From the NCBI RefSeq assembly GCF_054482525.1, contig NZ_CM137006.1: DNA of 64,000 nt; one strand, given 5' to 3'. Position numbers and translations under genes: made by a program. The notes under the pieces are model-generated. The model saw nothing but the letters and a program-made list of their open reading frames with translations, had not been told where the DNA came from and made no database searches. The number at the start of each line of letters is the position of its first letter. Positions within the stretch are counted from its first letter, which is position 1. Below are positions 1 to 64,000 of this stretch, one piece after another.

Positions 1-513
1 CGTTTTCAGCAGACGAAATTCCGCAGGCGTCAGGTCAAGCATTTTTCCGCGCCAGGAAGCCTGAAAACGACCTTCGTCGATAATCAACGGGCTTTCAGCA
101 TCCTGTTGCTGCAACTCACGCTGGGGTTTGCAACGGCGCAAAATGGTTTTGACGCGCGCTACCACTTCCCGTGGGCTGTACGGTTTGCAGATGTAGTCAT
201 CAGCGCCAATTTCCAGCCCCAGCAGGCGGTCGATCTCTTCGATTTTTGCTGTCACCATCACGATCGGAATGTCAGAAAAACGACGAATTTCCCGGCACAG
301 CGTCAAGCCATCGGTGCCAGGGAGCATCAGATCCAACAGGATCAGATCCGGTGGTGTCTGGCGCACATACGGCAGTACCTGATCGCCGTGGCTGATAAGC
401 GTCGGCGCATAGCTCGCAGCACGCAGATAATCAATGAGTAACTGCCCCAGCTTCGGTTCATCTTCCACGATCAAAATACGCGGTGTGTTTTCGTCGATTG
501 GTAACTCGGTCAT
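1..513 (-). CDS. baeR: Response regulator BaeR, N-terminal 171 codons; the gene continues past the left edge of the window
   Basis: Reverse complement from 513 reads [26 protein letters not shown]..., a receiver-domain N-terminus. The ATG (511-513) overlaps the baeS stop (510-512). Not in the ORF track because it runs off the edge. Confidence 0.85.
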
Positions 514-1913
514 ACTTCTCTCTGTAAATCCCGTTCCAGCGGTAACTCTACTGTAATGCTTACCCCGCCAAAAGGCGAATGGGCAGCAATAATGCGGCCA
601 TTATGTGCTTCAACAATGTTCAGGCAAATCGCCAGCCCCAGCCCGGAACCGCCGCTGGCGCGGTTCCGGGAACCTTCGGTGCGATAAAAACGTTCAAACA
701 ATTTTTGTAGCTGATCGTCACTGACGCCCGGCGCGCTGTCAGCAAAGGTCAGGCGCACCGTTTTGTCGTGCTGCTCGGCAGAGATTTTCAGGCTGCCGCC
801 GCTGTCAGTGTAGCGCAGGCTGTTTTCCAGTAAGTTATTGAATAACTGCATTAAACGGTCGCGATCGCCAAATACAGTAATACTGTCTGGCAGGGAAAAT
901 TGCAGTTTCAGGCCACGGCTGGCGAATCGTTCGCGAAATGCGCCGCCCGCCACTTCCAGCAGTGGGATCAAATCTACCGGTGCTTTTTGATAGGCGAGAG
1001 CGCCTTCATCAGACATCGACAACTGATGCAGATCGTCAACCAGTTTGGTCAGTGTACCGACCTCCGCCTGTAAAGACGCCACCGTCTCCGGCGTGAATTT
1101 ACGCACGCCATCCTGAATGGCTTCCAGTTCACCGCGCAGCACCGCTAATGGCGTACGCAGTTCGTGAGAAATATCGGCCATAAAATCGCGGCGCATTTGC
1201 TGGTTTTTCTCCAGCGTGCTGGCGAGCTGGTTGAAGTCTTGCGCCAGTTTGCCCAGTTCATCTTCACTGGTGGGCGTCACGCGGGTAGTGAAATCGCCCG
1301 CCGCCAGTTTGTGCGTGCCGTCCACCAGCCGTTTTACCGGTGCCAGCAAACCACGCGCCAGCAGAAAGGTAGCGAGTGCCGCGAGTAACGTTGCCAGAGC
1401 GACAATCAGCCAGCTGGTTTGCCGCTGTTGTTTATCGAAATTGATATCAGTATTGCGGGTCAGTCGCTCAACAGGGGAGGCAATCACCGCACCCACTTCC
1501 GCACCGTTGACCAGAATGGGTCGCCGTGTACCGTCAGGTGGAATCGGCGCTCGCGGACCAACCAGCACTTTGTTGTTTTGATCAACCACCCAGAACTGGG
1601 TACGCCAGCCGTGCGGTGGCATACCCGGGCCGGGTTTATCTTCCGAATTATCGTGTTCAAATGAACGCAGGATCTGAAAGACAAAGCGATCATTGTTGCG
1701 CAGGAAGCGCCAGTTACCATGCTGCGCATACTGCTCGCCAAGCGCATCACTTAACAGTTGTAATCGCTGTTCATTACCATGCTTGATGTAATCAATAAAG
1801 CCACGCTCAAAACTGATACGCACCGCCCAGTGCATACTGATCAGCAAGACAATGCAGGTGGCGAAAATCGCCAGAAACAGTTTGCCGGTAATACCGGGTC
1901 GCCAGAACTTCAT
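510..1913 (-). CDS. baeS: Envelope-stress sensor histidine kinase BaeS
   Basis: 467-aa ORF with two hydrophobic segments, a HAMP-like linker, the H-box ([12 protein letters not shown]) and an ATPase domain (GGSGLGLAI). Same length as E. coli BaeS; sits between mdtD and baeR. Confidence 0.92.
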
Positions 1914-3325
1914 TGCGCGCTCCTTTTTCGCCGCGAAATAGCTACATTTTGATGCGTATCGTTCGGCACTCTGGCAAAGATGAACGCCGGAAGGGCGATG
2001 ATAAACGCCATGCTAAGCCAGGTGTACATAAAGACGGTTTGTGTGGTGCCGCTGTCGACGCTGACATGCTGTGAACCAAAAAGTCCCAGCAACAGCCCGG
2101 CGATAGTGACGCCGATACTCATCGACAATTGCATAATCATCGACAGCAGGCTGTTTCCGCTGCTCGCCAGATTGTCCGGGAGATCTTTCAGCGTCAGGGT
2201 GTTCATGGAGGAGAAACGCGTCGAGTTGACCATCCCTTGTAAAAACAGGACGAACGGCAAAACGTAGTACCAGCCCAGCAGAGCAGTGGTCATAAACAAC
2301 AGGGTGACCAGCGACAGACCCAGCGTGGTCGCCACCAGTACCCGACGATAACCAAAGCGATTCACTACCTGTACCACAATTCGCTTCATCCCCATGCTGC
2401 CGAGCACCATCGGGATCATCATCAGTCCGGCATGAAACGGTGAGAAGCCAAGGCCAATTTGCAGGAAAACCGGCGTCATAAAGGGCAACATGCCGCTACC
2501 GATACGTCCGGCAAAGCTCCCCGCCAGGCCCAGCGAAAAGGTACGAGTGCGGAACAGTTTCAGACTGAACAGGGCGCGGTTGTTATTTCTGGCGTGCAGC
2601 AGATAAAGCACCAGTGCCACCACGCCAACTGCGACCAGGCCAGCAATCGCCAGCGGCGATAAACCTGTACCTTTACTGCCGTCCAGCGCCAGGGTTAATA
2701 CCGCCATGCCAACCGCCAGCAATAAAAAGCCGGAGAGATCAAAGCGCCGCGTCTGCATGGTGTAGTTCGGCATTAACATCAGTGTGGCGATCGCACCGAT
2801 AATCCCCACCGGAATGTTGATCAAAAAGATCCAGTGCCAGGAGGCGTACTCCACCAGCAGGCCGCCGAGCGCCGGACCGAGCAGCGGCCCGACCTGACCG
2901 GGTAACGTGACAAAGGTCATCGCCGCCATATATTGCTCGCGCGGTACGATTTTCATCACCGTAAGCCTTCCGACCGGCACCATCATCGCACCGCCAACGC
3001 CCTGTAACGCGCGTGCCAGCAACAGTTCGTTCAGCGTGCCGGAAAGCGCGCAAAACAGTGAACCGAGAGTAAACAGCACGATGGCGGTAAAGAAAATATT
3101 GCGCACGCCGACTTTGTCCGCCAGCCAGCCGCTGGCGGGCAGCATCACCGCCACGGTCAGTACATAAGAGACAATGACCATGTGCATATGCAACGGACTT
3201 TCCCCGAGACTTTGCGCCATTGAGGGAAGCGCGGTGTTAACGATGGTGGTGTCCAGCGACTGCATAAAGAAGCCGAAAGCCACAATCCACAATTGCCAGC
3301 GGGTGCTGTCGGGAAGATCTGTCAT
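1910..3325 (-). CDS. mdtD: MFS transporter MdtD
   Basis: 471-aa polytopic membrane protein; its stop overlaps the baeS start. Position and length match mdtD of the mdtABCD-baeSR operon. Confidence 0.9.
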
Positions 3326-6300
3326 TTACTCGGTTACCGTTTGTTTAGGTTTACGCGAAAAACGCAGCCGCAGACGGTCGAAAAAGAGATACACCACCGG
3401 CGTGGTATACAGCGTCAGAAGCTGGCTCATTACCAGACCGCCGACAATGGTGATCCCCAATGGTTGCCGCAGCTCCGAGCCGTCACCGCCCGACAATACC
3501 AGCGGCAGCGCACCAAACAGCGCCGCCAGGGTAGTCATCATAATCGGGCGAAAACGCAGCAGACAGGCCTGGAAAATAGCTTCCTGCGGCGTCAGGTTAC
3601 CGTGCCGTTGGGCTTCAAGCGCAAAATCGACCATCATGATGGCGTTTTTCTTTACGATGCCGATTAATAGCATGATCCCTATCAGGGCGATTAGGCTGAA
3701 CGGGGCATTGAACAGTTCCAGCGCCAGCAGCGCTCCAACGCCCGCCGAGGGCAGGGTGGAGAGAATCGTCAGCGGATGTACGTAACTCTCGTAAAGGATA
3801 CCCAGCACGATATACACCGTGGCGATGGCGGCGATAATCAGGATCACCTGCGAGTTCATCGTCTCCTGGAACACCTGCGCCGTGCCGGCAAAACTACCGC
3901 GCACCGTCGAAGGCACACCAAGCTGGGTCATTGCGCGATCGATCGCTGCACTGGCGTCCGAGAGCGATTTCCCGGTCGGCAGGTTGAACGAGATGGTCGA
4001 GGCTGCCGATAATCCCTGATGATTCACCGACAGCGGAGCATTCGCCGGTTGCCATTTAGCGAAATACGACAGCGGGATCGCTTTTCCTTCGTTATTGATA
4101 ACGAACATTTTTTCCAGCGCGCTGATGTCCTGGGTATAGCGCGGATCCACTTCCATCACCACTTTATACTGGTTCATCGGCTGGTAAATGGTCGAGATTT
4201 GCCGCTGACCGAAGGCGTTATTTAACAGACTGTTGGCGGCTTGCACGTCGATTCCCAGCCGTGCCATGGTGTCGCGGTCGTAAACCAGATTCATCTCCGC
4301 GCCGTTATCCTGCTGGTCGGAGTTCACGTCCGCCAGTTCCGGCAATGTCGCCAGTTTTTTGCGGATTTTCGGCTCCCATTCGCGCAGTGCCGCCAGGTCG
4401 TCGGATAACAACGTGTACTGGTAGCTGGCGTTCGACTGACGTCCGCCAACGCGAATATCCTGTACCGCCATCAGGAACAGATTCGCCCCCGGTTCTTTCG
4501 CCAGCTTCACGCGCAGACGGTCGATAATTTGCTGCGCCGTTTCGCTGCGTTCGCCGCGTGGCTTCAGCGTGATAAACATCATCCCGCTGTTCACCCGCGA
4601 ACCGCCGGTAAAGCCGGTAACATTATCCACCGCCGGATCGTCACGGATAATTTTCATAAAATCCTGCAACTTACCGCGCATTGCCTGAAACGAAATACTC
4701 TGATCCGCCTGTATCCCACCCATCAGGACGCCGGTATCCTGCTCCGGGAAGAAGGTTTTCGGGATCGAGATATATAGCCAGATATTCAGCGCAATGGTGC
4801 CAAGCAACACCACGCCCACCAGACGGGTATGATTAAGCACCCATTTCAGCGACTTACCATAGCCTTGTTGCAGGGCTACCAACATGCGACCAAAACCACG
4901 TAGTCGCTTTTGCTCGCGCGGCTTGCTGGCTTTTAGCATCCAGCCGCACATCATTGGCGTTAGCGTCAGAGAAACCAGCAACGAAATACCAATGGCGACA
5001 GAAAGCGTCACGGCAAACTCGCGTAACAGTCTGCCCGGCAATCCGCCCATCAACAGCAGCGGCAGAAACACCGCCACCAGTGACAGACTCATCGACAGCA
5101 CCGTAAAACCGACTTCGCGAGTACCTTGCAGTGCGGCCTGTAGTGGTTTTATCCCCGCTTCCAGGTGACGGGCAATGTTTTCCAGCACCACGATGGCGTC
5201 ATCCACCACGAAACCAGTAGCAATAGTGAGCGCCATTAACGACAGGTTATTGAGACTGAATCCGCACAGGTACATCGCCGCAAACGTACCAATCAGCGAA
5301 ACCGGCACCGCAACGGCGGGAATAATAGTGGCGCGACCCGAGCGCAGGAATAAAAACACCACCAGAATCACCAGCGCCACCGAGATAATCAGCGTTTGCT
5401 CGACTTCTTCCAGCGAGGCGCGAATGGTGGGGGAGCGATCCTGGGCAATTTGCAGATCAATCGCCGCCGGAATGGTTTCCTGCAACTCCGGTAATTTTGC
5501 CCGGATGCTGTCAACCGTCTGGATAATATTGGCTTCCGGCAGCTTGCGGATCATCAGCAAAATAGCCGGTTTGGCATTGGTCATCCCGGCGTTACGTACA
5601 TCCTGTACAGAGTCGGTCACCGTCGCCACATCGCCCAGACGAACCGCGCCGCCGTTGTTGTAATGAATAATCAGCGGCTGATATTCAGCGGCGGTTTTTA
5701 GCTCATCGTTGGTCTGGATCTGCCAGCGGTGAGTGCTATCTTCCAGCGCCCCCTGCGGTTTACGCACGTTGGCATTGCTGATGGCGCTGCGCACATCGTC
5801 CAGCGACACGCCCTGATTAAACAGCGCCTGCGGATTCAGCCCGACGCGTACGGCGGGCAGCGAGCTGCCGCCAACATCGACATCACCGACACCGTCGATT
5901 TGCGAAATCGTCGGAGCCAACTGCGTCGAGGCGAAATCGTACAGTTCACCCTGCGAATAAGTATCGGACGTCAGCGTCAGGATCATTATTGGCGCATCCG
6001 ACGGGTTCGCTTTGCGATAGGTCGGACGGCTTGGCATCCCGCTGGGCAGCAAACTTTGCGCGGCGTTGATCGCCGCTTGCACATCGCGCGCTGCGCCGTT
6101 GATATCGCGGTCAAAATCAAACTGCAAAATAATGCGCGTGCTGCCGAGCGAACTGCTGGAGGTCATTTCACTGACCCCGGCAATGCGCCCAAGCGAACGT
6201 TCCAGCGGCGTGGCAACGGAAGACGCCATTGTTTCTGGTGACGCACCGGGCAGCGAGGCGCTGACCATAATCACCGGAAAATCGACCTGCGGCAGCGGGG

Positions 6301-6403
6301 CGACCGGCAGCATACGGAAGCCCAGTATGCCGCACAGGGTAATGGCGACCGACAGTAAAATCGTCGCCACCGGGCGGTAAATGAAGAGGGCAAAAAACTT
6401 CAC
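3326..6403 (-). CDS. mdtC: RND multidrug efflux pump subunit MdtC
   Basis: 1025-aa ORF with RND/AcrB-family topology, directly abutting mdtB (stop at 6404 next to start at 6403). Confidence 0.93.
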
Positions 6404-9400
6404 TTACGCCTCCTCTTCATGACGGGCAAAGCGGCTTTTGGTCCACAATGCCAGGCGGTCGAATAGCAGATAAATCACCGGCGTGGTGAACAGCGTCAGC
6501 ACCTGGCTGACAATCAGACCGCCGACCATGCCGATACCTAACGGACGACGCAGTTCCGCGCCGACCCCGGTACTCAACATCAGCGGCAGCGCGCCAAGCA
6601 GAGCCGCCAGGGTGGTCATCAGGATCGGACGAAAACGCAACAGACAAGCCTGGTAGATTGCATCGCGCGGCGACATGCCTTGCTCGCGCTCAGCAGCCAG
6701 CGCGAAGTCGATCATCATGATGGCGTTCTTCTTCACGATACCGATCAGCAAAATAATGCCGATAATTGCAATCACATCCAGTTCGCTACCGGCAATCATT
6801 AACGCCAGCAGTGCGCCAACACCTGCCGTGGGTAGCGTCGAGAGAATGGTGATCGGGTGAATAAAGCTCTCGTACAGAATGCCGAGCACGATATACATCG
6901 CCACCACCGCCGCGACAATCAGCCAGACAGTGCTGCCCAGCGCCGACTGGAAAGCGAGGGTGCTGCCCTGGAACTGCGTGGTGATATCCACCGGCAGATT
7001 CAGCGTCTTTTCGGTGTCCATAATCGCCTGCACCGCATCGCCCAGCGAATAGTTATCCGGCACGTTAAAGGAGATAGTCGTTACCGGAAACTGATCCAGA
7101 TGGTTGATGGAGAGCGGCGCAAAACGCTGCTCAATTTTGGCAATTGAGCTTAGCGGCACCACGCCGCCGTCGCTGCTGGTCAGGCGAATGGTATCCAGCG
7201 CCGCGAGGCCTGGGGTATTTTCGGTGTTGTGTTCCAGCACCACGCGATACTGGTTAGCCTGAGTATAAATAGTGGAAATCAGCCGCTGACCAAACGCGTT
7301 GTACAGGGCGTTATCGACATCCGCCATGCTGATCCCCAGACGGCTGGCGCTGTCGCGATCAACATTGACATACGCCACCAGCCCTTGGTCCTGCCAGTCG
7401 CTGGAGACATCAGAAAGCTGTGGCAACTGCTGGAGTTTTTCCATCAACTGTGGCACCCAGGTACTGAGCGCATCCAGTGACGTGGCCTGCAAGGTAAACT
7501 GGTACTGGGTGCGGCTGACCTGAGTATCGATGGTCAGGTCCTGCGTTGGTTGCAGGAAGAGATCGACGCCCGGCACTTTATCCACCGCCGTTTGCAGACG
7601 GGCGATGACTTTTTGCACCCGGTCATCTCGTTCATCCAGTGGTTTGAGATTGATCTGTAAACGCGCACTGTTCAGCGACGGGTTAGTGCCATCAACGCCA
7701 ACAAATGAGGTCAAACTTTGCACTGCCGGATCCTGCAAAATCACGTCCGCGACCTGGCGTTGCCGCTGGGCCATATTGGCAAAGGAGCTGGATTGCGGTG
7801 CCTGCAAAGTGCCCTGAATAATGCCGTTGTCCTGCACCGGGAAGAAACCTTTCGGAATGAACACCCACAGCAGCACGCTAAGCAGCAGCGTGCTGAGTGC
7901 CACGCTTAAGGTCAGCCACGGATGATTCAGCACTTTCGCCAGTCCACGACCATAGGCGGCGATTATCCTGTCGAACATTTTCTCCGAGGCTCGGGAGAAG
8001 CGATTCTGTTTACGCAGCGACTCCTGGCTGAGCATCCGCGCGCACATCATCGGCGTCAGAGTCAGCGACACCACGGCTGAGATCAAAATCGCGACTGCCA
8101 GAGTAATAGCAAATTCGCGGAACAGTCGCCCGACGATATCGCCCATAAATAGCAGTGGGATCAACACTGCAATCAGTGAGAAGGTCAGCGAGATAATGGT
8201 AAAGCCGATTTCACCCGCGCCTTTGAGCGCCGCCGCCAACGGTTTTTCGCCTTTTTCGATATAGCGGGAAATGTTTTCGATCACCACGATGGCGTCATCG
8301 ACCACAAATCCGGTGGCGATAGTTAACGCCATCAGCGTCAGGTTATTGATTGAAAAATCGAGAAACACCATGACCGCGAAGGTGCCGATTAACGACAGCG
8401 GCACTGCGACGCCGGGAATGATGGTCGCCGGAATATTACGCAAAAACAGGTAGATAATCATGACTACCAGCGCGATAGCCATCATCAATTCAAACTGAGT
8501 ATCATCGACCGATGCGCGGATGTTGGTGGTGCGGTCAGAAAGCACCGTCACTTTTACCGATTTCGGCAAACTCTCGGTGAGTTGTGGCAGCATCTGCCGG
8601 ATGCTGTCGGCGGTGGAGATAATGTTAGCACCGGGCTGGCGCTGAACATTCATCACAATGGCCTGTTCTTTGTTCGCCCACGCGCCGAGCCAGCTGTTTT
8701 CTGCTCCTTGCTCTACGGTTGCGACATCGCCCAGACGAATCGGCGCGCCGTTCTGGTAGGCGATGATCAGCTGGCGATACTCTTCGGCGGATTGCATCTG
8801 GTCGTTCGCGGAAAGTGTGACCGCACGGGAAGGGCCGTCGAGGCTACCTTTTGCCGAGTTAACGTTAGCGCCGGTAATAGCGGTGCGCGCGGTTTCGCTG
8901 GTCAGGCCGAGGGCGGCAATCGCCTGGGCGTTAAGTTTGACGCGAACAGCCGGACGCTGGCCGCCGGAAAGCGTCACCAGGCCGACGCCGGAAATCTGCG
9001 AGATTTTTTGCGCGACGCGGGTTTCCACCATATCTTCCACCTGGGTCATCGGCATGGCGGTTGAGGTGACGGCGAGCGTCATGATCGGCGGATCTGCCGG
9101 GTTCACTTTGCTATAAACCGGCGGGTTAGGTAGATCGCTCGGCAACAAGTTGGTCGCAGCGTTAATCGCGGCCTGCACTTCCTGCTCGGCGACATCGAGC
9201 GGTAATGTTAGCTGGAACTGCAAAGTGATAACTGACGCACCGCCGGAACTTTGCGACGACATCTGTTTCAGGCCAGACATCTGCCCGAACTGGCGTTCGA
9301 GCGGCGCGGTAACGGCAGAGGTCATGACATCCGGGCTGGCACCTGGGTAGAGGGTGACCACCTGAATGGTTGGATAGTCCACTTCCGGCAGCGCCGAAAC

Positions 9401-9526
9401 GGGCAGGGCGCGATAACCGATAATCCCGGCGAGTAAGATCGCCACCATCAGCAGCGTGGTGGCGACAGGACGCATAATAAACAGGCGCGACGGGCCGCCT
9501 GTGCTGCTCGGGGGTAACACCTGCAT
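6404..9526 (-). CDS. mdtB: RND multidrug efflux pump subunit MdtB
   Basis: 1040-aa RND-family ORF, paralogous to the adjacent mdtC product. Confidence 0.93.
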
Positions 9527-10773
9527 CAGGAGCGTGCTCCTTTTTTCGCGTATTCGCGGCTGGTGGCTTTCTCTTCCGAAGTGGTGGCGCTCTGGGCTTC
9601 CACCACTTCCACTTTCGCCCCTTCGGTCAGGCGATCAATGCCATCCGTCACTACGCGGTCGCCCGCAGAAATACCTGCGCGGATCACCACTTTCTGACTG
9701 TCCTGAATGCCCGGCGTCACCAGATGTTTGCTGACCTTGTTTTCGCTATTCAGCACCCAGACAAAATGGCCTTCGTTGCCCATTTGCAGAGCGGCGGTGG
9801 GGATCACCACGGCGTTTTGTTCGGTGTCGACTAACATACGCGCGTTAACAAACTGATTGGGAAACAGCGCATCATCCTGATTATTAAAGCGTGCTTTCAC
9901 TTTAATCGTACCGGTAGTGGCATCGATTTGGTTATCGAGACTTAACAGCGTGCCTTCACTTAATTTCTTCGAGTTGGTGCGATCCCAGGCTTCAACAACC
10001 AGCGGTTTTCCGGCTTTTTGCGCCTGTACTACGGTAGCGATATCGCTTTCCGGCAGGGTAAAGAGCAAATCGATAGGATGCGTCTGGGTGATCACCACAA
10101 TCCCGGTGGTATCACCACTGGAGATTTGGTTACCAACATCAACCTGCTTGAGGCCAACGCGACCATCGACTGGTGCGGTAATACGGCTCCAGTCGAGCTG
10201 CAGCTGCGCGCTGGCGACGCTTGCTTCATCAGCCTTAATGGTGCCTTCGGTTTCACTGACCAGCGCTTGTTGGGCATCCAGCTCCTGGCGGGAGACAAGA
10301 TTGGTTTTTGCCAGTTGTTGATAACGCGCCAGGTCACGGCGGGCGTTGGCAAGCGTGGCTTTATCTTTTGCCAGTTGGCCCTGGGCTTGTGCTAATGCAA
10401 CTTTGAACTGGCTTGGGTCAATTTCTGCCAGTAAATCGCCTGCTTTGACCTGCTGGCCTTCCTGGAAATGTAACGCCATCAGTTGACCGTCCACGCGGCT
10501 GCGCACCGTAACGGTATTAGCGGCGGTAATGGTGCCAAGCCCGGTGAGATAACGTGGCACAGCTTGTTCTACGGCAGTCGCCGCCTGAACCGGGGCTAAT
10601 GGGCCGGCACGCATACCACGGCGACCACCCGCTGGCGATTGCTGCGCTTGTTTCGTCGCCCCTGGGGCTGCACTCCGGGAGTCATTGCGGCCTTGCCAGA
10701 ACCAGAATGCGGCGATGGCGGCGATAACCACCACGATTACGATTACCCAACGGGATTTATAACTGCCTTTCAT
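9526..10773 (-). CDS. mdtA: Membrane fusion protein MdtA (periplasmic adaptor)
   Basis: The ORF track gives 9526..10920 (464 aa). I place the start at the internal ATG (reverse complement of 10771-10773, [16 protein letters not shown]...), which gives 415 aa and a signal-anchor N-terminus. The upstream extension has no support. Confidence 0.88.
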
Positions 10774-10826
10774 CGTTAAGAGTTTCTCTTCCTGAAACGT
10801 TTCGCGGAATGATACTAGTGTAGCCA

Positions 10827-10844
10827 GCCAATAAGGGAGAAAAA
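10827..10844 (-). promoter_or_regulatory. BaeR-box-like motif in the mdtA promoter region
   Basis: Reverse complement of 10827-10844 is TTTTTCTCCCTTATTGGC, close to the published BaeR consensus TTTTTCTCCATDATTGGC. It lies about 55-70 bp upstream of the mdtA start. Confidence 0.6.
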
Positions 10845-10999
10845 TGGAGGAATTATGAAACACTATCGGGAATCGTCTGAATGGCGGGCACATTTGCGAG
10901 CACGCATCCAGTAATAACACATGAAACTATTTTATCTACGCGTTAGCGATAGACTACGTGCATGGCGAAAGGAGGTAAGCCGATGATTTCAGCGGGACG

Positions 11000-11145
11000 C
11001 TGAAACGGGAAAGCCCCTCCCGAGGAAGGGGCCATAAATAAGGAAAGGGTCATGATGAAGCTACTCATCATCGTGGTGCTCTTAGTCATTAGCTACCCAG
11101 CATACTAAGACTACCAGGGCGGGGGAAACCCCGCTCTACCCTCAC
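11000..11145 (-). ncRNA. sibB: Sib-family antisense sRNA (antitoxin) overlapping ibsB; boundaries approximate
   Basis: A minus-strand promoter-like element lies downstream of the ibs stop (TTGACA as reverse complement of 11174-11179; weak -10 near 11151-11156). A minus-strand hairpin followed by a U-rich tract lies near 11000-11040. The extent is inferred, not mapped. Confidence 0.4.
11052..11108 (+). CDS. ibsB: Ibs-family type I toxin, 18-aa hydrophobic peptide (MMKLLIIVVLLVISYPAY)
   Basis: Hand-translated ORF preceded by the SD-like AGGAAAGGG. The peptide matches the Ibs toxin family. The A/B assignment is from memory of the K-12 peptides and the copy nearest mdtA. Confidence 0.75.
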   Translation: MMKLLIIVVLLVISYPAY

Positions 11146-11329
11146 TCCTGAAAGTATGCCTTCACGATAAGATTGTCAATCTGCAGGCTTTGCAGTCTGC
11201 GATCCTGCCAGCAAATATTCTTTGCGAGACGTTACGCAATAATCACACTGGAAACTATTTTATCCGCAAGTCAGCGATAGACTGCATACAGGGCGAAAGG
11301 AGGTAAGCCGACGATTTCAGCGGGACGCT

Positions 11330-11480
11330 GAAACGGGAAACCCTCTCCCGGAGAAGAGGGCTTTTAATAAGGAAAGGGTTATGATGAAGCACGTCATCAT
11401 ACTGGTGATACTCTTAGTGATTAGCTTCCAGGCTTACTAAGAACACCAGGGGGAGGGGGAAACCTCTCCCTAACCCTCAC
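11330..11480 (-). ncRNA. sibA: Sib-family antisense sRNA (antitoxin) overlapping ibsA; boundaries approximate
   Basis: Same architecture as the first unit: minus-strand -35-like TTGACA (reverse complement of 11509-11514) and the hairpin CCCTCT...AGAGGG at ~11341-11360. Confidence 0.4.
11381..11440 (+). CDS. ibsA: Ibs-family type I toxin, 19-aa hydrophobic peptide (MMKHVIILVILLVISFQAY)
   Basis: Hand-translated ORF in the second repeat unit, with an SD-like GGAAAGGG upstream. Confidence 0.75.
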   Translation: MMKHVIILVILLVISFQAY

Positions 11481-11660
11481 TCCTGAAATTATGTCACTCC
11501 GCCCTTAGTGTCAATCGACGGCTCTCCGTTCTTGCGAGGCGAATAGCAAAATTTTCTGCGCCGCCGGGCCTAATTCTGAAAGTTTCTTCGTTTGCTCTTA
11601 TTTCATTGTTGCAGTCGGTATGATACCGGACCTCGATAATTCTCTAAGAAAGGATTTCTT

Positions 11661-12320
11661 ATGAGCGAACAAATCACGTTTGCCACCAGCGATTTTGCCA
11701 GTAACCCGGAACCACGTTGCCCCTGCATTTTGCTGCTGGATGTTTCTGGCTCGATGAGCGGCAGACCTATTAATGAACTTAATGCCGGATTGGTTACCTT
11801 TCGCGATGAGCTGCTTGCCGACCCGCTGGCCTTAAAAAGAGTGGAACTCGGTATTGTGACGTTCGGCCCGGTGCATGTGGAACAACCATTTACCAGCGCC
11901 GCTAATTTTTTCCCGCCCATCCTGTTTGCCCAGGGCGATACACCAATGGGCGCCGCCATTACCAAAGCCCTGGATATGGTTGAGGAGCGCAAACGTGAGT
12001 ATCGCGCCAATGGTATTTCCTATTATCGTCCGTGGATTTTCCTGATCACTGATGGCGCACCAACCGATGAGTGGCAGGCTGCCGCCAACAAAGTGTTTCA
12101 GGGGGAAGAAGATAAGAAGTTTGCCTTCTTTTCCATCGGTGTTCAGGGGGCGGATATGAAGACTTTGGCACAAATCAGCGTTCGTCAGCCTTTGCCACTG
12201 CAGGGATTACAATTCCGTGAACTGTTTAGCTGGTTATCCAGTTCGCTGCGTTCGGTTTCCCGCTCCACGCCGGGAACTGAAGTTGTGCTGGAAGCGCCAA
12301 AAGGCTGGACGTCAGTGTGA
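11661..12320 (+). CDS. yegL: von Willebrand factor A (VWA) domain protein, TerY-like
   Basis: 219-aa ORF with a MIDAS-type motif ([11 protein letters not shown]) and downstream ...TPMGAAI... / ...LITDGAPTD..., typical of VWA domains. Its stop overlaps the start of the next gene. Confidence 0.85.
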
Positions 12321-13078
12321 GCTGGCGTCTGGTCTATGCATCAACCGTTGGAACGTCGCACATCAGCGCGGACTTGCCTTGCCAGGATGCCTGCCAGATG
12401 CAGGTTGCCTGGTTAAATGACCAGCAGCCATTATTGTCGGTATTTGTCGCTGATGGCGCAGGCAGTGTCTCGCAGGGTGGCGAAGGCGCGATGCTCGCCG
12501 TCAATGAAGCGATGGCTTATATGTCGCAAAAAGTGCAGGGCGGGGAATTGGGGCTTAATGATGTCCTCGCCACGGATATTGTGCTGACCATTCGTCAGCG
12601 ACTTTTTGCCGAGGCAGAGGCCAAAGAATTAGCGGTTCGCGATTTTGCCTGCACATTTCTGGGACTGATTTCATCGCCTGACGGCACCTTGATTATGCAG
12701 ATTGGCGATGGCGGCGTGGTGGTAGATTTGGGTCACGGTCTGCAATTGCCTCTCACGCCGATGGTGGGTGAATATGCCAATATGACGCACTTCATTACCG
12801 ACGAAGATGCCGTTTCCAGACTGGAAACTTACACCAGTACTGAGCGTGCGCATAAAGTTGCAGCATTTACGGATGGTATTCAGAGGCTGGCGTTAAATAT
12901 GTTGAATAATTCTCCGCATGTGCCTTTTTTTACCCCGTTTTTCAATGGACTGGCGTCAGCAACGCAGGAACAACTCGATTTATTACCTGAATTGTTAAAG
13001 CAGTTTTTGTCCGGCCCGGCGGTAAACGAGCGTACCGATGATGATAAAACGTTGGCACTGGCGCTGTGGTTACCATGA
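12317..13078 (+). CDS. yegK: PP2C-family serine/threonine protein phosphatase
   Basis: 253-aa ORF with a GTG start overlapping the yegL stop (GTGA). PP2C metal-binding motifs [15 protein letters not shown] and ...FTDGIQ... are present. Confidence 0.85.
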
Positions 13079-15015
13079 AACCCACTTTATATACTGCTAC
13101 TGGTGAGTGCGTTACGCCAGGCTGTGAACTGGGCAAAGGTGGCGAAGGCGCGGTTTATGATATCGAGGAGTTTGTCGATAGCGTCGCCAAGATTTATCAC
13201 ACGCCGCCACCCGCCTTAAAACAGGACAAACTTGCCTTTATGGCTGCGACAGCTGATGCGCAGTTGCTGAATTATGTCGCCTGGCCGCAGGCAACGCTTC
13301 ACGGTGGACGAGGCGGAAAAGTTATCGGTTTTATGATGCCAAAAGTTTCTGGTAAAGAACCGATTCATATGATCTATAGCCCGGCACATCGTCGCCAGAG
13401 TTACCCTCATTGTGCGTGGGATTTTCTACTCTATGTTGCGCGCAATATTGCGTCATCTTTTGCTACGGTTCACGAGCACGGGCATGTCGTGGGTGACGTA
13501 AACCAGAACAGCTTTATGGTAGGCCGTGACAGCAAAGTGGTATTGATTGATAGCGACTCCTTTCAGATTAACGCCAATGGAACGCTGCATTTATGCGAAG
13601 TCGGCGTGTCGCATTTTACGCCGCCAGAGCTGCAAACATTGCCATCATTTGTCGGCTTTGAACGCACCGCGAATCACGATAATTTTGGCCTTGCGTTGCT
13701 GATTTTTCACGTCTTGTTTGGTGGTCGGCATCCTTATTCCGGTGTACCGCTTATCTCTGATGCGGGTAATGCGCTGGAGACGGATATTGCCCATTTCCGT
13801 TATGCCTACGCGTCAGATAATCAGCGACGTGGTTTAAAACCGCCGCCACGATCGATACCGCTGTCGATGTTACCGGGCGATGTTGAAGCCATGTTTCAGC
13901 AGGCATTCACGGAAAGTGGCGTGGCAACCGGGCGTCCGACGGCAAAAGCGTGGGTATCAGCACTGGATTCTCTACGCCAACAGTTAAAGAAATGTACCGT
14001 TTCGGCAATGCATGTTTATCCTGCTCATTTGACCGACTGCCCGTGGTGTACGCTGGATAATCAAGGCGTTATCTATTTTATTGATCTCGGCGAAGAGGTC
14101 ATTACCACCAGTGGTGATTTTGTGCTGGCGAAAGTCTGGGCGATGGTGATGGCGTCAGTAGCACCGCCAGCATTGCAATTGCCATTACCCGATCATTTCC
14201 AACCGACTGGCCGGCCGCTTCCTTTAGGCCTGTTACGGCGCGAATACATCATTCTGATTGAGATCGCACTGTCAGCTTTATCGCTGTTGCTTTGCGGTCT
14301 TCAGGCAGAACCGCGTTATATTATTTTGGTTCCTGTGCTGGCGGCTATCTGGATTATTGGCAGTCTGACAAGCAAAGCTTATAAAGCAGAAATCCAGCAA
14401 CGCCGTGAGGCATTTAATCGCGCGAAAATGGACTATGACCATTTAGTCAGCCAGATCCAGCAGGTGGGCGGGCTGGAAGGTTTTATCGCCAAACGGACGA
14501 TGCTCGAAAAAATGAAGGACGAAATGCTCGGGTTACCGGAAGAAGAAAAACGTGCTCTGGCAGCACTTCACGACACCGCAAGGGAACGGCAGAAGCAGAA
14601 GTTTCTGGAGGGATTTTTTATTGATGTTGCCTCTATTCCCGGCGTTGGCCCTGCGCGTAAAGCGGCGTTACGGTCCTTTGGTATTGAAACAGCAGCGGAT
14701 GTTACCCGTCGTGGGGTTAAGCAAGTGAAAGGGTTTGGTGATCATCTGACCCAGGCGGTTATCGACTGGAAAGCGAGTTGCGAACGCCGTTTTGTGTTCA
14801 GGCCGAACGAAGCGGTAACGCCTGCAGACAGACAAGCGGTAATGGCAAAAATGACCGCCAAACGACATCGGCTGGAATCGGCGTTGACTGTCGGCGCGAC
14901 AGAGTTGCAGCGATTCCGCCTTCATGCTCCAGCACGGACCATGCCGTTGATGGAACCGTTACGTCAGGCGGCAGAAAAACTGGCTCAGGCGCAGGCTGAT
15001 TTAAGCCGTTGCTGA
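13075..15015 (+). CDS. yegI: Hanks-type Ser/Thr protein kinase-like protein with a predicted membrane segment and C-terminal helix-hairpin-helix-like motifs
   Basis: The ATG at 13075 overlaps the yegK stop (ATGA); the ORF track uses an in-frame GTG at 13066. Kinase-like motifs: glycine loop LGKGGEGAVY, VAK lysine, catalytic loop HVVGDVNQNSF, LIDSDSF. Hydrophobic stretch ...IILIEIALSALSLLLCGL...ILVPVLAAIWIIGSL..., then HhH-like GVGPARKAALRSFG and VKGFGDHL. Confidence 0.85.
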   Translation: MKPTLYTATGECVTPGCELGKGGEGAVYDIEEFVDSVAKIYHTPPPALKQDKLAFMAATADAQLLNYVAWPQATLHGGRGGKVIGFMMPKVSGKEPIHMIYSPAHRRQSYPHCAWDFLLYVARNIASSFATVHEHGHVVGDVNQNSFMVGRDSKVVLIDSDSFQINANGTLHLCEVGVSHFTPPELQTLPSFVGFERTANHDNFGLALLIFHVLFGGRHPYSGVPLISDAGNALETDIAHFRYAYASDNQRRGLKPPPRSIPLSMLPGDVEAMFQQAFTESGVATGRPTAKAWVSALDSLRQQLKKCTVSAMHVYPAHLTDCPWCTLDNQGVIYFIDLGEEVITTSGDFVLAKVWAMVMASVAPPALQLPLPDHFQPTGRPLPLGLLRREYIILIEIALSALSLLLCGLQAEPRYIILVPVLAAIWIIGSLTSKAYKAEIQQRREAFNRAKMDYDHLVSQIQQVGGLEGFIAKRTMLEKMKDEMLGLPEEEKRALAALHDTARERQKQKFLEGFFIDVASIPGVGPARKAALRSFGIETAADVTRRGVKQVKGFGDHLTQAVIDWKASCERRFVFRPNEAVTPADRQAVMAKMTAKRHRLESALTVGATELQRFRLHAPARTMPLMEPLRQAAEKLAQAQADLSRC

Positions 15016-15027
15016 GCCAGTTTTCAA

Positions 15028-16380
15028 TTAACGAAACACCACTTCCGCCCAGCGTGCCAGCCCGGCGGTGACGGAGCCAAAGTCATCGCCACCTGCAATC
15101 GGAATGCCCGGCAACTGTTCTGTCAGCGCTTTTTTAATCAGCGGTGAACGGGCGCTACCGCCAGTTAGGTAGATAACGTCCGGTTTTTCCTGGGCGTTAT
15201 CCAGCGCCAGTTGCACCTGTTCCAGAATCCGCGCCAGTGGCTGGTTGAGGGCGCTTTCCAGCCCTTGCTGGCTAATCAGCGTAGCCAGTTCATCGCTGAT
15301 AAACGGTAGTGAGGCGCGGGTTTCCGCTACGCTTGAAAGGGCGATTTTGCTCTCTTCTGCACTGCGCACCAGGCGATAGCTTAAACGCTGACGCCAGACT
15401 TTCTGTAACAGGGCCACTTTTTCCGGTTCGCGGGCATCGCGTACCAGATCGTTAAGCAGACGACCGTTGGCACTACTGTAGAAATCACTTTGCGCAGGTA
15501 CGTCGTTGATGGCAACCGCATTCCACCACGGCAGAATCGGCAGGGCGATGCCTTTTTCGGTTTCGCCACCCATGCCAAGTAACGGCATCAGGTTTTTAAA
15601 CGCCAGCGCGATATCCAGATCGTTACCACCAATACGGCAACCACTGTGACCCAGCAGGCTGGCTTCACGATCGAGACGCGAACGCCACTGCGGCCCCATC
15701 AGCAGCAATGAACAGTCAGTCGTACCACCGCCGATATCCACCACCAGCACCCGTTTTTCTTCCTGCAAGGTGGCTTCGTAATCCAGCCCAGCCGCGACCG
15801 GCTCGTACTGGAATACCACATCCTTAAACCCGGCACGCTTTGCCGCGCGTTCCAGAATCCCTTGCGCCTGGGTGTTTGCTTCATCGCCGCCCAGCCCCTG
15901 GAAGTTGATCGGGCGACCAATCACCGCCTGAGTAATCGCATCCGGCAGCTGCGCCTGCGCCTGCTGGCGAATGTGCAACATCATTGCGCAGACCAGATCC
16001 TCAAACAGCGCTACCTGCTGCGGTTTTAAGCCGCTGGCACCGAGGAATGATTTTGGTGATTTCACAAACCACACCTCTTCTGGATCATCAATGTACTGTG
16101 CCAGTGAGGAAAGACCGAACTGCACGCTTTTCGCCGTAACATCGATATCTTCTTCGCGGTTATAACGAATCGCCCGACGCAACAGCGCCTGCGTTTCATC
16201 GTCGTCTGCCGGAACATCATGATGGCGGTACAGCCATTCGCTTACCGCTTCACGCGTTGGCGCGCAAAGCATTGAAGGCAGCAGCGTGCTGTCGTTTTCC
16301 ATTTTCAGTAATTGCGGCTTACCGTCGCGCATGACCGCCACTGAACAGTTTGCTGTACCGTAATCAAAACCAATAAACAC
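15028..16380 (-). CDS. yegD: Hsp70/actin-fold ATPase family protein (DnaK-like, lacking the substrate-binding domain)
   Basis: The ORF track gives 471 aa. I place the start at a GTG (reverse complement of 16378-16380) giving 450 aa beginning FIGFDYGTANCSVAV, the Hsp70 phosphate-1 motif; later motifs VVDIGGGTTD and DVIYLTGGSARSPLI are present. Confidence 0.8.
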   Translation of the reverse strand: MFIGFDYGTANCSVAVMRDGKPQLLKMENDSTLLPSMLCAPTREAVSEWLYRHHDVPADDDETQALLRRAIRYNREEDIDVTAKSVQFGLSSLAQYIDDPEEVWFVKSPKSFLGASGLKPQQVALFEDLVCAMMLHIRQQAQAQLPDAITQAVIGRPINFQGLGGDEANTQAQGILERAAKRAGFKDVVFQYEPVAAGLDYEATLQEEKRVLVVDIGGGTTDCSLLLMGPQWRSRLDREASLLGHSGCRIGGNDLDIALAFKNLMPLLGMGGETEKGIALPILPWWNAVAINDVPAQSDFYSSANGRLLNDLVRDAREPEKVALLQKVWRQRLSYRLVRSAEESKIALSSVAETRASLPFISDELATLISQQGLESALNQPLARILEQVQLALDNAQEKPDVIYLTGGSARSPLIKKALTEQLPGIPIAGGDDFGSVTAGLARWAEVVFR

Positions 16381-16513
16381 GAAATAATCCCCATGCCGGT
16401 GAAGAAGGGGCGTGACTTTAGCGAAATGTTGCCGTCGCGACAACCGGAATATGAAAGCAAAGCGTAGCGTCTGAATAACGTTTATGCTGAAAGCGGATTA
16501 ACAAGGAGATGCG

Positions 16514-17371
16514 ATGTATACCCTGAACTGGCAGCCGCCATATGACTGGTCGTGGATGTTGGGATTTCTCGCCGCCCGTGCGGTGAACGGTGTGGAAACG
16601 GTCGCTGACGATTATTATGCCCGTAGTCTGGCGGTGGGCGAATATCGCGGCGTGGTGACTGCTATTCCGGATATAGCCCGCCATACTCTGCACATAAATT
16701 TAAGTGCAGGTTTAGAACCTGTTGCCGCAGAGTGTCTGGCGAAAATGAGCCGCCTGTTTGATCTGCAATGTAACCCGCAGATTGTTAACGGTGCGTTGGG
16801 CAAGTTAGGCGCGGCGCGGCCCGGATTGCGTTTACCCGGCAGTGTTGATGCTTTTGAGCAGGGCGTGCGGGCGATTTTAGGCCAACTGGTGAGCGTGGCG
16901 ATGGCGGCAAAATTGACCGCCAGAGTGGCACAGCTTTATGGCGAACGGCTGGATGATTTTCCGGATTATGTCTGCTTCCCCACGCCTCAGCGGCTGGCTG
17001 CAGCCGACCCGCAGGCATTAAAAGCGTTAGGTATGCCGTTGAAACGGGCAGAGGCACTGATTCATCTGGCAAATGCGGCGCTGGAGGGCACCTTACCAAT
17101 GACAATTCCGGGCGACGTAGAGCAAGCGATGAAAACGCTGCAAACTTTTCCGGGTATCGGGCGCTGGACGGCGAATTATTTCGCCTTACGTGGCTGGCAG
17201 GCGAAAGATGTTTTCCTGCCGGATGATTATCTGATTAAACAGCGATTTCCGGGAATGACACCGGCACAAATCCGCCGTTATGCCGAACGCTGGAAGCCCT
17301 GGCGTTCTTATGCGCTGTTGCATATCTGGTATACGGAAGGCTGGCAACCAGACGGAACGGACGAATTGTAG
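16514..17371 (+). CDS. alkA: DNA-3-methyladenine glycosylase II
   Basis: 285-aa ORF starting MYTLNWQPPYDWSWMLGFLAARAV, with an HhH-GPD glycosylase signature (FPGIGRWTANYFALRG). The 285-aa length agrees with my recollection of AlkA (~282 aa). Confidence 0.9.
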   Translation: MYTLNWQPPYDWSWMLGFLAARAVNGVETVADDYYARSLAVGEYRGVVTAIPDIARHTLHINLSAGLEPVAAECLAKMSRLFDLQCNPQIVNGALGKLGAARPGLRLPGSVDAFEQGVRAILGQLVSVAMAAKLTARVAQLYGERLDDFPDYVCFPTPQRLAAADPQALKALGMPLKRAEALIHLANAALEGTLPMTIPGDVEQAMKTLQTFPGIGRWTANYFALRGWQAKDVFLPDDYLIKQRFPGMTPAQIRRYAERWKPWRSYALLHIWYTEGWQPDGTDEL

Positions 17372-17392
17372 GCCTGATACGCCGCATCAGGC
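17372..17392. repeat. REP-like palindrome between the convergent alkA and dgcE genes; probable bidirectional terminator
   Basis: GCCTGATACGCCGCATCAGGC is an inverted repeat (GCCTGAT / ATCAGGC) immediately after the alkA stop. Confidence 0.6.
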
Positions 17393-17408
17393 GATGGGGA
17401 AGCACGCC

Positions 17409-20400
17409 TTAGTTAATCGCGAAATAACTGCTATTCACCAGCAAATCCAGCGGTTGGGCATCGGCAATCACATCGCCATAAATCAGATCGACGCCGATGC
17501 CAGAAAGCGTATCCATCACCAGGGGTAAAACTACTGGCCCGGCGATGGTCTTCATCCCGAGCCGCTGAGCGTGCCCCTGAATGATCGTAATCAGCATCTC
17601 ATCCATCAAATTTCCCTGCACGTTGGCGCATAACTCACCATCAAGTAGCAGGTAATCTGCCATATTCGCTTTCAGCGAGTTGAAGATTTGCAGATCGCGG
17701 CCCACCTGACTGAATACGATCCGACATCCCGCCAGCCGCAGTTTTTGCACGTTTTCTGCGTGATCTAAAATCGCGTCTGCCGGAATAATCAGATGTAATA
17801 ACCGTGGTGGTAGAGGGCTATTTTCCAGCTGCTCAAGTAGTTCATTCACCAGCGTGGCGCTACTCAAACCGGCAACGGAAAGGGGGAGGGCGATGCTTAA
17901 GCCTTTACTGGCAACCGCTTTTGCGGCCTGCTGGAAAAAATCGTGGAATACCCGTCGGTCAAGAGCATGGCTAAGTGCCGGATCGCTGAAGCTACGACGA
18001 AATGTTTGTTCATCAATAATCTCGCCTTCGCAACTCCAGAGCTTAAGTGAAATCAGCCACAAATTACGTGCTTCCGGGATCCGCGGCGAAGCGACACCGT
18101 GGGCGATCATCATCAACTGATTTTCTTTAATCATCCGCCACTGTTCATCAAGCGATATCGCCGCCCGTTCGCTATGTGTGGCAGCTTGCTGCGGTTCGTA
18201 AATCGTCACCCGGCCCCGTCCACCATTTTTGGAGGCATAACAGGCGATATCAGCCTGCGACATCACTTCAGCTGCCTGATGATTGTTGTCATCAATCAAG
18301 GTAATCCCGGCACTGGCACCTACCCGATGTACTCGTCCTTCCCAGATAAAGTGATAGTCATTCACGGCGCTGATAATGCGTGTAGCGATAAAACGCGCAC
18401 TTTCTACATTACAATCTGGCAGCAGCAGACCAAATTCATCGCCACCGAGTCGCGCCAGCACGTCGCTGGAGCGCAGCATACTCAGCATCAACGACGCCAG
18501 TTCGCGCAGCAAAGCGTCGCCAGCGGCGTGCCCGGCGCTGTCATTCACCGCTTTAAAGCGATCAAGATCGATAAACACCAGTGCATGTCGCTGATGTGTA
18601 CTGTTTACCGTTTGCAGCAGGATGCGTAGTTGCTTCTCAAAACTGGCGCGATTGGCGAGATGCGTCAGTGCATCATGGGAGGCGCTGTAGCTCAGCTGGC
18701 GCAGCATTTTGCGTGATTCGGTGACGTCCTGAATCACCAGAACCGAGCCTATATTGCTGCCGTCCAGAGTACTTAACGGCGTAATACTGTAATGCACGTC
18801 GTAGCTGCCGCCGCTCCGACAGTGCAACACCACATCTTGTTCAATCGCGGAACGTGAGGTGTCGGCACTGTAAATGTTCTCCATTAATGGTCCGTTGTCG
18901 CCAAAAGTAATATGCAACACCGTCAGGAGCGGAACACCTAATGCTTCTTCCTGCGTCCAGCCGCTCATCTTCTCCGCCACCGGATTCATAAAGGTAATTT
19001 TCATCGCCATATCAATACAGACCACGGCTTCACCGATGGAGTCCAGCGTAATGTGCAGGCGCTCTTTTTCCTGAAACAATGCCTCGTTAAGCTGTTTCAC
19101 TTCGGTCATATCCATATTAATGCCGAGCAGGCGTTCGACTTCGCCTTCTTTATTCAGTACCCGGTTAGCGAGGGCGCGGATATGGCGGATGCCATCTTTC
19201 ACGGCAATGCGAAATTCCAGCTTAAAGGGCGAGCGTGATTGCAACGAATCACGAATCACTTTTTCGGCATGCTGGCGATCTTCCGGCAGCACGCACTCGT
19301 ACCACACCTGCCAGTTCGGTTTGATATGTGGAGGAATTTCATACAGCTCGAACATCCGCTTATCCCAGCTAAAAATATTCGGCTTCAACTCCCACTCCCA
19401 GATGCCAATCCCGCCCGCTTCGTTAGCCAGCGTGATGCGCTCCATCAGTTGCTGGTTCACCTGTTCGGTGCGTTTTAGCTCGTTAATGTCTTCAATCTGA
19501 GCGATAAAATAGAGCGGCGTACCATCGGTGTGGCGCACCAGTGAGACGGCAAGCAACGCCCAGACAACATCGCCATTGCGGTTGTAGTAGCGTTTTTCCA
19601 TTGAATAGGTGTTTATTTCACCGCTGATCAGCTTTTCAACCTGTTGCAGATCTTTATTGAGATCCTCCGGCCAGGTCAGTTGCTGAAAGGTGAGTCCGCG
19701 CAGTTCTTCCTGACTGTAACCGAGAAACTGGCAGAGCGCTTTGTTGGATTGCAGCCATTGCCCCTCGGTGCCCACTAATGCCATGCCGATGGCGGAATAT
19801 TCCATCGCGTTACGAAAGCGGGTTTCGCTTTCAGAGATGTGTTTGCGTTCCGCACGAAAGGCATACATCACCATCGTCATGATGTTGGCGGGCAGCAGGA
19901 TCAGCAAAAACGGTAGCCACGGCATATGGCTCATCAGGTATGTACGCGGCGTAGCAAGCAGGGAGGGATCCGCGGCCATCATCAGTGACACCATCATCAC
20001 CGTGGTAAGGAAGATCAAAAAGGCTTCCATTCGTGGCAGGCGCACGGCGCTCCACATCAACAGCACAATAATGAAAGTAAAAGGCCACGGCAGATACAGC
20101 ATCGAAAGCCAGCTTAACGTCAGTGTGATGGCCAACGTGAGCAGCGACTCAAAAAGCAACCGTGGGTTGCGATGGCGCAGCAGATAGTGTGGTTTAAATA
20201 ACAATCCCAGTGGCACCAGTGCCAGTGCGCCGATGGATTCTGACAGTACCCATATCAAAAATGCCCTGAGAGGATCGTCTCCGGGCGTCAGCAGGATAAC
20301 CAGAACACCCCCTAACAGAGGTGGAACAATGGCGCTGCCGAGTGCCAGACGCAGCCAGTCAGCCAGATTTTGCAATGGGTTATACCACGGCAGCAATATA

Positions 20401-20726
20401 CGCAGTAGCACTGCTCCGACCACGGCTTCAACAATATTGATGGTCGTCCAGGTCATGTTCAGCGAGCTGGTGGAAAAAAGCAGGATGGATGCGGCGATAT
20501 TTCCCAGCGAGCAGCTCAGCGCAATCCCCGGCCACATGCGCCCGGCATGGCGATAAAACGCCACCATCATGATGGACGTCGGGAACCACAGTGGGGCGAG
20601 TTGGGTGCCAAATTGCGAAAGCTCAAGCGAGAAAAGGGTAAAGATAAACGAGACTAAACCTAAACTGACCAGGTGAAGCAGCGGGTGGGGCAGGGCAATT
20701 AATACATGCTGTGATTGTTTGCTCAT
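17409..20726 (-). CDS. dgcE: Diguanylate cyclase DgcE: membrane sensor domain, PAS domains, GGDEF and EAL domains
   Basis: 1105-aa ORF with a multi-pass hydrophobic N-terminus, PAS-like repeats, a GGDEF motif (RLGGDEFGLLL) and a C-terminal EAL-like region. Length matches E. coli YegE/DgcE. Confidence 0.9.
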   Translation of the reverse strand: MSKQSQHVLIALPHPLLHLVSLGLVSFIFTLFSLELSQFGTQLAPLWFPTSIMMVAFYRHAGRMWPGIALSCSLGNIAASILLFSTSSLNMTWTTINIVEAVVGAVLLRILLPWYNPLQNLADWLRLALGSAIVPPLLGGVLVILLTPGDDPLRAFLIWVLSESIGALALVPLGLLFKPHYLLRHRNPRLLFESLLTLAITLTLSWLSMLYLPWPFTFIIVLLMWSAVRLPRMEAFLIFLTTVMMVSLMMAADPSLLATPRTYLMSHMPWLPFLLILLPANIMTMVMYAFRAERKHISESETRFRNAMEYSAIGMALVGTEGQWLQSNKALCQFLGYSQEELRGLTFQQLTWPEDLNKDLQQVEKLISGEINTYSMEKRYYNRNGDVVWALLAVSLVRHTDGTPLYFIAQIEDINELKRTEQVNQQLMERITLANEAGGIGIWEWELKPNIFSWDKRMFELYEIPPHIKPNWQVWYECVLPEDRQHAEKVIRDSLQSRSPFKLEFRIAVKDGIRHIRALANRVLNKEGEVERLLGINMDMTEVKQLNEALFQEKERLHITLDSIGEAVVCIDMAMKITFMNPVAEKMSGWTQEEALGVPLLTVLHITFGDNGPLMENIYSADTSRSAIEQDVVLHCRSGGSYDVHYSITPLSTLDGSNIGSVLVIQDVTESRKMLRQLSYSASHDALTHLANRASFEKQLRILLQTVNSTHQRHALVFIDLDRFKAVNDSAGHAAGDALLRELASLMLSMLRSSDVLARLGGDEFGLLLPDCNVESARFIATRIISAVNDYHFIWEGRVHRVGASAGITLIDDNNHQAAEVMSQADIACYASKNGGRGRVTIYEPQQAATHSERAAISLDEQWRMIKENQLMMIAHGVASPRIPEARNLWLISLKLWSCEGEIIDEQTFRRSFSDPALSHALDRRVFHDFFQQAAKAVASKGLSIALPLSVAGLSSATLVNELLEQLENSPLPPRLLHLIIPADAILDHAENVQKLRLAGCRIVFSQVGRDLQIFNSLKANMADYLLLDGELCANVQGNLMDEMLITIIQGHAQRLGMKTIAGPVVLPLVMDTLSGIGVDLIYGDVIADAQPLDLLVNSSYFAIN

Positions 20727-21043
20727 TACCGCTTTATCCGCAAGACCAGGTCGCCAGTATTCGTTTCTGTGTTTATGCTAGTACAAAAGTTTTACATTTT
20801 ATATGCGAATTGCTCATAAAGTGACGTAAAGGCGGATAATTTGCGCAACTGCGTATAACATTTTTTACCTTGCATTAAAACTGAACAACGTAATTTGCCA
20901 CCGGGAATTATTCGTCAACAATTACTCTGAGCGCGCGGCAACGCTATTCGACTGGTATCAGGCGGATGAAATCCCTATAATTGCCGCGTTTGGCGCTTCG
21001 TCGCCCCCTTCCTAACATCCAGGTTAATCAGGTCGCTAAATAT

Positions 21044-21685
21044 ATGACTGATCAGTCTCATCAGTGCGTCATTATCGGTATCGCTGGCGCATCGGCTTCC
21101 GGCAAGAGTCTTATTGCCAGTACCCTTTATCGTGAATTACGTGAGCAAGTCGGTGATGAACACATCGGCGTAATTCCCGAAGACTGCTATTACAAAGATC
21201 AAAGCCATCTGTCGATGGAAGAACGCGTTAAGACCAACTACGACCATCCCAGCGCGATGGATCACAGCCTGCTGCTTGAGCATTTACAAGCATTGAAACG
21301 CGGCTCGGCCATTGACCTGCCGGTTTACAGCTATGTTGAACATACGCGTATGAAAGAAACGGTGACGGTTGAGCCGAAGAAAGTCATCATTCTCGAAGGC
21401 ATTTTGCTGCTGACGGATGCGCGTTTGCGTGATGAACTTAACTTCTCAATTTTCGTTGATACCCCGCTGGATATCTGCCTGATGCGCCGCATCAAGCGTG
21501 ACGTTAACGAGCGTGGGCGTTCAATGGATTCAGTGATGGCGCAATATCAAAAAACCGTGCGTCCGATGTTCCTGCAATTCATTGAGCCTTCTAAACAATA
21601 TGCGGACATTATCGTGCCGCGCGGCGGGAAAAACCGCATCGCCATCGATATATTGAAAGCGAAAATAAGTCAGTTCTTTGAATAA
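21044..21685 (+). CDS. udk: Uridine/cytidine kinase
   Basis: I place the start at the ATG at 21044 ([22 protein letters not shown], Walker A), giving 213 aa. The ORF-track extension from 20981 has no support. Confidence 0.9.
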
Positions 21686-21776
21686 GCTTGATAAATTGTG
21701 TACCGTTCAGTGATAACCTGGTATGCCCTTGACGTAATTGGCGTTAAGGGAGTGATGCGCGAAAGGAGAAAATGCC

Positions 21777-22358
21777 ATGCGTCTGTGTGACCGAGATATT
21801 GAAGCCTGGCTTGATGAAGGCCGTTTGTCGATCAACCCACGTCCGCCAGTGGAGCGTATTAACGGCGCGACGGTGGATGTGCGCCTGGGCAATAAATTTC
21901 GTACCTTCCGTGGTCACACGGCAGCGTTTATCGATCTGAGCGGTCCCAAAGATGAAGTGAGCGCCGCGCTTGACCGCGTGATGAGCGATGAGATCGTTCT
22001 CGATGAAAGCGAGGCGTTCTATCTTCACCCAGGAGAGCTGGCGCTGGCGGTGACGCTGGAGTCGGTGACGCTGCCAGCCGATCTGGTGGGCTGGCTGGAC
22101 GGGCGTTCCTCATTGGCGCGTCTGGGGCTGATGGTGCACGTCACCGCGCACCGCATCGATCCGGGCTGGTCTGGCTGCATTGTGCTGGAGTTCTACAACT
22201 CCGGTAAGCTGCCGCTGGCGCTGCGTCCGGGCATGTTAATTGGTGCGCTGAGCTTTGAGCCGCTTTCCGGCCCGGCGGCGCGACCATACAACCGCCGCGA
22301 AGATGCGAAATATCGCAACCAGCAGGGCGCGGTAGCCAGCCGAATCGATAAAGACTAA
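21777..22358 (+). CDS. dcd: dCTP deaminase
   Basis: 193-aa ORF starting [19 protein letters not shown], immediately downstream of udk as in E. coli. Confidence 0.92.
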
Positions 22359-22379
22359 TTCAGGCCCATTGAGGATACC

Positions 22380-24233
22380 ATGAGACGATTTCTGACGACG
22401 CTGATGATACTCCTGGTCGTGCTGGTGGCCGGGTTATCTGCGTTAGTGTTGCTGGTGAATCCGAATGATTTCCGCGACTATATGGTCAAGCAAGTTGCTG
22501 CACGTAGCGGTTATCAATTGCAGCTCGACGGGCCACTGCGTTGGCACGTCTGGCCGCAGCTTAGTATCCTCTCCGGGCGAATGTCTCTCACCGCCCAGGG
22601 CGCGAGCCAGCCACTGGTTCGCGCCGACAACATGCGTCTGGACGTGGCGCTTTTACCACTGCTGAGTCATCAACTGAGCGTTAAGCAGGTAATGCTAAAA
22701 GGGGCAGTGATCCAACTGACGCCGCAGACGGAAGCGGTACGCAGTGAAGATGCCCCGGTTGCACCACGCGACAATACCTTGCCGGATCTGTCAGACGATC
22801 GCGGATGGTCGTTTGATATATCCAGTCTTAAGGTGGCGGACAGCGTGCTGGTGTTCCAGCATGAAGATGACGAGCAGGTGACAATCCGCAATATTCGCCT
22901 GCAAATGGAACAAGATCCCCAACATCGTGGTTCATTTGAGTTCTCCGGGCGGGTTAATCGCGATCAGCGCGACCTCACATTATCCCTTAACGGTACGGTA
23001 GATGCTTCTGATTATCCGCATGATTTAACGGCGGCTATTGAACAAATTAACTGGCAGTTGCAGGGTGCAGATTTACCAAAACAAGGTATTCAGGGGCAGG
23101 GGAGTTTCCAGGCCCAGTGGCAGGAGTCACATAAACGCCTTTCATTTAACCAAATCAGTTTGACTGCCAATGACAGTACGCTGAGCGGGCAAGCACAGGT
23201 CACGCTGACAGAGAAACCGGAATGGCAGCTGAGGCTGCAATTCCCGCAACTGAATCTTGACAACCTCATCCCGCTTAAAGAAACAGCGAACGGTGAAAAC
23301 GGTGCCGCGCAGCAGGGGCAGAGCCAATCAACGTTGCCGCGCCCGGTCATTTCTTCGCGTATTGATGAACCGGCCTATCAGGGACTGCAAGGCTTTACGG
23401 CTGATATTTTGTTGCAGGCCAGTAACGTGCGCTGGCGCGGAATGAATTTTACAGATGTTGCCACGCAAATGACCAACAAGTCGGGTCTGCTGGAAATTAC
23501 TCAACTGCAGGGCAAACTTAACGGTGGACAGGTTTCGCTGCCGGGCACGCTGGACGCGACATCAATAAATCCGCGGATAAGCTTCCAGCCACGGCTGGAA
23601 AACGTTGAGATTGGCACCATTCTGAAGGCGTTTAACTATCCGATTTCGTTGACCGGAAAGATGTCACTGGCTGGTGATTTCTCCGGTGCTGACATAGATG
23701 CCGATGCATTCCGCCACAACTGGCAAGGACAGGCACATGTCGAAATGACTGACACGCGCATGGAAGGGATGAACTTCCAGCAGATGATTCAGCAAGCGGT
23801 AGAGCGTAATGGTGGTGATGTGAAGGCCGCTGAAAACTTCGATAACGTGACGCGTCTTGACCGCTTTACCACCGATTTGACGTTGAAGGATGGCGTCGTG
23901 ACGTTAAACGACATGCAAGGTCAATCGTCAGTGCTGGCGCTGACAGGGGAAGGCATGTTGAATTTGGCAGATCAAACCTGCGACACCCAGTTTGACATTC
24001 GTGTGATTGGCGGTTGGAACGGGGAAAGCAAACTGATTGATTTCCTCAAAGAAACGCCAGTACCGCTGCGGGTTTATGGCAACTGGCAGCAACTTAATTA
24101 CAGCCTGCAAGTTGACCAGCTGCTACGCAAACATCTACAGGACGAAGCGAAACGTCGCCTGAATGACTGGGCCGAGCGGAATAAAGATTCCCGCAATGGC
24201 AAAGATGTGAAGAAGTTGCTGGAGAAGATGTAG
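22380..24233 (+). CDS. asmA: AsmA (outer-membrane biogenesis, AsmA-like family)
   Basis: 617-aa ORF with an N-terminal signal-anchor (MRRFLTTLMILLVVLVAGLSALVLL); position and length match asmA. Confidence 0.88.
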   Translation: MRRFLTTLMILLVVLVAGLSALVLLVNPNDFRDYMVKQVAARSGYQLQLDGPLRWHVWPQLSILSGRMSLTAQGASQPLVRADNMRLDVALLPLLSHQLSVKQVMLKGAVIQLTPQTEAVRSEDAPVAPRDNTLPDLSDDRGWSFDISSLKVADSVLVFQHEDDEQVTIRNIRLQMEQDPQHRGSFEFSGRVNRDQRDLTLSLNGTVDASDYPHDLTAAIEQINWQLQGADLPKQGIQGQGSFQAQWQESHKRLSFNQISLTANDSTLSGQAQVTLTEKPEWQLRLQFPQLNLDNLIPLKETANGENGAAQQGQSQSTLPRPVISSRIDEPAYQGLQGFTADILLQASNVRWRGMNFTDVATQMTNKSGLLEITQLQGKLNGGQVSLPGTLDATSINPRISFQPRLENVEIGTILKAFNYPISLTGKMSLAGDFSGADIDADAFRHNWQGQAHVEMTDTRMEGMNFQQMIQQAVERNGGDVKAAENFDNVTRLDRFTTDLTLKDGVVTLNDMQGQSSVLALTGEGMLNLADQTCDTQFDIRVIGGWNGESKLIDFLKETPVPLRVYGNWQQLNYSLQVDQLLRKHLQDEAKRRLNDWAERNKDSRNGKDVKKLLEKM

Positions 24234-24257
24234 GTTACCAGGTGACCTGTCCTGTAG

Positions 24258-24290
24258 GCCTGATAAGACGCGTGAAGCGTCGCATCAGGC
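24258..24290. repeat. REP (repetitive extragenic palindrome) between the convergent asmA and yegH genes
   Basis: GCCTGATAAGACGCGTGAAGCGTCGCATCAGGC is a classic REP-type inverted repeat. Confidence 0.7.
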
Positions 24291-24525
24291 GTTCGTGGCG
24301 GCACCATTATATTCTGAATATGTAAGTTCGAAGGCTGTTCCGTTCACTTGATGTTCCTCGTTACTATGGAACGCTCAAGCCGGTGAACGTGCCAGGGTGG
24401 CTCAATCTCCACCACCCTGGCAACCCGGACCCACACCCCCGCTGTGATGTCCATGTACCACAGACAACGCTTCATTGCTGAAGTTATAAGGCGTTACGCA
24501 GCATTGGGTAAAATGGCCGATACCA

Positions 24526-26109
24526 TCACACCTCGTATTCCATCTCGCCATCCTTATGCAGCGGAATAATCTGCACCTTCTGCACGCGATGGCTTTCCAC
24601 CTGCAACGTTTTAAGCAAATAATCCCCCACCTGAACTTCTTCGCCAGGTTTTGGAATACGCTGCAAATATTCCATCAGCAGCCCGGCAATGGTGTGATAT
24701 TCACGTTTCTCGTCCAGCGGCAGCGGCACATATTGCACCAGATCTTCCAGTGGCATATGACCATTCGCCGTCCAGGAACCGTCCGCATTCTTCTGAATAT
24801 CATGGCGGGCGTCGATCTCTTCCACTTCGTTCGGTAAGTTACCGGCAATGGTTTCTGTGACGTCACTTAATGTCACAATCCCTTCCACTGAACCAAACTC
24901 ATCCACCACAAAAGCAAAGTGCGTGCGGGCATTACGGAACTGCTCCAGGGCTGGTAACAACGGCAAGGTTTCCGGGAACACCAGCGGCTGGCGAATCAAC
25001 ACCCGCAGGTTGAGCGGTTCGCCGCGCAGTGACTGTTGTAGCAGGTCGATAACGTGAACAACACCGAGCAAATCTTCCGCGTCGTCACCGTCGGTAACCA
25101 CCAGCCGCGTATGCTGATTTCGCTCCAGCAACTGGCGGATTTCCTCTTCCGGCGCGTTGAGATCGATATGCTCAATATCGTGGCGCGACGTCATAATGCT
25201 GCTGACGGTACGCTGGTTAAGATTAAGGACCCGCTCAATCATCCGCCGCTCCTGCGGATTAAAGATCTGCTGGTTACCATGATCCACCAGCATGGACGCG
25301 GTTTCGGCATCCAGTTCCGCATCTTCTTTTTGCCCGCTAAGCAGGCGCATTACCGCTTCGGTAGTCCGCTGGCGCAGTGTCTGGTTAGCGGAAAGAAAAC
25401 GTCGTCGGTTAAAGATAGCCAACTGATTGAGCGCCTCGATCATCACCGAGAAGCCAATGGCGGCGTACAGGTAGCCTTTCGGAATGACGAAGCCGAAACC
25501 TTCTGCCACCAGGCTAAAGCCAATCATCAACAGGAAGCTTAAGCAGAGAATAACGATGGTCGGGTGACTGTTAACAAATTGCGTTAACGGCTTGCTGGCC
25601 ATCAGCATCAGGCTGATAGCGATAACCACGGCGGCCATCATGACCAGTAAATGGTCGACCATCCCGACGGCGGTAATCACTGAGTCGAGTGAGAAGATGG
25701 CGTCCAGTACCACAATTTGTGTCACCACCCCCCAGAACTTCGCACCTTTGCGTTGTGTGGGGTTATTGCTGTCTTTCCCCTCCAGCCGTTCGTTCAGCTC
25801 CATCGTGGCTTTGAACAGCAGGAAGAAACCACCAAACAGCATGATTAAGTCGCGGGCGCTAAAGGTAAACGAGCGGAAGCTGAACAGCGGTTGAGTCAGG
25901 GTGACCAGCCAGGAGATTGACGCCAGCAGTAACAGGCGCATTAACATCGCCAGCAGCAGCCCGGTAACCCGTGCGCGGTCGCGCTGCTTCGGTGGTAGTT
26001 TTTCGGCGAGGATGGCAATAAAGACCAGGTTATCAATGCCGAGGACCAGTTCGATCACAATCAGCGTGATTAACCCGGCCCAGATAGACGGATCGGCAAT
26101 CCATTCCAT
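24526..26109 (-). CDS. yegH: TerC-like membrane domain plus CBS pair and CorC/HlyC C-terminal domain transporter-associated protein
   Basis: The ORF track gives 549 aa. I place the start at the ATG (reverse complement of 26107-26109, [16 protein letters not shown]...), giving 527 aa. Confidence 0.8.
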
Positions 26110-26550
26110 AGTAAGTACAAAACCTATTCGTTGTATGACAAATGTCACAATTCGATCATGGATAAATCGGGGCAAAAATGCAATGTTGCAGCACTATTTA
26201 TCTCATATTATTTGAGGTTTATAACCTCACATTATCCCTGAATTAAAAGTGGTAATAATAAAACATTATTTAAGAAATATCGCATGTGGAGACACTATAT
26301 TAAATATTGTCAACCTAAAGAAACTCCTAAAAACCATATTGAATGACACTTAATATAATTCTTAAAAATAGCCAATTGCCGAATTGTTACCTTGCCTGCT
26401 ATTCCGTTAGCTGTAACACTTCCTCCTGCATTATTGGAGAGCCAATATTCAATTACCATAATGTCACCTTATATTCGGAAGTTAATTTCCGCAATAACCC
26501 TTTCTCATCAACGACTGTATGTTGAGAGGGTTTTAAAAATTAAGCTAAAT

Positions 26551-26589
26551 CAGTGTATTGGTAGCTAAAAAGCCAGGGGCGGTAGCGTG
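26551..26589 (+). promoter_or_regulatory. JUMPstart element with ops site (GGCGGTAGCGTG) in the wza leader; RfaH-dependent antitermination signal
   Basis: CAGTGTATTGGTAGCTAAAAAGCCAGGGGCGGTAGCGTG contains the two GGTAGC half-sites and the ops core at 26578-26589, about 180 bp upstream of the wza start. Confidence 0.85.
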
Positions 26590-26767
26590 TCTGGATGCCT
26601 GAAAGACCAGTCTGAATTATTCTGTCAATAGCCTGCGGATGAAATCAATTTTTTTAGGACTGATGCCAGTTAAATTTTTATTCAATTAACTGCAAGGTAA
26701 ATGTGCATGGCGACATTGCTATTAACAGTGCACAGGATAATTACTCTGCCAAAGTGATAAATAAACA

Positions 26768-27907
26768 ATGATGAAATCCAAAATGAAATTGATGCCATTA
26801 TTGGTGTCAGTAACCTTGATAAGCGGTTGCACAGTACTTCCGGGCAGCAATATGTCGACGATGGGGAAAGACGTCATCAAACAGCAGGACGCTGATTTCG
26901 ATCTCGACAAAATGGTGAATGTTTATCCGTTGACCCCGCGCCTGATTGATCAATTACGACCACGCCCGAATGTAGCGCGCCCCAATATGACGCTGGAAAG
27001 TGAGATCGCGAATTATCAGTATCGCGTCGGGCCGGGGGACGTTCTTAATGTCACCGTCTGGGATCACCCGGAACTCACCACGCCAGCCGGTCAGTACCGC
27101 AGCTCCAGCGACACCGGCAACTGGGTACAGCCTGACGGCACTATGTTTTACCCGTATATCGGCAAGGTTCACGTGGTGGGGAAAACGCTCGCTGAAATCC
27201 GCAGTGATATTACCGGGCGCTTAGCGACGTACATCGCTGACCCGCAGGTGGACGTTAATATCGCCGCCTTCCGCTCGCAAAAAGCCTATATCTCCGGTCA
27301 GGTGAATAAATCCGGTCAACAGGCCATCACCAACGTGCCACTGACCATTCTTGATGCCATCAACGCCGCAGGTGGCCTGACCGACACCGCTGACTGGCGC
27401 AACGTAGTGCTAACACACAATGGTCGTGAAGAGCGCATTTCTTTGCAGGCGCTGATGCAAAACGGCGACCTCAATCAGAACCGACTGCTTTACCCCGGCG
27501 ATATTCTCTACGTGCCGCGTAATGATGATCTGAAAGTGTTTGTGATGGGTGAAGTGAAGAAACAGAGCACCCTGAAAATGGACTTTAGCGGCATGACCCT
27601 GACTGAAGCCCTTGGTAATGCTGAAGGCATCGACATGACCACCTCCAACGCCAGCGGCATCTTTGTCATTCGTCCGCTGAAAGGCGAGGGTGGGCGTAAC
27701 GGCAAGATTGCCAATATCTACCAGCTGGATATGTCCGATGCCACGTCGCTGGTGATGGCGACAGAATTCCGCCTGCAACCTTATGACGTGGTGTATGTCA
27801 CCACCGCACCGGTTTCCCGCTGGAACCGTCTGATCAATCAGTTGCTGCCAACTATTAGCGGTGTCCGTTACATGACGGATACAGCCAGCGACATTCATAA
27901 CTGGTAA
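26768..27907 (+). CDS. wza: Outer-membrane polysaccharide export lipoprotein Wza
   Basis: 379-aa ORF with a lipoprotein signal ([21 protein letters not shown]); first gene of the colanic acid cluster. Confidence 0.93.
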
Positions 27908-27912
27908 TCGTC

Positions 27913-28356
27913 ATGTTTAACAACATTTTAGTTGTCTGTGTCGGCAATATTTGCCGTTCCCCGACGGCGGAACGCTTACTGCAACGTTATCACCCGGAGC
28001 TGAAAGTGGAGTCCGCTGGACTCGGCGCGCTGGTCGGTAAGGGCGCTGATCCTACCGCTATCAGCGTCGCCGCAGAACATCAACTGTCTCTGGAAGGTCA
28101 CTGTGCCCGTCAAATCAGCCGCAGCCTGTGTCGCAACTACGACCTGATTTTGACCATGGAAAAGCGCCATATCGAACGCTTATGCGAGATGGCACCTGAG
28201 ATGCGCGGCAAAGTGATGCTGTTTGGTCACTGGGATAACGAATGTGAAATCCCCGATCCGTATCGCAAAAGCCGGGAAACGTTTGCAGCGGTGTACACAT
28301 TACTTGAACGGTCTGCCCGCCAGTGGGCGCAGGCATTGAACGCAGAGCAGGTATAA
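27913..28356 (+). CDS. wzb: Low-molecular-weight protein-tyrosine phosphatase Wzb
   Basis: 147-aa ORF with the active-site loop CVGNICRSP. Confidence 0.93.
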   Translation: MFNNILVVCVGNICRSPTAERLLQRYHPELKVESAGLGALVGKGADPTAISVAAEHQLSLEGHCARQISRSLCRNYDLILTMEKRHIERLCEMAPEMRGKVMLFGHWDNECEIPDPYRKSRETFAAVYTLLERSARQWAQALNAEQV

Positions 28357-28358
28357 GA

Positions 28359-30521
28359 ATGACAGAAAAAGTAAAACAACATGCCGCTCCGGTAACGGGC
28401 AGTGATGAAATCGATATTGGTCGCCTGGTCGGCACCGTCATTGAAGCGCGCTGGTGGGTGATTGGCATCACCGCCGTATTTGCCCTCTGTGCCGTGGTTT
28501 ACACCTTCTTCGCCACGCCGATATATAGCGCCGACGCACTGGTACAAATCGAACAAAGCAGCGGCAATTCGCTGGTGCAGGATATCGGATCGGCATTAGC
28601 CAACAAACCGCCAGCATCGGACGCTGAGATCCAGTTGATTCGTTCGCGTCTGGTGCTTGGTAAAACGGTGGACGATCTCGACCTCGATATTGCGGTGAGC
28701 AAAAACACGTTCCCGATTTTCGGTGCGGGCTGGGATCGTTTGATGGGACGCCAGAACGAGACGGTGAAAGTGACCACCTTTAACCGCCCGAAAGAGATGG
28801 CGGATCAAGTGTTTACGCTTAATGTGCTTGATGACAAAAACTACACCTTGAGCAGTGATGGCGGCTTTAGCGCCCGTGGGCAAGCGGGCCAGATGCTGAA
28901 AAAAGAAGGCGTCACGCTGATGGTTGAAGCCATTCACGCCAGCCCGGGCACTGAGTTTACCGTCACCAAATACTCCACGCTGGGGATGATCAACCAACTG
29001 CAAAACAGCCTGACGGTAACGGAGAACGGCAAAGACGCAGGCGTACTGAGCCTGACTTATACCGGTGAAGATCGCGAACAGATCCGCGACATTCTTAACA
29101 GTATCGCCCGTAACTATCAGGAGCAAAATATTGAGCGCAAATCGGCGGAAGCGTCGAAAAGCCTCGCCTTCCTCGCGCAACAGTTACCGGAAGTACGTAG
29201 CCGCCTTGATGTTGCCGAAAACAAACTGAATGCCTTCCGTCAGGATAAAGATTCTGTTGATCTGCCGCTGGAAGCAAAAGCGGTGCTCGATTCGATGGTG
29301 AACATCGACGCACAGTTGAACGAACTGACCTTTAAAGAGGCAGAAATCTCCAAGCTGTACACCAAAGTTCACCCGGCGTACCGCACGCTGCTGGAGAAAC
29401 GGCAGGCGCTGGAAGACGAAAAAGCCAAACTTAACGGTCGCGTAACGGCGATGCCGAAAACCCAGCAGGAGATTGTGCGCCTGACCCGCGATGTCGAGTC
29501 TGGTCAGCAGGTCTATATGCAACTGCTGAATAAAGAGCAGGAGCTGAAAATCACCGAAGCCAGCACCGTCGGCGATGTGCGCATTGTTGACCCGGCAATC
29601 ACTCAGCCTGGTGTGCTGAAACCGAAGAAAGGGCTGATTATCCTCGGCGCGATTATCCTCGGCCTGATGCTCTCTATCGTGGGTGTGCTGCTGCGCTCGT
29701 TGTTCAATCGCGGCATCGAAAGCCCACAGGTGCTGGAAGAACACGGTATTAGCGTCTATGCCAGCATCCCGCTGTCGGAATGGCAGAAAGCGCGCGATAG
29801 CGTCAAAACCATCAAAGGGGTTAAACGCTATAAACAGAGCCAGCTACTGGCGGTGGGGAATCCAACCGATCTGGCGATTGAAGCCATCCGCAGTCTGCGT
29901 ACCAGTCTGCACTTCGCGATGATGCAGGCGCAGAACAATGTGTTGATGATGACCGGGGTTAGCCCGTCAATCGGTAAAACCTTTGTCTGCGCTAACCTGG
30001 CGGCGGTGATCAGTCAGACCAATAAACGGGTGTTGTTGATCGACTGCGATATGCGCAAAGGCTACACCCACGAGCTGTTGGGCACCAATAACGTCAATGG
30101 CCTGTCGGAAATTTTGATTGGTCAGGGCGATATTACTACCGCTGCTAAACCGACCTCTATTGCCAAATTTGACCTGATCCCGCGCGGTCAGGTACCGCCA
30201 AATCCTTCTGAACTGTTGATGAGCGAACGCTTTGCCGAACTGGTGAACTGGGCGAGTAAAAACTATGACCTGGTGTTGATTGATACGCCGCCGATTCTGG
30301 CAGTGACCGATGCGGCAATTGTTGGTCGTCATGTCGGAACCACGTTAATGGTGGCGCGTTATGCGGTCAACACATTGAAAGAAGTGGAAACCAGTCTGAG
30401 CCGCTTTGAGCAAAATGGTATTCCGGTGAAAGGGGTGATTCTCAACTCCATCTTCCGCCGCGCCAGCGCGTATCAGGATTATGGCTATTACGAATACGAA
30501 TATAAGTCGGATGCGAAATAA
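28359..30521 (+). CDS. wzc: Tyrosine autokinase / polysaccharide co-polymerase Wzc
   Basis: I place the start at the ATG at 28359 (MTEKVKQHAAPV...), giving 720 aa. Features: two membrane segments, Walker A (GVSPSIGKT) and a C-terminal tyrosine-rich tail (YQDYGYYEYEY). Confidence 0.92.
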   Translation: MTEKVKQHAAPVTGSDEIDIGRLVGTVIEARWWVIGITAVFALCAVVYTFFATPIYSADALVQIEQSSGNSLVQDIGSALANKPPASDAEIQLIRSRLVLGKTVDDLDLDIAVSKNTFPIFGAGWDRLMGRQNETVKVTTFNRPKEMADQVFTLNVLDDKNYTLSSDGGFSARGQAGQMLKKEGVTLMVEAIHASPGTEFTVTKYSTLGMINQLQNSLTVTENGKDAGVLSLTYTGEDREQIRDILNSIARNYQEQNIERKSAEASKSLAFLAQQLPEVRSRLDVAENKLNAFRQDKDSVDLPLEAKAVLDSMVNIDAQLNELTFKEAEISKLYTKVHPAYRTLLEKRQALEDEKAKLNGRVTAMPKTQQEIVRLTRDVESGQQVYMQLLNKEQELKITEASTVGDVRIVDPAITQPGVLKPKKGLIILGAIILGLMLSIVGVLLRSLFNRGIESPQVLEEHGISVYASIPLSEWQKARDSVKTIKGVKRYKQSQLLAVGNPTDLAIEAIRSLRTSLHFAMMQAQNNVLMMTGVSPSIGKTFVCANLAAVISQTNKRVLLIDCDMRKGYTHELLGTNNVNGLSEILIGQGDITTAAKPTSIAKFDLIPRGQVPPNPSELLMSERFAELVNWASKNYDLVLIDTPPILAVTDAAIVGRHVGTTLMVARYAVNTLKEVETSLSRFEQNGIPVKGVILNSIFRRASAYQDYGYYEYEYKSDAK

Positions 30522-30549
30522 CGACGCCTGCATTCGCACCGCCCCGTAG

Positions 30550-30579
30550 GCCGGATAAGGCGCTCACGCCGCATCCGGC
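30550..30579. repeat. REP-like palindrome between wzc and wcaA
   Basis: GCCGGATAAGGCGCTCACGCCGCATCCGGC is an inverted repeat of the REP family. Confidence 0.65.
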
Positions 30580-30613
30580 AAGCAAACCAGCTCATAAGTC
30601 GGGAGAACAACCT

Positions 30614-31453
30614 ATGAAAGACAATCCGCTGATCTCAATCTATATGCCGACCTGGAACCGCCAACAACTGGCGATTCGGGCGATAAAATCGGTCCTGCGC
30701 CAGGACTACAGTAACTGGGAGATGATCATCGTGGATGATTGCTCCACCTCCTGGGAACAGCTGCAACAGTATGTCAGCGCCCTCAACGATCCGCGTATCA
30801 CCTACATTCACAACGACATTAACAGCGGGGCGTGCGCGGTACGTAACCAGGCGATTATGCTGGCGCAAGGGGAATACATCACCGGGATCGATGATGATGA
30901 TGAATGGACACCCAACCGCCTGAGCGTCTTCCTCGCCCATAAACAGCAACTGGTCACTCATGCCTTTTTGTACGCTAACGACTACGTTTGCCAGGGCGAA
31001 GTCTATTCCCAACCGGCAAGTTTGCCGCTGTATCCAAAATCGCCATATTCACGCCGACTGTTCTACAAACGCAATATCATTGGCAATCAGGTCTTTACCT
31101 GGGCGTGGCGTTTCAAAGAGTGTTTGTTCGATACCGAACTGAAAGCGGCACAGGATTACGACATCTTTCTGCGAATGGTGGTGGAGTATGGCGAACCGTG
31201 GAAAGTGGAAGAGGCGACGCAGATCCTGCATATCAATCACGGCGAAATGCAGATCACCTCGTCACCGAAAAAATTCTCCGGATACTTCCACTTTTACCGC
31301 AAGCACAAAGACAAATTCGACCGTGCCAGTAAAAAATATCAGCTGTTTACCCTCTACCAGATCCGCAATAAACGTATGACCTGGCGCACTTTGCTGACGC
31401 TGCTGTCGGTGCGTAACGGCAAACGTCTGGCTGATGGTATTCGGGGGCGCTAA
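30614..31453 (+). CDS. wcaA: Colanic acid biosynthesis glycosyltransferase WcaA (GT2)
   Basis: 279-aa ORF; position and length match wcaA. Confidence 0.88.
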   Translation: MKDNPLISIYMPTWNRQQLAIRAIKSVLRQDYSNWEMIIVDDCSTSWEQLQQYVSALNDPRITYIHNDINSGACAVRNQAIMLAQGEYITGIDDDDEWTPNRLSVFLAHKQQLVTHAFLYANDYVCQGEVYSQPASLPLYPKSPYSRRLFYKRNIIGNQVFTWAWRFKECLFDTELKAAQDYDIFLRMVVEYGEPWKVEEATQILHINHGEMQITSSPKKFSGYFHFYRKHKDKFDRASKKYQLFTLYQIRNKRMTWRTLLTLLSVRNGKRLADGIRGR

Positions 31454-31455
31454 AG

Positions 31456-31944
31456 ATGCTGGAAGATCTGCGCGCCAACAGCTGGAGTTTACGCCCGTGC
31501 TGCATGGTTCTTGCCTATCGCGTCGCTCATTTTTGTTCGGTGTGGCGCAAAAAGAACGTCCTCAACAATCTGTGGGCGGCCCCGCTGCTGGTGCTGTATC
31601 GCATTATCACCGAATGCTTTTTCGGTTATGAAATCCAGGCCGCCGCGACCATTGGCCGACGCTTTACTATCCATCACGGTTACGCCGTGGTGATCAATAA
31701 AAACGTGGTCGTGGGGGATGATTTCACCATTCGCCACGGCGTCACTATCGGCAATCGTGGTGCCGATAACATGGCATGCCCACACATTGGCAACGGCGTC
31801 GAACTCGGTGCCAACGTCATTATTCTTGGTGATATCACGCTTGGTAACAACGTCACCGTGGGCGCGGGCAGCGTGGTGCTCGACTCTGTCCCGGACAACG
31901 CGCTGGTGGTGGGAGAAAAAGCGCGAGTGAAGGTAATTAAATGA
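31456..31944 (+). CDS. wcaB: Colanic acid biosynthesis acetyltransferase WcaB (hexapeptide-repeat)
   Basis: 162-aa ORF with left-handed beta-helix hexapeptide repeats. Confidence 0.88.
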   Translation: MLEDLRANSWSLRPCCMVLAYRVAHFCSVWRKKNVLNNLWAAPLLVLYRIITECFFGYEIQAAATIGRRFTIHHGYAVVINKNVVVGDDFTIRHGVTIGNRGADNMACPHIGNGVELGANVIILGDITLGNNVTVGAGSVVLDSVPDNALVVGEKARVKVIK

Positions 31945-33158
31945 ATATTCTGCAATTTAATGTGCGACTGGCGGAAGGCGGGGCAGCAGGTGTGGCGTTA
32001 GATCTCCACCAGCGCGCGCTGCAACAGGGGCTGGCGTCACATTTTGTCTACGGCTACGGCAAAGGCGGCAAAGAGAGCGTCAGCCATCAAAACTATCCGC
32101 AGGTCATCAAACATACGCCGCGGATGACCGCGATGGCGAACATTGCGTTGTTTCGTCTGTTTAATCGCGATCTGTTTGGCAATTTCAATGAGTTATATCG
32201 CACTATTACCCGCACACCGGGTCCGGTGGTCCTGCATTTTCATGTGCTGCACAGCTACTGGTTGAATCTAAAGAACGTAGTGCGTTTTTGTGAAAAGGTA
32301 AAAAAACATAAACCGGATATCACACTGGTCTGGACGCTGCACGACCACTGGAGCGTTACCGGACGCTGCGCCTTTACCGACGGTTGCGAAGGCTGGAAAA
32401 CGGGCTGCCAGAAATGCCCGACCTTAAATAATTATCCGCCGGTGAAGATTGATCGCGCACACCAACTGGTGGCGGGTAAACGCCAGTTATTCCGCGAGAT
32501 GCTGGCACTGGGCTGTCAGTTTATTTCCCCCAGCCAGCATGTGGCTGATGCTTTCAATAGTCTGTACGGTCCAGGGCGTTGCCGGATTATCAATAATGGC
32601 ATTGATATGGCAACCGAAGCGATTCTGGCGGACTTGCCTCCGGTGCGCGAAACCCAGGGCAAGCCGAAAATCGCGGTGGTGGCGCATGATCTGCGTTACG
32701 ACGGCAAAACTAATCAGCAACTGGTGCGTGAGATGATGGCGCTGGGCGACAAAATCGAACTGCATACCTTTGGTAAGTTCTCGCCGTTCACCGCTGGCAA
32801 CGTGGTTAATCACGGCTTTGAAACTGACAAGCGCAAGTTGATGAGCGCGCTCAATCAGATGGATGCGCTGGTATTCAGTTCTCGCGTCGATAACTACCCA
32901 CTGATTTTGTGTGAGGCGTTATCAATTGGCGTGCCGGTGATTGCCACCCATAGCGATGCGGCGAGGGAAGTGCTGCAAAAATCCGGCGGTAAAACCGTCA
33001 GCGAAGAAGACGTGCTGCAACTGGTGCAGTTAAGCAAACCGGAAATCGCGCAGGCGATATTTGGTACCACGCTGGCTGAGTTCAGCCAACGCAGCCGCGC
33101 CGCCTACAGTGGACAACAGATGCTGGAGGAGTATGTCAACTTCTATCAGAATCTGTAG
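31941..33158 (+). CDS. wcaC: Colanic acid biosynthesis glycosyltransferase WcaC (GT4)
   Basis: 405-aa ORF; position and length match wcaC. Confidence 0.88.
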   Translation: MNILQFNVRLAEGGAAGVALDLHQRALQQGLASHFVYGYGKGGKESVSHQNYPQVIKHTPRMTAMANIALFRLFNRDLFGNFNELYRTITRTPGPVVLHFHVLHSYWLNLKNVVRFCEKVKKHKPDITLVWTLHDHWSVTGRCAFTDGCEGWKTGCQKCPTLNNYPPVKIDRAHQLVAGKRQLFREMLALGCQFISPSQHVADAFNSLYGPGRCRIINNGIDMATEAILADLPPVRETQGKPKIAVVAHDLRYDGKTNQQLVREMMALGDKIELHTFGKFSPFTAGNVVNHGFETDKRKLMSALNQMDALVFSSRVDNYPLILCEALSIGVPVIATHSDAAREVLQKSGGKTVSEEDVLQLVQLSKPEIAQAIFGTTLAEFSQRSRAAYSGQQMLEEYVNFYQNL

Positions 33159-34350
33159 CTACCTGCTGCTGCCGCTGATCTACCTGCTGGTTAACGTCAA
33201 AATCGCCCAGCTTGGCGAAAGTTTCCCCATCACCATCGTCACTTTTTTACCTGTCTTGTTACTGCTGTTTTTAGAACGCATCAGCGTTAAAAAATTGATG
33301 ATTGCCTTAGGGATTGGCGCGGGACTCACGGCGTTTAACTACCTGTTTGGTCAGTCGTTGGATGCCAGTAAATACGTCACTTCAACCATGCTGTTTGTCT
33401 ATATTGTGATCATTATTGGCATGGTGTGGAGTATTCGCTTTAAAACGATTTCGCCCCACAACCACCGCAAGATATTACGCTTTTTTTATCTGGTGGTCGG
33501 GTTGGTGGTGGCGCTGGCGGCGGTGGAGATGGCGCAAATTATCCTCACCGGCGGCAGCAGTATTATGGAATCGATTTCGAAATATCTGATTTACAGCAAC
33601 AGCTATGTGCTGAATTTCATCAAATTCGGCGGCAAGCGCACGACAGCACTTTATTTCGAACCGGCATTTTTCGCTCTGGCATTAATCTCAATTTGGCTCA
33701 GCATCAAACAGTTTGGTATCAAAACCCCTAAAACCGATGCTATGATTCTCGCAGGGATAATATTATCCGGATCGTTTTCAGGGGTTATGACCTTTATCCT
33801 GTTTTATTTGCTGGAGTGGGCATTTCAATATCTGAATAAAGAGGCGATTAAGAAAAAGTTACCGTTAGCATTGATTTCTCTGGCTGTATTCCTGGTTGGT
33901 GTGGTAATCGCGTTTCCTTATATTTCCACCCGTCTGGGCGATTTAGGTACGGAAGGATCGTCATCATATTATCGTATTGTCGGTCCGCTGGTGATGGTCG
34001 GTTATTCTTTGACCCATATTGACGGTGTAGTCAGATTTGGCTCACTTTATGAATATGTCGCATCATTCGGAATATTTAACGGTGCGGATGTCGGAAAAAC
34101 CATAGACAATGGTTTGTATCTGCTGATTATTTATTTTTCCTGGTTCGCAGTGTTTTTATCGCTGTGGTACATGGGGAAAGTGATAAAAATGATGATCAAC
34201 GCTTTTGGTGATAACCGCAATTTTCGCGTGCAATTATATCTTTTTACTCCGGTATCGCTGTTTTTTACCGGTTCGATATTTAGCCCGGAATATGCATTTT
34301 TAATCGTCTGTCCGTTTATTTTGCGAAAAGCGTTAAATATTACGAGGTAA
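33133..34350 (+). CDS. wcaD: Colanic acid polymerase WcaD
   Basis: I place the start at the ATG at 33133 ([19 protein letters not shown]...), giving 405 aa and overlapping the wcaC end; polytopic membrane protein. Confidence 0.85.
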
Positions 34351-34354
34351 GAAC

Positions 34355-35101
34355 ATGTTGCTTAGCATAATCACTGTCGCGTTTCGTAACCTCGCAGGGA
34401 TAGTCAAAACACATGCCTCGCTGGCGCATCTGGCGCAGGCGGACGATATCAGCTTCGAATGGATTGTTGTCGATGGCGGTTCCAATGACGGCACCCGTGA
34501 GTACCTGGAAAATCTCAATGGTATCTATAACCTACGCTTTGTCAGCGAACCAGATAACGGTATCTACGACGCCATGAACAAGGGCATTGCGATGGCACAA
34601 GGCAAGTTCGCGTTGTTTCTCAACTCAGGTGATATTTTTCATCAGGATGCCGCAAATTTTGTCCGTAAGTTAAAAGTACAAAAAGATAACGTGATGATCA
34701 CTGGCGATGCGCTGCTGGATTTTGGCGACGGGCATAAAATTAAACGTAGCGCCAAACCGGGCTGGTATATTTATCACAGCCTGCCCGCCAGTCATCAGGC
34801 GATATTTTTCCCGGTATCCGGCTTGAAAAAATGGCGTTATGACCTGGAATATAAAGTTTCTTCTGATTACGCGCTGGCGGCTAAAATGTATAAAGCTGGT
34901 TATGCATTTAGAAAACTCAATGGCCTGGTGTCTGAATTTTCTATGGGTGGAGTATCTACCACCAATAATATGGAATTGTGTGCTGACGCCAAAAAAGTCC
35001 AACGACAAATATTACATGTGCCTGGCTTCTGGACTGAATTATCCTGGCATTTACGCCAACGTACTACCTCAAAGACGAAAGCCTTATATAACAAAAGCTG
35101 A
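34355..35101 (+). CDS. wcaE: Colanic acid biosynthesis glycosyltransferase WcaE (GT2)
   Basis: 248-aa ORF with [10 protein letters not shown] and [11 protein letters not shown] motifs. Confidence 0.88.
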
Positions 35102-35116
35102 ATATAAGGGAAAACG

Positions 35117-35665
35117 ATGCAGAATTTAAGTGGTTTCTCGGTACCGAAAGGGTTCCGGGGCGGCAACGCTATTAAAGTGCAATTGTGGTGGGCAGTACAG
35201 GCAACATTATTTGCCTGGTCGCCACAAGTATTGTATCGCTGGCGGGCATTTTTATTACTTTTATTCGGGGCAAAAATAGGAAAAAACGTAGTTATTCGTC
35301 CGTCAGTAAAAATTACCTATCCGTGGAAATTAACTTTAGGTGATTACGCGTGGGTCGGCGATGAGGTCAATTTATATACCCTCGGTGAAATAACCATTGG
35401 CGCACATTCGGTGATATCGCAAAAAAGTTATTTATGCACCGGGAGCCACGACCATGCAAGTCAACATTTCACCATTAACGCCACGCCTATTGTGATTGGC
35501 GAGAAATGCTGGCTGGCGACAGATGTTTTTGTTGCCCCTGGCGTCACGATCGGCGACGGCACCGTCGTGGGTGCACGAAGCAGTGTTTTTAAATCGCTTC
35601 CGGCAAATGTGGTTTGCCGGGGGAATCCCGCAGTGGTGATACGCGAACGCGTTGAAACTGAATAA
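35117..35665 (+). CDS. wcaF: Colanic acid biosynthesis acetyltransferase WcaF (hexapeptide-repeat)
   Basis: 182-aa ORF with hexapeptide repeats. Confidence 0.88.
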   Translation: MQNLSGFSVPKGFRGGNAIKVQLWWAVQATLFAWSPQVLYRWRAFLLLLFGAKIGKNVVIRPSVKITYPWKLTLGDYAWVGDEVNLYTLGEITIGAHSVISQKSYLCTGSHDHASQHFTINATPIVIGEKCWLATDVFVAPGVTIGDGTVVGARSSVFKSLPANVVCRGNPAVVIRERVETE

Positions 35666-35690
35666 ATTCAAAAATACAGAGGAATAAGAC

Positions 35691-36812
35691 ATGTCAAAAG
35701 TCGCTCTCATCACCGGTGTAACCGGACAAGACGGTTCTTACCTGGCAGAGTTTCTGCTGGAAAAAGGTTACGAGGTGCATGGTATTAAGCGTCGTGCATC
35801 GTCATTCAACACCGAGCGCGTGGATCACATTTATCAGGATCCGCACACCTGCAACCCGAAATTCCATCTGCATTATGGCGACCTGAGTGATACCTCCAAC
35901 CTGACGCGCATTTTGCGTGAAGTACAGCCGGATGAAGTGTACAACCTGGGTGCAATGAGCCACGTTGCAGTTTCTTTTGAGTCACCGGAATATACCGCAG
36001 ACGTTGATGCGATGGGTACGCTGCGCCTGCTGGAGGCGATCCGCTTCCTCGGTCTGGAAAAGAAAACCCGTTTCTATCAGGCTTCCACCTCTGAACTGTA
36101 CGGTCTGGTGCAGGAAATTCCGCAGAAAGAAACCACGCCGTTCTATCCACGCTCTCCGTATGCGGTCGCCAAACTGTATGCCTACTGGATCACCGTTAAC
36201 TACCGCGAATCCTACGGCATGTATGCCTGTAACGGTATTCTCTTCAACCATGAATCCCCGCGCCGCGGCGAAACCTTCGTTACCCGCAAAATCACCCGCG
36301 CAATCGCCAACATCGCTCAGGGGCTGGAGTCGTGCCTGTACCTCGGCAATATGGATTCCCTGCGCGACTGGGGCCATGCCAAAGACTACGTAAAAATGCA
36401 GTGGATGATGCTGCAACAGGAACAGCCGGAAGATTTCGTTATCGCGACCGGCGTTCAGTACTCCGTGCGTCAGTTCGTGGAAATGGCGGCAGCACAGCTG
36501 GGTATCAAACTGCGCTTTGAAGGCACGGGCGTTGAAGAGAAGGGCATTGTGGTTTCCGTCACCGGGCATGACGCGCCAGGCGTTAAACCGGGCGATGTGA
36601 TTATCGCCGTTGATCCGCGCTACTTCCGTCCGGCTGAAGTTGAAACGCTGCTCGGTGACCCGACCAAAGCGCACGAAAAACTGGGCTGGAAACCGGAAAT
36701 CACCCTCAGAGAGATGGTGTCTGAAATGGTGGCTAATGACCTCGAAGCGGCGAAAAAACACTCTCTGCTGAAATCTCACGGCTACGACGTGGCGATCGCG
36801 CTGGAGTCATAA
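35691..36812 (+). CDS. gmd: GDP-mannose 4,6-dehydratase
   Basis: 373-aa ORF with a Rossmann N-terminus ([17 protein letters not shown]) and the short-chain dehydrogenase catalytic region. Confidence 0.95.
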
Positions 36813-36814
36813 GC

Positions 36815-37780
36815 ATGAGTAAACAACGCATTTTTATTGCTGGCCATCGCGGGATGGTCGGTTCCGCCATCAGGCGGCAGCTCGAACAGCGCGGTGATGT
36901 AGAGCTGGTATTACGCACCCGCGATGAACTGAACCTGCTGGACAGCCGCGCCGTGCATGATTTCTTTGCCAGCGAACGTATTGACCAGGTCTATCTGGCG
37001 GCGGCGAAAGTGGGCGGCATTGTTGCCAACAACACCTATCCGGCGGATTTCATCTACCAGAACATGATGATTGAGAGCAACATCATTCACGCCGCGCATC
37101 AGAACGACGTGAACAAACTGCTGTTTCTCGGATCGTCCTGTATCTACCCGAAACTGGCAAAACAGCCGATGGCAGAAAGCGAGTTATTGCAGGGTACGCT
37201 GGAGCCGACCAACGAGCCTTACGCCATTGCCAAAATCGCCGGGATCAAACTGTGCGAATCTTACAACCGCCAGTACGGACGCGATTACCGCTCAGTCATG
37301 CCGACCAACCTGTATGGCCCGCATGACAACTTCCACCCGAGTAATTCGCATGTGATCCCTGCATTGCTGCGTCGCTTCCACGAGGCGACGGCACAGAATG
37401 CACCGGACGTGGTGGTATGGGGCAGCGGTACACCGATGCGTGAATTCCTGCACGTCGATGATATGGCGGCGGCGAGCATTCATGTCATGGAGCTGGCGCA
37501 TGAAGTCTGGCTGGAGAACACCCAGCCGATGCTGTCGCACATTAACGTCGGCACGGACGTTGACTGCACTATCCGCGAGCTGGCTCAAACCATCGCCAAA
37601 GTGGTGGGTTACAAAGGTCGGGTGGTTTTTGATGCCAGCAAACCGGATGGTACGCCGCGCAAACTGCTGGATGTGACGCGCCTGCATCAGCTTGGCTGGT
37701 ATCACGAAATCTCACTGGAAGCGGGGCTTGCCAGCACTTACCAGTGGTTCCTTCAGAATCAAGACCGCTTTCGGGGGTAA
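36815..37780 (+). CDS. fcl: GDP-L-fucose synthase (GDP-4-keto-6-deoxymannose 3,5-epimerase/4-reductase)
   Basis: 321-aa ORF starting [19 protein letters not shown]... Confidence 0.95.
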
Positions 37781-37782
37781 TG

Positions 37783-38262
37783 ATGTTTTTACGTCAGGAA
37801 GACTTTGCCACGGTAGTGCGCTCCACACCGCTTGTCTCTCTCGACTTTATTGTCGAGAACAGTCGCGGCGAGTTTCTGCTTGGCAAAAGAACCAACCGCC
37901 CGGCGCAGGGTTACTGGTTTGTGCCGGGAGGGCGCGTGCAGAAAGACGAAACGCTGGAAGCCGCATTTGAGCGGCTGACGATGGCGGAACTGGGGCTGCG
38001 TCTGCCGATAACAGCAGGCCAGTTTTACGGTGTCTGGCAGCACTTTTATGACGATAACTTCTCCGGCACGGATTTCACCACTCACTATGTGGTGCTCGGT
38101 TTTCGCTTCAGAGTCGCGGAAGAAGAGCTGTTACTGCCGGATGAGCAGCATGACGATTACCGCTGGCTGACGCCGGACGCGTTGCTCGCCAGTGACAATG
38201 TTCACGCTAACAGCCGCGCCTATTTTCTCGCTGAGAAGCGTGCCGGAGTACCCGGATTATGA
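37783..38262 (+). CDS. gmm: GDP-mannose mannosyl hydrolase (Nudix)
   Basis: I place the start at the ATG at 37783 (MFLRQEDF...), giving 159 aa; Nudix-like fold. Confidence 0.85.
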
Positions 38263-39482
38263 AAATACTGGTCTACGGCATTAACTACTCGCCGGAGTTA
38301 ACCGGCATCGGCAAATACACCGGAGAGATGGTGGAATGGCTTGCGGCACAAGGTCATGAGGTGCGGGTCATTACCGCACCGCCTTACTACCCGCAGTGGC
38401 AGGTGGGCGAGAACTATTCCGCCTGGCGGTACAAACGAGAAGAGGGGGCCGCTACGGTGTGGCGCTGCCCGCTGTACGTGCCAAAACAGCCGAGCACCCT
38501 GAAACGCCTGTTGCATCTCGGCAGTTTTGCCGTCAGCAGTTTTTTCCCGTTGATGGCGCAACGTCGCTGGAAGCCGGATCGCATTATCGGCGTAGTGCCA
38601 ACGCTGTTTTGCACGCCGGGAATGCGCCTGCTGGCGAAACTCTCTGGCGCGCGTACCGTGCTGCATATTCAGGATTACGAAGTGGATGCCATGCTGGGGC
38701 TGGGCCTTGCCGGAAAAGGCAAAGGCGGCAAAGTGGCACAGCTGGCAACGGCGTTCGAACGTAGCGGACTGCATAACGTCGATAACGTCTCCACGATTTC
38801 GCGTTCGATGATGAATAAAGCCATCGAAAAAGGCGTGGCGGCAGAAAACGTCATTTTCTTCCCCAACTGGTCAGAAATTGCCCGTTTTCAGCATGTCGCA
38901 GACGCCGATGTTGATGCCCTTCGTAACCAGCTTGGCCTGCCGGATAACAAAAAAATCATTCTTTACTCCGGCAATATTGGTGAAAAGCAGGGGCTGGAAA
39001 ACGTTATTGAAGCAGCCGAACGTCTGCGCGATGAACCGCTGATTTTTGCCATTGTTGGGCAGGGCGGCGGCAAAGCGCGGCTTGAAAAAATGGCGCAGCA
39101 GCGTGGACTGCACAACATGCAATTTTTTCCGCTGCAATCGTATGACGCTTTACCCGCACTGCTGAAGATGGGCGATTGCCATCTGGTGGTGCAAAAACGC
39201 GGCGCGGCAGATGCCGTATTGCCGTCGAAACTGACCAATATTCTGGCGGTAGGCGGTAACGCGGTGATTACCGCAGAGGCCCACACAGAACTGGGGCAGC
39301 TTTGCGAAACCTTTCCGGGCATTGCGGTTTGCGTAGAACCGGAATCGGTCGAGGCGCTGGTGGCGGGGATCCGTCAGGCGCTCCTGCTGCCCAAACACAA
39401 CACGGTGGCACGTGAATATGCCGAACGCACGCTCGATAAAGAGAACGTGTTACGTCAATTTATAAATGATATTCGGGGATAA
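38259..39482 (+). CDS. wcaI: Colanic acid biosynthesis glycosyltransferase WcaI (GT4)
   Basis: 407-aa ORF; position and length match wcaI. Confidence 0.88.
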
Positions 39483-39484
39483 TT

Positions 39485-40921
39485 ATGGCGCAGTCGAAAC
39501 TCTATCCAGTTGTGATGGCAGGTGGCTCCGGTAGCCGCTTATGGCCGCTTTCCCGCGTACTTTACCCCAAGCAGTTTTTATGCCTGAAAGGCGATCTCAC
39601 CATGCTGCAAACCACCATCTGCCGCCTGAACGGCGTGGAGTGCGAAAGCCCGGTGGTGATTTGCAATGAGCAGCACCGCTTTATTGTCGCGGAACAGCTG
39701 CGTCAACTGAACAAACTCACCGAGAACATTATTCTCGAACCGGCAGGGCGTAACACGGCACCTGCCATTGCGCTGGCGGCGCTGGCGGCAAAACGTCATA
39801 GCCCGGAGAGCGACCCGTTAATGCTGGTCTTGGCGGCGGATCATGTGATTGCCGATGAAGATGCGTTCCGCGCCGCCGTGCGTAACGCCATGCCATATGC
39901 CGAAGCGGGCAAGCTGGTGACCTTCGGCATTGTGCCGGATCTCCCTGAAACCGGTTATGGCTATATTCGTCGCGGTGAAGTGTCTGCTGGTGAGCAGGAT
40001 ACGGTGGCCTTTGAAGTGGCGCAGTTTGTCGAAAAACCGAATCTGGAAACCGCTCAGGCCTATGTGGCAAGCGGCGAATATTACTGGAACAGCGGTATGT
40101 TCCTGTTCCGCGCCGGACGCTATCTAGAAGAACTGAAAAAGTATCGTCCGGATATTCTCGATGCCTGTGAAAAAGCGATGAGCGCCGTCGATCCGGATCT
40201 CGATTTTATTCGCGTGGATGAAGAAGCGTTTCTGGCCTGCCCGGAAGAGTCGGTGGATTACGCGGTCATGGAACGTACGGCAGATGCCGTTGTGGTGCCG
40301 ATGGATGCGGGCTGGAGCGATGTCGGCTCCTGGTCCTCTTTATGGGAGATCAGCGCCCACACCGCCGAGGGCAACGTTTGCCACGGCGATGTGATTAATC
40401 ACAAAACTGAAAACAGCTATGTGTACGCCGAATCTGGTCTGGTCACCACCGTCGGGGTGAAAGATCTGGTGGTGGTGCAGACCAAAGATGCGGTGCTGAT
40501 TGCAGACCGTAACGCGGTACAGGATGTGAAAAAAGTGGTCGAGCAGATCAAAGCCGACGGTCGCCATGAGCATCGGGTGCATCGCGAAGTGTATCGTCCG
40601 TGGGGCAAATATGACTCTATCGACGCGGGCGACCGCTACCAGGTGAAACGCATCACCGTGAAACCGGGCGAGGGCTTGTCGGTACAGATGCACCATCACC
40701 GCGCGGAACACTGGGTGGTTGTCGCGGGAACGGCAAAAGTCACTATCGACGGTGATATCAAACTGCTTGGTGAAAACGAGTCCATTTATATTCCGCTGGG
40801 GGCGACGCACTGCCTGGAAAACCCGGGGAAAATTCCGCTCGATTTAATTGAAGTGCGCTCCGGGTCTTACCTCGAAGAGGATGATGTGGTGCGCTTCGCG
40901 GATCGCTACGGGCGGGTGTAG
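39485..40921 (+). CDS. cpsB: Mannose-1-phosphate guanylyltransferase (colanic acid copy)
   Basis: 478-aa ORF with the nucleotidyltransferase N-terminus ([16 protein letters not shown]) and a C-terminal cupin domain. Confidence 0.93.
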
Positions 40922-41022
40922 CAGTTGAATAATCAACCGGATTAATTCTCCGGTAAATAACGACAAAAACAAAATTGGCCGTTTCGGTCAGGGCCAACTA
41001 TTGCCTGAAAAAGGGTAACGAC

Positions 41023-42393
41023 ATGAAAAAATTAACCTGCTTTAAAGTCTACGATATTCGCGGGAAATTAGGCGAAGAACTGAATGAAGATATTGCCTGG
41101 CGTATTGGTCGCGCCTATGGCGAATTTCTTAAACCGAAAACCATTGTTTTAGGCGGTGATGTCCGCCTCACCAGCGAAACCTTAAAACTGGCGCTGGCAA
41201 AAGGTTTACAGGATGCGGGCGTCGATGTGCTGGATATTGGCATGTCCGGCACCGAAGAGATCTATTTCGCCACGTTCCATCTCAGCGTGGATGGCGGCAT
41301 TGAAGTTACCGCCAGCCATAACCCGATGGATTACAACGGCATGAAGCTGGTGCGCGAAGGGGCTCGCCCGATCAGCGGCGATACCGGACTGCGCGACGTC
41401 CAGCGTCTGGCAGAAGCCAATGACTTCCCTCCTGTCGATGAAACCAAACGCGGTCGCTATCAGCAAATCAATCTGCGTGACGCTTACGTTGATCACCTGT
41501 TCGGTTATATCAACGTCAAAAACCTCACGCCGCTCAAGCTGGTGATCAACTCCGGGAACGGCGCGGCGGGGCCGGTGGTGGACGCCATTGAAGCCCGCTT
41601 TAAAGCCCTCGGCGCACCCGTGGAATTGATCAAAGTGCACAACACGCCGGACGGGAATTTCCCCAACGGTATTCCTAACCCGCTGCTGCCGGAATGTCGC
41701 GACGACACCCGCAATGCGGTCATCAAACACGGCGCGGATATGGGCATTGCCTTTGATGGCGATTTTGACCGCTGTTTCCTGTTTGACGAAAAAGGGCAGT
41801 TTATCGAGGGCTACTACATTGTTGGCCTGCTGGCAGAAGCGTTCCTCGAAAAAAATCCCGGCGCGAAGATCATCCACGATCCACGTCTCTCCTGGAACAC
41901 CGTTGATGTGGTGACTGCCGCAGGCGGCACCCCGGTAATGTCGAAAACCGGACACGCCTTTATTAAAGAACGTATGCGCAAGGAAGACGCCATCTACGGT
42001 GGCGAAATGAGCGCCCACCATTACTTCCGTGATTTCGCTTACTGCGACAGCGGCATGATCCCGTGGCTGCTGGTCGCCGAACTGGTGTGCCTGAAAGGGA
42101 AAACGCTGGGCGAACTGGTGCGCGACCGGATGGCAGCGTTTCCGGCAAGCGGTGAGATCAACAGCAAACTGGCGCACCCCGTTGAGGCGATTAATCGCGT
42201 CGAACAGCATTTTAGCCGTGAGGCGCTGGCGGTGGATCGCACCGATGGCATCAGCATGACCTTTGCCGACTGGCGCTTTAACCTGCGCTCCTCCAACACC
42301 GAACCGGTGGTGCGGTTGAATGTGGAATCGCGCGGCGATGTACCGCTGATGGAAGCGCGAACGCGAACTCTGCTGACGTTGCTGAACGAGTAA
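41023..42393 (+). CDS. cpsG: Phosphomannomutase (colanic acid copy)
   Basis: I place the start at the ATG at 41023 ([14 protein letters not shown]...), giving 456 aa. Phosphoserine loop TASHNP and metal-binding FDGDFDR are present. Confidence 0.93.
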
Positions 42394-42404
42394 TGTCGGA
42401 TCTT

Positions 42405-42428
42405 CCCTTACCCCACTGCGGGTAAGGG
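42405..42428 (+). other. Stem-loop (9-bp stem) in the cpsG-wcaJ intergenic region; no U-tract, so probably a processing or stability element rather than a terminator
   Basis: CCCTTACCC cactgc GGGTAAGGG is a perfect inverted repeat. Confidence 0.4.
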
Positions 42429-42447
42429 GCTAATAACAGGAACAACG

Positions 42448-43842
42448 ATGACAAATCTAAAAAAGCGCGAGCGAGCGAAAACCAATGCATCGTTAATCTC
42501 TATGGTGCAACGCTTTTCAGATATCACCATCATGTTTGCCGGACTATGGCTGGTTTGCGAAGTCAGCGGACTGTCATTCCTCTACATGCACCTGTTGGTG
42601 GCGCTGATTACGCTGGTGGTGTTCCAGATGCTGGGCGGCATCACCGATTTTTATCGCTCATGGCGCGGTGTTCGGGCAGCGACAGAATTTGCTCTGTTGC
42701 TACAAAACTGGACCTTAAGCGTGATTTTCAGCGCCGGATTGGTGGCGTTCAACAATGATTTCGACACGCAACTGAAAATCTGGCTGGCGTGGTATGGGCT
42801 GACCAGCATCGGACTGGTGGTTTGCCGTTCGTGTATTCGCATTGGGGCGGGCTGGCTGCGTAATCATGGCTATAACAAGCGCATGGTCGCGGTGGCGGGG
42901 GATTTAGCCGCCGGACAAATGCTGATGGAGAGCTTCCGTAATCAGCCGTGGTTAGGGTTTGAAGTGGTGGGTGTCTATCACGATCCGAAACCGGGCGGCG
43001 TTTCTAACGACTGGGCGGGTAACCTGCAACAGCTGGTCGAGGATGCGAAAGCGGGCAAGATTCACAACGTCTATATCGCGATGCAAATGTGCGACGGCGC
43101 GCGAGTGAAAAAGCTGGTCCATCAATTGGCGGACACCACCTGTTCGGTGCTGCTGATCCCCGATGTCTTTACCTTCAACATTCTCCATTCACGTCTTGAA
43201 GAGATGAACGGCGTTCCGGTGGTGCCGCTTTACGACACGCCGCTTTCCGGGGTTAACCGCCTGCTCAAACGTGCGGAAGACATTGTGCTGGCGACGCTTA
43301 TCCTGCTGCTGATCTCCCCGGTGCTGTGTTGCATTGCGCTGGCGGTAAAACTCAGTTCACCTGGGCCGGTTATTTTCCGCCAGACTCGCTACGGCATGGA
43401 CGGCAAGCCGATCAAAGTGTGGAAGTTCCGTTCCATGAAAGTGATGGAGAACGACAAAGTGGTGACCCAGGCGACGCAGAACGATCCGCGCGTCACCAAA
43501 GTGGGGAACTTTCTGCGCCGCACCTCGCTGGACGAATTGCCGCAGTTTATCAATGTGCTGACTGGCGGGATGTCGATTGTCGGGCCACGTCCGCACGCAG
43601 TGGCGCATAACGAACAATATCGCCAGCTCATTGAAGGCTACATGCTGCGCCATAAAGTGAAACCGGGCATTACCGGCTGGGCGCAGATTAATGGCTGGCG
43701 CGGCGAAACTGACACGCTGGAGAAAATGGAAAAACGCGTCGAGTTCGACCTTGAGTACATCCGCGAATGGAGCGTCTGGTTCGATATCAAAATCGTTTTC
43801 CTGACGGTATTCAAAGGCTTCGTTAACAAAGCGGCATATTGA
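42448..43842 (+). CDS. wcaJ: Undecaprenyl-phosphate glucose phosphotransferase WcaJ (initiating transferase)
   Basis: 464-aa ORF with N-terminal membrane segments and the C-terminal sugar-transferase domain (PRPHAVAHNEQY...KPGITGWAQI). Confidence 0.92.
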   Translation: MTNLKKRERAKTNASLISMVQRFSDITIMFAGLWLVCEVSGLSFLYMHLLVALITLVVFQMLGGITDFYRSWRGVRAATEFALLLQNWTLSVIFSAGLVAFNNDFDTQLKIWLAWYGLTSIGLVVCRSCIRIGAGWLRNHGYNKRMVAVAGDLAAGQMLMESFRNQPWLGFEVVGVYHDPKPGGVSNDWAGNLQQLVEDAKAGKIHNVYIAMQMCDGARVKKLVHQLADTTCSVLLIPDVFTFNILHSRLEEMNGVPVVPLYDTPLSGVNRLLKRAEDIVLATLILLLISPVLCCIALAVKLSSPGPVIFRQTRYGMDGKPIKVWKFRSMKVMENDKVVTQATQNDPRVTKVGNFLRRTSLDELPQFINVLTGGMSIVGPRPHAVAHNEQYRQLIEGYMLRHKVKPGITGWAQINGWRGETDTLEKMEKRVEFDLEYIREWSVWFDIKIVFLTVFKGFVNKAAY

Positions 43843-43843
43843 T

Positions 43844-45322
43844 ATGAGCTTACGTGAAAAAACCATCAGCGGCGCGAAGTGGTCGGCGATTGCCACGGTG
43901 ATCATCATCGGCCTCGGGCTGGTGCAGATGACCGTGCTGGCGCGGATTATCGACAACCACCAGTTCGGTTTGCTTACCGTGTCGCTGGTGATCATCGCGC
44001 TGGCAGATACGCTTTCTGACTTCGGTATCGCTAACTCGATTATTCAGCGAAAAGAAATCAGCCACCTTGAACTCACCACGCTGTACTGGCTGAACGTCGG
44101 GCTGGGGATCGTGGTGTGCGTGGCGGTGTTTTTGTTGAGTGATCTCATCGGCGACGTGCTGAATAACCCGGACCTGGCACCGTTGATTAAAACATTGTCG
44201 CTGGCGTTTGTGGTGATCCCCCACGGGCAACAGTTCCGCGCGTTGATGCAGAAGGAACTGGAGTTCAACAAAATCGGCATGATCGAAACCAGCGCGGTGC
44301 TGGCGGGCTTCACTTTTACGGTGGTTAGCGCCCATTTCTGGCCGCTGGCGATGACTGCGATCCTCGGTTATCTGGTCAATAGTGCGGTAAGAACGCTGCT
44401 GTTTGGCTACTTTGGCCGCAAAATTTATCGCCCCGGTCTGCACTTCTCGCTGGCGTCGGTAGCACCGAACTTACGTTTTGGTGCCTGGCTGACGGCGGAC
44501 AGCATTATCAACTATCTCAATACCAACCTTTCAACGCTGGTGCTGGCGCGTATTCTCGGCGCGGGCGTGGCAGGGGGATACAACCTGGCGTACAACGTGG
44601 CCGTTGTGCCGCCGATGAAACTGAACCCAATCATCACCCGCGTGTTGTTTCCGGCATTTGCCAAAATTCAGGACGACACCGAAAAGCTGCGCGTCAACTT
44701 CTACAAGCTGCTGTCGGTGGTGGGGATTATCAACTTTCCGGCGCTGCTGGGGCTGATGGTGGTGTCGAATAACTTTGTACCGCTGGTCTTTGGTGAGAAG
44801 TGGAACAGCATTATTCCGGTGCTGCAATTGCTGTGTGTGGTGGGGCTGCTGCGCTCAGTGGGGAACCCGATTGGTTCGCTGCTGATGGCGAAAGCGCGGG
44901 TCGATATCAGCTTTAAATTCAACGTATTCAAAACCTTTCTGTTTATTCCGGCGATTGTTATTGGTGGGCAGATGGCGGGCGCGATCGGCGTCACGCTCGG
45001 CTTCCTGCTGGTGCAGATTATCAACACCATTCTGAGTTACTTCGTGATGATTAAACCGGTGCTCGGTTCCAGTTATCGCCAGTACATCCTGAGTTTATGG
45101 CTGCCGTTTTATCTCTCGCTGCCGACGCTGGTGGTCAGTTATGCGCTGGGCATTGTGCTGAAAGGGCAACTGGTGCTGGGGATGCTGCTGGCGGTGCAAA
45201 TAGCCGCAGGCGTGCTGGCGTTTGTGGTGATGATTGTGCTGTCGCGCCATCCGCTTGTGGTGGAAGTGAAGCGTCAGTTTTGTCGCAGCGAAAAAATGAA
45301 AATGCTTTTACGGGCGGGGTGA
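43844..45322 (+). CDS. wzxC: Colanic acid repeat-unit flippase WzxC
   Basis: 492-aa polytopic membrane ORF; position and length match wzxC. Confidence 0.9.
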   Translation: MSLREKTISGAKWSAIATVIIIGLGLVQMTVLARIIDNHQFGLLTVSLVIIALADTLSDFGIANSIIQRKEISHLELTTLYWLNVGLGIVVCVAVFLLSDLIGDVLNNPDLAPLIKTLSLAFVVIPHGQQFRALMQKELEFNKIGMIETSAVLAGFTFTVVSAHFWPLAMTAILGYLVNSAVRTLLFGYFGRKIYRPGLHFSLASVAPNLRFGAWLTADSIINYLNTNLSTLVLARILGAGVAGGYNLAYNVAVVPPMKLNPIITRVLFPAFAKIQDDTEKLRVNFYKLLSVVGIINFPALLGLMVVSNNFVPLVFGEKWNSIIPVLQLLCVVGLLRSVGNPIGSLLMAKARVDISFKFNVFKTFLFIPAIVIGGQMAGAIGVTLGFLLVQIINTILSYFVMIKPVLGSSYRQYILSLWLPFYLSLPTLVVSYALGIVLKGQLVLGMLLAVQIAAGVLAFVVMIVLSRHPLVVEVKRQFCRSEKMKMLLRAG

Positions 45323-45393
45323 GTTGTTGTTTTAGGCACTGGCAATAAAAACAACAACATAACCTCACCTGGCATCAAATTTATGAGGAAAAA

Positions 45394-46674
45394 ATGAAAT
45401 TACTTATTCTGGGCAACCACACTTGCGGCAATCGTGGCGACAGCGCCATCCTGCGAGGCTTACTTGATGCCATCAACATCCTCAATCCACATGCCGAAGT
45501 GGACGTGATGAGCCGCTATCCGGTCAGTTCTTCCTGGCTACTCAACCGCCCGGTAATGGGCGATCCGCTGTTCCTGCAAATGAAACAACATAACAGCGCG
45601 GCGGGCGTTGTCGGGCGCGTTAAAAAAGTCCTCCGTCGCCGCTACCAGCATCAGGTATTGCTCTCACGCGTCACCGACACTGGCAAGCTGCGTAATATCG
45701 CCATCGCCCAGGGATTCACCGACTTCGTGCGCCTGCTGTCAGGTTACGACGCCATTATTCAGGTCGGCGGATCGTTTTTTGTCGATCTCTACGGCGTGCC
45801 GCAGTTTGAACATGCGCTTTGCACGTTTATGGCGAAAAAGCCGCTGTTTATGATTGGTCACAGCGTCGGCCCCTTCCAGGATGAGCAATTTAACCAACTG
45901 GCGAACTACGTTTTCGGTCACTGTGACGCGCTGATCCTGCGCGAGTCGGTTAGCCTCGATCTAATGAAACGCAGCAATATCACCACTGCAAAAGTGGAAC
46001 ATGGCGTCGATACCGCGTGGCTGGTCGATCACCACACAGAAGATTTCACCGCCAGCTATGCCGTCCAACACTGGCTGGACGTTGCCGCACAACAGAAAAC
46101 GGTGGCAATTACCCTGCGCGAACTGGCACCGTTCGACAAACGTCTCGGCACCACTCAACAAGCGTATGAAAAAGCCTTTGCCGGGTTGGTCAATCGCATT
46201 CTCGACGAAGGGTATCAGGTGATTGCGCTCTCCACCTGTACGGGCATCGACAGCTATAACAAAGACGACCGCATGGTGGCGCTCAACCTGCGCCAGCACA
46301 TCAGCGATCCTGCCCGTTATCACGTAGTGATGGATGAACTCAACGATCTGGAAATGGGCAAAATTCTCGGTGCCTGTGAACTCACCGTCGGTACGCGCCT
46401 GCACTCGGCTATTATCTCGATGAACTTTGCCACTCCGGCAATTGCCATCAACTATGAACATAAATCCGCCGGGATTATGCAGCAGCTGGGGCTGCAAGAG
46501 ATGGCGATTGATATCCGTCATTTATTAGACGGCAGCCTGCAAGCGATGGTTGCGGATACCTTAGGCCAGCTTCCGGCGCTGAATGCGCGACTTAGTGAAG
46601 CCGTCAGTCGTGAGCGTCAGACAGGAATGCAGATGGTGCAGTCAGTGCTTGAGCGCATCGGGGAGGCGAAATGA
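45394..46674 (+). CDS. wcaK: Colanic acid biosynthesis pyruvyl transferase WcaK
   Basis: 426-aa ORF; position and length match wcaK. Confidence 0.88.
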   Translation: MKLLILGNHTCGNRGDSAILRGLLDAINILNPHAEVDVMSRYPVSSSWLLNRPVMGDPLFLQMKQHNSAAGVVGRVKKVLRRRYQHQVLLSRVTDTGKLRNIAIAQGFTDFVRLLSGYDAIIQVGGSFFVDLYGVPQFEHALCTFMAKKPLFMIGHSVGPFQDEQFNQLANYVFGHCDALILRESVSLDLMKRSNITTAKVEHGVDTAWLVDHHTEDFTASYAVQHWLDVAAQQKTVAITLRELAPFDKRLGTTQQAYEKAFAGLVNRILDEGYQVIALSTCTGIDSYNKDDRMVALNLRQHISDPARYHVVMDELNDLEMGKILGACELTVGTRLHSAIISMNFATPAIAINYEHKSAGIMQQLGLQEMAIDIRHLLDGSLQAMVADTLGQLPALNARLSEAVSRERQTGMQMVQSVLERIGEAK

Positions 46675-47891
46675 AGGTCGGCTTCTTTTTACTGAAATTC
46701 CCGCTGTCGTCAGAAACCTTCGTCCTCAACCAAATCACTGCGTTTATTGATATGGGCTTTGAGGTGGAGATTGTCGCGCTGCAAAAAGGCGACACCCAGA
46801 ACACCCACGCGGCATGGACGAAATACAACCTTGCCGCCAGAACCCGCTGGTTACAGGACGAACCTACGGGCAAAGTGGCGAAGCTGCGCCACCGCGCCAG
46901 CCAGACCTTACGCGGCATTCATCGTAAAAATACCTGGCAGGCGCTCAACCTCAAACGCTATGGTGCCGAGTCGCGGAACCTGATTTTGTCTGCCATTTGC
47001 GGCCAGGTCGCAACACCGTTTCGCGCCGATGTGTTCATCGCTCATTTTGGCCCGGCGGGGGTAACCGCAGCAAAACTACGGGAACTGGGTGTCATTCGCG
47101 GCAAAATCGCTACTATCTTCCACGGCATTGATATCTCCAGTCGGGAAGTGCTCAACCACTACACCCCCGAATATCAGCAACTGTTTCGCCGTGGCGATTT
47201 GATGCTACCGATAAGCGAGCTGTGGGCCGGAAGGCTGCAAAAAATGGGCTGCCCGAGGGAAAAAATCGCCGTATCGCGCATGGGCGTGGACATGACGCGC
47301 TTTAGCCCGCGTCCGGTGAAAGCGCCCGCAACGCCGCTGGAAATCATTTCCGTCGCACGCTTAACCGAGAAAAAAGGCCTGCATGTGGCGATTGAAGCCT
47401 GCCGTCAGTTGAAAGAGCAGGGCGTGGCATTTCGCTATCGCATCCTCGGCATTGGCCCGTGGGAACGACGCCTGCGCACCCTCATCGAACAATATCAACT
47501 GGAAGATGTGGTGGAGATGCCGGGCTTTAAACCGAGCCATGAAGTGAAAGCGATGCTCGATGACGCGGATGTCTTCCTGTTGCCATCGGTAACGGGTGCG
47601 GACGGTGATATGGAAGGTATTCCGGTGGCACTAATGGAAGCGATGGCGGTCGGCATTCCAGTAGTTTCCACTCTGCATAGCGGAATACCGGAACTGGTAG
47701 AGGCCGATAAATCCGGCTGGCTGGTGCCTGAGAACGATGCTCGCGCACTGGCGCAACGACTGGCGGCGTTTAGCCAACTGGACACCGACGAACTGGCTCC
47801 GGTCGTCAAACGCGCACGCGAAAAAGTCGAACACGATTTTAACCAGCAGGTGATCAATCGAGAACTCGCCAGCTTGCTGCAGGCTTTATAG
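46671..47891 (+). CDS. wcaL: Colanic acid biosynthesis glycosyltransferase WcaL (GT4)
   Basis: 406-aa ORF with the GT4 EX7E-type motif region ([29 protein letters not shown]). Confidence 0.88.
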
Positions 47892-47901
47892 AGGAGAACG
47901 C

Positions 47902-49296
47902 ATGCCATTTAAAAAACTCTCCCGACGCACCTTCCTGACGGCAAGCTCGGCGCTTGCCTTCCTCCATACCCCTTTCGCTCGCGCACTTCCCGACCAACAG
48001 AGCGTTAACATTAACGACTACAACCCTCACGACTGGATCGCCTCATTTAAACAAGCCTTCAGCGAAGGGCAAACAGTCGTCGTGCCTGCCGGATTGGTTT
48101 GCGACAATATCAACACCGGCATCTTCATTCCTCCTGGCAAAACGTTACACATCCTTGGAAGCCTGCGCGGCAACGGCAGAGGGCGATTTGTTTTACAGGA
48201 CGGCAGCCAGGTGACAGGGGAGGAGGGCGGCAGTATGCATAACATCACCCTGGATGTGCGTGGTTCTGACTGCACCATCAAAGGGTTGGCGATGAGCGGC
48301 TTTGGCCCGGTAACGCAGATTTATATCGGCGGCAAAAACAAACGGGTCATGCGCAACCTGACCATCGATAACTTGACCGTTAGCCACGCTAATTACGCCA
48401 TTTTACGCCAGGGATTTCATAACCAGATTATCGGTGCCAACATCACCAACTGTAAGTTCAGCGACTTACAGGGCGACGCCATTGAATGGAACGTGGCAAT
48501 TAACGACAGTGATATTTTGATTTCCGACCACATCATCGAGCGCATCAACTGTACTAACGGAAAAATCAACTGGGGCATTGGCATAGGCCTTGCGGGAAGT
48601 ACCTACAATAACAATTACCCGGAAGACCAGACAGTGAAAAATTTTGTTGTGGCGAATATCACGGGATCGGATTGTCGGCAGTTGATACATGTTGAAAATG
48701 GTAAACATTTTGTTATTCGTAATATCAAAGCCCGCAATATCACACCGGATTTCAGTAAGAAAGCAGGTATTGATAACGCCACAGTTGCTATTTATGGTTG
48801 TGACAACTTTGTGATTGATAATATTGAAATGATTAATAGTGCCGGGATGTTAATCGGCTATGGGGTAATTAAAGGCAAATATCTCTCGATACCGCAGAAT
48901 TTCCGGGTGAATAATATTCAACTGGATAATACTCATCTTGCTTATAAATTGCGCGGCATTCAAATCTCCGCCGGGAATGCTGTCTCCTTTGTGGCGCTGA
49001 CTAACATTGAGATGAAGCGTGCGTCGCTGGAGTTACACAACAAACCGCAACATCTTTTTATGCGTAATATCAATGTGATGCAGGAATCCTCAGTTGGACC
49101 CGCATTGAGCATGAACTTCGACATGCGCAAAGACGTACGAGGTGTCTTTATGGCGAAAAAAGAAACACTGCTATCTCTTGCAAATGTTCATGCGGTGAAT
49201 GAAAGAGGGCAAAGCTCTGTCGATATCGACAGGATTAATCACCATATTGTTAATGTGGAAAAGATTAACTTTAGATTGCCGGAACGGAGGGAGTAG
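47902..49296 (+). CDS. wcaM: Colanic acid biosynthesis protein WcaM
   Basis: 464-aa ORF with a Tat/Sec-like N-terminus ([21 protein letters not shown]); last gene of the colanic acid cluster. Confidence 0.88.
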
Positions 49297-49453
49297 ATTT
49301 GCGACCATTCATAAACTTACTGGATATAATGTTCTAAAAGATTATAATCCTCACACTAACTGTTAAAGCTGGGGCTGGGCAGCATTGACTACTCAGGGAA
49401 GGTACTCATCTTTATCTTGTGTTTCTTACGTAACAACCAGACTAAAGTGATTT

Positions 49454-50449
49454 ATGAACGATAACGTTTTGCTCATAGGAGCTTCCGGATTCGTAGGAAC
49501 CCGACTACTTGAAACGGCAATTGCTGACTTTAATATCAAGAACCTGGACAAACAGCAGAGCCACTTTTATCCAGAAATCACACAGATTGGCGATGTTCGT
49601 GATCAACAGACACTCGACCAGGCGTTAGCCGGTTTTGACACTGTTGTACTACTGGCAGCGGAACACCGCGATGATGTCAGTCCTACTTCTCTCTATTATG
49701 ATGTCAACGTTCAGGGTACCCGCAATGTACTGGCGGCCATGGAAAAAAATGGCGTTAAAAATATCATCTTTACCAGTTCCGTTGCTGTTTATGGTTTGAA
49801 CAAACACAACCCTGACGAAAACCATCCACACGACCCTTTCAACCACTACGGCAAAAGTAAGTGGCAGGCAGAGGAGGTGCTGCGTGAATGGTATAACAAA
49901 GCACCAACAGAACGTTCATTAACCATCATCCGTCCTACCGTTATCTTCGGTGAACGCAACCGCGGTAACGTCTATAACTTGCTGAAACAGATCGCTGGCG
50001 GCAAGTTTATGATGGTGGGCGCAGGGACTAACTATAAGTCCATGGCTTATGTTGGAAACATTGTTGAGTTTATTAAGTACAAACTGAAGAATGTTGCCGC
50101 AGGTTATGAGGTTTATAACTACGTTGATAAGCCAGACCTGAACATGAACCAGTTGGTTGCTGAAGTTGAACAAAGCCTGAACAAAAAGATCCCTTCTATG
50201 CACTTGCCTTACCCACTAGGAATGCTGGGTGGATATTGCTTTGATATCCTGAGCAAAATTACGGGCAAAAAATACGCTGTCAGCTCTGTGCGCGTGAAAA
50301 AATTCTGCGCAACTACACAGTTTGACGCAACGAAAGTGCATTCTTCAGGTTTTGTGGCACCGTATACGCTGTCGCAAGGTCTGGATCGAACTCTGCAGTA
50401 TGAATTCGTCCATGCCAAAAAAGACGACATAACGTTTGTTTCTGAGTAA
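49454..50449 (+). CDS. gne: NAD-dependent epimerase of the Gne/Gnu type (UDP-GalNAc or GlcNAc-PP-undecaprenol 4-epimerase family)
   Basis: 331-aa ORF with a Rossmann N-terminus (LLIGASGFVGTRLLE), located between wcaM and galF. Assignment rests on the fold and this characteristic position. Confidence 0.7.
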   Translation: MNDNVLLIGASGFVGTRLLETAIADFNIKNLDKQQSHFYPEITQIGDVRDQQTLDQALAGFDTVVLLAAEHRDDVSPTSLYYDVNVQGTRNVLAAMEKNGVKNIIFTSSVAVYGLNKHNPDENHPHDPFNHYGKSKWQAEEVLREWYNKAPTERSLTIIRPTVIFGERNRGNVYNLLKQIAGGKFMMVGAGTNYKSMAYVGNIVEFIKYKLKNVAAGYEVYNYVDKPDLNMNQLVAEVEQSLNKKIPSMHLPYPLGMLGGYCFDILSKITGKKYAVSSVRVKKFCATTQFDATKVHSSGFVAPYTLSQGLDRTLQYEFVHAKKDDITFVSE

Positions 50450-50691
50450 TGCAGACGAGTCAGAGAAAAAAGGACCAGGTTAGACTACGATTATTCGGAA
50501 AGAGGTACTGATTAAATTATCAGTATGTGGATTTCCGAGTAATCCGAGTAACCCAGATGCTGATGGTGTGTAGTGTTATCGTAAGGTTTAATCAAAGTTA
50601 TGCGGAGCTAAGCTTTGGTATATAGCCATAACGTTTGGCTAACCTATGGCAATAATTTACGCACTATCAGCCACTTAGAGGTAGGAAAAGA

Positions 50692-51585
50692 ATGACGAAT
50701 TTAAAAGCAGTTATACCGGTAGCAGGTCTTGGGATGCATATGTTGCCTGCCACTAAGGCGATACCCAAAGAGATGCTACCGATCGTCGACAAGCCAATGA
50801 TTCAGTACATTGTTGACGAGATTGTGGCTGCAGGGATCAAAGAAATCCTCCTGGTAACTCATGCGTCCAAGAACGCGGTCGAAAACCACTTCGACACCTC
50901 TTATGAATTAGAATCTCTCCTTGAACAGCGCGTGAAGCGTCAGCTGCTGGCGGAAGTGCAGTCGATCTGTCCACCGGGAGTGACCATTATGAACGTGCGT
51001 CAGGGCGAACCTTTAGGTTTAGGCCACTCCATTTTGTGTGCGCGACCCGCCATTGGCGACAACCCATTTGTCGTGGTACTGCCAGACGTAGTGATCGACG
51101 ACGCCAGCGCCGACCCGCTGCGCTACAACCTTGCTGCCATGATTGCGCGCTTCAATGAAACGGGCCGTAGCCAGGTGCTGGCAAAACGTATGCCGGGTGA
51201 CCTTTCTGAATACTCCGTTATTCAGACCAAAGAGCCGCTGGATCGTGAAGGCAAAGTCAGCCGCATTGTTGAATTTATCGAAAAACCGGATCAGCCGCAG
51301 ACGCTGGACTCAGACATCATGGCCGTTGGTCGCTATGTGCTTTCTGCGGATATTTGGCCGGAACTTGAACGCACTCAACCTGGTGCATGGGGGCGTATTC
51401 AGCTGACTGATGCCATTGCTGAACTGGCGAAAAAACAGTCCGTTGATGCAATGCTGATGACCGGTGACAGTTACGATTGTGGCAAGAAAATGGGCTATAT
51501 GCAGGCGTTTGTGAAGTATGGACTGCGCAACCTGAAAGAAGGGGCGAAGTTCCGTAAAGGTATTGAAAAGCTGTTAAGCGAATAA
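50692..51585 (+). CDS. galF: UTP-glucose-1-phosphate uridylyltransferase paralogue GalF
   Basis: 297-aa ORF starting [41 protein letters not shown]; marks the 5' flank of O-antigen clusters. Confidence 0.93.
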
Positions 51586-51838
51586 TGAAAATCTGACCGG
51601 ATGTAACGGTTGATAAGAAAATTATAACGGCGGTGAGGATTCGTGGGGCTAATTGTACTCATTGCCTCATTCTTTCTTTATACCGTTCTAAATATGAGTA
51701 ACAATAACTTTTCAATAGGCATTTATTGTGGGAGGCTGAGATTTTCTCCATCTCTGAAGCGATTTGGTAAAACGTTCAGAGTTAAGCTTTTCGAACTAAC
51801 CATAACGGTTAATGCTAGTTACAACTAGGACATGCATG

Positions 51839-51877
51839 CAGTACGCTGGTAGCTGTTGAGCCAGGGGCGGTAGCGTG
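51839..51877 (+). promoter_or_regulatory. JUMPstart element with ops site (GGCGGTAGCGTG) in the O-antigen cluster leader
   Basis: CAGTACGCTGGTAGCTGTTGAGCCAGGGGCGGTAGCGTG has the same architecture as the wza-leader element; ops core at 51866-51877, about 80 bp upstream of wzx. Confidence 0.85.
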
Positions 51878-51957
51878 AATTAAATGTTTATCCCATATTA
51901 CTTAACAAATTGTAAACTATCGTGCAAAATAAGACTTGTTAAGTACGTAGGCTCGTT

Positions 51958-53193
51958 ATGTTAAAAAACATCATCTATTTATTAAGCGTTCAAGGTGGCA
52001 ATTATATATTTCCATTGGTCACACTGCCTTATCTTGTCAGGATCCTTGAACCTACAGGATACGGGATATATGGGTATAGTTTTGCTGTGGTCCAATATTT
52101 TATATTATTTATTGATTACGGATTTAACTACTCAGCGCCCAAAATCATATCAATATCAAGGGAAAATACTGATTCCATAAGTAAAGTTTTTTGGAATGTA
52201 ACGTTTATCAAAATAATTGCAGCATCTCTTGGTTTGTTAATTATTTATTTAATTTCGGAATTGAATATCATTGATTACCAAATTAAATTTATCATTCTTG
52301 CATACATATCTGTCGTAGGAAATTTAATATATCCAGTATGGTTTTTTCAAGGGCTGGAAAAAATGTTAGGAATAGCGATAAGTATGTTTTCCGCACGCTT
52401 ACTTACACTATGTTTAACATTTTTATTGGTTAAAAGTGAAAAGGATCTTGGTATAGCGATAACAATACAATCATCAATAACAGTTATTGCAGGTATAATA
52501 TCTACATATTTTTTATTTTCTCTTAAAAAAATAATATGGGTACCACCATCCTTATCCAAAATGAAAGAGTTAATTTATGATGGATGGCATTACTTCATTT
52601 CCTCTGCAGCAATAAGCCTTTATACTACTAGTTCAACAATAATATTAGGTGCATTATCAGGAACAACTGCAGTGGGATATTTTATCGCTGCAGATAAAAT
52701 TAGGCTTGCACTACAAGGCGTTATTGGTCCTATAACCCAAGCTGTTTTTCCTAGAGTAACTTATATAATGAAGGATAATCATGACGATGGACTATTATTA
52801 GCCAGGAAAGTGTTTCGATGGCAATTTTCACTGATGTTCGTACTTTCCATATTTCTTTACTTTTTTGCAGACGATATAATTTTAATCATGTATGGAAAAA
52901 CGTATCATGAATCTTTAGAAATACTCAAGGTTTTAGCTTTTACTCCAGCAATAGTTACGGTAAGTAATTATATTGCAATTTTAGTAATGATCCCTATTGG
53001 TATGAAAAAAGAATTTACAAAAATTATTACTACCAGTGGATTAATAGGCCTACTGATAATTACTTATTTGACTAATGAATACTCAGGAGTTGGTACAGCA
53101 ATAGGAGTTATTTCAACTGAGTTTATAATAATGGCGAGATTTTACTTTTTGATTAAGAAAACAAATAAATTAAATAATTTAAATTTATTGTAG
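51958..53193 (+). CDS. wzx: O-antigen flippase Wzx
   Basis: 411-aa AT-rich polytopic membrane ORF with a PST-family N-terminus (...IFPLVTLPYLVRILEPTGYGIYG...). Confidence 0.8.
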   Translation: MLKNIIYLLSVQGGNYIFPLVTLPYLVRILEPTGYGIYGYSFAVVQYFILFIDYGFNYSAPKIISISRENTDSISKVFWNVTFIKIIAASLGLLIIYLISELNIIDYQIKFIILAYISVVGNLIYPVWFFQGLEKMLGIAISMFSARLLTLCLTFLLVKSEKDLGIAITIQSSITVIAGIISTYFLFSLKKIIWVPPSLSKMKELIYDGWHYFISSAAISLYTTSSTIILGALSGTTAVGYFIAADKIRLALQGVIGPITQAVFPRVTYIMKDNHDDGLLLARKVFRWQFSLMFVLSIFLYFFADDIILIMYGKTYHESLEILKVLAFTPAIVTVSNYIAILVMIPIGMKKEFTKIITTSGLIGLLIITYLTNEYSGVGTAIGVISTEFIIMARFYFLIKKTNKLNNLNLL

Positions 53194-53201
53194 GGCTAAC
53201 A

Positions 53202-53927
53202 ATGAATAAACCAACTTTAACAATAGTTACCGTTGTGTACAATGGCGAAATGTATATCGAAGATACTATAAAAAGTGTCTTATCACAAAACTGCAATGAT
53301 GACATTGAATATATTATAATTGATGGTGCATCAACGGATAATACTCTAAATATTGTTAATTCTTACAAAAATGAAATTTCATATATCATTTCTGAAAATG
53401 ATAATGGTATATATGATGCAATGAATAAAGGTGTGTTAAAAGCATCTGGAAATTATATAGGATTTATAAACGCTGATGATTTTTATAATAAAGATGTATT
53501 ATGTCAAGTAATAAAAGTAATGAAAGAAAATAAATATGATGTTATTTATGGAAATATGTCTTTGGTAGAGGCTGATAGCTTGGATGTTATTCAGGTCCGG
53601 AGGCCTAAAGACTGGAAACTACATATAGATATGAATTTAAGCCATCCGGCCACATTTATTAGAAAAGATATCCACAGAGAAAATTTATTTAATACTAGCT
53701 ATAAAATTGCTTCTGATTATGATCTTTTGCTAAAATTGAAGAAACAAGGTTATATCTTTCATTATATTGATAAAAATATCTCTTCGATGAGAAATGCCGG
53801 CCTTAGCGCTAAAAATGTAAAATTAGCATTGGAGGAAGCGAGACAAATCCGAAAGAAAAGAAACGGGAAATTATATGCGGCGTTAGCAGATATTTACCTA
53901 TTTATGAGAAAAGTTATAAAAAGATGA
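53202..53927 (+). CDS. O-antigen glycosyltransferase, GT2 family (WcaE-like)
   Basis: 241-aa ORF with IIIDGASTDNT and [11 protein letters not shown] motifs shared with WcaE. Confidence 0.75.
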   Translation: MNKPTLTIVTVVYNGEMYIEDTIKSVLSQNCNDDIEYIIIDGASTDNTLNIVNSYKNEISYIISENDNGIYDAMNKGVLKASGNYIGFINADDFYNKDVLCQVIKVMKENKYDVIYGNMSLVEADSLDVIQVRRPKDWKLHIDMNLSHPATFIRKDIHRENLFNTSYKIASDYDLLLKLKKQGYIFHYIDKNISSMRNAGLSAKNVKLALEEARQIRKKRNGKLYAALADIYLFMRKVIKR

Positions 53928-55159
53928 TTAATAGAAACATAAAAATTAGTGCTTCATTTATTTCAATAATTTATTTGCCTTTTGCTTTATTATTAGCAAT
54001 GATTGAAATGATTAATGGGGCCAGATGGAGTGTTTATGTATGTTCATTTATGCTAGGGGTACTAGCATTTTTGTTAATACCTTATGAAAATTGGGATTTG
54101 ACTAGGCATTATGAAACATATTTATATGTTAGTCAAACATCACTAAACAAAGTTTTTGAAAATAGTGACAATAGATATATTACAATAAATACTGTTATTT
54201 ATTTATTTAAATCTTTAGGAATAAAAAAAGAATTTTTACCTTTTTTTTCAACATTTTTATCATATATTTTTTATTTTAATATATATGTTAATCACATTAA
54301 AAAATACAATCCGGAATTATCTCATAGATGTATATATTTATATATTCTAATAAGCGTAATCCCATTTTTTGCTATAGCTAGTTCATTGCGGCAATATCTT
54401 GCATTTAGTATTATGCTTTATATGATCATACAGTATTTCACCAGTGAAAATAATAGGTATAAGTCACAAAAAATTATATTCTCTGCAATTATTTCATGTT
54501 GTATTCATCCCAGCGCAATACTATTGCTAGGTGTTTTTTTTGTTAGCAAATTAATAAGACTTAACAAAACAATATTGTATTTAATAATATTAGTTCTAAT
54601 CCTTAACCATGATGGATTAATATCTTCTTTGCTATTTCAATTGATTAGGCCATTATTGGAAAGCTTAGGTTTTTACTTTCCCGAATATATGGACTCTGTA
54701 ACCATAGGCATAAGCAATAGCTTGCTGAGCACTAATGAATATATCTTGAATAAGATCATATTACCGTCAGTGTTTTTTATTTTTACTTTTATCTATTTAA
54801 TTTTATTTAATAAAAAAATGACGAGGCAAGAGTCACAAATCAAAAATTTTTGCAGTTTACTTCTTTTGCTGATATGCCTTTTATCGTTATCGCCTGATTT
54901 ATTTTATCGATTTTCCATTTTCTGGGTGTTATTATATAGTTATATATTTTTCTCCTACGATATTAATAAAATTAGCAAACTATGTAAGCATCTGATCTTC
55001 TTAATACTCATTACCGCATGTTCAATCATAAATTTGGCACAGGCAAATATGGGTAAAGATATTATTTATGTGTCTTGGTGCGATATATTGTATAAGCCCT
55101 CATTATTCCTATTCAATAAAGAAGTTAAATCAGCAGAATATATAAGAGTGAGTCAATAA
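53924..55159 (+). CDS. wzy: O-antigen polymerase Wzy
   Basis: 411-aa very hydrophobic, AT-rich ORF with many predicted membrane segments and no recognisable catalytic motif, as is typical of Wzy. Confidence 0.7.
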   Translation: MINRNIKISASFISIIYLPFALLLAMIEMINGARWSVYVCSFMLGVLAFLLIPYENWDLTRHYETYLYVSQTSLNKVFENSDNRYITINTVIYLFKSLGIKKEFLPFFSTFLSYIFYFNIYVNHIKKYNPELSHRCIYLYILISVIPFFAIASSLRQYLAFSIMLYMIIQYFTSENNRYKSQKIIFSAIISCCIHPSAILLLGVFFVSKLIRLNKTILYLIILVLILNHDGLISSLLFQLIRPLLESLGFYFPEYMDSVTIGISNSLLSTNEYILNKIILPSVFFIFTFIYLILFNKKMTRQESQIKNFCSLLLLLICLLSLSPDLFYRFSIFWVLLYSYIFFSYDINKISKLCKHLIFLILITACSIINLAQANMGKDIIYVSWCDILYKPSLFLFNKEVKSAEYIRVSQ

Positions 55160-55160
55160 A

Positions 55161-56228
55161 ATGTCCATTGGAGTCTTTAAGCTGTATGAAAATAAAATAG
55201 GTGGCACTGAGAAAGCAGTTGAAAATCTAATTGATATATTAACTAAAAACAGCCTACAAGTGAGATGTTTTTCAGCAATAAACGCACAAGAGATACAAGT
55301 TAGAGAAGATAATCGGAAAACCTACTTATTCCAAGACAATACTGCATATGAAGAAAGCAAATTAAGGTTTTACATTAAATATTTGTTTTTTTTGAGTGCC
55401 AAAAGTAAAGACCTTGAATTAATAATTTCCACGGATATAGCTACATCATCATTATTGTTATTGATTGGTTTTTTTCGGTGTAATAAGAATAAAATTATTT
55501 GCTGGGAACATTATCCATTTGACAAGAATAGTATTTTTTGGAGAAAAGTATTTAAATTTCTTTTGTCTCTTAATAAAAAAGCTGTAGTAGTTTGTAATTC
55601 TCACAAGGAAAAAGATAAGTTTACTTTTTGTAAAAGGGTTGTAATTATACCAAATTCAATCAAAACGCAAAAATATAAGCGCATACATCAAGGAAAAGAA
55701 ACTCTTGATTTGATTTATATTGGTCGGATTGTTAAAGATAAAGGAGTTGAAAGGTTAATTAATGCAGTAATAAATCACCCGTCTACAAAAAAGTATGTTT
55801 TACACATTGTAGGAGGTGGTCAAGAGCTGGAGTATCTCAAATCTAAATATAAGAATAACAACCAAATACACTTTCATGGACCGAGTTTAAACACAGATGT
55901 TTTTTTGGCAAAAAGTGATGTTTTTGTATCCGGTTCATACTTTGAATGTTTTCCTGTTACAATACTTGAAGCTATGTCCTACGGATTACCTGTAATTTCA
56001 ATGGATATATCTGGAGGGACAAGTAGCGTGATTTCTTCATCGGGTGGCGGATTTGTGTGTCAATCTCAAATTGAATTTCAGGAAAAACTAACTTACTTTG
56101 AAGATAATGTTAAACGAACCGAACACGGAAATGCAGGATTCCTATTCGTGAATAGACATTATACAGAAGAAATAGTTAGTGCTCAGTGGATGAGTTTGAT
56201 CAATCGAGCCAATAGTCAAGAAAATTAA
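55161..56228 (+). CDS. O-antigen glycosyltransferase, GT4 family
   Basis: 355-aa ORF with a GT-B C-terminal motif region (...SGSYFECFPVTILEAMSYGLPVIS...). Confidence 0.75.
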   Translation: MSIGVFKLYENKIGGTEKAVENLIDILTKNSLQVRCFSAINAQEIQVREDNRKTYLFQDNTAYEESKLRFYIKYLFFLSAKSKDLELIISTDIATSSLLLLIGFFRCNKNKIICWEHYPFDKNSIFWRKVFKFLLSLNKKAVVVCNSHKEKDKFTFCKRVVIIPNSIKTQKYKRIHQGKETLDLIYIGRIVKDKGVERLINAVINHPSTKKYVLHIVGGGQELEYLKSKYKNNNQIHFHGPSLNTDVFLAKSDVFVSGSYFECFPVTILEAMSYGLPVISMDISGGTSSVISSSGGGFVCQSQIEFQEKLTYFEDNVKRTEHGNAGFLFVNRHYTEEIVSAQWMSLINRANSQEN

Positions 56229-56248
56229 GGTATTGGAGCTATTAAAGT

Positions 56249-57265
56249 ATGAGCATACTTGTGACTGGTGGGGCTGGCTATATTGGCTCACATGCTATAT
56301 TAACTTTATTGCAAAATGGATATGATGTTATATCGCTAGATAATTATTGCAATTCCTCTCCAAAATCTCTAGAACGAGTAGAGGAAATTTGCTTATCTAA
56401 GATAAAAAAATTACGTGGTGATATTAGAGATAGACATATATTAAAAAATATCTTTTCAAAATATAATGTTTCTACTGTAATGCATTTTGCGGGTTTAAAA
56501 TCTGTTAACGAGTCCATTAAAAAACCATTAGAATATTACGACACAAATCTTTTGGGGACTCTAATATTACTTGATGAAATGCAGAAAGCGAATATTTCTA
56601 ATCTAATTTTTAGTTCGTCTGCTACTGTCTATGGCAATCCTCATTATGTTCCAATATCTGAAAAACACCCTGTCGGTGAGGTGATCAATCCGTACGGTCG
56701 TTCAAAGTTTATGGTGGAACATATATTGCGTGATTTTTGTAACGCGAATAGCGACGCAAATATCACAATACTAAGATATTTTAATCCTGTAGGTGCTCAT
56801 AAGACTGGATTAATTGGAGAAGATCCTTTAGGAACTCCTAATAACCTGTTTCCCTATGTTGCGCAAGTCGCAATTGGAAAATTACCCTATCTAAATGTTT
56901 TTGGTAATAAATATATGACAAAAGATGGAACAGGTGTAAGAGATTATATCCATGTAGTCGATTTAGTTGAGGGGCATCTTGCCGCTTTAAAAAATCTCAA
57001 TAGAAACCGGGGGCTTAAAGTTTTTAATTTAGGCACTGGTCAAGGTTATAGTGTGTTAGATATCATCGACGCTTTTAAACTGGAAACAGGACGCGATATA
57101 CCTTTCCGTATCGTTTCTGAGCGAAATGGAGATGTGGCTGAATGTTGGTCCGATCCTTCCTTAGCAAACGAGCAGCTAAGTTGGGTTGCTAAAAGGACTC
57201 TTAATAATATGGTGGAAGATGCATGGAGATGGCAAACAATGAATCCAAATGGATATAAAGAGTAA
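56249..57265 (+). CDS. GalE-family UDP-hexose 4-epimerase (UDP-Glc/Gal or UDP-GlcNAc/GalNAc)
   Basis: 338-aa ORF starting MSILVTGGAGYIGSH..., with catalytic YGRSK. Substrate specificity cannot be told from sequence alone. Confidence 0.8.
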   Translation: MSILVTGGAGYIGSHAILTLLQNGYDVISLDNYCNSSPKSLERVEEICLSKIKKLRGDIRDRHILKNIFSKYNVSTVMHFAGLKSVNESIKKPLEYYDTNLLGTLILLDEMQKANISNLIFSSSATVYGNPHYVPISEKHPVGEVINPYGRSKFMVEHILRDFCNANSDANITILRYFNPVGAHKTGLIGEDPLGTPNNLFPYVAQVAIGKLPYLNVFGNKYMTKDGTGVRDYIHVVDLVEGHLAALKNLNRNRGLKVFNLGTGQGYSVLDIIDAFKLETGRDIPFRIVSERNGDVAECWSDPSLANEQLSWVAKRTLNNMVEDAWRWQTMNPNGYKE

Positions 57266-57333
57266 ATTGAAACAATTATAATCATCCATTTCATTGCTTA
57301 CTGTATTGTTATCTATATATATGAAAACAAAAA

Positions 57334-58341
57334 ATGAAAATATTATATGATGGGATTGTGAAAAGTTTACAATCATATGGTGGTATCACTGTATACTTTG
57401 AAGAAATCATTAAGAGATTAAAAAATGACGAATACAAATTCATTCAATTTAATGATAAAAATGAAAATCACAATGATGATCTCCATCGGCCATGCCGGTT
57501 TTTAGAACGATATAGATGTTTTGAAGCATTAAAAAGTGATTCAGATTACAGTATATTTCATTCTACATATTATCGGGTTCCGAAAGATGGGGAATATGCG
57601 GTTGTGACCACGGTCCACGATTTCACATATGAATTGTATATGAAAGGACTTCGGCGCAATGTTCATAGCTTACAAAAAAGATGGGCTGTGAAACATAGCG
57701 ATGCAATCATTTGTGTCTCTAATAATACAGCCAAGGATTTAATTAATTTCTTTAAGGTTGATGAAAAAAAGATACATGTTATTCATAATGGTGTATCGGA
57801 AGATTATAGACACTTAAATCTAGAAAAAGAAAATTTTGTGCTTTTTGTCGGTGCTCGTTCAGGATATAAAAATTTTGAGCTTGCAGTTAAAGCCGTTTCT
57901 AAACTTTTTGATACTAATCTTAAAATAGTCGGCGGAGGTGGTTTAAATAAAGCAGAAATGAAGTTACTATCTGAATATCTTCCAGAAAGATTCCAGTACT
58001 TAGGGAAGGTATCAAATGAAAAACTAAATATATTATATAATTCGGCTTATTGCTTAATCTATCCTTCAGAATATGAAGGGTTTGGAATTCCCTTGCTTGA
58101 GGCTATGCGAACTGGCTGTCCTGTGATAGCCGTAAATAGATCATCAATACCCGAGGTTGTGGGGGATAGTGCGATTTTAGTCGAAGAAGTATCAATTGAA
58201 AGTTTATTCTCAGCTTTATTAAGTGTAGAAGCTAACGCTAATGAATTAAAAAATAAAGGATTAGCGCAATCTAATAAATTTTCATGGGGGAAGTGTTTCT
58301 CCGAAACATATAATCTATATAAATCACTATCTAAGTTTTGA
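57334..58341 (+). CDS. O-antigen glycosyltransferase, GT4 family
   Basis: 335-aa ORF with the motif region ...[25 protein letters not shown]... Confidence 0.75.
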
Positions 58342-58351
58342 GAGGTTATTT

Positions 58352-59473
58352 ATGTGTAAGAAAGCTTTAATTACAGGAATTACCGGGCAAGATGGTTCCT
58401 ACTTGGCAGAATTTCTGCTTAAAAAAGGCTATGAGGTTCATGGAATAAAACGTCGATCTTCCTTGTTTAATACTGACCGTATTGATCATATATATCAAGA
58501 CCCACACCATCGTAATTTAAAATTACAACTTCATTATGGTGATTTAACAGATACTTCTAATTTGACTCGGATATTATCTGAAGTTCAACCTGATGAAGTT
58601 TATAATCTTGGCGCAATGAGTCACGTAGCTGTTTCCTTCGAATCCCCAGAATATACAGCTGATGTTGATGCTATAGGTACTTTACGATTATTGGAAGCTA
58701 TTCGTTTTTTGGGATTAGAAAAAAAAACCCGATTTTATCAGGCGTCAACCTCTGAATTGTATGGATTAGTTCAGGAAGTTCCACAAAAAGAGACAACGCC
58801 GTTCTATCCTCGTTCACCTTATGCCGTAGCTAAACTGTATGCATATTGGATCACTGTAAACTATCGTGAGTCTTATGGAATGTATGCATGTAACGGTATT
58901 TTGTTCAATCATGAATCCCCACGTCGTGGGGAAACGTTTGTAACACGTAAAATCACACGTGCTATAGCTAATATATCGCAGGGAATAGAAAAATGCTTAT
59001 ATCTTGGCAACATGGATTCTTTACGCGATTGGGGGCATGCGAAAGATTATGTTCGTATGCAATGGATGATGCTTCAACAAGACCAGCCAGAAGACTTTGT
59101 TATTGCCACCGGCAAACAAATATCTGTACGTGAATTTGTCCGTATGTCTGCTAAAGAAGTTGGACTTGAACTTGAGTTTTCCGGTACTGGTGTTGATGAG
59201 ATTGCATTTGTTGTAAATAAAACATCAGATTGCGCCGTTGGTGTTAATATTGGTGATGTTATTGTTCGCGTTGACCCTCGTTATTTTCGACCAGCAGAAG
59301 TTGAAACTCTTCTTGGTGATCCAACAAAAGCAAAAAATGTCTTGGGTTGGGAGCCAGAGATTACAGTTGAAGAAATGTGTGCAGAAATGGTGGCTAGTGA
59401 TTTAGAAAAAGCTAAACAGCATGCACTTCTTAAAAGCCATGGTTTTGACGTGGCAGTCTCTTTGGAGCGTTAA
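58352..59473 (+). CDS. gmd: GDP-mannose 4,6-dehydratase (O-antigen copy)
   Basis: 373-aa ORF with high protein similarity by eye to the colanic-acid Gmd (35691..36812), but with AT-rich codon usage. Confidence 0.93.
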
Positions 59474-59476
59474 AGT

Positions 59477-60442
59477 ATGACCAAGAAGCGAATTTTTGTG
59501 GCTGGACATCGTGGGATGGTTGGTTCTGCTATTTGTCGTCAATTATTAGCACGTAATGATGTTGAGTTAATTGTCAAAACTCACAAAGAACTCGATTTGA
59601 CAGTTCAAAAGGATGTTGAATGTTTTTTTGAGCAAGAGAGAATAGATCAGGTTTACCTTGCAGCAGCAAAAGTAGGAGGAATTCATGCTAATAACACTTT
59701 TCCAGCTGAATTTATTTATCAGAACCTTCTTATTGAAAGCAATATTATTCACTCATCTTACAAAGCGGGCATAAAGAAACTATTATTCTTAGGGTCAAGT
59801 TGTATCTATCCAAAGTTTGCAGAACAGCCAATGAAAGAATCTGCACTTTTGACGGGAACTCTTGAGCCTACTAATGAGCCTTATGCTATTTCCAAAATAG
59901 CAGGTATAAAGCTATGTGAATCTTATAATCGCCAATATGGATGTGATTATCGCAGTGTAATGCCTACTAACTTATATGGTATGAATGATAATTTTCATCC
60001 CAATAACTCACATGTAATTCCAGCGCTTATGCGGCGTTTTCATGAAGCAAAGGAACTTGGTTTAAATGAAGTGGTTGTCTGGGGAACGGGAACTCCAAAA
60101 CGCGAGTTTTTATATGTTGATGATATGGCCGCTGCATCAGTATATGTGATGGAGCTTGATGATGAAATTTATAAAAAAAATACTCAACCAATGTTATCTC
60201 ATATTAACGTAGGTACTGGTGTTGATTGTTCCATACGTGAAATGGCAGAAACAATGGCTTTAGTTGTTGGCTATGATGGAAAAATTGTTTTTGATATAAC
60301 AAAACCAGATGGTTCGCCTCGTAAACTTATGGATGTTACACGCCTTGAGAATTTGGGTTGGAAATATCGTTATAATTTAAAACAAGGACTAGAATTAACA
60401 TATAAATGGTTTATAAATAATCTTGACTCATTTAGGAGTTAA
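59477..60442 (+). CDS. fcl: GDP-L-fucose synthase (O-antigen copy)
   Basis: 321-aa ORF starting [19 protein letters not shown]..., paralogous to the colanic-acid Fcl. Confidence 0.93.
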
Positions 60443-60444
60443 TA

Positions 60445-60900
60445 TTGAACAAGAGATTAGAAACAGAGTTATTTAAATCAATAGTTGAACATACTCCACT
60501 AATCTCGATAGACCTTATTATAAGAAACGAAGATGGTAAGGCGCTGCTTGGTCAGCGCCTTAATCGTCCAGCACAAAATTATTGGTTTGTGCCGGGGGGA
60601 CGGATTCTTAAAGATGAGTCTTTCGAGAACGCATTCAAAAGAGTTACTTTAGAAGAATTGGGTGTTCAAATTAGCATTAATGAAGCAAAATTTCTTGGGA
60701 TTTATGAACATTTCTACAGCGACAATTTTTCTGGGACTTGTTTTTCAACTCATTATGTCGTACACGGATATGAGATTAGTTTGATGCCACATCAAATTAA
60801 CTATCCAACACTACAACATAGTACTTACAATTGGTTCGATATAGCCGAATTGTTAGCTAATTCCTCAGTTCATCAGTACACAAAAAATTATTTTAAGTGA
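60445..60900 (+). CDS. gmm: GDP-mannose mannosyl hydrolase (Nudix; O-antigen copy)
   Basis: 151-aa ORF with an apparent TTG start at 60445, seven nt after an AGGAG; similar to the colanic-acid Gmm core (...NYWFVPGGR...). Confidence 0.75.
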   Translation: MNKRLETELFKSIVEHTPLISIDLIIRNEDGKALLGQRLNRPAQNYWFVPGGRILKDESFENAFKRVTLEELGVQISINEAKFLGIYEHFYSDNFSGTCFSTHYVVHGYEISLMPHQINYPTLQHSTYNWFDIAELLANSSVHQYTKNYFK

Positions 60901-60911
60901 AGGTTATTTAT

Positions 60912-62297
60912 ATGCTACTTCCTGTTGTAATGGCCGGTGGTTCTGGAACTAGATTGTGGCCACTTTCTCGAACACTATATCCGAAGCAATTCCTATCGTT
61001 AACTAGTCGTTTGACTATGCTACAAGAGACCTTAAGAAGGCTTGAAGGGGTTGAACATCGTCCTGCTCTGGTTATTTGTAATGAAGTTCATCGTTTTATC
61101 GTTGCAGAACAGATGCGTAATGTAAATTTAGCGAATAGTGGCATTTTACTAGAGCCGATAGGTCGTAATACAGCCCCCGCAGTTGCGCTTGCTGCTCTTA
61201 AAGCGATTTCATCAGGTGAGGATCCAATACTGCTTGTACTAGCAGCCGATCATGAAATACAAGACCAAAAGCGCTTTATATCGTCAATATTGGCTGCAAA
61301 AGAATTTGCAGAGGAAGGTAAGCTGGTAACTTTTGGTATTGTGCCAACCAAACCCGAAACTGGATATGGCTACATAAAAACCGGAGAAAATTTAAATGAA
61401 TATGGTTTTAAAGTTTCTGCTTTTGTTGAAAAGCCTGAGCTAGATGTGGCCAAAAAATATCTTGAAGATGGAGATTATCTTTGGAATAGTGGAATATTCA
61501 TGTTTAGGGCTTCTGTGTTTATTGATGAGTTGAATAAATTTAGACCAGACATACTAAAAATATGCCAACAAGCATTGAAGTCCTCTACACAAGATCTTGA
61601 TTTTATCCGTATAGATAATGACTCATTTAGTTGTTGCCCTGAAGAATCCATTGATTACGCTGTTATGGAGAAAACAACAGAGGCTGTGGTAGTTCCATTA
61701 AATGCCCACTGGAGCGATGTTGGTTCTTGGTCTGCATTATGGGAAATTAGCAGAAAAGATAAAAGTGGAAATGCAATTAGAGGAGATGTATTAATTCATG
61801 ATTCTTCTGACAGTTATCTTTACTCACAACATAGATTAATTGGTGTAGTAGGAGTTAAAGATTTAGTAGTTGTTGAAACTAAAGATGCTATTCTCGTTGC
61901 GCATAAAGATAAAGTTCAACAGGTAAAAAATATTGTAGAAAAACTTAAAGTTAATAACCGTACGGAATATCTGCAGCATCGTGAAATATTTAGGCCATGG
62001 GGCAGTCATGACTCTATAGCGGAAGGATCTCGATTTGAGGTTAAACATGTCGTTATTCATCCTGGACATAAAACTGCTAAACAGATTCATTACCATCGTA
62101 CTGAGCATTGGATTGTTGTTTCTGGAACAGCAAAAGTCCATTATGAAGATGAAATATTTCTTGTTTCTGAAAATGAATCAACTTATATACCAATAGGTGT
62201 ACCTCATTTTATTGAGAATCCAGGAAAGATCCCTTTGGAGATTATTGAGGTACGTTCAGGTGTCTACTTGGATGAAGATGATGTTGTTAGAATCTAA
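60912..62297 (+). CDS. manC: Mannose-1-phosphate guanylyltransferase (O-antigen copy)
   Basis: I place the start at the ATG at 60912 ([20 protein letters not shown]...); the ORF track uses an in-frame GTG at 60897. Paralogue of cpsB. Confidence 0.88.
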   Translation: MLLPVVMAGGSGTRLWPLSRTLYPKQFLSLTSRLTMLQETLRRLEGVEHRPALVICNEVHRFIVAEQMRNVNLANSGILLEPIGRNTAPAVALAALKAISSGEDPILLVLAADHEIQDQKRFISSILAAKEFAEEGKLVTFGIVPTKPETGYGYIKTGENLNEYGFKVSAFVEKPELDVAKKYLEDGDYLWNSGIFMFRASVFIDELNKFRPDILKICQQALKSSTQDLDFIRIDNDSFSCCPEESIDYAVMEKTTEAVVVPLNAHWSDVGSWSALWEISRKDKSGNAIRGDVLIHDSSDSYLYSQHRLIGVVGVKDLVVVETKDAILVAHKDKVQQVKNIVEKLKVNNRTEYLQHREIFRPWGSHDSIAEGSRFEVKHVVIHPGHKTAKQIHYHRTEHWIVVSGTAKVHYEDEIFLVSENESTYIPIGVPHFIENPGKIPLEIIEVRSGVYLDEDDVVRI

Positions 62298-62380
62298 AAT
62301 GATGCTGGATACTAATGCAACATTATTATTCGTAATGCTGTACTGACGTTATTTAATTATGATTATTATTGGATGTTAAA

Positions 62381-63127
62381 ATGAAAGTCAGTATTATTAC
62401 AGTGACTTATAATAGTGAAAAGACTTTAAGGGATACTTTAGAGTCAATAGAGTTGCAAACCTATAAAGATATAGAGTATATAATTATTGATGGTGGTTCT
62501 ACAGATAATACGTTAAAACTAATTAACGAAGTATCAACAAGAGTAACCAAATGTCTATCAGAAAGCGATAACGGTATCTATGATGCTTTAAATAAAGGTA
62601 TAAATTTATCTACGGGAGATATTATTGGATTCGTTCATTCTGATGACCTTTTAGCAAGACCTGATATTATTGAAACTATTGTAAGCCGTTTCCATGAGAC
62701 AAAAGCGGATGTTGTATACGGTGATTTGGTTTTTTTCGAAAAAAACCAAACTGATATAATCAAACGATACTGGCGTAGTGGTCCTTTTAAACGTTCTAAG
62801 CTATCATTAGGCTGGGCACCACCGCATCCATCTTTCTATATGAGGAGGGAATTATATAAAGACGATGGATATTTTGATTTATCCTATAGGATTGCTGCAG
62901 ACTATGATCAGATGGTCAGGATTTTGAAACGTGATGATATTAAAGTTATTTATGTTCCTCAAGTATTTGTAAAGATGAGATTGGGTGGGGAAAGTACCAG
63001 AATTGATAACGCGATATCAAGTACAAAGGAAATTGTAGAAGTTATGAAAAACCATAATGTAAATTGGAAAATTGCTATCATTATCAGAAAAATCTCAAAA
63101 CTAATGCAATTGTTTGCGCATAAATAA
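62381..63127 (+). CDS. O-antigen glycosyltransferase, GT2 family (WcaE-like)
   Basis: I place the start at the ATG at 62381 (MKVSIITVTYNSEKTL...), with IIIDGGSTDNT and DNGIYDALNKG motifs; the ORF track starts at a TTG at 62369. Confidence 0.75.
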   Translation: MKVSIITVTYNSEKTLRDTLESIELQTYKDIEYIIIDGGSTDNTLKLINEVSTRVTKCLSESDNGIYDALNKGINLSTGDIIGFVHSDDLLARPDIIETIVSRFHETKADVVYGDLVFFEKNQTDIIKRYWRSGPFKRSKLSLGWAPPHPSFYMRRELYKDDGYFDLSYRIAADYDQMVRILKRDDIKVIYVPQVFVKMRLGGESTRIDNAISSTKEIVEVMKNHNVNWKIAIIIRKISKLMQLFAHK

Positions 63128-63151
63128 TTTTATTATTGGTAAGGTTTTTAT

Positions 63152-64000
63152 ATGAAAAAATTAACCTGCTTTAAAGCCTATGATATTCGCGGGAAATTAG
63201 GCGAAGAACTGAATGAAGATATTGCGTGGCGCATTGGTCGCGCCTATGGCGAATTTCTCAAACCGAAAACCATTGTGTTAGGCGGTGACGTCCGCCTCAC
63301 CAGCGAAACCTTAAAACTGGCGCTGGCGAGAGGTTTACAGGATGCGGGCGTCGATGTGCTGGATATCGGCATGTCCGGCACCGAAGAGATCTATTTCGCC
63401 ACGTTCCATCTCGGCGTGGATGGCGGCATTGAAGTTACCGCCAGCCATAATCCGATGGATTATAACGGCATGAAGCTGGTTCGCGAGGGGGCTCGCCCGA
63501 TCAGCGGAGATACCGGACTGCGCGACGTCCAGCGTCTGGCTGAAGCCAACGACTTTCCTCCCGTCGATGAAACCAAACGCGGTCGCTATCAGCAAATCAA
63601 CCTGCGTGACGCTTACGTTGATCACCTGTTCGGTTATATCAATGTCAAAAACCTCACGCCGCTCAAGCTGGTGATCAACTCCGGGAACGGCGCAGCGGGT
63701 CCGGTGGTGGACGCTATCGAAGCCCGCTTTAAAGCCCTCGGCGCACCTGTGGAATTGATCAAAGTGCACAACACGCCGGACGGCAATTTCCCCAACGGTA
63801 TTCCTAACCCGCTGCTGCCGGAATGTCGCGACGACACCCGCAATGCGGTCATTAAACACGGCGCGGATATGGGCATTGCCTTTGATGGCGATTTTGACCG
63901 CTGTTTCCTGTTTGACGAAAAAGGGCAGTTTATCGAGGGCTACTACATTGTCGGCCTGCTGGCAGAAGCGTTCCTCGAAAAAAATCCCGGCGCGAAGATC
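63152..64000 (+). CDS. manB: Phosphomannomutase (O-antigen copy), 5' 283 codons; the gene continues past the right edge of the window
   Basis: Starts [14 protein letters not shown]... Nucleotide sequence is nearly identical to cpsG from the ATG onward and is GC-rich, unlike the AT-rich genes just upstream. Confidence 0.9.

Follow-up and report, generated by a model that had tools for sequence, protein, structure and literature searches.

Do REP-type palindromes between genes mark transcript boundaries, as the original prediction implied, and could one that lies inside the colanic acid operon shift the ratio of wza-wzb-wzc to downstream transcripts, as it suggested? REPs (palindromic units of the BIME family) are imperfect palindromes, about 35 nt long and present in high copy, and are among the longest-known repeats in bacteria. 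They spread and rearrange through a REP-associated tyrosine transposase and recombination, and they accumulate 3′ of genes, where they are harmless. We analysed a 64-kb segment of the E. coli chromosome that runs from baeR to the O-antigen cluster (hereafter the window) for the number, structure and likely role of such elements.

REP elements of the window

A relaxed stem scan of all 64 kb (pattern GCCKGAT...ATCMGGC, arms complementary) found zero-mismatch stems only at 17372-17392, 24258-24290 and 30550-30579. These are the inverted repeats originally proposed, now recognised as outer stems; the proposal had omitted the conserved GTAG foot, which opens every element 4 nt 5′ of its stem (17368, 24254 and 30546). 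The window contains exactly three REP elements (Table 1). TATCMGGCCTAC, which joins the GTAG foot to the stem motif, gave 3 matches in the window with at most one mismatch, versus 0.28 expected, and a 37-nt degenerate REP consensus matched the asmA/yegH element at 0 mismatches, versus 0.00 expected. GCCKGATGCGRCG gave 5 matches in the window, versus 0.48 expected; both extra matches were due to a single coding palindrome within udk. The cognate RAYT gene, tnpA_REP (yafM), was absent from the 64-kb window.

Table 1. Coordinates of REP elements and associated features in the window
Feature	Position	Strand	Basis
Decayed z2-type REP remnant, GTAGGCCTGATACGCCGCATCAGGC (alkA/dgcE)	17368-17392	+	Motif, stem, alignment to K-12 and O157
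alkA stop codon TAG, identical with the TAG of the REP GTAG foot	17369-17371	+	alkA CDS 16514-17371
Canonical single z2-type REP, GTAGGCCTGATAAGACGCGTGAAGCGTCGCATCAGGC (asmA/yegH)	24254-24290	+	0 mismatches to the 37-nt consensus
Non-REP perfect 11-bp hairpin, TGCCAGGGTGG-11 nt-CCACCCTGGCA	24390-24422		Inverted repeat in the asmA/yegH gap
JUMPstart/ops element upstream of wza (loading site of RfaH for the operon with the wzc/wcaA REP)	26551-26589	+	Rfam RF01707, 57.3 bits versus gathering score 35
Single y-type REP, GTAGGCCGGATAAGGCGCTCACGCCGCATCCGGC (wzc/wcaA)	30546-30579	+	Both consensus halves at 0 mismatches

Gene names and strands, taken from the RefSeq annotation of a strain 99.9% identical to the window, confirmed the original gene assignments. 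Together with the motif scans, the annotation also bore out the placement in two convergent gaps, alkA(+)/dgcE(-) and asmA(+)/yegH(-), and one intra-operon gap, between the co-directional genes wzc(+) and wcaA(+) of the colanic acid operon. Stop codons precede all three REPs; the sole exception to an extragenic location is the GTAG of the alkA/dgcE element, 3 nt of which form the alkA stop codon. The proposed REP-type identity held for the asmA/yegH and wzc/wcaA elements, which are full REPs, but not entirely for the alkA/dgcE element, a remnant with only a 7-bp outer stem and the GTAG. The AA/GC two-base stem mismatch was present in the two full REPs, where it appeared as an internal loop in the predicted folds (-22 to -26 kcal/mol, z about -3), and was missing from the remnant. 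The GTAG foot and the two-base mismatch define REPs and are both needed for TnpA_REP binding (Ton-Hoang 2012, PMC3333891).

The shared consensus, GTAG foot, AA/GC mismatch, location after genes, high copy number and strain-variable copy number at a locus place the elements with the E. coli REPs and BIMEs. This family, with its y, z1 and z2 types of palindromic unit, is said to have been described by Stern and by Gilson in 1984 and by Bachellier. Neither the wzc/wcaA REP (y type) nor the asmA/yegH REP (z2 type) departs from it, whereas the alkA/dgcE element differs as a deletion remnant. All three loci vary from strain to strain, with presence/absence and decay at two of them. A terminator scan of both strands picked out none of the REPs, and no T-run follows them, the flanking bases being GATGGGG, GTTCGTGG and AAGCAAAC; the elements are therefore not intrinsic terminators. 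An intrinsic (Rho-independent) terminator identity was thus ruled out, since no U-tract follows the hairpins.

The two convergent gaps

At alkA/dgcE, K-12 and O157 carry a y and a z2 REP, which in K-12 form a tail-to-tail pair, as in BIME-2. Alignment to K-12 revealed an 11-nt internal deletion in the element of the window. Because only the outer stem and the foot match, and the inner stem, loop and mismatch are gone, we regard it as a remnant rather than a full REP. The convergent gap (37 nt) held no structure besides it. A 51-nt indel takes out the K-12 alkA stop codon and the y REP together; the AlkA protein encoded here has 285 aa and ends in ...PDGTDEL, versus 282 aa and ...PDEA in K-12. 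Because its foot overlaps the alkA stop codon, the remnant is not strictly extragenic. The short (one-REP) allele was found in 2336 of 5426 genomes and the long (two-REP) allele in 3056. The remnant folded with -13.6 kcal/mol in the dgcE sense (z -3.4) and -13.1 kcal/mol in the alkA sense (z -2.0); the alkA-sense hairpin was not clearly beyond shuffled sequence, as 9 of 200 shuffles were equally stable. Term-seq tables for K-12 list no 3′ end at the alkA/dgcE BIME.

Translation is down-regulated where fewer than 16 nt separate a REP and a stop codon, as far as PMC12306157 relays the work of Liang, Rudd and Deutscher (2015). Only alkA falls within this distance: its stop codon lies 0 nt from the REP stem (8 nt in K-12), and the adjoining structure is a weak 7-bp stub. 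The distances are larger elsewhere: from the stop codon, the GTAG and the stem are 24 and 28 nt away at wzc and 20 and 24 nt away at asmA, and the figure for dgcE is 16 nt. We suggest that a deletion left this weak stub, whose foot now provides the stop codon of alkA. With the hairpin directly against that codon, ribosomes might stall there and AlkA synthesis might be slightly reduced.

The asmA/yegH REP differs from that of K-12 by one loop base and folded with -26.3 and -21.9 kcal/mol on the two strands (z -3.6 and -3.1). The original prediction implied that this REP forms a transcript boundary, but K-12 RNA 3′ ends (Term-seq; Adams et al. 2021) flank, on both strands, the non-REP hairpin located ~100 nt beyond the REP. 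By exact coordinate mapping, the K-12 ends 2139566(-) and 2139607(+) correspond to 24426(+) and 24385(-) of the window; none is listed in the Term-seq tables at the asmA REP in K-12. The non-REP hairpin folded with -22.0 and -24.4 kcal/mol on the two strands. The REP lies inside the asmA 3′ UTR, and the detected 3′ ends are set by the second, non-REP hairpin, a caution against taking every REP for a transcript boundary. Rho-dependent read-through regions were located downstream of both convergent-gap REPs in K-12 (2139476(-), Rho score 7.7; 2146686(+), Rho score 6.8). These regions fit a model, already published, of Rho-dependent termination past a REP followed by exonuclease trimming as far as a hairpin (PMC6061677).

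The wzc/wcaA gap

Within the colanic acid operon, the stop codon of wzc (30519-30521) precedes the REP, and 34 nt separate the end of the REP stem from the wcaA ATG (30614). The element differs from that of K-12 by one loop substitution, and it folded with -22.8 kcal/mol (z -3.0). Neither a promoter-like site nor a T-run was detected in the gap by sequence scan. A 39-nt query from this site matched 5425 of 5426 genomes, and 5427 records each held it at 40 or more places; the REP identity therefore stands, and the sequence is not unique to the locus. The REP at wcaA-wzc is conserved in every O157 strain examined (PMC3158064). We distinguished at least three alleles of the gap (92, 128 and 177 nt), which hold one to about 2.5 REPs; the 92-nt allele occurred in 2697 genomes and the 128- and 177-nt alleles jointly in 2025. 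The mosaic alleles have in common a direct repeat of 18 nt, half a REP, that borders a 49-nt indel. The gap is a hot spot of repeat polymorphism, and its alleles differ greatly in hairpin strength (about -20, -23 and -56 kcal/mol).

Comparison of the gap among 79 related species showed a length of at least 56 nt in 68, of which 67 had a hairpin of -9 to -51 kcal/mol and L076 had -24.4 kcal/mol. The hairpin was absent in 11 of the 79, with gaps of at most 28 nt; any effect of a hairpin at this junction is therefore dispensable. REPs occupy the gap in Escherichia and Citrobacter, some Citrobacter carry a short ERIC-like element, and dispersed palindromes of the CCCTCTCCC/GGGAGAGGG type fill it in Enterobacter, Lelliottia and Kluyvera.

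The intercistronic REPs of malE-malF and hisJ-hisQ reportedly stabilise the upstream mRNA segment, according to work by Higgins in 1982, Newbury in 1987 and Stern in 1988. The wzc/wcaA REP is likewise intercistronic in a long operon and forms a stable hairpin with no U-tract; the export machinery (Wza, Wzb and Wzc) is plausibly needed above the level of the downstream enzymes. The hairpin is, however, missing in the short-gap species mentioned above. A stem-loop after wzc in the group 1 capsule cluster of E. coli K30 was reportedly called a transcriptional attenuator by Rahn and Whitfield in 2003. For Klebsiella cps clusters, stem-loops have been reported at the same position, after wzc (PMC3438125). 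These lie, as here, ahead of serotype-specific or biosynthetic genes, with a JUMPstart upstream in both systems; however, they are locus-specific and terminator-like, whereas the wzc/wcaA hairpin is a generic REP copy with no U-run. For the colanic acid operon itself, an earlier publication already speaks of a 'stem-loop transcriptional attenuator immediately after wzc' (PMC2516531). Neither the REP between wzc and wcaA nor the proposal of an attenuating stem-loop after wzc is thus new to the literature.

The Term-seq tables of K-12 contain no 3′ end for the wzc/wcaA gap (21334xx), because the operon was not expressed in those experiments. One RNA-seq data set of Rcs induction gave increases of 45x for wzb, 17x for wzc, 11x for wcaA and 72x for wcaE; no clean expression step at the wzc/wcaA junction was seen in this fold-change profile.

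Possible roles of the elements

We consider it fairly probable that the three elements are ordinary, transcribed E. coli REPs that most likely serve only as generic hairpins blocking 3′-to-5′ exonucleases. They would be transcribed within the flanking mRNAs and act as passive barriers to 3′ exonucleases, not as intrinsic terminators. That the wzc/wcaA REP alters the ratio of wza-wzb-wzc to downstream transcripts, as originally proposed, is plausible under the classical REP model. Once the mRNA is cut or terminated downstream, the hairpin may shield the upstream wza-wzb-wzc segment, and the ratio of export-machinery to glycosyltransferase message may be modestly raised. Several points were counted against this reading: no K-12 3′ end is listed at the three REPs, Rcs induction gave no clear cps step, 11 of the 79 related species lack a hairpin between wzc and wcaA, the alkA/dgcE hairpin is weak, and RfaH would be expected to counter Rho-dependent attenuation at the wzc/wcaA REP.

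A minor possibility is that the REPs are functionally neutral passengers, tolerated in post-gene regions with no measurable effect on flanking genes. Their presence/absence and decay among strains at two of the three loci, the alkA/dgcE stub with its inner stem deleted, the unrelated dispersed repeats (or nothing) in the wzc/wcaA gap of other genera, the lack of listed Term-seq 3′ ends at REPs in K-12 and the colanic acid operon profile, in which no clean step was seen, are consistent with such neutrality. However, transcribed hairpins as stable as these (-22 to -26 kcal/mol) are known to bar exonucleases, according to the passages of PMC3158064 and PMC6061677 that draw on Newbury (1987), and at least 4722 of 5426 genomes keep at least one REP hairpin at wzc/wcaA, over three alleles. 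The hairpins in 67 of the 68 species with long gaps, and that of L076, also argue against neutrality. It is very doubtful that the REPs act mainly as DNA, through gyrase, HU or Pol I binding or as recombination junctions, in chromosome structure or polysaccharide-locus exchange. REPs have been reported at the recombination junctions that flank the O-antigen cluster of O157 (PMC3158064), BIMEs are cut and recombined by TnpA_REP in vitro (PMC3333891), the mosaic wzc/wcaA alleles bear the half-REP direct repeat beside the indel, and the asmA/yegH REP weakly matches the REP-derived nucleoid RNA naRNA4, but a recombination breakpoint at the three sites in this strain is without support. Gyrase binding goes with tandem BIME-2 arrays, whereas the REPs of the window are single, and the naRNA4 match in Rfam (31.6 bits) is under the gathering score of 59.5.

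We regard it as quite unlikely that the wzc/wcaA REP is a true attenuator at or just after which Rho-dependent, BIME-type partial termination keeps transcripts from wcaA onward below those of wza-wzb-wzc, with RfaH tuning read-through. The attenuator statement for this operon (PMC2516531) favours it, but the source cited there is a review and not an experiment at wzc/wcaA. Further points in its favour are the Klebsiella cps stem-loops at the equivalent position, the Rho-dependent regions beyond the two convergent-gap REP loci of K-12, the JUMPstart upstream of wza, and BIME-associated attenuation, as described in the part of PMC6061677 that refers to Espeli (2001). However, translated wcaA begins so close to the stem that little untranslated RNA is left for Rho loading, RfaH antagonises Rho, and the Rcs-induction profile shows no step; intrinsic termination is unlikely because there is no U-tract. 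RfaH loaded at the JUMPstart is expected to suppress Rho-dependent attenuation at this REP.

Besides the exonuclease-barrier reading that we prefer, a speculative and rather unlikely proposal is that the wzc-wcaA junction is selected for some strong hairpin of any origin and, separately, that the REP at the alkA stop codon may lower AlkA. Different Enterobacteriaceae may have recruited different dispersed palindromes to the junction. If so, the E. coli wzc/wcaA alleles would form a natural series that tunes how strongly export machinery is expressed relative to glycosyltransferases. As ordinary, previously described repeats, the three REPs matter little in themselves; the wzc/wcaA alleles could be used to learn whether the stoichiometry between capsule export and synthesis genes is set by REPs. 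Of modest value, too, is the finding that alkA ends in a REP-derived stop codon in a sizeable fraction of strains, about 43% of E. coli genomes.

Identity of the elements

An 801-nt probe around the alkA/dgcE gap matched 5407 of 5426 complete E. coli genomes, and was 99.9% identical to strain SCU-102, whose RefSeq annotation is collinear with the window ORFs across the full 64 kb. Gene order is baeSR, mdtABCD, ibs/sib, yegL-pphC-yegI, yegD, alkA(+), dgcE(-), udk, dcd, asmA(+), yegH(-) and the colanic acid operon (wza to wcaM), with gne, galF and then an O-antigen cluster of O11 type behind it. The original prediction had placed REP-like inverted repeats in the alkA/dgcE, asmA/yegH and wzc/wcaA gaps, and its gene names and orientations were correct by this annotation. 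A custom scan of the whole 64 kb for complementary GCCKGAT...ATCMGGC arms revealed only three zero-mismatch stems, at exactly the predicted coordinates. Each is preceded by GTAG, on the + strand in all three. A generic inverted-repeat finder with an 8-nt seed overlooked them because of mismatches in the stems.

Coordinates of REP elements and other features of the window
Feature	Coordinates	Strand	Sequence	Details
SIB antitoxin RNA, full-length	11037-11179	-		Rfam RF00113, 142 bits
SIB antitoxin RNA, full-length	11366-11514	-		Rfam RF00113, 150 bits
alkA/dgcE REP remnant	17368-17392	+		stem 17372-17392
udk palindrome	21477-21497		GCCTGATGCGCCGCATCAAGC	REP-like; within annotated udk CDS (21044-21685)
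asmA/yegH REP	24254-24290	+		stem 24258-24290
asmA/yegH non-REP hairpin	24390-24422	both	TGCCAGGGTGG...CCACCCTGGCA	perfect, 11 bp; -22 and -24 kcal/mol
Segment replacement	24432-24502			~71 nt, just past yegH stop
JUMPstart	26551-26589			
wzc/wcaA REP	30546-30579	+		stem 30550-30579
algC RNA motif	40969-41018			78.2 bits vs gathering score 33.8 (Rfam)
cpsG-wcaJ non-REP hairpin	42404-42429		CCCTTACCCC...GGGTAAGGGG	-17.1 kcal/mol, z -1.7
wzxC-wcaK non-REP hairpin	45323-45358		GTTGTTGTTTT...AAAACAACAAC	-17.2 kcal/mol, z -3.2

With up to one mismatch, TATCMGGCCTAC matched the window three times (0.28 expected), and a 37-nt REP consensus matched the asmA/yegH element with 0 mismatches (0.00 expected). 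REPs fall into types y, z1 and z2 and share a conserved GTAG and a two-base stem mismatch; K-12 has 584 copies, 84 of them single, and copy number per locus differs among strains (Ton-Hoang et al., PMC3333891). Judged by these sequence features, the wzc/wcaA element is assigned to type y and the asmA/yegH element to type z2. Both carry the AA/GC stem mismatch and show every testable defining feature of the REP/BIME family, whereas the alkA/dgcE element is only a remnant. The 39-nt wzc/wcaA sequence occurred at at least 40 places per record in essentially all E. coli genomes (blastn, word size 11), and is therefore a dispersed high-copy repeat.

At gathering threshold, Rfam gave no match at any of the three sites in the 64-kb window; matches elsewhere were two SIB RNAs, two JUMPstart elements and an algC motif. 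Under an E-value threshold, the asmA/yegH element weakly matched REP-derived naRNA4 (31.6 bits against a gathering score of 59.5), which we read as generic REP resemblance. Intrinsic terminators were ruled out, since no T-run follows any of the elements on either strand. The elements are REPs and stable hairpins without U-tracts, and their locations are transcribed 3′ or intercistronic regions.

The 5′ half-motif of REP gave five matches in the window (0.48 expected), the two surplus ones forming a single palindrome within udk. This candidate was rejected as a REP, having no GTAG foot and lying inside a CDS; its in-frame reading is CLMRRIK (our own translation), and it is taken to be a coding coincidence able to mislead motif scans.

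REPs in the two convergent gaps

The alkA/dgcE gap is 37 nt long in the window vs. 108 nt in K-12. Alignment showed that K-12 and O157 have a tail-to-tail y and z2 REP pair here. A 51-nt block, made up of the final two codons and the stop of alkA, an 8-nt spacer and the y REP, is absent from the window allele, as are 11 nt within the z2 REP. In consequence, alkA runs into the linker and ends at the TAG of the REP GTAG (17369-17371), so that AlkA has 285 aa ending in ...PDGTDEL (17351-17371), vs. 282 aa ending in ...PDEA in the K-12 type. The window allele is thus a small case of a repeat element reshaping a gene terminus. Because the 51-nt block starts in the CDS and fits no REP unit, we infer from the alignment that the short allele, present in 2336 of 5426 genomes (long allele in 3056), was derived by deletion. 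Folding of the remaining stub is weak (-13.6 kcal/mol, z -3.4, dgcE-sense; -13.1 kcal/mol, z -2.0, alkA-sense). Translation is lowered by REPs that lie fewer than 16 nt away from a stop (Liang 2015, as summarised in PMC12306157); the alkA stub adjoins its stop codon and may cause terminating ribosomes to stall there. Adams et al. 2021 list no Term-seq 3′ end at the alkA/dgcE REP of K-12.

The asmA/yegH gap (292 nt) contains a single canonical z2 REP whose GTAG starts 20 nt past the asmA stop codon. Its predicted folding energies on the two strands are -26.3 and -21.9 kcal/mol, and it is the same in K-12 except for one loop base. Megablast with a 45-nt query found the exact loop variant of the window in 31 genomes only; the 28-nt exact word covers this rare loop variant, and the search is unusable for copy number.

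The same gap contains a perfect non-REP hairpin that is followed by a T-run on neither strand. K-12 RNA 3′ ends at 2139566(-) (score 42,363) and 2139607(+) (score about 2,800) (Adams et al. 2021, PMC7815308) were placed by matching 61-nt flanking strings to K-12 and the window. They correspond to window positions 24426 (+, asmA direction) and 24385 (-, yegH direction), 4-5 nt outside each foot of the non-REP hairpin, the stronger being in the asmA direction. Because 3′ ends lie beyond it on both strands, this hairpin behaves as a bidirectional 3′-end-defining element. The same tables have no 3′ end at the asmA/yegH REP; asmA transcripts therefore pass through the REP. The original prediction that the palindromes mark convergent or operon-boundary gaps is partly supported: their identity as REPs and their placement hold, but the K-12 3′ ends in the asmA/yegH gap lie at the non-REP hairpin instead. 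Rho-dependent regions occur beyond both convergent-gap REPs in K-12; the one past asmA peaks further downstream, antisense to yegH, at 2139476(-) (Rho score 7.7; Adams et al. 2021, PMC7815308). Rho probably terminates asmA transcripts inside antisense yegH, the steady-state end being set by the first hairpin from the 3′ side and not by the REP, which would act as a second-line barrier within the 3′ UTR. The ends beside the non-REP hairpin were classed as 'orphan' (PMC7815308) and may derive either from the asmA and yegH mRNAs or from an independent small RNA.

Just past the yegH stop, ~71 nt of the window are unrelated to the ~55 nt found in K-12, with homologous flanks; by alignment this is an intergenic segment replacement.

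The wzc-wcaA gap

The wzc/wcaA gap of the window is 92 nt long and contains a single y REP, with 24 nt between the wzc stop and GTAG and 34 nt between the stem and the wcaA ATG. RNA folding, a check proposed with the original prediction, gave -22.8 kcal/mol (z -3.0). No T-run was found in the gap, and no sigma-70-like wcaA promoter within 30522-30613. A single loop base distinguishes the element from its K-12 counterpart. Iguchi et al. 2011 found a REP conserved at wcaA-wzc in every strain studied (PMC3158064), and a stem-loop attenuator right after wzc was stated for the colanic acid operon, with a review cited (Lacour et al. 2008, PMC2516531). The observation is confirmed, and because of these reports it is already known and ordinary. 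Stem-loops after wzc have likewise been noted in Klebsiella cps loci (PMC3438125).

The 92-nt allele was present in 2697 of 5426 genomes and two longer alleles together in 2025, leaving ~700 unclassified; the 177-nt allele accounts for ~1250 and the 128-nt allele for ~800, as estimated from evenly spaced ranking rows. In the 128-nt gap a variant REP in opposite orientation, GTCGGATGCGATGCTGACGCATCTTATCCGACCTAC, is joined to a half y REP. The 177-nt gap has an additional 49 nt including a full y REP, with 18 nt of the half REP directly repeated at the borders of this indel; base pairing between the two inverted REPs of the allele gives a long hairpin (-56.5 kcal/mol).

The variant GTCGGAT...ATCCGAC was found at 341-376 in the KO11FL locus (L004) and 398-433 in the XJ55 locus (L005). 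Relative to the y consensus it has paired changes (C to T in one arm, G to A in the other) that keep the stem, and its matches to other loci in many genomes suggest a distinct REP sub-family. NZ_CP026085.1 (4.83 Mb), labelled 'DH5alpha', has the 177-nt allele at 100% identity, and K-12 MG1655 the 92-nt allele; the label or lineage of this record looks inconsistent.

A WcaA scan of one genome per species gave 80 loci, 79 with wzc directly upstream. REP-type occupants were found in 13 species loci (Escherichia, Citrobacter) and a CCCTCTCCC/GGGAGAGGG-type palindrome (-20 to -51 kcal/mol) in 37 (Enterobacter, Lelliottia, Kluyvera, Trabulsiella, others). E. coli genomes carry the latter at a median of 17 places, which makes it a dispersed repeat as well, and it may resemble BoxC. 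Other hairpins occupied 18 loci (Salmonella arizonae and diarizonae composites, Kosakonia, three Citrobacter-like loci). Eleven loci (Leclercia, Silvania, Cedecea, Pluralibacter, Pseudescherichia), 14% of the related species, had a 10-28-nt gap with no hairpin. The occupant of the junction is therefore usually the dispersed palindrome that is active in a given lineage, and an empty junction also occurs.

In Citrobacter sp. Cu233, C. braakii and a Raoultella-labelled MAG (L052, L083, L085), a half REP TGCCGGATGGCGGC is followed by a ~60-nt palindrome, ...TTCGAGTTGCAGGAA(A)GCCAACGCA.ATGCAAC.TGAAGTATGAC.GG, presumably a short ERIC/IRU element. It looks as if inserted into, or substituted for, the REP.

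The original prediction also proposed that this REP could modulate the ratio of wza-wzb-wzc to downstream transcript. REP hairpins stop 3′-to-5′ exonucleases and make the mRNA upstream of them more stable (Newbury 1987; Khemici and Carpousis 2004, as cited in PMC3158064 and PMC6061677), and Rho often terminates past a REP, the transcripts then being trimmed to the hairpin (PMC6061677). The wzc/wcaA REP may thus modestly favour the wza-wzb-wzc segment. RfaH acting at JUMPstart should counter Rho-dependent attenuation at this REP, and for that reason post-transcriptional protection is ranked above true attenuation. A strong role is argued against by several results. The Adams 2021 Term-seq tables have no 3′ end at the wzc/wcaA REP, the operon being silent under those conditions; Rcs induction (wza 47-fold, wzb 45-fold, wzc 17-fold, wcaA 11-fold, wcaE 72-fold, wcaF 12-fold) gave no clean step at wzc/wcaA; and the hairpin is missing from some species. 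The genes at these REPs are absent from the RepRanger supplements.

Other structured elements of the window

The algC RNA motif lies between cpsB and cpsG, immediately before the gene for phosphomannomutase, and is a second structured intercistronic element of the colanic acid operon. REPs have been reported in this gap in other strains (PMC3158064); the window gap has none. Two more gaps within the operon, cpsG-wcaJ and wzxC-wcaK, contain non-REP hairpins; up to four REPs have been reported in the wcaK-wzxC gap of other strains. The two SIB RNAs lie opposite two annotated ibs toxin genes, and these loci are the known Ibs/Sib type I toxin-antitoxin pair.

Follow-up and report, generated by a model that had tools for sequence, protein, structure and literature searches.

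The region between yegH and wza in this stretch of DNA is the control region of the colanic acid (wca/cps) operon of Escherichia coli: the feature has been described before, and its RfaH part has already been shown by ChIP. That the region unites the promoter and the 5′ leader of the operon, controlled by Rcs and then by RfaH, we hold to be about 90% probable; within this reading, we infer the exact transcription start, the element bound by RcsAB, and that the termination to be overcome is Rho-dependent rather than intrinsic.

The window (the whole 64-kb stretch of DNA that was analysed) is E. coli chromosome. Positions 26110-26767 are 100% identical to the chromosome of E. coli PCN033, where the region is annotated as flanked by yegH, of the TerC family (− strand), and by wza-wzb-wzc (+ strand); of 5426 complete E. 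coli genomes, 4831 contain the intergenic region, nearly all of them at an identity of at least 95%. K-12 MG1655 aligns to the window without gaps, with 12 mismatches over 761 bp, which leave the upstream elements, the promoter block, JUMPstart and ops untouched (Table 1). The preliminary description had noted an AT-rich non-coding stretch before wza, and AT-rich it is: GC content is 34.5%, compared with 49.3% for the whole window, and in 200-bp windows it runs at 28-40% in the intergenic region vs 50-58% in the flanking genes, so that, relative to its flanks, the region has the base composition of an H-NS-silenced regulatory region. The length had been put at about 590 bp and has to be corrected to 658 bp because the annotated yegH start lies at 26109, the position to which the K-12 start (2137902) and the PCN033 start both map. 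The earlier left edge, at 26176, stems from a TTG-extended reading frame that was listed mechanically as 24526-26175.

Table 1. Features of the yegH-wza region and its surroundings (positions in the window)
Feature	Position	Strand	Basis and remarks
yegH (TerC-family membrane protein) CDS	24526-26109	−	PGAP annotation of the 100%-identical PCN033 locus; ATG at 26109
AT-rich yegH-wza intergenic region	26110-26767		658 bp, 34.5% GC; published as H-NS-bound, silenced
Element 1, TAAGAAATATCGCA, candidate RcsAB box	26271-26284	+	9/14 of TaAGaatatTCctA, 6/6 core; centre at about −150
Element 2, TTGTCAAC then TAAAGAAACTCCTAAAAA	26307-26333	+	RcsB-type half-site TCCTA; centre at about −104
Element 3, CTTAATATAATTCTTAAAAA	26349-26368	+	Half-site TCTTA, TAAGAAT on the − strand; centre at about −70
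Predicted σ70 core promoter	26392-26420	+	Conservation; −35 TTGCCT 26392-26397, −10 AACACT 26415-26420
JUMPstart, 39 nt	26551-26589	+	Rfam RF01707; includes 5-bp hairpin 26558-26562/26572-26576
ops element, GGCGGTAGCGTG	26578-26589	+	On the non-template (coding) strand; 190 nt from the wza ATG
ops-distal leader with three strongly conserved blocks	26614-26767	+	Per-column conservation 80-100%
Distal block 1, ATTATTCTGTCAATAG	26614-26640	+	Conservation
Distal block 2, TTTTTAGGACTGATGCCAGTTA	26651-26680	+	Conservation
Distal block 3, GCACAGGATAATTACTCTGCCAAAGTGATAAATAA, reaching the ATG	26721-26767	+	Conservation
Colanic acid operon wza-wzb-wzc-wcaABCDEF-gmd-fcl-gmm-wcaI-cpsB-cpsG-wcaJ-wzxC-wcaKLM	26768-49296	+	PCN033 annotation, matching ORFs

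The JUMPstart element with its ops core is real and lies far beyond chance. Its match to RF01707 spans model positions 1-38 of 38 and reaches 57.3 bits (E 2.8e-12), the gathering score being 35; GGCGGTAGCGTG fits the consensus of the 12-nt ops, GGCGGTAGnnTG, and is on the non-template strand, coding-sense for the operon. The preliminary description had noted a 39-bp JUMPstart and placed its ops core at exactly 26578-26589, and the ops motif scan that it had proposed bears this out: the pattern GGCGGTAGNNTG has two copies in the 64-kb window, where 0.06 are expected, and none of 100 shuffles reaches two. wza begins 190 nt 3′ of ops, a conserved promoter-like block ends 158 nt 5′ of it, and ops would lie at about +151 relative to the predicted start.

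How general is this arrangement? With Wza as the query, 80 related loci were collected; they represent about 25 genera of enterobacteria, among them Citrobacter, Salmonella, Enterobacter, Kosakonia, Lelliottia, Phytobacter, Franconibacter, Atlantibacter, Trabulsiella, Buttiauxella and Cedecea. Exact GGCGGTAG precedes wza in 75 of the 80 loci: 74 have it 186-199 nt from the ATG and one at 308 nt (distances corrected for Wza matches that start at residue 10). One further locus carries a variant of ops with a single mismatch that still scores above the Rfam threshold; since another locus is truncated, 79 can be evaluated, and JUMPstart is present in 76 of these orthologous leaders, about 190 nt from the ATG (308 nt in one). 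JUMPstart is absent altogether from three loci that form a Pseudescherichia vulneris clade; because this clade nevertheless retains the promoter, ops is not indispensable everywhere. When 76 leaders are aligned, a sharp footprint of the region emerges, in which blocks that are 80-100% conserved (26307-26333, 26349-26368, 26386-26420, 26551-26590, 26614-26640, 26651-26680 and 26721-26767) are set off from essentially unconserved sequence (26190-26265, 26285-26305, 26430-26550 and 26695-26720). The distance from the promoter to ops varies among these leaders (172-210 bp), while the spacing of the upstream elements is rigid.

Published data place RfaH at this very element. In a CFT073 strain lacking hns and stpA, an identical ops gives an RfaH ChIP-seq signal, and the accompanying data set lists it at −190 from wza, on the non-template strand, within the UTR and with RfaH signal “Y” (PMC9765446). 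In the same strain background the wza promoter region is occupied by H-NS: in the wild type H-NS covers the promoter, and a σ70 peak upstream of wza appears only when H-NS and StpA are missing (PMC9765446). The model proposed there is that RfaH counteracts the pausing brought about by H-NS and, with it, the Rho termination that follows (PMC9765446). Elsewhere, control of wca by JUMPstart-RfaH and by RcsA/RcsB is taken as established (PMC9976346; see also PMC2478693), colanic acid is termed “an RfaH-regulated process” (PMC3101779), and a paper on E. coli K92 deals with the control of colanic acid by RfaH (Navasa et al., 2014, cited in PMC9765446). The preliminary description had predicted RfaH-dependent antitermination, and this prediction is supported: the Rfam hit, its correct strand and position and its recurrence in 76 of 79 leaders all speak for it, and the literature agrees (PMC9765446; PMC9976346; PMC3101779).

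Could the conserved element work by other means? That JUMPstart acts mainly as an RNA element, through its hairpin and not through recognition of ops by RfaH at the DNA level, is improbable. The Rfam class is a cis-regulatory RNA with a hairpin, the hairpin here is 98.8% paired over 32 species, and RNAalifold finds an alternative 7-bp pairing of its 5′ arm with a conserved UGCCAGU at about 26667-26673, and under this reading the hairpin would perhaps switch to a pairing with the GCCAGUU block further downstream. However, the pairs are nearly invariant, or change only from U-A to U-G, and covariation is therefore almost nil; the leader folds no better than its shuffles (single-sequence z = +0.77); and RfaH is at this ops by published ChIP (PMC9765446). 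Far less credible still, and effectively refuted already, is the notion that the ops match is a chance occurrence or a non-functional relic. It could appeal to the silence of the wza locus in rich medium, where RfaH gives a signal only after deletion of hns and stpA (PMC9765446), and to the loss of the element in one clade, but it would have to explain away the score of the full element (E 2.8e-12), its conservation at a fixed distance in 76 of the 79 evaluable leaders next to a stretch (26430-26550) that is almost unconserved, and the published RfaH occupancy (PMC9765446).

As for the promoter, the start entry for wza in the CFT073 data set is “NA” (PMC9765446). From the alignment, the core promoter is predicted as TTGCCT-17-TG-n-AACACT, with the TG at 26412-26413 (TG-n-AACACT, 26412-26420), a start near 26427 (K-12 coordinate about 2137584) and, from there, a leader of about 340 nt. 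Nowhere else in the region is conservation as high, and the block is constant in length; its consensus is CCTTGCCTG...GCTG[T/C]AACA[C/A]T, the −35 TTGCC[T/A] is near-invariant, and the critical A(−11) and T(−7) of the −10 hexamer are kept in every variant. A generic promoter scan of the region does not call this block; its single hit, at 26435-26462, was rejected, as it lies in unconserved sequence and one hit compares with 4.1 expected by chance. The corresponding generic scan for terminators finds none in the region. Two other candidates were discarded as well: a match to mir-320 at 26489-26545, which reaches 18.7 bits against a gathering score of 55.5 and is a chance match to a weak hairpin and T-run in an unconserved stretch, and a 49-aa PGAP reading frame on the − strand (26310-26459), which just 2 of 76 orthologous regions have in intact form and which overlaps the promoter blocks that are conserved.

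Where would RcsAB bind? The consensus of the RcsAB box is TaAGaatatTCctA, in which capitals mark the conserved positions and the right half is that of RcsB; it is credited to Wehland and Bernhard, 2000 (PMC4325325; PMC3950696). The preliminary description had pointed, with little confidence, to an RcsAB-like string as a possible mark of the Rcs-dependent promoter. The string, TTAAGAAATATCGCA, is present, at 26270-26284 and hence 2 nt to the right of the 26268-26282 given for it, and as an operator the call is probably right: element 1, which it contains, is the only 6/6 core match to the consensus on either strand of the intergenic region, is conserved, and keeps a rigid spacing. It does not mark the core promoter, because it lies about 150 bp upstream of the predicted start. 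Nor did the RcsAB motif scan proposed alongside that for ops settle the matter, as the score by itself does not rise above chance: when the 658-bp region is shuffled by mononucleotides, 16% of the shuffles have a match that is equal or better, and 76% have a 10/14 match. Because the region is so AT-rich, motif score cannot decide among candidate boxes.

Conservation and likeness to other boxes speak for element 1 as the published wza box. In other genera, element 1 is conserved as TARGAWATATCGCA while its flanks vary; there it reads TAGGA(A/T)ATATCGCA, in unrelated surroundings. At its position 3 the A is kept in only 9 of 70 leaders, most other genera having G (TAGGA...). In the 41 leaders in which a strict motif search found element 1, it stands 88-90 bp from element 3. 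Compared with the consensus, element 1 agrees in all six conserved positions and departs from it in the right half, which is TATCGCA and not ATTCCTA. A full-core match upstream of E. coli rcsA, TAAGGATTATCCGA, which we take to be the published rcsA box, is identical to element 1 at 10 of 14 positions. The full 6/6 core is likewise found in the galF box of Klebsiella pneumoniae, TAAGATTATTCTCA (cited in PMC3438125). Two features sit awkwardly with element 1 as the box: its distance of about 150 bp from the predicted start, and the better conservation of elements 2 and 3. None of the three candidate box sequences receives a relevant mention in the literature searched.

Elements 2 and 3 are separated by a fixed 34-35 bp, and element 3 is retained in the clade that lacks JUMPstart. 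On the K-12 chromosome, the box-like sequences of elements 1, 2 and 3 correspond to 2137740-2137727, 2137695-2137682 and 2137660-2137647, respectively. Element 3 could also be read as a direct repeat of the PmrA type (CTTAAT-N6-CTTAAA). A PmrA box is a direct repeat with N5 spacing; because the spacing here is N6 and not N5, this reading was dropped.

Two alternatives bear on this upstream half. The Rcs operator may instead be element 2 (as TAAAGAAACTCCTA, 26316-26329) and/or element 3 (as TAATATAATTCTTA, 26351-26364), with 26271-26284 bound by some other factor; we regard this as possible, if doubtful. Each of the two scores 10/14 (element 3 on both strands), has a clean RcsB-type right half facing the promoter (TCCTA and TCTTA, respectively), and is 90-100% conserved in the 75 other leaders, compared with 60-90% for element 1; moreover, their centres lie at usual activator positions, and in 71 of 71 leaders element 3 and the −35 block are a fixed 30-31 bp apart. 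Against them counts that both have a core of only 5/6, missing the capitalised G4 (A in one, T in the other), whereas element 1, the galF box and the match upstream of rcsA all have the full core, and that element 1 is itself a clear footprint with fixed spacing. Were transcription to start further upstream, near 26366, with TATAAT at 26354-26359 as the −10, element 2 would overlap the −35 region, the 26386-26420 block would be a transcribed leader element, and the box at 26271-26284 would fall at about −89, a more usual distance. This is unlikely: the hexamer is perfect in E. coli, and TTGTCA at 26307-26312 matches a −35 at 5/6 positions, but no −35 has a workable spacing (TTGTCA is 41 nt and TTGAAT, at 26339-26344, 9 nt from TATAAT), and other genera have TATTAA or TCTTAT in place of the hexamer, in which the critical T(−7) or A(−11) is gone. 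The block TG-n-AACA[A/C]T, by contrast, retains both bases everywhere, with the near-invariant TTGCC[T/A] at a 17-nt spacer. On our reading, element 1 is probably the RcsAB box; the two operator readings are not exclusive, as several sites may act together, and the operator region is likely multipartite.

If the region holds anything undescribed, the one place where it might lie is the leader between ops and wza. The three distal blocks of this leader are conserved to the same degree as ops over about 25 genera of enterobacteria, and blocks 2 and 3 are kept in the Pseudescherichia clade that has no JUMPstart. Insertion of IS1 into precisely the 26614-26767 interval gave an evolved K-12 strain a stronger colanic-acid phenotype (PMC8117528, supplement), which suggests that the ops-distal interval matters. 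A covarying RNA structure was sought between ops and the ATG and none was found: RNAalifold gives −9 kcal/mol with zero compensatory pairs. A local hairpin (26667-26673/26686-26692) is weak, being 76% paired with few double changes. A longer pairing of 11 bp (26615-26625/26732-26742), 90% paired, was rejected because block conservation explains it: 249 of 500 shuffles equal it, and stems as long as this occur in 19% of shuffles. The alignment likewise holds no conserved small reading frame in the ops-distal leader; one of 16 codons on the + strand (26638-26688, MKSIFLGLMPVKFLFN), lying over one of the conserved blocks, is broken in one Citrobacter (L004) and in Salmonella (L021), as read from stops or frameshifts in the leader alignment. 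We suggest, tentatively, that the distal blocks could form an undescribed cis-regulatory module and that the three rigidly spaced upstream elements point to a multi-site complex, either Rcs or anti-silencing, in place of a single RcsAB box; the distal module could be a protein or sRNA binding site, or could control translation initiation after RfaH has been loaded.

Downstream of the leader, the operon runs for 22.5 kb from the wza start to the wcaM stop, with 20 tightly packed and co-oriented genes, in keeping with the extent of about 22 kb ascribed to it earlier; ops here stands before a long operon whose product is a surface or extracellular component, with 20 genes for colanic acid. What would antitermination act against in such an operon? 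Intrinsic terminators were considered as the target and set aside, as sites of this kind are not in excess inside the operon (13 vs 13.0 and 19 vs 15.6 expected from shuffles); the lack of an excess fits a Rho/H-NS target rather than hairpin terminators. A C-over-G bias of the rut type is modest, with C/G falling from 1.7 to 1.3 over the ~100 nt that follow the predicted start, and is lacking later in the leader; it is not decisive.

In general, ops makes RNA polymerase pause and is recognised through the non-template strand of the DNA, and RfaH keeps NusG out. The course of events at wza may be pictured as follows. Under normal conditions, H-NS keeps the AT-rich DNA silent. When the Rcs envelope-stress phosphorelay is active, RcsA-RcsB would bind an upstream operator, most likely TAAGAAATATCGCA at 26271-26284, perhaps assisted by the RcsB-half-site-like elements at about −104 and −70, and would switch on a weak σ70 promoter (TTGCCT-17-AACACT with an upstream TG), with transcription starting near 26427. 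Some 150 nt further on, RNA polymerase would transcribe JUMPstart and pause at ops (26578-26589), where the exposed non-template strand would recruit RfaH. The RfaH-modified polymerase would resist pausing and exclude NusG, and would therefore escape H-NS-promoted pausing and Rho-dependent termination over the 190-nt leader and the 22.5-kb, 20-gene operon.

The closest relative of the region is the JUMPstart/ops leader of the colanic acid (cps/wca) operon of E. coli K-12 (Hobbs and Reeves, 1994; Stout, 1996; Stevenson et al., 1996; cited in PMC9976346): the locus is the same, the order from wza to wcaM is the same, and nothing of substance differs, the strain background here being O11/PCN033-like. 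The other RfaH-ops regulons of CFT073 (rfa/waaQ, rfb/wzx, hly, kps and tra; PMC9765446) also combine a non-template-strand ops in the leader with a long H-NS-bound operon, and the 12-nt ops of rfaQ, wzx and tssH is identical to GGCGGTAGCGTG (PMC9765446). Unlike in these regulons, at wza initiation itself is silenced and needs a signal (Rcs), which is why RfaH occupancy at wza is cryptic in the wild type in rich medium. The distance from ops to the first gene differs as well: 190 nt for wza, compared with 71 nt for wzx in CFT073 and 92 nt for wzx in the window. Group 1 capsule and Klebsiella cps leaders likewise place ops/JUMPstart before an operon for Wza-Wzb-Wzc export (PMC3438125). However, in these loci the RcsAB box and JUMPstart belong to different promoters (P1 at galF and P2 at wzi, with JUMPstart 5′ of wzi), while in the wza region an RcsAB-like box and JUMPstart share one stretch of 658 bp.

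The elements confirmed here bring no novelty, and they give correct coordinates for annotating the window. The cross-genus footprint separates the functional blocks (upstream elements, core promoter, JUMPstart and distal blocks) from filler, and the naturally ops-less clade of Pseudescherichia vulneris could serve as a comparison for the RfaH dependence of the operon. In E. coli and its relatives, colanic acid serves as the general exopolysaccharide of stress and biofilms. Its operon, on a silenced AT-rich locus, is controlled in two layers in textbook fashion: initiation in response to a signal, through Rcs, followed by processive antitermination by RfaH.

Downstream of ops, the wza leader retains three blocks that are 80-100% conserved across genera. 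In these blocks, neither an RNA structure nor an ORF is supported: an 11-bp pairing between 26615-26625 and 26732-26742 is possible only, and a hairpin formed by 26667-26673 with 26686-26692 is weak. On the yegH side of the intergenic region, another block (AAATGTCACAATTCGATCATGGATAAAT...AAATGCAATGT), moderately to strongly conserved, lies 32-77 nt upstream of the start of yegH, which is on the opposite strand; this block matches no Rfam family and probably serves yegH as its promoter or 5' leader.

Is the 49-aa “hypothetical protein” WP_162829205.1, which PGAP annotates here in many E. coli genomes, a real gene? We rejected this possibility: because just 2 of the 76 orthologous regions have its ORF uninterrupted, and because that ORF lies atop the conserved promoter and operator blocks, the annotation of WP_162829205.1 as a gene is almost certainly spurious.

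A second full JUMPstart, whose ops (GGCGGTAGCGTG) is identical to that of the wza leader, is the leader of the O-antigen cluster, as its placement between galF (50692-51585) and an O11-type O-antigen wzx (51958-53193) indicates; none of the wza leader blocks is present 3' of this copy. Inside the colanic acid operon, an “algC RNA” motif occupies the cpsB-cpsG gap, immediately upstream of the phosphomannomutase gene, and a REP-like GC-rich hairpin (GCCGGATAAGGCGCTCACGCCGCATCCGGC), which has no T-run, is found in the 92-nt wzc-wcaA gap; group 1 capsule clusters carry a stem-loop attenuator at the equivalent position. Elsewhere in the window, two Sib antitoxin RNAs presumably represent a tandem Sib/Ibs type I toxin-antitoxin pair.

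Coordinates and scores of the features (window positions unless a locus is named)
Feature	Position	Strand	Score
Sib RNA (RF00113)	11037-11179	-	142 bits
Sib RNA (RF00113)	11366-11514	-	150 bits
yegH-side block	26141-26186		
WP_162829205.1 ORF	26310-26459	-	
Three ops-distal blocks	26614-26767	+	
REP-like hairpin	30550-30579	+	
algC RNA (RF02929)	40969-41018	+	78.2 bits (Rfam gathering score 33.8)
Second JUMPstart	51839-51877	+	57.0 bits
ops of second JUMPstart	51866-51877		
ops variant, Citrobacter	L005:2813-2824		41.8 bits (JUMPstart)
Leaders without JUMPstart	L035, L036, L039: ~2630-3000 in each		

In the wza leader of Citrobacter sp. On2M, the second base of ops is changed from G to A (GACGGTAGCGTG) within an otherwise normal JUMPstart. 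In Pseudescherichia vulneris and two close relatives, JUMPstart and ops are absent from the wza leader, and the first distal block is likewise missing; these leaders still have the promoter block and upstream element 3, as well as the TTTTAGGACTGATGCCAGTTA and pre-ATG blocks, and their overall length is similar. The P. vulneris-type leader is a natural variant of the wza leader without ops.

Follow-up and report, generated by a model that had tools for sequence, protein, structure and literature searches.

The window (the whole stretch of 64,000 nt from contig NZ_CM137006.1 that was analysed) carries two gene sets for GDP-L-fucose synthesis. With a probability of roughly 0.85, these are best explained as a vertically inherited enterobacterial colanic-acid (CA) set of normal-to-high GC content and an acquired, AT-rich O-antigen set whose manB is of the cpsG type. 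The stretch itself very likely represents the wza-to-manB segment of the chromosome of Escherichia coli serogroup O11, organized as two separate long operons. This duplicate layout of GDP-fucose genes in E. coli O11 is ordinary and already documented, and belongs to textbook O-antigen genetics.

Comparison with the E. coli O11 strain PCN033 revealed 5 differences in 30,043 nt, and positions 51958-63200 are matched over at least 80% of their length in 65 E. coli genomes, the best match being 100% identical. The best matches are annotated as 'O11 family O-antigen flippase/polymerase', and wzx and wzy of the O11 type lie between galF and gnd. The open reading frames are collinear with those that PGAP annotates in PCN033, with the CA genes in the canonical order wza-wzb-wzc-wcaABCDEF-gmd-fcl-gmm-wcaI-cpsB-cpsG-wcaJ-wzxC-wcaKLM and galF downstream. 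Each operon is headed by a JUMPStart sequence with ops, an element of RfaH-dependent antitermination. The relevant features of the CA operon are as follows:

26551-26589, forward strand: JUMPStart with ops, 39 nt (ops GGCGGTAGCGTG at 26578-26589), 5' of wza at the head of the CA operon, located by pattern search of the sequence
35691-36812, forward strand: CA gmd; GC 0.541, GC3 0.628; TIGR01472 587 bits (cut-off 415); PGAP annotation in PCN033
36815-37780, forward strand: CA fcl (wcaG), GDP-L-fucose synthase; GC3 0.677; NF047922 549 bits (cut-off 500)
37783-38262, forward strand: CA gmm (wcaH), GDP-mannose mannosyl hydrolase, a Nudix enzyme; NF011963 326 bits (cut-off 146)
38259-39482, forward strand: wcaI, colanic-acid fucosyltransferase, between gmm and cpsB; annotated by PGAP in the near-identical stretch of PCN033
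39485-40921, forward strand: cpsB (manC), mannose-1-phosphate guanylyltransferase of the CA operon; NF012004 1116 bits (cut-off 859), TIGR01479 811 bits (cut-off 373)
41023-42393, forward strand: cpsG (manB), phosphomannomutase of the CA operon; NF011943 1053 bits (cut-off 801)

The interval marked in the first-pass annotation ends at 40921, and cpsG starts just past this coordinate. CA gmm begins with ATG, 2 nt past the fcl stop. The CA proteins group with those of Enterobacter sp. Ag1 and Mangrovibacter (84-96% amino acid identity for Gmd, Fcl, and ManC; 67-69% for Gmm). The O-antigen operon contains the following features:

51839-51877, forward strand: second JUMPStart/ops, 39 nt (ops at 51866-51877), heading the O11 O-antigen operon
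51958-58341, forward strand: O11-specific wzx, GT2, wzy, GT, galE/gne, and GT4; GC 0.26-0.36; identified by a 100% match to O11-annotated clusters and by annotation
58352-59473, forward strand: O11 gmd; GC 0.389, GC3 0.249; TIGR01472 585 bits (cut-off 415)
59477-60442, forward strand: O11 fcl; GC3 0.233; NF047922 538 bits (cut-off 500)
60445-60900, forward strand: O11 gmm with a TTG start; NF011963 195 bits (cut-off 146) over profile positions 3-148
60912-62297, forward strand: O11 manC; GC3 0.232; TIGR01479 741 bits (cut-off 373); PGAP start
62381-63127, forward strand: family-2 glycosyltransferase (GT2) by annotation, between manC and manB, a member of the AT-rich cassette
63152-64000, forward strand: O11 manB of the cpsG type; GC 0.542, GC3 0.63; cut by the window end after 283 of 456 codons

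All ten GDP-L-fucose enzymes of the two clusters (Gmd, Fcl, Gmm, GMP/PMI, and CpsG in each) exceed curated NCBIfam cut-offs; O11 manC remains under the CpsB-specific NF012004 cut-off (670 vs 859 bits). The full-length O11 manB was seen in PCN033 (L001 29195-30565), where it scores 1053 bits against NF011943 (cut-off 801). The first-pass annotation had counted two complete pathways in the window; both sets are indeed located there, but the second is strictly incomplete because the window ends within its manB. The TTG start proposed for O11 gmm is supported by the PGAP annotation and by the sequence context: the codon is 2 nt past the fcl stop, an AGGAG Shine-Dalgarno sequence (60434-60438) lies 6 nt 5' of it, no alternative canonical start retains the Nudix box, and orthologues start with ATG (ECO2) or TTG (O43). 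For O11 manC, GTG 60897 (which opens the reading frame) was rejected in favor of ATG 60912, the PGAP start, since orthologues begin MLLPVVMAGG. Promoter-like and terminator-like sites are not in excess within the O module. The low GC content of this module is typical of O-antigen clusters (PMC7685785), and manA, which is present in neither of the two clusters, is usually found outside O-antigen clusters (PMC7685785). No per, col, or rmd gene is annotated within the O11 cluster; the presence of gmd and fcl without per or col, together with the title of Li et al. 2011, suggests that L-fucose is part of the O11 repeat unit.

The paralogous pairs demonstrate unequal levels of divergence. Identities between the CA and O11 copies are 83.1% (amino acid) and 69.5% (nucleotide) for Gmd, with a longest identical run of 65 amino acids, 70.9% and 62.7% for Fcl, 48.6% and 50.9% for Gmm, and 58.8% and 57.4% for ManC (CpsB vs O11), as opposed to 98.9% and 96.5% for ManB (849 nt within the window). 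The description of the two sets as highly similar proteins therefore suits Gmd and, fairly well, Fcl, but not Gmm (49%) or ManC (59%). The proposed contrast in nucleotide composition was borne out, with GC of 0.54-0.56 and GC3 of 0.61-0.68 in the CA genes vs GC of 0.35-0.39 and GC3 of 0.23-0.30 in O11 gmd, fcl, gmm, and manC. Third-position identity is 29-35% in these four pairs and 90% in the manB pair. The four pairs have dN of 0.13-0.51, and their dS is not estimable because synonymous sites are saturated; the manB pair has a dS of 0.16. On these sequence comparisons, the divergence of the gmd, fcl, gmm, and manC pairs is old.

Neighbor-joining trees place the four O11 proteins outside the enterobacterial CA clade, together with Grimontia hollisae and other O-antigen cassettes. 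The clade of O11, O43, ECO2, and Grimontia received bootstrap values of 99, 92, 52, and 100 for Gmd, Fcl, Gmm, and ManC, respectively, in trees of few taxa in which the support for Gmm is weak (52). Saturated synonymous sites, low third-position identity, and tree position agree with the earlier statement that the first four O-antigen genes are AT-rich and did not arise by recent duplication of their CA counterparts. Grimontia hollisae (Vibrionaceae) has gmd-fcl-gmm-manC-GT2-manB in the same order as O11, and the GT2 gene is syntenic in O43 (95% amino acid identity), ECO2 (52%), and G. hollisae (53%). Among the matches listed in a scan of species representatives, ManC of Grimontia is 68% identical, and closer donors may exist. 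The O11 genes gmd-fcl-gmm-manC-GT2 very likely belong to an AT-rich cassette gained by horizontal transfer, whose nearest sampled relatives, among the matches listed, are the E. coli O cluster of strain ECO2 and the G. hollisae locus. In both of these cassettes the terminal gene is a 474-aa manB of another type (61% protein identity between ECO2 and Grimontia), with 24% protein and 39% DNA identity to cpsG; ECO2 manB is 24-25% identical to the cpsG-type proteins. In O11 and the related O43, a cpsG-type manB occupies this terminal slot in place of the 474-aa type.

The cpsG-like character of O11 manB is confined by sharp boundaries. The gene is 96.8% identical to the resident cpsG across nt 1-1292, and this similarity is lost beyond nt ~1292-1333; the 110 nt upstream are unrelated, and GC3 is host-like (0.63) next to AT-rich neighbors (0.23-0.30). 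The same range of identity is found throughout the species. O11 manB is 95.6-97.8% identical to other E. coli copies of cpsG or manB. Against cpsG of ~4,600 E. coli genomes its identity is 95.4-97.7%, reaching at least 99% in only 56 records, and the resident cpsG is 95.7-97.2% identical to other cpsG alleles. In a matrix of 13 cpsG/manB copies, O11 manB is 96.1-96.8% identical to cpsG and manB of other strains, and the copies do not cluster by locus, nor by genome apart from one O6 strain in which the value is slightly higher. Only the last 38 nt are locus-specific in this matrix, the O11 manB tail being common to the manB genes of O6, O7, and O43. Two O11 strains that are 99.3-99.9% identical from wzx through GT2 have lower identities in manB (96.3%), galF (95.4%), and gnd (96.7%). 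The body of manB (about nt 1-1333) very likely belongs to one species-wide cpsG/manB pool whose members are 2-4% apart whatever the locus, strain, or serogroup. The 38-nt tail and the spacer that follows it are specific to the O-antigen locus and also occur with manB of O6, O7, and O43. This combination would place manB, together with gnd, in the flanking recombining E. coli DNA, outside the serogroup-specific block.

Four explanations can be considered for this pattern. Recent copying of the CA GDP-fucose genes into the O-antigen locus, by tandem or segmental duplication, could account for the shared order gmd-fcl-gmm, the shared spacings of 2-3 nt, and the 96.5% identity of the manB copies, but is extremely improbable. 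The first-pass annotation had named equal identity and composition of the pairs as the sign of such a duplication, and the pairs are not equal in either, since the other four reach only 51-70% at the nucleotide level with saturated synonymous sites, GC3 is opposite in the two sets, and the O11 copies cluster with Grimontia and other O-antigen cassettes, away from the CA copies. It is just as improbable that strong purifying selection or protein convergence explains the manB identity, with no recent shared ancestry or recombination. Phosphomannomutases are conserved enzymes and ManB is 98.9% identical in protein, but the 90% third-position identity and the low dS next to saturated neighboring pairs are at odds with such an origin, as are the GC3 shift at the start of manB (0.26 to 0.63 in the space of 25 nt) and the unrelated manB type of the sister cassette, which appears perfectly functional.

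The first-pass annotation had concluded that only manB was homogenized. Only manB is indeed CA-like, but it has no special closeness to the resident cpsG, and the relatives of the cassette carry an unrelated manB. Classical homogenization, in which a diverged cpsG-type manB of the cassette was overwritten by the resident cpsG up to nt ~1333, leaving an AT-rich 3' tail, seems doubtful. The AT-rich 38-nt end of the O-locus manB, which continues to encode a CpsG-like C-terminus (EEKTKLILALLNK), could be such a remnant; the repeats recombine in the laboratory (PMC4173774), and for the O-antigen manB of E. coli O157, which is more than 95% identical to cpsG, the published interpretation is that the CA gene took its place and that it is subject to gene conversion (PMC3158064). 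However, the tail is shared by O6, O7, O11, and O43 manB despite unrelated upstream O-antigen genes, and therefore belongs to the locus rather than the cassette. The manB products of the closest cassette relatives are 24% identical to the CpsG protein, which makes these genes unfit as conversion targets. O11 manB resembles its own cpsG (96.8%) no more than it does those of other strains (95.4-97.7%), and no recent conversion by the cpsG of the same genome is visible. Rather than a homogenized orthologue, O11 manB is probably a gene of the native cpsG type that took over this position, as the 474-aa manB is too diverged for conversion by homologous recombination and displacement by a resident cpsG-type manB is more likely. 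The reading that we somewhat favor is non-orthologous displacement, for which the other manB type is known from two relatives (ECO2 and Grimontia). A Vibrionaceae-like six-gene cassette (gmd-fcl-gmm-manC-GT2-manB, with manB of the 474-aa type) may have lost its own manB when spliced to a pre-existing E. coli 'manB-gnd' flank. In this reading, cpsG and the O-locus manB across E. coli would form a single two-locus recombining allele pool, separated only by fixed 38-nt 3' ends, and manB would serve as a crossover arm for O-antigen switching.

The upstream cpsG and the downstream O11 manB form a direct repeat of 1.33 kb with a spacing of 22129 nt and identical runs of up to 98 nt. Such repeats, here 22.1 kb apart, are described in the literature as a substrate for deletion of all intervening DNA. 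The inter-repeat interval of 22 kb is deletion-prone, and strains that lost it would be rough and without the distal CA genes. Because the copies are 96-97% identical, manB and cpsG are open to confusion or collapse in reads and assemblies. In O-typing and recombination analyses, manB should be treated as flank and not as a serogroup marker. The CA operon is Rcs-induced, whereas the O antigen is expressed constitutively; with separate gene copies, the constitutive O antigen would have a GDP-fucose supply that does not depend on the stress-induced CA operon. Beyond correct annotation the significance of the locus is small, although it offers a clean example of O-antigen clusters as mosaics of lateral AT-rich modules and native flanks.

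The layout has several counterparts amongst known systems. As in the E. coli O14 type strain and E. coli B of the long-term evolution experiment (LTEE), the entire O-antigen cluster together with the distal CA genes lies between direct repeats of ~96% identity (PMC7685785, PMC4173774). Deletions by manB-cpsG recombination occurred in the O14 type strain (PMC7685785) and in 10 of 12 LTEE lines (PMC4173774); unlike these, the window has no deletion, and both copies and the interval are intact. Two GDP-mannose/GDP-fucose sets per chromosome are also seen in E. coli O157, which has gmd-fcl-gmm/wbdQ-manC-manB in addition to the CA cluster. In neighbor-joining trees, however, Gmd, Fcl, and Gmm of O157 are sister to the enterobacterial CA clade, with ManC on the same side, while the O11 set groups with Grimontia; O157 also lacks the GT2 gene that O11 has between manC and manB, and the 3' tails of the two O-antigen manB genes differ. 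A further counterpart is E. coli O43 (PEC408), with the same 3' module GT4-gmd-fcl-gmm(TTG)-manC-GT2-manB (cpsG type) and equal gene lengths, manB tail, and spacers, although wzx, wzy, and the glycosyltransferase genes of O11 differ. Identity between O43 and O11 climbs along this module from 82% (gmd) through 86%, 91%, and 96.4% to 96.8% (GT2), which is the pattern of divergence gradients beside serogroup-specific regions described by Reeves and colleagues (PMC3715488). Salmonella enterica O16 is given as the counterpart of E. coli O11 (Li et al. 2011, as cited in PMC7685785). The manB and manC genes of S. enterica studied by the Reeves laboratory, including CA-like manB, likewise illustrate the concept of GDP-sugar modules of low GC content that were acquired laterally and carry their man genes at the 3' end (PMC3715488).

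The chromosome of E. coli PCN033 is 100% identical to window positions 51958-63200, a segment that 65 complete E. coli genomes match over at least 80% of its length, and the wzx and wzy genes of these 65 genomes carry an 'O11 family' annotation. The annotated PCN033 region is also collinear with the window (5 differences in 30,043 positions). The window thus runs from the colanic-acid (CA) operon through gnu and galF into the O11 O-antigen operon, its end falling inside manB. Plus-strand ORFs form an unbroken series from 30 kb on; up to about 48 kb GC mostly lies at 0.52-0.57, with lower values of 0.43-0.47 at wcaD-wcaF. From 51.5 to 63 kb it is down to 0.26-0.39, and it recovers in the final kilobase. 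The first-pass annotation had reported two complete GDP-L-fucose gene sets. Both are present, but the window end cuts off part of the second manB, and the interval assigned to the CA set stopped before cpsG (the CA manB; cpsB is the CA manC). Curated NCBIfam thresholds were passed by all 10 pathway proteins (Gmd, Fcl, GDP-mannose mannosyl hydrolase, GMP/PMI, and CpsG-type phosphomannomutase).

Gene coordinates in the window
35691-36812, + strand, CA gmd
36815-37780, + strand, CA fcl
37783-38262, + strand, CA gmm
38259-39482, + strand, CA wcaI
39485-40921, + strand, CA cpsB
41023-42393, + strand, CA cpsG
58352-59473, + strand, O11 gmd
59477-60442, + strand, O11 fcl
60445-60900, + strand, O11 gmm
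60912-62297, + strand, O11 manC
62381-63127, + strand, O11 family-2 glycosyltransferase (GT2)
63152 to window end, + strand, O11 manB (283 of 456 codons inside the window)

Several features of the layout deserve mention in their own right. The genes wcaD, wcaE, and wcaF (33133-35665; GC 0.43-0.48) and wcaM with gnu (47902-50449; GC 0.45-0.47) stand apart from the remaining CA operon (0.51-0.56), so the 'native' operon is itself mosaic in composition. The cpsB-cpsG spacer (40922-41022) is 101 nt, and that of the examined O6 and O7 strains is 192 nt; indels at this spacer have been tied to REP elements (PMC3158064). Two epimerase genes are present, one of the gnu type (GlcNAc-PP-undecaprenol 4-epimerase) upstream of galF (49454-50449) and one of the galE/gne type inside the O11 cluster (56249-57265), a pair that suggests a GalNAc-initiated repeat unit also using UDP-Gal or UDP-GalNAc.

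Comparison of the paralogue pairs bears out the expected contrast in composition, with GC3 values of 0.63-0.68 in the CA genes versus 0.23-0.30 in four O11 genes, and 0.625 in O11 manB. The description of the products as highly similar holds for Gmd and Fcl only, and not for Gmm or ManC. Third-position identity is 90% in the ManB pair and 29-35% in the other four pairs. The manB pair has a dS of 0.16 and a dN of 0.014 (Nei-Gojobori, NG86); the four diverged pairs have a dN of 0.13-0.51 and an undefined dS by NG86 and LWL85 alike, which was read as saturation for both methods.

Identity and GC3 of the CA and O11 paralogue pairs
Gmd: aa 83.1%; nt 69.5%; GC3 0.628 (CA), 0.249 (O11)
Fcl: aa 70.9%; nt 62.7%; GC3 0.677 (CA), 0.233 (O11)
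Gmm: aa 48.6%; nt 50.9%; GC3 0.631 (CA), 0.303 (O11)
ManC: aa 58.8%; nt 57.4%; GC3 0.637 (CA), 0.232 (O11)
ManB: aa 98.9%; nt 96.5%; GC3 0.654 (CA), 0.625 (O11)

When the O11 gmd-manC block was used as a sensitive blastn query against 5,426 E. coli genomes, identities of at least 99% were found only in the 65 O11 genomes, with 78-99% in a few other O clusters and about 68% to the ubiquitous CA genes. Strain ECO2 shares the O11 gene order (gmd-fcl-gmm-manC-GT2-manB) at 75-81% DNA and 76-91% protein identity, and its manB is AT-rich, encodes 474 aa, and is only 24% identical to CpsG. The ECO2 cluster (NZ_CP090339; L002 2723-15932) has wzx and wzy genes without PGAP O-family names and an IS1 between manB and gnd. 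The O43 cluster of strain PEC408 carries the identical 3' module, cpsG-type manB included, with nucleotide identity to O11 climbing from 82% in gmd through 86% (fcl), 91% (gmm), and 96.4% (manC) to 96.8% in GT2 (L003, the O43 region, 7204-13371, versus L001, the PCN033 region, 24395-30565), and staying at about 97% across GT2, manB, and gnd. This smooth rise suggests that repeated recombination may have trimmed a divergent central region. Outside E. coli, O11 ManC was searched against 100,044 species-representative genomes, one per bacterial species, the matches listed being a minimum. Among them the best match, and the closest non-E. coli relative of the cassette, was Grimontia hollisae (Vibrionaceae; 68%), the others, including enterobacterial relatives of CpsB, reaching 51-60%; none of the listed species was closer, and closer relatives may exist. 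In G. hollisae CIP 101886 (L004 3424-9570; GC 0.36-0.44), gmd-fcl-gmm-manC-GT2 precedes a manB that has 61% identity to the ECO2 type, giving six-gene synteny with the ECO2 cassette. Neighbour-joining places O11, O43, ECO2, and Grimontia together (bootstrap 99 for Gmd, 92 for Fcl, 52 for Gmm, and 100 for ManC); the CA proteins of E. coli fall with Enterobacter sp. Ag1 and Mangrovibacter. Gene order and identity in these relatives, the separate trees, the 51-70% nucleotide identity, and the saturated dS give good support to the proposal that the four O11 genes are not recent CA duplicates; they are xenologues that came in as a cassette.

The fifth gene behaves differently. Full-length O11 manB of PCN033 and the resident cpsG (the CA copy in the same genome) share 96.8% identity over nt 1-1292, after which identity collapses, and the sequences upstream of the two start codons are unrelated. 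A search of the complete E. coli genomes yielded roughly 5,700 cpsG and manB copies. Among the matches listed, O11 manB is matched at 99% or more in only 56 records and is 95.4-97.7% identical to cpsG elsewhere; its best non-O11 match in that list is not the resident copy, and no non-O11 genome listed carries a donor cpsG allele at 99% or more, the highest value being 97.7%. Between the resident cpsG and cpsG of other strains, identity is likewise only 95.7-97.2%. Thirteen copies were compared, comprising cpsG and manB of O6 (2 strains), O7, O11 (2 strains), and O157, and manB only of O43. Their bodies are mutually 95.6-97.8% identical, except for the two O6 manB copies (99.4%), and grouped neither by locus nor by genome, apart from a slightly higher value (97.7%) within one O6 strain; tails aside, the 1.3-kb bodies are interchangeable at 96-98% identity. 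The final 38 nt are strictly locus-specific in these 13 copies (L001 30527-30565 versus L003 and L084-L088, the regions of the other strains), with one tail in every cpsG, a second common to O6, O7, O11, and O43 manB, and a third in O157. An ECO2-type manB was considered as the source of the O11 3' end and rejected, as no alignment was obtained (local score 19); the O11 tail is the one also carried by O6, O7, and O43 manB.

Between two O11 strains, 48 and PCN033, identity is 99.3-99.9% from wzx through GT2 and only 95.4% for galF, 96.3% for manB, and 96.7% for gnd, so that manB shares the evolution of the recombining flanks rather than that of the serogroup-specific block. In strain 48 (NZ_CP166879), the CA cpsG and gmd (L084 22897-24266 and 28568-29688) are annotated as frameshifted pseudogenes and the O-antigen copies are intact, which could reflect real decay tolerated thanks to the second set, or sequencing error.

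The claim that only manB had been homogenised describes the pattern correctly, since manB alone is CA-like (96.5% nt), but probably not its origin. Conversion would have started from an AT-rich manB of the cpsG type, later overwritten by cpsG; we regard this history as rather improbable. The cassette's original manB was likely displaced by a non-orthologous gene. Because those relatives carry a non-homologous manB, joining of the AT-rich block to a pre-existing E. coli manB-gnd arm would be the simplest history, and this arm would go on exchanging sequence with cpsG.

The proposed TTG start of O11 gmm is supported. The fcl stop codon occupies 60440-60442 and the TTG lies at 60445, with AGGAG 6 nt upstream; in the CA operon, gmm likewise starts 2 nt past the fcl stop. 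No other canonical start yields a functional Gmm, because the first in-frame ATG lies past the Nudix box. The Gmm family profile aligns from residue 5, PGAP calls the same TTG in PCN033, and the orthologues have ATG (ECO2; protein MNKRLE...) or TTG (O43) at exactly this codon.

Each operon is headed by a 39-nt JUMPStart with the ops end GGCGGTAGCGTG, at 26551-26589 upstream of wza, within a low-GC (0.39) intergenic stretch (about 25500-27000), and at 51839-51877 upstream of O11 wzx. A promoter and terminator scan of the O module scored no more sites than expected from shuffled sequence and gave no sign of internal transcription units, so each GDP-fucose set is likely co-transcribed with the glycosyltransferases using its product. 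Colanic-acid genes are induced by Rcs under envelope stress and O antigen is made constitutively, which would account for the separate set of supply genes that accompanies an O antigen containing fucose. The distance between the two manB-type genes, which are direct repeats, is 22,129 nt, and their part inside the window contains uninterrupted identity of up to 98 nt. Deletion of the interval between such repeats is documented for the O14 type strain (PMC7685785) and occurred repeatedly in the long-term evolution experiment (PMC4173774).

Duplicate GDP-fucose sets are well known from the surface-polysaccharide genetics of E. coli and Salmonella, and the O11 cluster is already in the literature (Li et al. 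2011, as cited in PMC7685785). The first-pass observation was accurate and its interpretation essentially right; what is mildly new is limited to the likely manB displacement and a shared cpsG/manB allele pool whose 38-nt tails are fixed and locus-specific. For O157, the published explanation of manB is that the CA gene replaced it, with gene conversion (PMC3158064).

Follow-up and report, generated by a model that had tools for sequence, protein, structure and literature searches.

Gnu, a predicted 4-epimerase of the lipid-linked starter sugar, encoded between wcaM and galF next to an Escherichia coli O11 antigen cluster

The open reading frame (ORF) between wcaM and galF in the 64,000-nucleotide stretch of DNA analyzed here (the window) is very probably gnu, the gene for the C4 epimerase of the lipid-linked starter sugar, and we infer the activity of this allele from the near-identity of its product to the O157:H7 protein. 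The discovery value of the assignment is small, because the gene, its locus, its substrate, and its link to O antigens that start with GalNAc are all published and the function is already given in RefSeq. The gene is accompanied, inside the O11 antigen cluster downstream, by a second epimerase gene of the GalE family, and most of the argument below concerns how these two enzymes are likely to differ.

Results

The gnu ORF starts with ATG, is free of internal stops, and lies on the same strand as its neighbors (Table 1), 157 bp from wcaM and 242 bp from galF, in keeping with the gaps of ~160 and ~240 bp given in an earlier note on this DNA. That note also described the gene as moderately AT-rich, and its GC content is indeed 45.0% (GC3, 48.5%), as compared to 54–56% for wcaK and wcaL, 51% for galF, 53% for positions 1–45000 of the window, and 26–39% for the O11 genes. 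The gnu value thus falls between those of the colanic acid genes and those of the O-antigen genes.

Table 1. Features in and around the gnu locus (positions are those of the window)
Feature	Position	Strand	Basis
wcaM, last gene of the colanic acid cluster, upstream neighbor of gnu	47902..49296	+	NF007517, 1021 bits (cut-off 808); PCN033 annotation wcaM
gnu-containing segment, absent from E. coli K-12	49311..50666	+	Global alignment with the K-12 wcaM-galF region
Promoter-like site (TGGATA, 16-nt spacer, TATAAT)	49321..49348	+	10 of 12 consensus matches; ~105 nt before the gnu start codon
gnu, Und-PP-GlcNAc 4-epimerase (EC 5.1.3.26), 331 aa (predicted)	49454..50449	+	ORF; PCN033 RefSeq name; near-identity to O157:H7 protein
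Imperfect hairpin without U-tract, 40 nt past the gnu stop	50489..50544	+	Inverted repeat I2
galF, downstream neighbor of gnu	50692..51585	+	TIGR01105, 689 bits (cut-off 659); PCN033 annotation galF
JUMPstart element, start of the O-antigen operon	51839..51877	+	Rfam RF01707, 57 bits (gathering score 35), E = 1.1e-11
O11 cluster, 5' part: wzx, GT2 glycosyltransferase, wzy, GT1/GT4 glycosyltransferase	51958..56228	+	RefSeq "O11 family" flippase/polymerase; Pfam for the glycosyltransferases
GalE-family 4-epimerase, predicted Gne (UDP-GlcNAc/UDP-GalNAc, probably also UDP-Glc/Gal)	56249..57265	+	TIGR01179, NF007956, Cys299
O11 cluster, remainder: GT4, gmd, fcl, gmm, manC, GT2, manB (cut by the window end)	57334..64000	+	PCN033 annotation, ORFs, Pfam

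Positions 49200–50760 match the chromosome of PCN033 with 100% DNA identity. This E. coli strain is an extraintestinal pathogen from pigs and belongs to serogroup O11 (PMC4578781); RefSeq names its gnu product [quoted passage not shown] (WP_000999477.1). The protein shares 330 of 331 residues with WP_000999466.1, a sequence common to O157:H7, O55:H7, and O127:H6 and found in each of them at the wcaM-galF locus; the single change is Thr53 here for Ala53. According to the account of Rush et al. 2010 given in Cunneen 2013 (PMC3682973), the O157 enzyme is inactive on UDP-GlcNAc and acts on the WecA product Und-PP-GlcNAc, from which it makes Und-PP-GalNAc. In the naming of Cunneen 2013 (PMC3682973), such clade D enzymes are Gnu, the GalE-clade (clade A) enzymes that epimerize UDP-GlcNAc are Gne, and the WbpP-type UDP-GlcNAcA epimerases of clade B are GnaB. 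The Gne/Gnu-type epimerase proposed in the earlier note can therefore be narrowed to Gnu on the strength of the 330-residue match and the RefSeq name. Because this protein falls short of the cut-off of every NCBIfam model (HpnA scores highest, with 95.5 bits against 367.65), the annotation rests on near-identity and not on a family model.

The relationship to GalE and Gne is distant. Identity to GalE/Gne proteins is 20–25%, and the score on the GalE model TIGR01179 is 71.7 bits where 262.3 are required. In a PDB sequence search, E. coli GalE structures aligned with residues 45–167 only (~47 bits), and BLASTP against the in-cluster GalE-like protein gave 27% identity restricted to residues 4–222, with no end-to-end alignment. 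No WbpP or WbgU structure appeared among the PDB sequence matches at E ≤ 1e-5. A neighbor-joining tree was built from the window Gnu, its O157 counterpart, and 20 representatives of the family, together with the in-cluster GalE-like protein, O127 Gne, K-12 GalE, and both Gmd and both Fcl proteins of the window. The Gnu family formed a clade separate from GalE/Gne, Gmd, and Fcl, so the phylogenetic placement that the earlier note had proposed as a check puts the protein with neither the dehydratase Gmd nor the epimerase/reductase Fcl, and the grouping that would have refuted the reading in that note does not occur.

A search of 1.84 billion representative proteins recovered 362 relatives at E ≤ 1e-30 with 33–62% identity; closer relatives (81–92% identity) are spread across Enterobacterales. 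The names of the distant relatives are uninformative, nearly all being unnamed metagenomic proteins. Four relatives (P0169, P0176, P0218, and P0220) are fused to GT4 glycosyltransferases, and another (P0280) is a fusion with a Bac_transf phosphoglycosyl transferase encoded within a PglD/DegT/PglF-like gene cluster; these fused relatives are only 39–48% identical to Gnu. The C-terminal domain of Gnu itself (residues 241–331) is basic, with a pI of 9.3 against 5.9 for the remainder, and includes residues 253–270, the helix with the highest hydrophobicity in the protein. The end of GalE similarity ahead of the UDP-binding C-terminal domain, the basic C-terminus, and the fusions are hints that fit a lipid-linked better than a nucleotide-linked substrate, and the GT4 and phosphoglycosyl transferase fusions suggest a wider, unstudied family acting on lipid-linked sugars.

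The in-cluster epimerase, which the earlier note had placed in the GalE family and which is present as a 338-aa ORF, behaves quite differently in the same searches. It scores 427.5 bits on TIGR01179 (cut-off 262.3) and 449 on NF007956 (cut-off 394), and its identity is 51% to K-12 GalE and 57% to O127 Gne. Human GALE is its top PDB match (426 bits), with E. coli GalE behind; among the E. coli entries, the GalE Y299C mutant with bound UDP-GlcNAc (1lrk) scores 390.8 as compared to 385.8 for the wild type. Its Cys299 aligns with Tyr299 of E. coli GalE, Cys307 of human GALE, and a Ser of O127 Gne, at the gatekeeper site where, as summarized in Cunneen 2013 (PMC3682973), pocket size decides whether UDP-GlcNAc is accepted. 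The enzyme is thus predicted to be a member of the GalE/Gne family and a Gne capable of acting on UDP-GlcNAc/UDP-GalNAc. The donor specificity of the O11 GT4 glycosyltransferase was not transferred from O127, because BLASTP against the gne-adjacent O127 GT4 gave only a partial match of 30%, which is too weak.

These comparisons bear on the older view of Gnu, under which it was named Gne and regarded as an epimerase of soluble UDP-GlcNAc, the resulting UDP-GalNAc then being moved to Und-P by WecA. That view persists in some database records, which still name cluster members UDP-N-acetylglucosamine 4-epimerase, and the nearest folds include the UDP-GlcNAc C4-epimerases 6wj9/6wjb. We nevertheless consider it very unlikely, given the substrate preference attributed to the O157 enzyme in the account cited above, the requirement for both genes in O86, which carries both (PMC3682973), the low identity and TIGR01179 score, a C-terminal domain that cannot be aligned to the UDP-binding domain of GalE, and the presence in the O11 cluster of a true Gne candidate.

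The earlier note held that the division of labor between the two epimerases could not be told from sequence. To a useful degree it can, since the two proteins are only ~25% identical, belong to separate published clades with separately assigned substrates, and differ in that the in-cluster enzyme has the Cys299 gatekeeper. The count of two candidate 4-epimerases in that note also needs to be raised, as 5391 of the 5426 complete E. coli genomes have a housekeeping galE and three such enzymes are therefore expected.

The wcaM-galF gnu locus has been linked to O units that start with GalNAc (Cunneen 2013, PMC3682973; Liu 2020, PMC7685785), and the presence or absence of gnu was as predicted from O-unit structure in 104 of 115 serogroups (Cunneen 2013, PMC3682973). 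O11 is not among the 115 serogroups in Table S2 of that study; Liu 2020 (PMC7685785) names O11 in its reference list only. A report on O11 synthesis (PMC4906483) describes a pentasaccharide with beta-D-GalNAc at the reducing end and alpha-L-Fuc on its O-3, continuing with alpha-D-Man and then a disaccharide with an alpha-linked 2-acetamido sugar inside. The O125ac unit shares the Man-(1->3)-Fuc-(1->3)-GalNAc core with O11 and contains a second GalNAc, which was explained by gnu plus gne (PMC9680116). In RefSeq, the PCN033 O11 cluster comprises wzx, wzy, four glycosyltransferase genes, a galE-like gene, gmd, fcl, gmm, manC, and manB, with no initiating transferase among its annotated products. 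It is tempting to speculate that two inverting GT2 and two retaining GT4/GT1 enzymes would fit two alpha-L-Fuc residues, one alpha-Man, and one alpha-HexNAc; under that count, and equally speculatively, the supply of UDP-GalNAc would be the sole sensible job for the in-cluster epimerase.

Of 5426 complete E. coli genomes, 1314 (about a quarter) carry gnu and 65 carry the O11-type in-cluster epimerase allele. The span from gnu to the O11 wzx, which needs both genes, is covered to at least 80% in exactly 65 complete genomes; this span was used to assess linkage because that from gnu to gne passes 80% coverage even without gnu. Linkage of gnu to the O11 cluster is therefore complete (65/65), a count that is inflated by clonal relatedness. 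Together with the published link and the synthetic O11 unit, this supports the claim of the earlier note that a gene at this position goes with O antigens whose first sugar is GalNAc.

The same data can be set against the idea that gnu is an intact passenger, not needed for O11 and brought in by recombination of the galF-proximal region. Precedent exists, in that a gnu or gne gene was present in 10 cases though unneeded (Cunneen 2013, PMC3682973); moreover, gnu stands outside the JUMPstart-driven operon, and the relatedness of the genomes means that the 65 of 65 may reflect few events. Its retention in every O11-cluster genome and an intact ORF with all catalytic residues in place argue the other way, and we regard this explanation as even less likely than that of a soluble substrate.

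Catalysis by Gnu as an epimerase is consistent with its motifs and predicted structure. The protein carries GASGFVG at residues 9–15, Ser108, and a Tyr132-x3-Lys136 motif; an alignment of 99 family members shows no variation at Gly15, Ser108, or Tyr132 and almost none at Lys136 and the remaining glycines of the cofactor motif. No experimental Gnu structure was found among the PDB entries searched by sequence. The AF2 model (pLDDT 96.5) has an extended-SDR fold, and among solved folds those closest to it are small UDP-hexose 4-epimerases (8rdh, 6wj9/6wjb; TM 0.72–0.83, ~20% identity). Dehydratases and a decarboxylase score near the epimerases in the Foldseek list, so the reaction cannot be read from the fold by itself. 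That Gnu is instead some other SDR (a sugar dehydratase, a 4-keto reductase, or a 3-beta-hydroxysteroid-dehydrogenase-like oxidoreductase) would accord with those scores, with its best PDB sequence match, the sterol dehydrogenase NSDHL (6jkg, 67 bits), and with its Pfam families (NAD-dependent epimerase/dehydratase and 3-beta-HSD, the 3Beta_HSD score being 96 bits), but it is the least probable reading of all and borders on the negligible, since the protein is 99.7% identical to an enzyme for which the same account of the O157 work gives demonstrated 4-epimerase activity, does not group with Gmd or Fcl, and shows only ~20% identity in all such resemblances, which reflect the shared SDR fold.

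Homology to K-12 stops near 49310, ~14 nt past the wcaM stop, and resumes at ~50667–50687, 5–25 nt before the galF start; K-12 holds ~150 bp of unrelated spacer in place of the intervening DNA. From these limits, gnu, a putative promoter, and the hairpin make up one presence/absence segment of ~1.36 kb. Matches to the gnu flanks were found in 4590 genomes, only about 1315 of which cover the gene. The promoter-like site is the best in 49100–52100, where 8 such sites occur against 5.4 expected from shuffles. The RNA fold of 50445–50600 has an energy of −40.1 kcal/mol (z = −3.0 versus shuffles), and the hairpin within it possibly marks the 3' end of the transcript or stabilizes it.

The earlier note had placed the gene outside both operons. 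For the O-antigen operon this holds, as JUMPstart sits after galF and the RfaH-dependent operon thus begins downstream of gnu. On the colanic acid side, a terminator scan found no terminator-like site after wcaM, or after gnu, where it did not pick out the hairpin, so that read-through from the colanic acid operon may occur. Independent transcription of gnu from a promoter of its own is plausible, judging from the promoter-like site.

Discussion

Our data are best accommodated by a pathway in which WecA, encoded elsewhere, would make Und-PP-GlcNAc at the cytoplasmic face of the inner membrane and Gnu, presumably a peripheral membrane-associated, NAD-dependent extended-SDR enzyme, would turn it into Und-PP-GalNAc. 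If the mechanism follows that of GalE, the residues Tyr132, Lys136, and Ser108, together with bound NAD+, would oxidize C4 to give a 4-keto intermediate, and return of the hydride to its opposite face would invert C4. The O11 glycosyltransferases would then extend Und-PP-GalNAc, adding first alpha-L-Fuc on O-3. The in-cluster Gne would provide the soluble UDP-GalNAc needed to add the second HexNAc, the one that does not start the unit, if that residue is, as we suppose, also GalNAc, and the housekeeping GalE, encoded outside the window, would handle UDP-Glc/UDP-Gal.

The closest known counterpart is the O157:H7 Gnu (Z3206 type, WP_000999466.1), which has the same locus, length, 157- and 242-bp spacers, and RefSeq product name; the window allele differs in having Thr53 for Ala53 and in being paired with an O11 instead of an O157 cluster. 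As an arrangement of two genes, the locus resembles those of O86, O127, and O125, with gnu upstream of galF and a GalE-family gne inside the cluster (seen in the O127 locus). In O86 both genes are required, Gnu for the first GalNAc and Gne to supply UDP-GalNAc for the second (PMC3682973). The O11 gne is 57% identical to that of O127 but has Cys instead of Ser as gatekeeper and lies in the middle of the cluster, whereas the O127 gne is the first gene after galF.

With the clade A enzymes (E. coli GalE and human GALE), Gnu shares the SDR superfamily and the Ser/Tyr/Lys triad; C4 epimerization via a 4-keto intermediate is established for GalE and would be expected to apply to Gnu. In contrast to these enzymes, Gnu has a C-terminal domain without detectable similarity to the UDP-binding domain, and the substrate of its type is a polyprenyl-diphosphate sugar and not a nucleotide sugar, going by what is related of the O157 enzyme in PMC3682973.

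The GnaB/WbpP-type enzymes of clade B are SDR 4-epimerases as well and were once also called Gne. Their genes always lie beside a WbpO/gnaA dehydrogenase gene (PMC3682973). The neighbors of the window gene are wcaM and galF, with no WbpO/GnaA dehydrogenase gene adjacent to it or in the O11 cluster, and GnaB was rejected as its identity.

A bolder proposal is that the ~1.36-kb segment is a "first-sugar switch" cassette, with its own promoter, a conserved 3' hairpin, sharp junctions with K-12 sequence, and expression independent of RfaH/JUMPstart, through which the level of Und-PP-GalNAc would be set apart from the remainder of O-unit synthesis, and that Gnu belongs to a wider family of enzymes of lipid-linked sugars. 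Taken as a whole we think this unlikely, though clearly less so than any of the alternative functions weighed above.

Gnu also serves as a glycoengineering tool, by which recombinant glycans are given GalNAc as their reducing-end sugar. For strains such as this one, the practical value of the assignment is that gnu predicts O11 units starting with GalNAc. More broadly, the window may serve as a worked example for reading such loci, in which the lipid-linked starter sugar would be the task of Gnu, the UDP-GalNAc for later residues that of a GalE-family enzyme whose gatekeeper residue is small, and UDP-Gal that of the housekeeping GalE.

Results

Comparison with E. coli K-12, which lacks gnu, showed that the presence/absence polymorphism of this Und-PP-GlcNAc 4-epimerase gene (49311–50666) has sharp junctions: on the wcaM side, homology to K-12 is lost ∼14 nt past the wcaM stop codon, on the galF side it returns 5–25 nt ahead of the galF start codon, and the K-12 counterpart of the segment is an unrelated spacer of ∼150 bp. 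Well upstream of the start of the O-antigen cluster, GC content already falls to ∼41% over 48500–49500, a stretch comprising the spacer and the 3′ half of wcaM; across whole genes it is 46.6% for wcaM versus 55.9% for wcaL. On the other side of gnu, 40 nt separate its stop codon from a hairpin, and the region folded has a predicted energy of −40 kcal/mol (z = −3.0). Because the hairpin lacks a U-tract, it was not called by the terminator scan.

Features in and around the O11 cluster
Feature	Coordinates	Strand	Basis or location
Imperfect hairpin, stable	50489–50544	+	RNA fold of 50445–50600
JUMPstart RNA element	51839–51877	+	RF01707, 57 bits, E = 1e-11
Glycosyltransferase genes	53202–53927, 55161–56228, 57334–58341, 62369–63127		O11 cluster
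gmd/fcl pair	35691–37780		Colanic acid cluster
gmd/fcl pair, low-GC (GC3 0.23–0.25)	58352–60442		O11 cluster

The galF-wzx interval contains a JUMPstart element (by its RF01707 match), which marks where the RfaH-dependent O11 operon starts. Of the four glycosyltransferases in the cluster, two are inverting enzymes of the GT2 type and two are retaining enzymes of the GT4/GT1 type, a set that would fit a putative unit containing one alpha-Man residue, one alpha-HexNAc residue, and two alpha-L-Fuc residues. Mechanically called starts lie upstream of the RefSeq-annotated ones in manC (60897–62297; GTG at 60897 versus 60912) and in the last GT2 gene (TTG at 62369 versus 62381), and these differences are minor start-codon ambiguities. 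The window also holds two full sets of GDP-L-fucose genes, with gmm, manC, and manB each likewise duplicated.

Discussion

Several metagenomic relatives of Gnu found in a large protein search are fusion proteins with 39–48% identity to it. One (P0280, L006:5001–6944) is joined to a Bac_transf phosphoglycosyl transferase and is encoded in a PglD/DegT/PglF-like sugar cluster, and four others (P0169, P0176, P0218, and P0220) are joined to GT4 glycosyltransferases. These fusions hint that enzymes working on lipid-linked sugars form a broader family.

Follow-up and report, generated by a model that had tools for sequence, protein, structure and literature searches.

JUMPstart/ops elements in the predicted leaders of the colanic-acid and O11 O-antigen operons of an Escherichia coli genome

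The 39-nt segment at 51839-51877 very probably (probability of about 0.9) represents a canonical JUMPstart element with its embedded ops sequence, located in the untranslated leader of an Escherichia coli O11 O-antigen operon. Its identity, position and sense-strand orientation are established by direct observation. It is one of two such elements in the window, by which we mean the whole 64-kb stretch of DNA that was analysed, the other preceding wza at the head of the colanic-acid operon. The occurrence of JUMPstart both between galF and the O-antigen genes and before wza is textbook knowledge for E. coli and has already been described at both places (PMC6128206; PMC2864571; PMC9765446). What goes beyond the textbook is the setting of the O11 copy, where the upstream promoter region appears to have diverged and JUMPstart alone has been conserved.

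Genomic setting of the two operons

The window comes from E. coli and, over its 64 kb, shows 8 mismatches to strain PCN033, an identity of 99.99%. Gene names are those of the RefSeq annotation of the PCN033 record, and the genes and operons of interest are as follows.

26768-49296, + strand: 22.5-kb colanic-acid operon wza-wzb-wzc-wcaA..wcaM, with its genes all on one strand (PCN033 annotation)
49454-50449, + strand: gne, between wcaM and galF (annotation)
50692-51585, + strand: galF, a conserved gene beside the O-antigen locus (open reading frame list and annotation)
51958-64000, + strand: O11 O-antigen operon, at least 12 kb and 12 genes, the last one cut by the end of the window

The genes of the O-antigen operon follow each other in the order wzx, GT2, wzy, GT, galE, GT4, gmd, fcl, gmm, manC, GT2 and manB, all with open reading frames on the plus strand and with intergenic gaps of at most 84 nt. 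With its 12 same-strand genes over at least 12 kb, this is a long operon of AT-rich, horizontally acquired genes, of the polarity-prone kind, and promoter-like or terminator-like matches inside it were not more frequent than expected by chance. Flippase and polymerase are both annotated as 'O11 family', and wzx and wzy are serogroup-specific. A comparison of the cluster with serotype references, as proposed in a first-pass annotation of this DNA, supports the assignment, the wzx-wzy region (51958-55159) being at least 99% identical in 65 of 5426 complete E. coli genomes, all of the 'O11 family'.

The two clusters differ in base composition, with GC contents of 0.52-0.57 over most of the colanic-acid cluster vs 0.26-0.38 over most of the O11 genes. 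Values of 0.44-0.47 were found for gne and galF, and the final kb of the window, which contains a cpsG-like manB, reaches 0.50. This O11 manB (63152-64000) is 96.5% identical to the colanic-acid cpsG (41023-42355); no such DNA match to the colanic-acid copies was detected for the O11 gmd, fcl, gmm and manC genes (58352-62297; GC 0.34-0.38). Judging from the sequences, one of the two clusters seems to have converted or replaced the gene of the other, which would account for the likeness of manB and cpsG.

The gne-type 4-epimerase gene at 49454-50449 has no counterpart at this place in K-12, O139, O6 and O172, and is preceded by a good promoter-like match (TGGATA-16-TATAAT, 49321-49348). Since gne lies upstream of the O-antigen ops, it is not under the control of that element.

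Two copies of the JUMPstart/ops element

The two elements and their ops cores have the following positions and sequences.

26551-26589, + strand: JUMPstart element 1, 39-mer CAGTGTATTGGTAGCTAAAAAGCCAGGGGCGGTAGCGTG, leader of the colanic-acid operon
26578-26589, + strand (non-template): ops core GGCGGTAGCGTG, exact match in element 1
51839-51877, + strand: JUMPstart element 2, 39-mer CAGTACGCTGGTAGCTGTTGAGCCAGGGGCGGTAGCGTG, leader of the O11 O-antigen operon
51866-51877, + strand (non-template): ops core GGCGGTAGCGTG, exact match in element 2

The first-pass annotation had proposed JUMPstart/ops elements at these two places, and matches to the Rfam JUMPstart family (RF01707) fall at precisely the same coordinates, with scores of 57.3 bits for element 1 and 57.0 bits for element 2 (E = 1.6e-12 in a local Rfam search) against a gathering score of 35. 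Model positions 1-38 are all covered in both elements (38/39-nt consensus). Both occupy a sense-strand, non-coding position upstream of a polysaccharide operon, element 1 being 178 nt from the wza ATG at 26768 and element 2 being 80 nt from wzx. The second copy thus heads the O-antigen (O11) cluster with the same architecture as the one at wza, as had been claimed. In the AT-rich wza promoter region, RefSeq also annotates a 49-aa hypothetical protein (26310-26459, minus strand) about 90 nt upstream of element 1.

The shared features that had been read from the sequence, namely two GGTAGC half-sites and an identical 3' half, are indeed present: GGTAGC occurs at 26560-26565 and 26581-26586 in element 1 and at 51848-51853 and 51869-51874 in element 2, and the 18-nt 3' half GCCAGGGGCGGTAGCGTG is the same at 26572-26589 and 51860-51877. 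Once aligned, the two elements are identical at 31 of 39 positions; four of the eight mismatches are located 5' of or at the stem base and four in the loop. Comparison of the flanks revealed no likeness beyond the 39-mers.

Such matches are not expected by chance. The ops consensus GGCGGTAGNNTG has two sites in the 64-kb window, both in the leaders (0.06 expected), and none of 100 shuffles of the window contained two copies or more; for the joint pattern GGTAGC...GCCAGGGGCGGTAGCGTG, the expectation is 0.00. When up to two mismatches were tolerated, 10 matches were obtained (8 beyond the two exact ones) vs 5.2 expected, a number attained by 4 of 100 shuffles and only weakly above chance. Both elements carry the 12-nt ops sequence GGCGGTAGnnTG on the non-template strand, and both ops copies have C3, G4, G5, T6, A7, G8, T11 and G12, the bases needed for pausing or RfaH binding (PMC5995543). 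In element 2, the pause position U11 corresponds to 51876. When 51500-52050 was scanned for other RNA families (E up to 1), none was found besides JUMPstart. Element 2 is intergenic, with only short, unsupported open reading frames overlapping the spacer; these mechanical reading frames (22-61 aa) were rejected as genes.

The JUMPstart sequence was reportedly described by Hobbs and Reeves in 1994. Compared with the family as defined in Rfam (RF01707; Weinberg et al. 2010, PMC2864571), the elements have the same 39-nt length, consensus, stem-loop, embedded ops and position, and nothing of substance differs; the O11 copy is set apart by a combination of variable positions of its own, with ACG at positions 5-7 and TTG in the loop.

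Anatomy of the galF-wzx spacer

Element 2 lies in a spacer of 372 bp. The region to which it had been assigned (51586-51957) is this whole spacer, between the galF stop at 51585 and the wzx ATG at 51958. Based on its alignment with the equivalent regions of K-12 (O16), O139, 99_0288, Nissle (O6), O172, O10 and G6/7, the spacer can be divided into five segments, with identities measured against K-12, O139 and 99_0288.

51586-51646, + strand: galF-proximal 61 bp, 92-95% identity to K-12, O139 and 99_0288
51647-51806, + strand: O11-linked divergent block of 160 bp, about 49% identity to the K-12-type block
51807-51838, + strand: semi-conserved 32 bp, including ...CATGCATG, 72-75% identity to the K-12 type
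51839-51877, + strand: JUMPstart segment, 90% identity to K-12, O139 and 99_0288
51878-51957, + strand: O11-specific remainder of the leader, 80 nt, about 32% aligned identity, which amounts to no homology to other serotypes

Database searches are in line with this division. Megablast with the spacer matched 2998 of 5426 genomes, mostly at query positions 1-61, and blastn matches from other serotypes begin in the segment 51807-51838. In the equivalent of 51647-51806, K-12, O139 and 99_0288 are 94-96% alike to each other, and O6, O172 and O10 also have the K-12-type block, as judged from the alignment by eye. The full-length spacer was found in 65 of the 5426 genomes, the same number as for the O11 wzx-wzy region, and the listed accessions overlap. 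O11 and K-12 both have a spacer of 372 bp, two other serotypes have one of 370-371 bp, and the whole O11 spacer aligns to K-12-type sequence at 69% identity in blastn. The kept length and the full-length alignment argue for a deeply diverged homologue rather than an insertion. The O11 cluster thus seems, from these alignments, to carry its own diverged promoter region. A relative of 51647-51838 was sought by blastn among the 120 JUMPstart loci listed from other Enterobacterales, with no match, and the K-12-type sequence gave the only alignment over the full length. The 372-bp spacer aligned (69% identity, 344 aligned columns, query 1-331) to a contig assigned to Arthrobacter sp. GMC3 (4155 bp, coverage 2.0), which carries a K-12-type E. 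coli galF-JUMPstart spacer and is almost certainly E. coli contamination.

The second element had also been proposed to mark the start of the compositionally distinct O-antigen DNA, a view that depends on the scale. At the kb scale it holds, GC falling from 0.46 at 51000-51999 to 0.31 at 52000-52999. On a finer scale it calls for some qualification: the O11-linked divergence sets in 192 bp before the element, at 51647, and GC declines from the galF stop onwards, rising locally where the GC-rich element itself lies. As a description of other serotypes the proposal is accurate, since O6 and O172 compared with K-12 lose homology precisely at the last base of ops and have first genes unrelated to the K-12 rfbB. 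Judged by the alignments, serotype-linked DNA in the O11 locus starts at 51647, and JUMPstart is a conserved island within it. With 90% identity between flanks that have dropped to about 49% and about 32%, the element itself is likely to have been under selection.

Promoter and terminator searches in the spacer

A promoter feeding the O11 ops is presumed to lie upstream of it. In E. coli O7, Marolda and Valvano reportedly described in 1998 a wb* promoter located in the spacer between galF and the first gene, followed by an untranslated leader of 173 nt that contains JUMPstart. With a leader of this length, the K-12-type start would presumably be near TTTGAAT, with TTGTTT-17-GACAAT upstream, and we infer that the K-12/O7-type promoter falls in the equivalent of 51647-51806. 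The O11 locus differs from this type in its first gene (wzx instead of rmlB) and is only about 49% identical to it in the -35/-10 region. In O11, the bases aligned to the K-12-type hexamers TTGTTT/GACAAT are ATCTCT/AACGTT, which do not look like a promoter. To take TGGTAAAAC at 51765-51773 as an extended -10 is speculation.

A scan of the spacer with the sigma-70 consensus did not locate a promoter: it gave three matches vs 1.9 expected, which is chance level, and none of the three is situated between the galF stop and ops, save one that straddles the galF stop. The best of them (TTAACA-17-CAAAAT, 51902-51930, 9/12) is downstream of ops. No intrinsic-terminator-like site was found after galF, so read-through transcripts could reach ops. 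On the colanic-acid side, a search for RcsAB boxes with a possibly imperfect consensus gave none near wza and an overall count at chance. The wzx ATG is preceded, at 6 nt, by a weak AGG.

JUMPstart in other genomes and its conserved stem

When one genome per species was scanned with a pattern that fixed columns 10-15 and 26-39, at least 120 loci were obtained. The loci listed are overwhelmingly from Enterobacterales, including Citrobacter, Enterobacter, Salmonella, Escherichia, Pluralibacter, Kosakonia, Pantoea, Tatumella, Rahnella, Pectobacterium and other genera, and several genomes have two loci. The pattern also matched a few metagenome-assembled genomes from outside the Enterobacterales. 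The exact O11 39-mer had no match among 100,044 species-representative genomes. In E. coli G6/7 (NZ_CP060061.1; positions 1894-1896 of locus L010), RefSeq lets the first glycosyltransferase gene start at the GTG that ends ops, which is probably a mis-called start.

The Rfam consensus structure defines a short stem in the 5' part of the element.

51846-51864, + strand: 5-bp stem CUGGU/GCCAG with a 9-nt loop, columns 8-12/22-26

Both copies in the window form all five pairs (C-G or U-G, U-A, G-C, G-C, U-G). Among the 61 distinct 39-mers of the listed matches, which include the two of the window, the stem is paired in 98% of cells, bearing in mind that the search pattern left only two stem pairs free to vary on both sides. 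Columns 9-25 covary in this set, with 37 U-A, 13 A-U, 5 G-U, 3 G-C and 3 unpaired combinations. None of 500 shuffles reached the observed pairing or covariation, and pairing fell to 20-60% when the partner strand was slid. When the two 39-mers and the 150-nt leader were folded by minimum free energy, none of them did better than shuffles (z = -1.2, 0.0 and +0.3) and the Rfam stem was not returned. Only three additional ops sites without the hairpin turned up in the listed loci; they have an unrelated upstream context and the ops variant GGCGGTAGCCTG, and are uninformative.

Proposed role in RfaH recruitment

Suppression of operon polarity by ops and RfaH was reportedly described by Bailey in 1997 and by Artsimovitch and Landick in 2002. 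In later work, the RfaH-controlled operons were all found to carry the 12-nt ops in their leader, where it acts as a strong consensus pause at U11; RfaH meets G5 and T6 on a hairpin of the non-template strand (C3:G8), and is no longer recruited when G4, G5, A7 or G8 is substituted (Zuber 2018, PMC5995543; Zuber 2024, PMC11001881). Once loaded, RfaH is not released before termination; it keeps NusG out and brings the 30S subunit to leaders without Shine-Dalgarno elements (PMC5995543; PMC11001881). The two window copies share with this system the identical 12-nt GGCGGTAGCGTG, its location on the non-template strand and its position in the presumed leader.

By analogy, RNA polymerase that starts in the galF-wzx spacer, or reads through from galF, would pause at U11 of ops, and the exposed non-template strand would fold into a small hairpin presenting G5 and T6 to RfaH. 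Freed from autoinhibition, RfaH would then travel with the polymerase over the whole rest of the operon, keeping NusG off. Rho-dependent polarity, as well as H-NS/StpA roadblocks in the AT-rich foreign DNA, would be suppressed, and ribosome recruitment would be helped on genes with weak Shine-Dalgarno sites. This mechanism is established for the family and would by extension apply to the O11 locus. The rfaH gene is outside the window.

The closest precedent is found in E. coli CFT073, which has the same neighbouring loci, wza-wcaM and a wzx-headed O-antigen cluster, each with a leader ops (Hustmyer et al. 2022, PMC9765446). ChIP-seq in this strain located RfaH at eight leader ops sites, including those of the O-antigen (wzx) and wza-wcaM operons, and the RfaH targets are all H-NS-bound, AT-rich DNA (PMC9765446). 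The first-pass annotation had placed both clusters under the same antitermination logic, and for the two homologous leaders of CFT073 this has already been demonstrated by RfaH binding. The wza-wcaM signal appeared only after H-NS/StpA silencing of initiation was removed (PMC9765446), which suggests that the two clusters share elongation control and have separate initiation control. The GC content of the O11 genes, far below that of the colanic-acid cluster, points to the same H-NS-prone setting as for the RfaH targets of CFT073. The two strains differ in serotype and in the spacer: CFT073 is O6, with a K-12-type spacer up to ops, whereas the O11 spacer of the window has the divergent 160-bp block.

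Both the colanic-acid and O11 operons carry an RfaH loading signal, as expected for E. coli and with no new biology. With such a signal at the O11 operon, O-antigen expression should depend on RfaH, and the same should apply to serum resistance and virulence of O11 ExPEC strains such as PCN033.

Alternative readings of the O11 element

Two readings would deprive the O11 element of a regulatory role. It could be kept mainly as a recombination edge for O-antigen exchange, and thus be a mere junction relic here. The break of homology between O6 or O172 and K-12 at the last ops base is what one would expect if crossovers resolved within the galF-JUMPstart stretch. Yet in the O11 locus the upstream 51647-51806 is itself divergent, which leaves the element as an island rather than as the border of conserved flanking DNA; moreover, the 39-mer is conserved before wza and across many genera, and a stem pair covaries, all of which indicates selection on function. 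A relic without regulatory role is thus highly improbable, and serving as a recombination edge is better regarded as a compatible side-role than as an alternative, the two roles not being mutually exclusive. It is also improbable, if slightly less so, that most transcription of the O11 operon starts at a promoter beyond ops, with the element bypassed and irrelevant. The best sigma-70-like match of the spacer does come after ops, but such matches are at chance in AT-rich DNA, the conservation of the element against its divergent flanks argues for its use, and the O-antigen leader ops of CFT073 does bind RfaH (PMC9765446).

A last reading adds to ops recognition rather than replacing it. The 5' half of JUMPstart might form a structured nascent RNA hairpin of the his type, which could lengthen the ops pause and so give RfaH, a protein of low abundance, time to bind. 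At the his pause, a 5-bp stem with a loop of 8-9 nt lies 11-12 nt behind the paused 3' end. JUMPstart, whose 5-bp stem closes a 9-nt loop and extends to column 26, 12 nt before the pause at column 38, resembles it in geometry only. The paired and covarying Rfam stem speaks for such a hairpin, and its G-U variants fit a structure of the sense strand; in addition, the ops-pause study cited here used ops without an upstream hairpin (PMC11001881). Against it, energy-based folding failed to recover the stem, only one pair covaries under a pattern that fixed columns 10-15 and 26-39, and a hairpin of the non-template DNA would yield the same covariation. The ops pause is also biochemically distinct from hairpin-stabilised pauses such as that of his, being pre-translocated or backtrack-prone (PMC11001881). 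No study was found that tests what the JUMPstart hairpin does. On this evidence, a contribution of the RNA hairpin to pausing is possible but rather unlikely, and we are a little more doubtful still about the full proposal that the consensus and his-type pauses together lengthen the window for RfaH loading. If true, the proposal would account for the retention of the whole 39-mer, instead of the 12-mer alone, in polysaccharide operons, and the O11 locus, where the island has diverged DNA on either side, would illustrate it well.

Other RNA elements in the window

Besides JUMPstart, two further RNA families were identified in the window. An algC RNA motif (RF02929; gathering score 33.8) scores 78 bits at 40969-41018 on the plus strand, in the cpsB-cpsG spacer. 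It lies directly upstream of the colanic-acid phosphomannomutase gene, and no copy was detected before the O11 manB. Two SIB antitoxin RNAs (RF00113) were found on the minus strand at 11037-11179 and 11366-11514, with 142 and 150 bits, respectively; both are situated between yegL and mdtA, beside genes annotated as ibs type I toxins.
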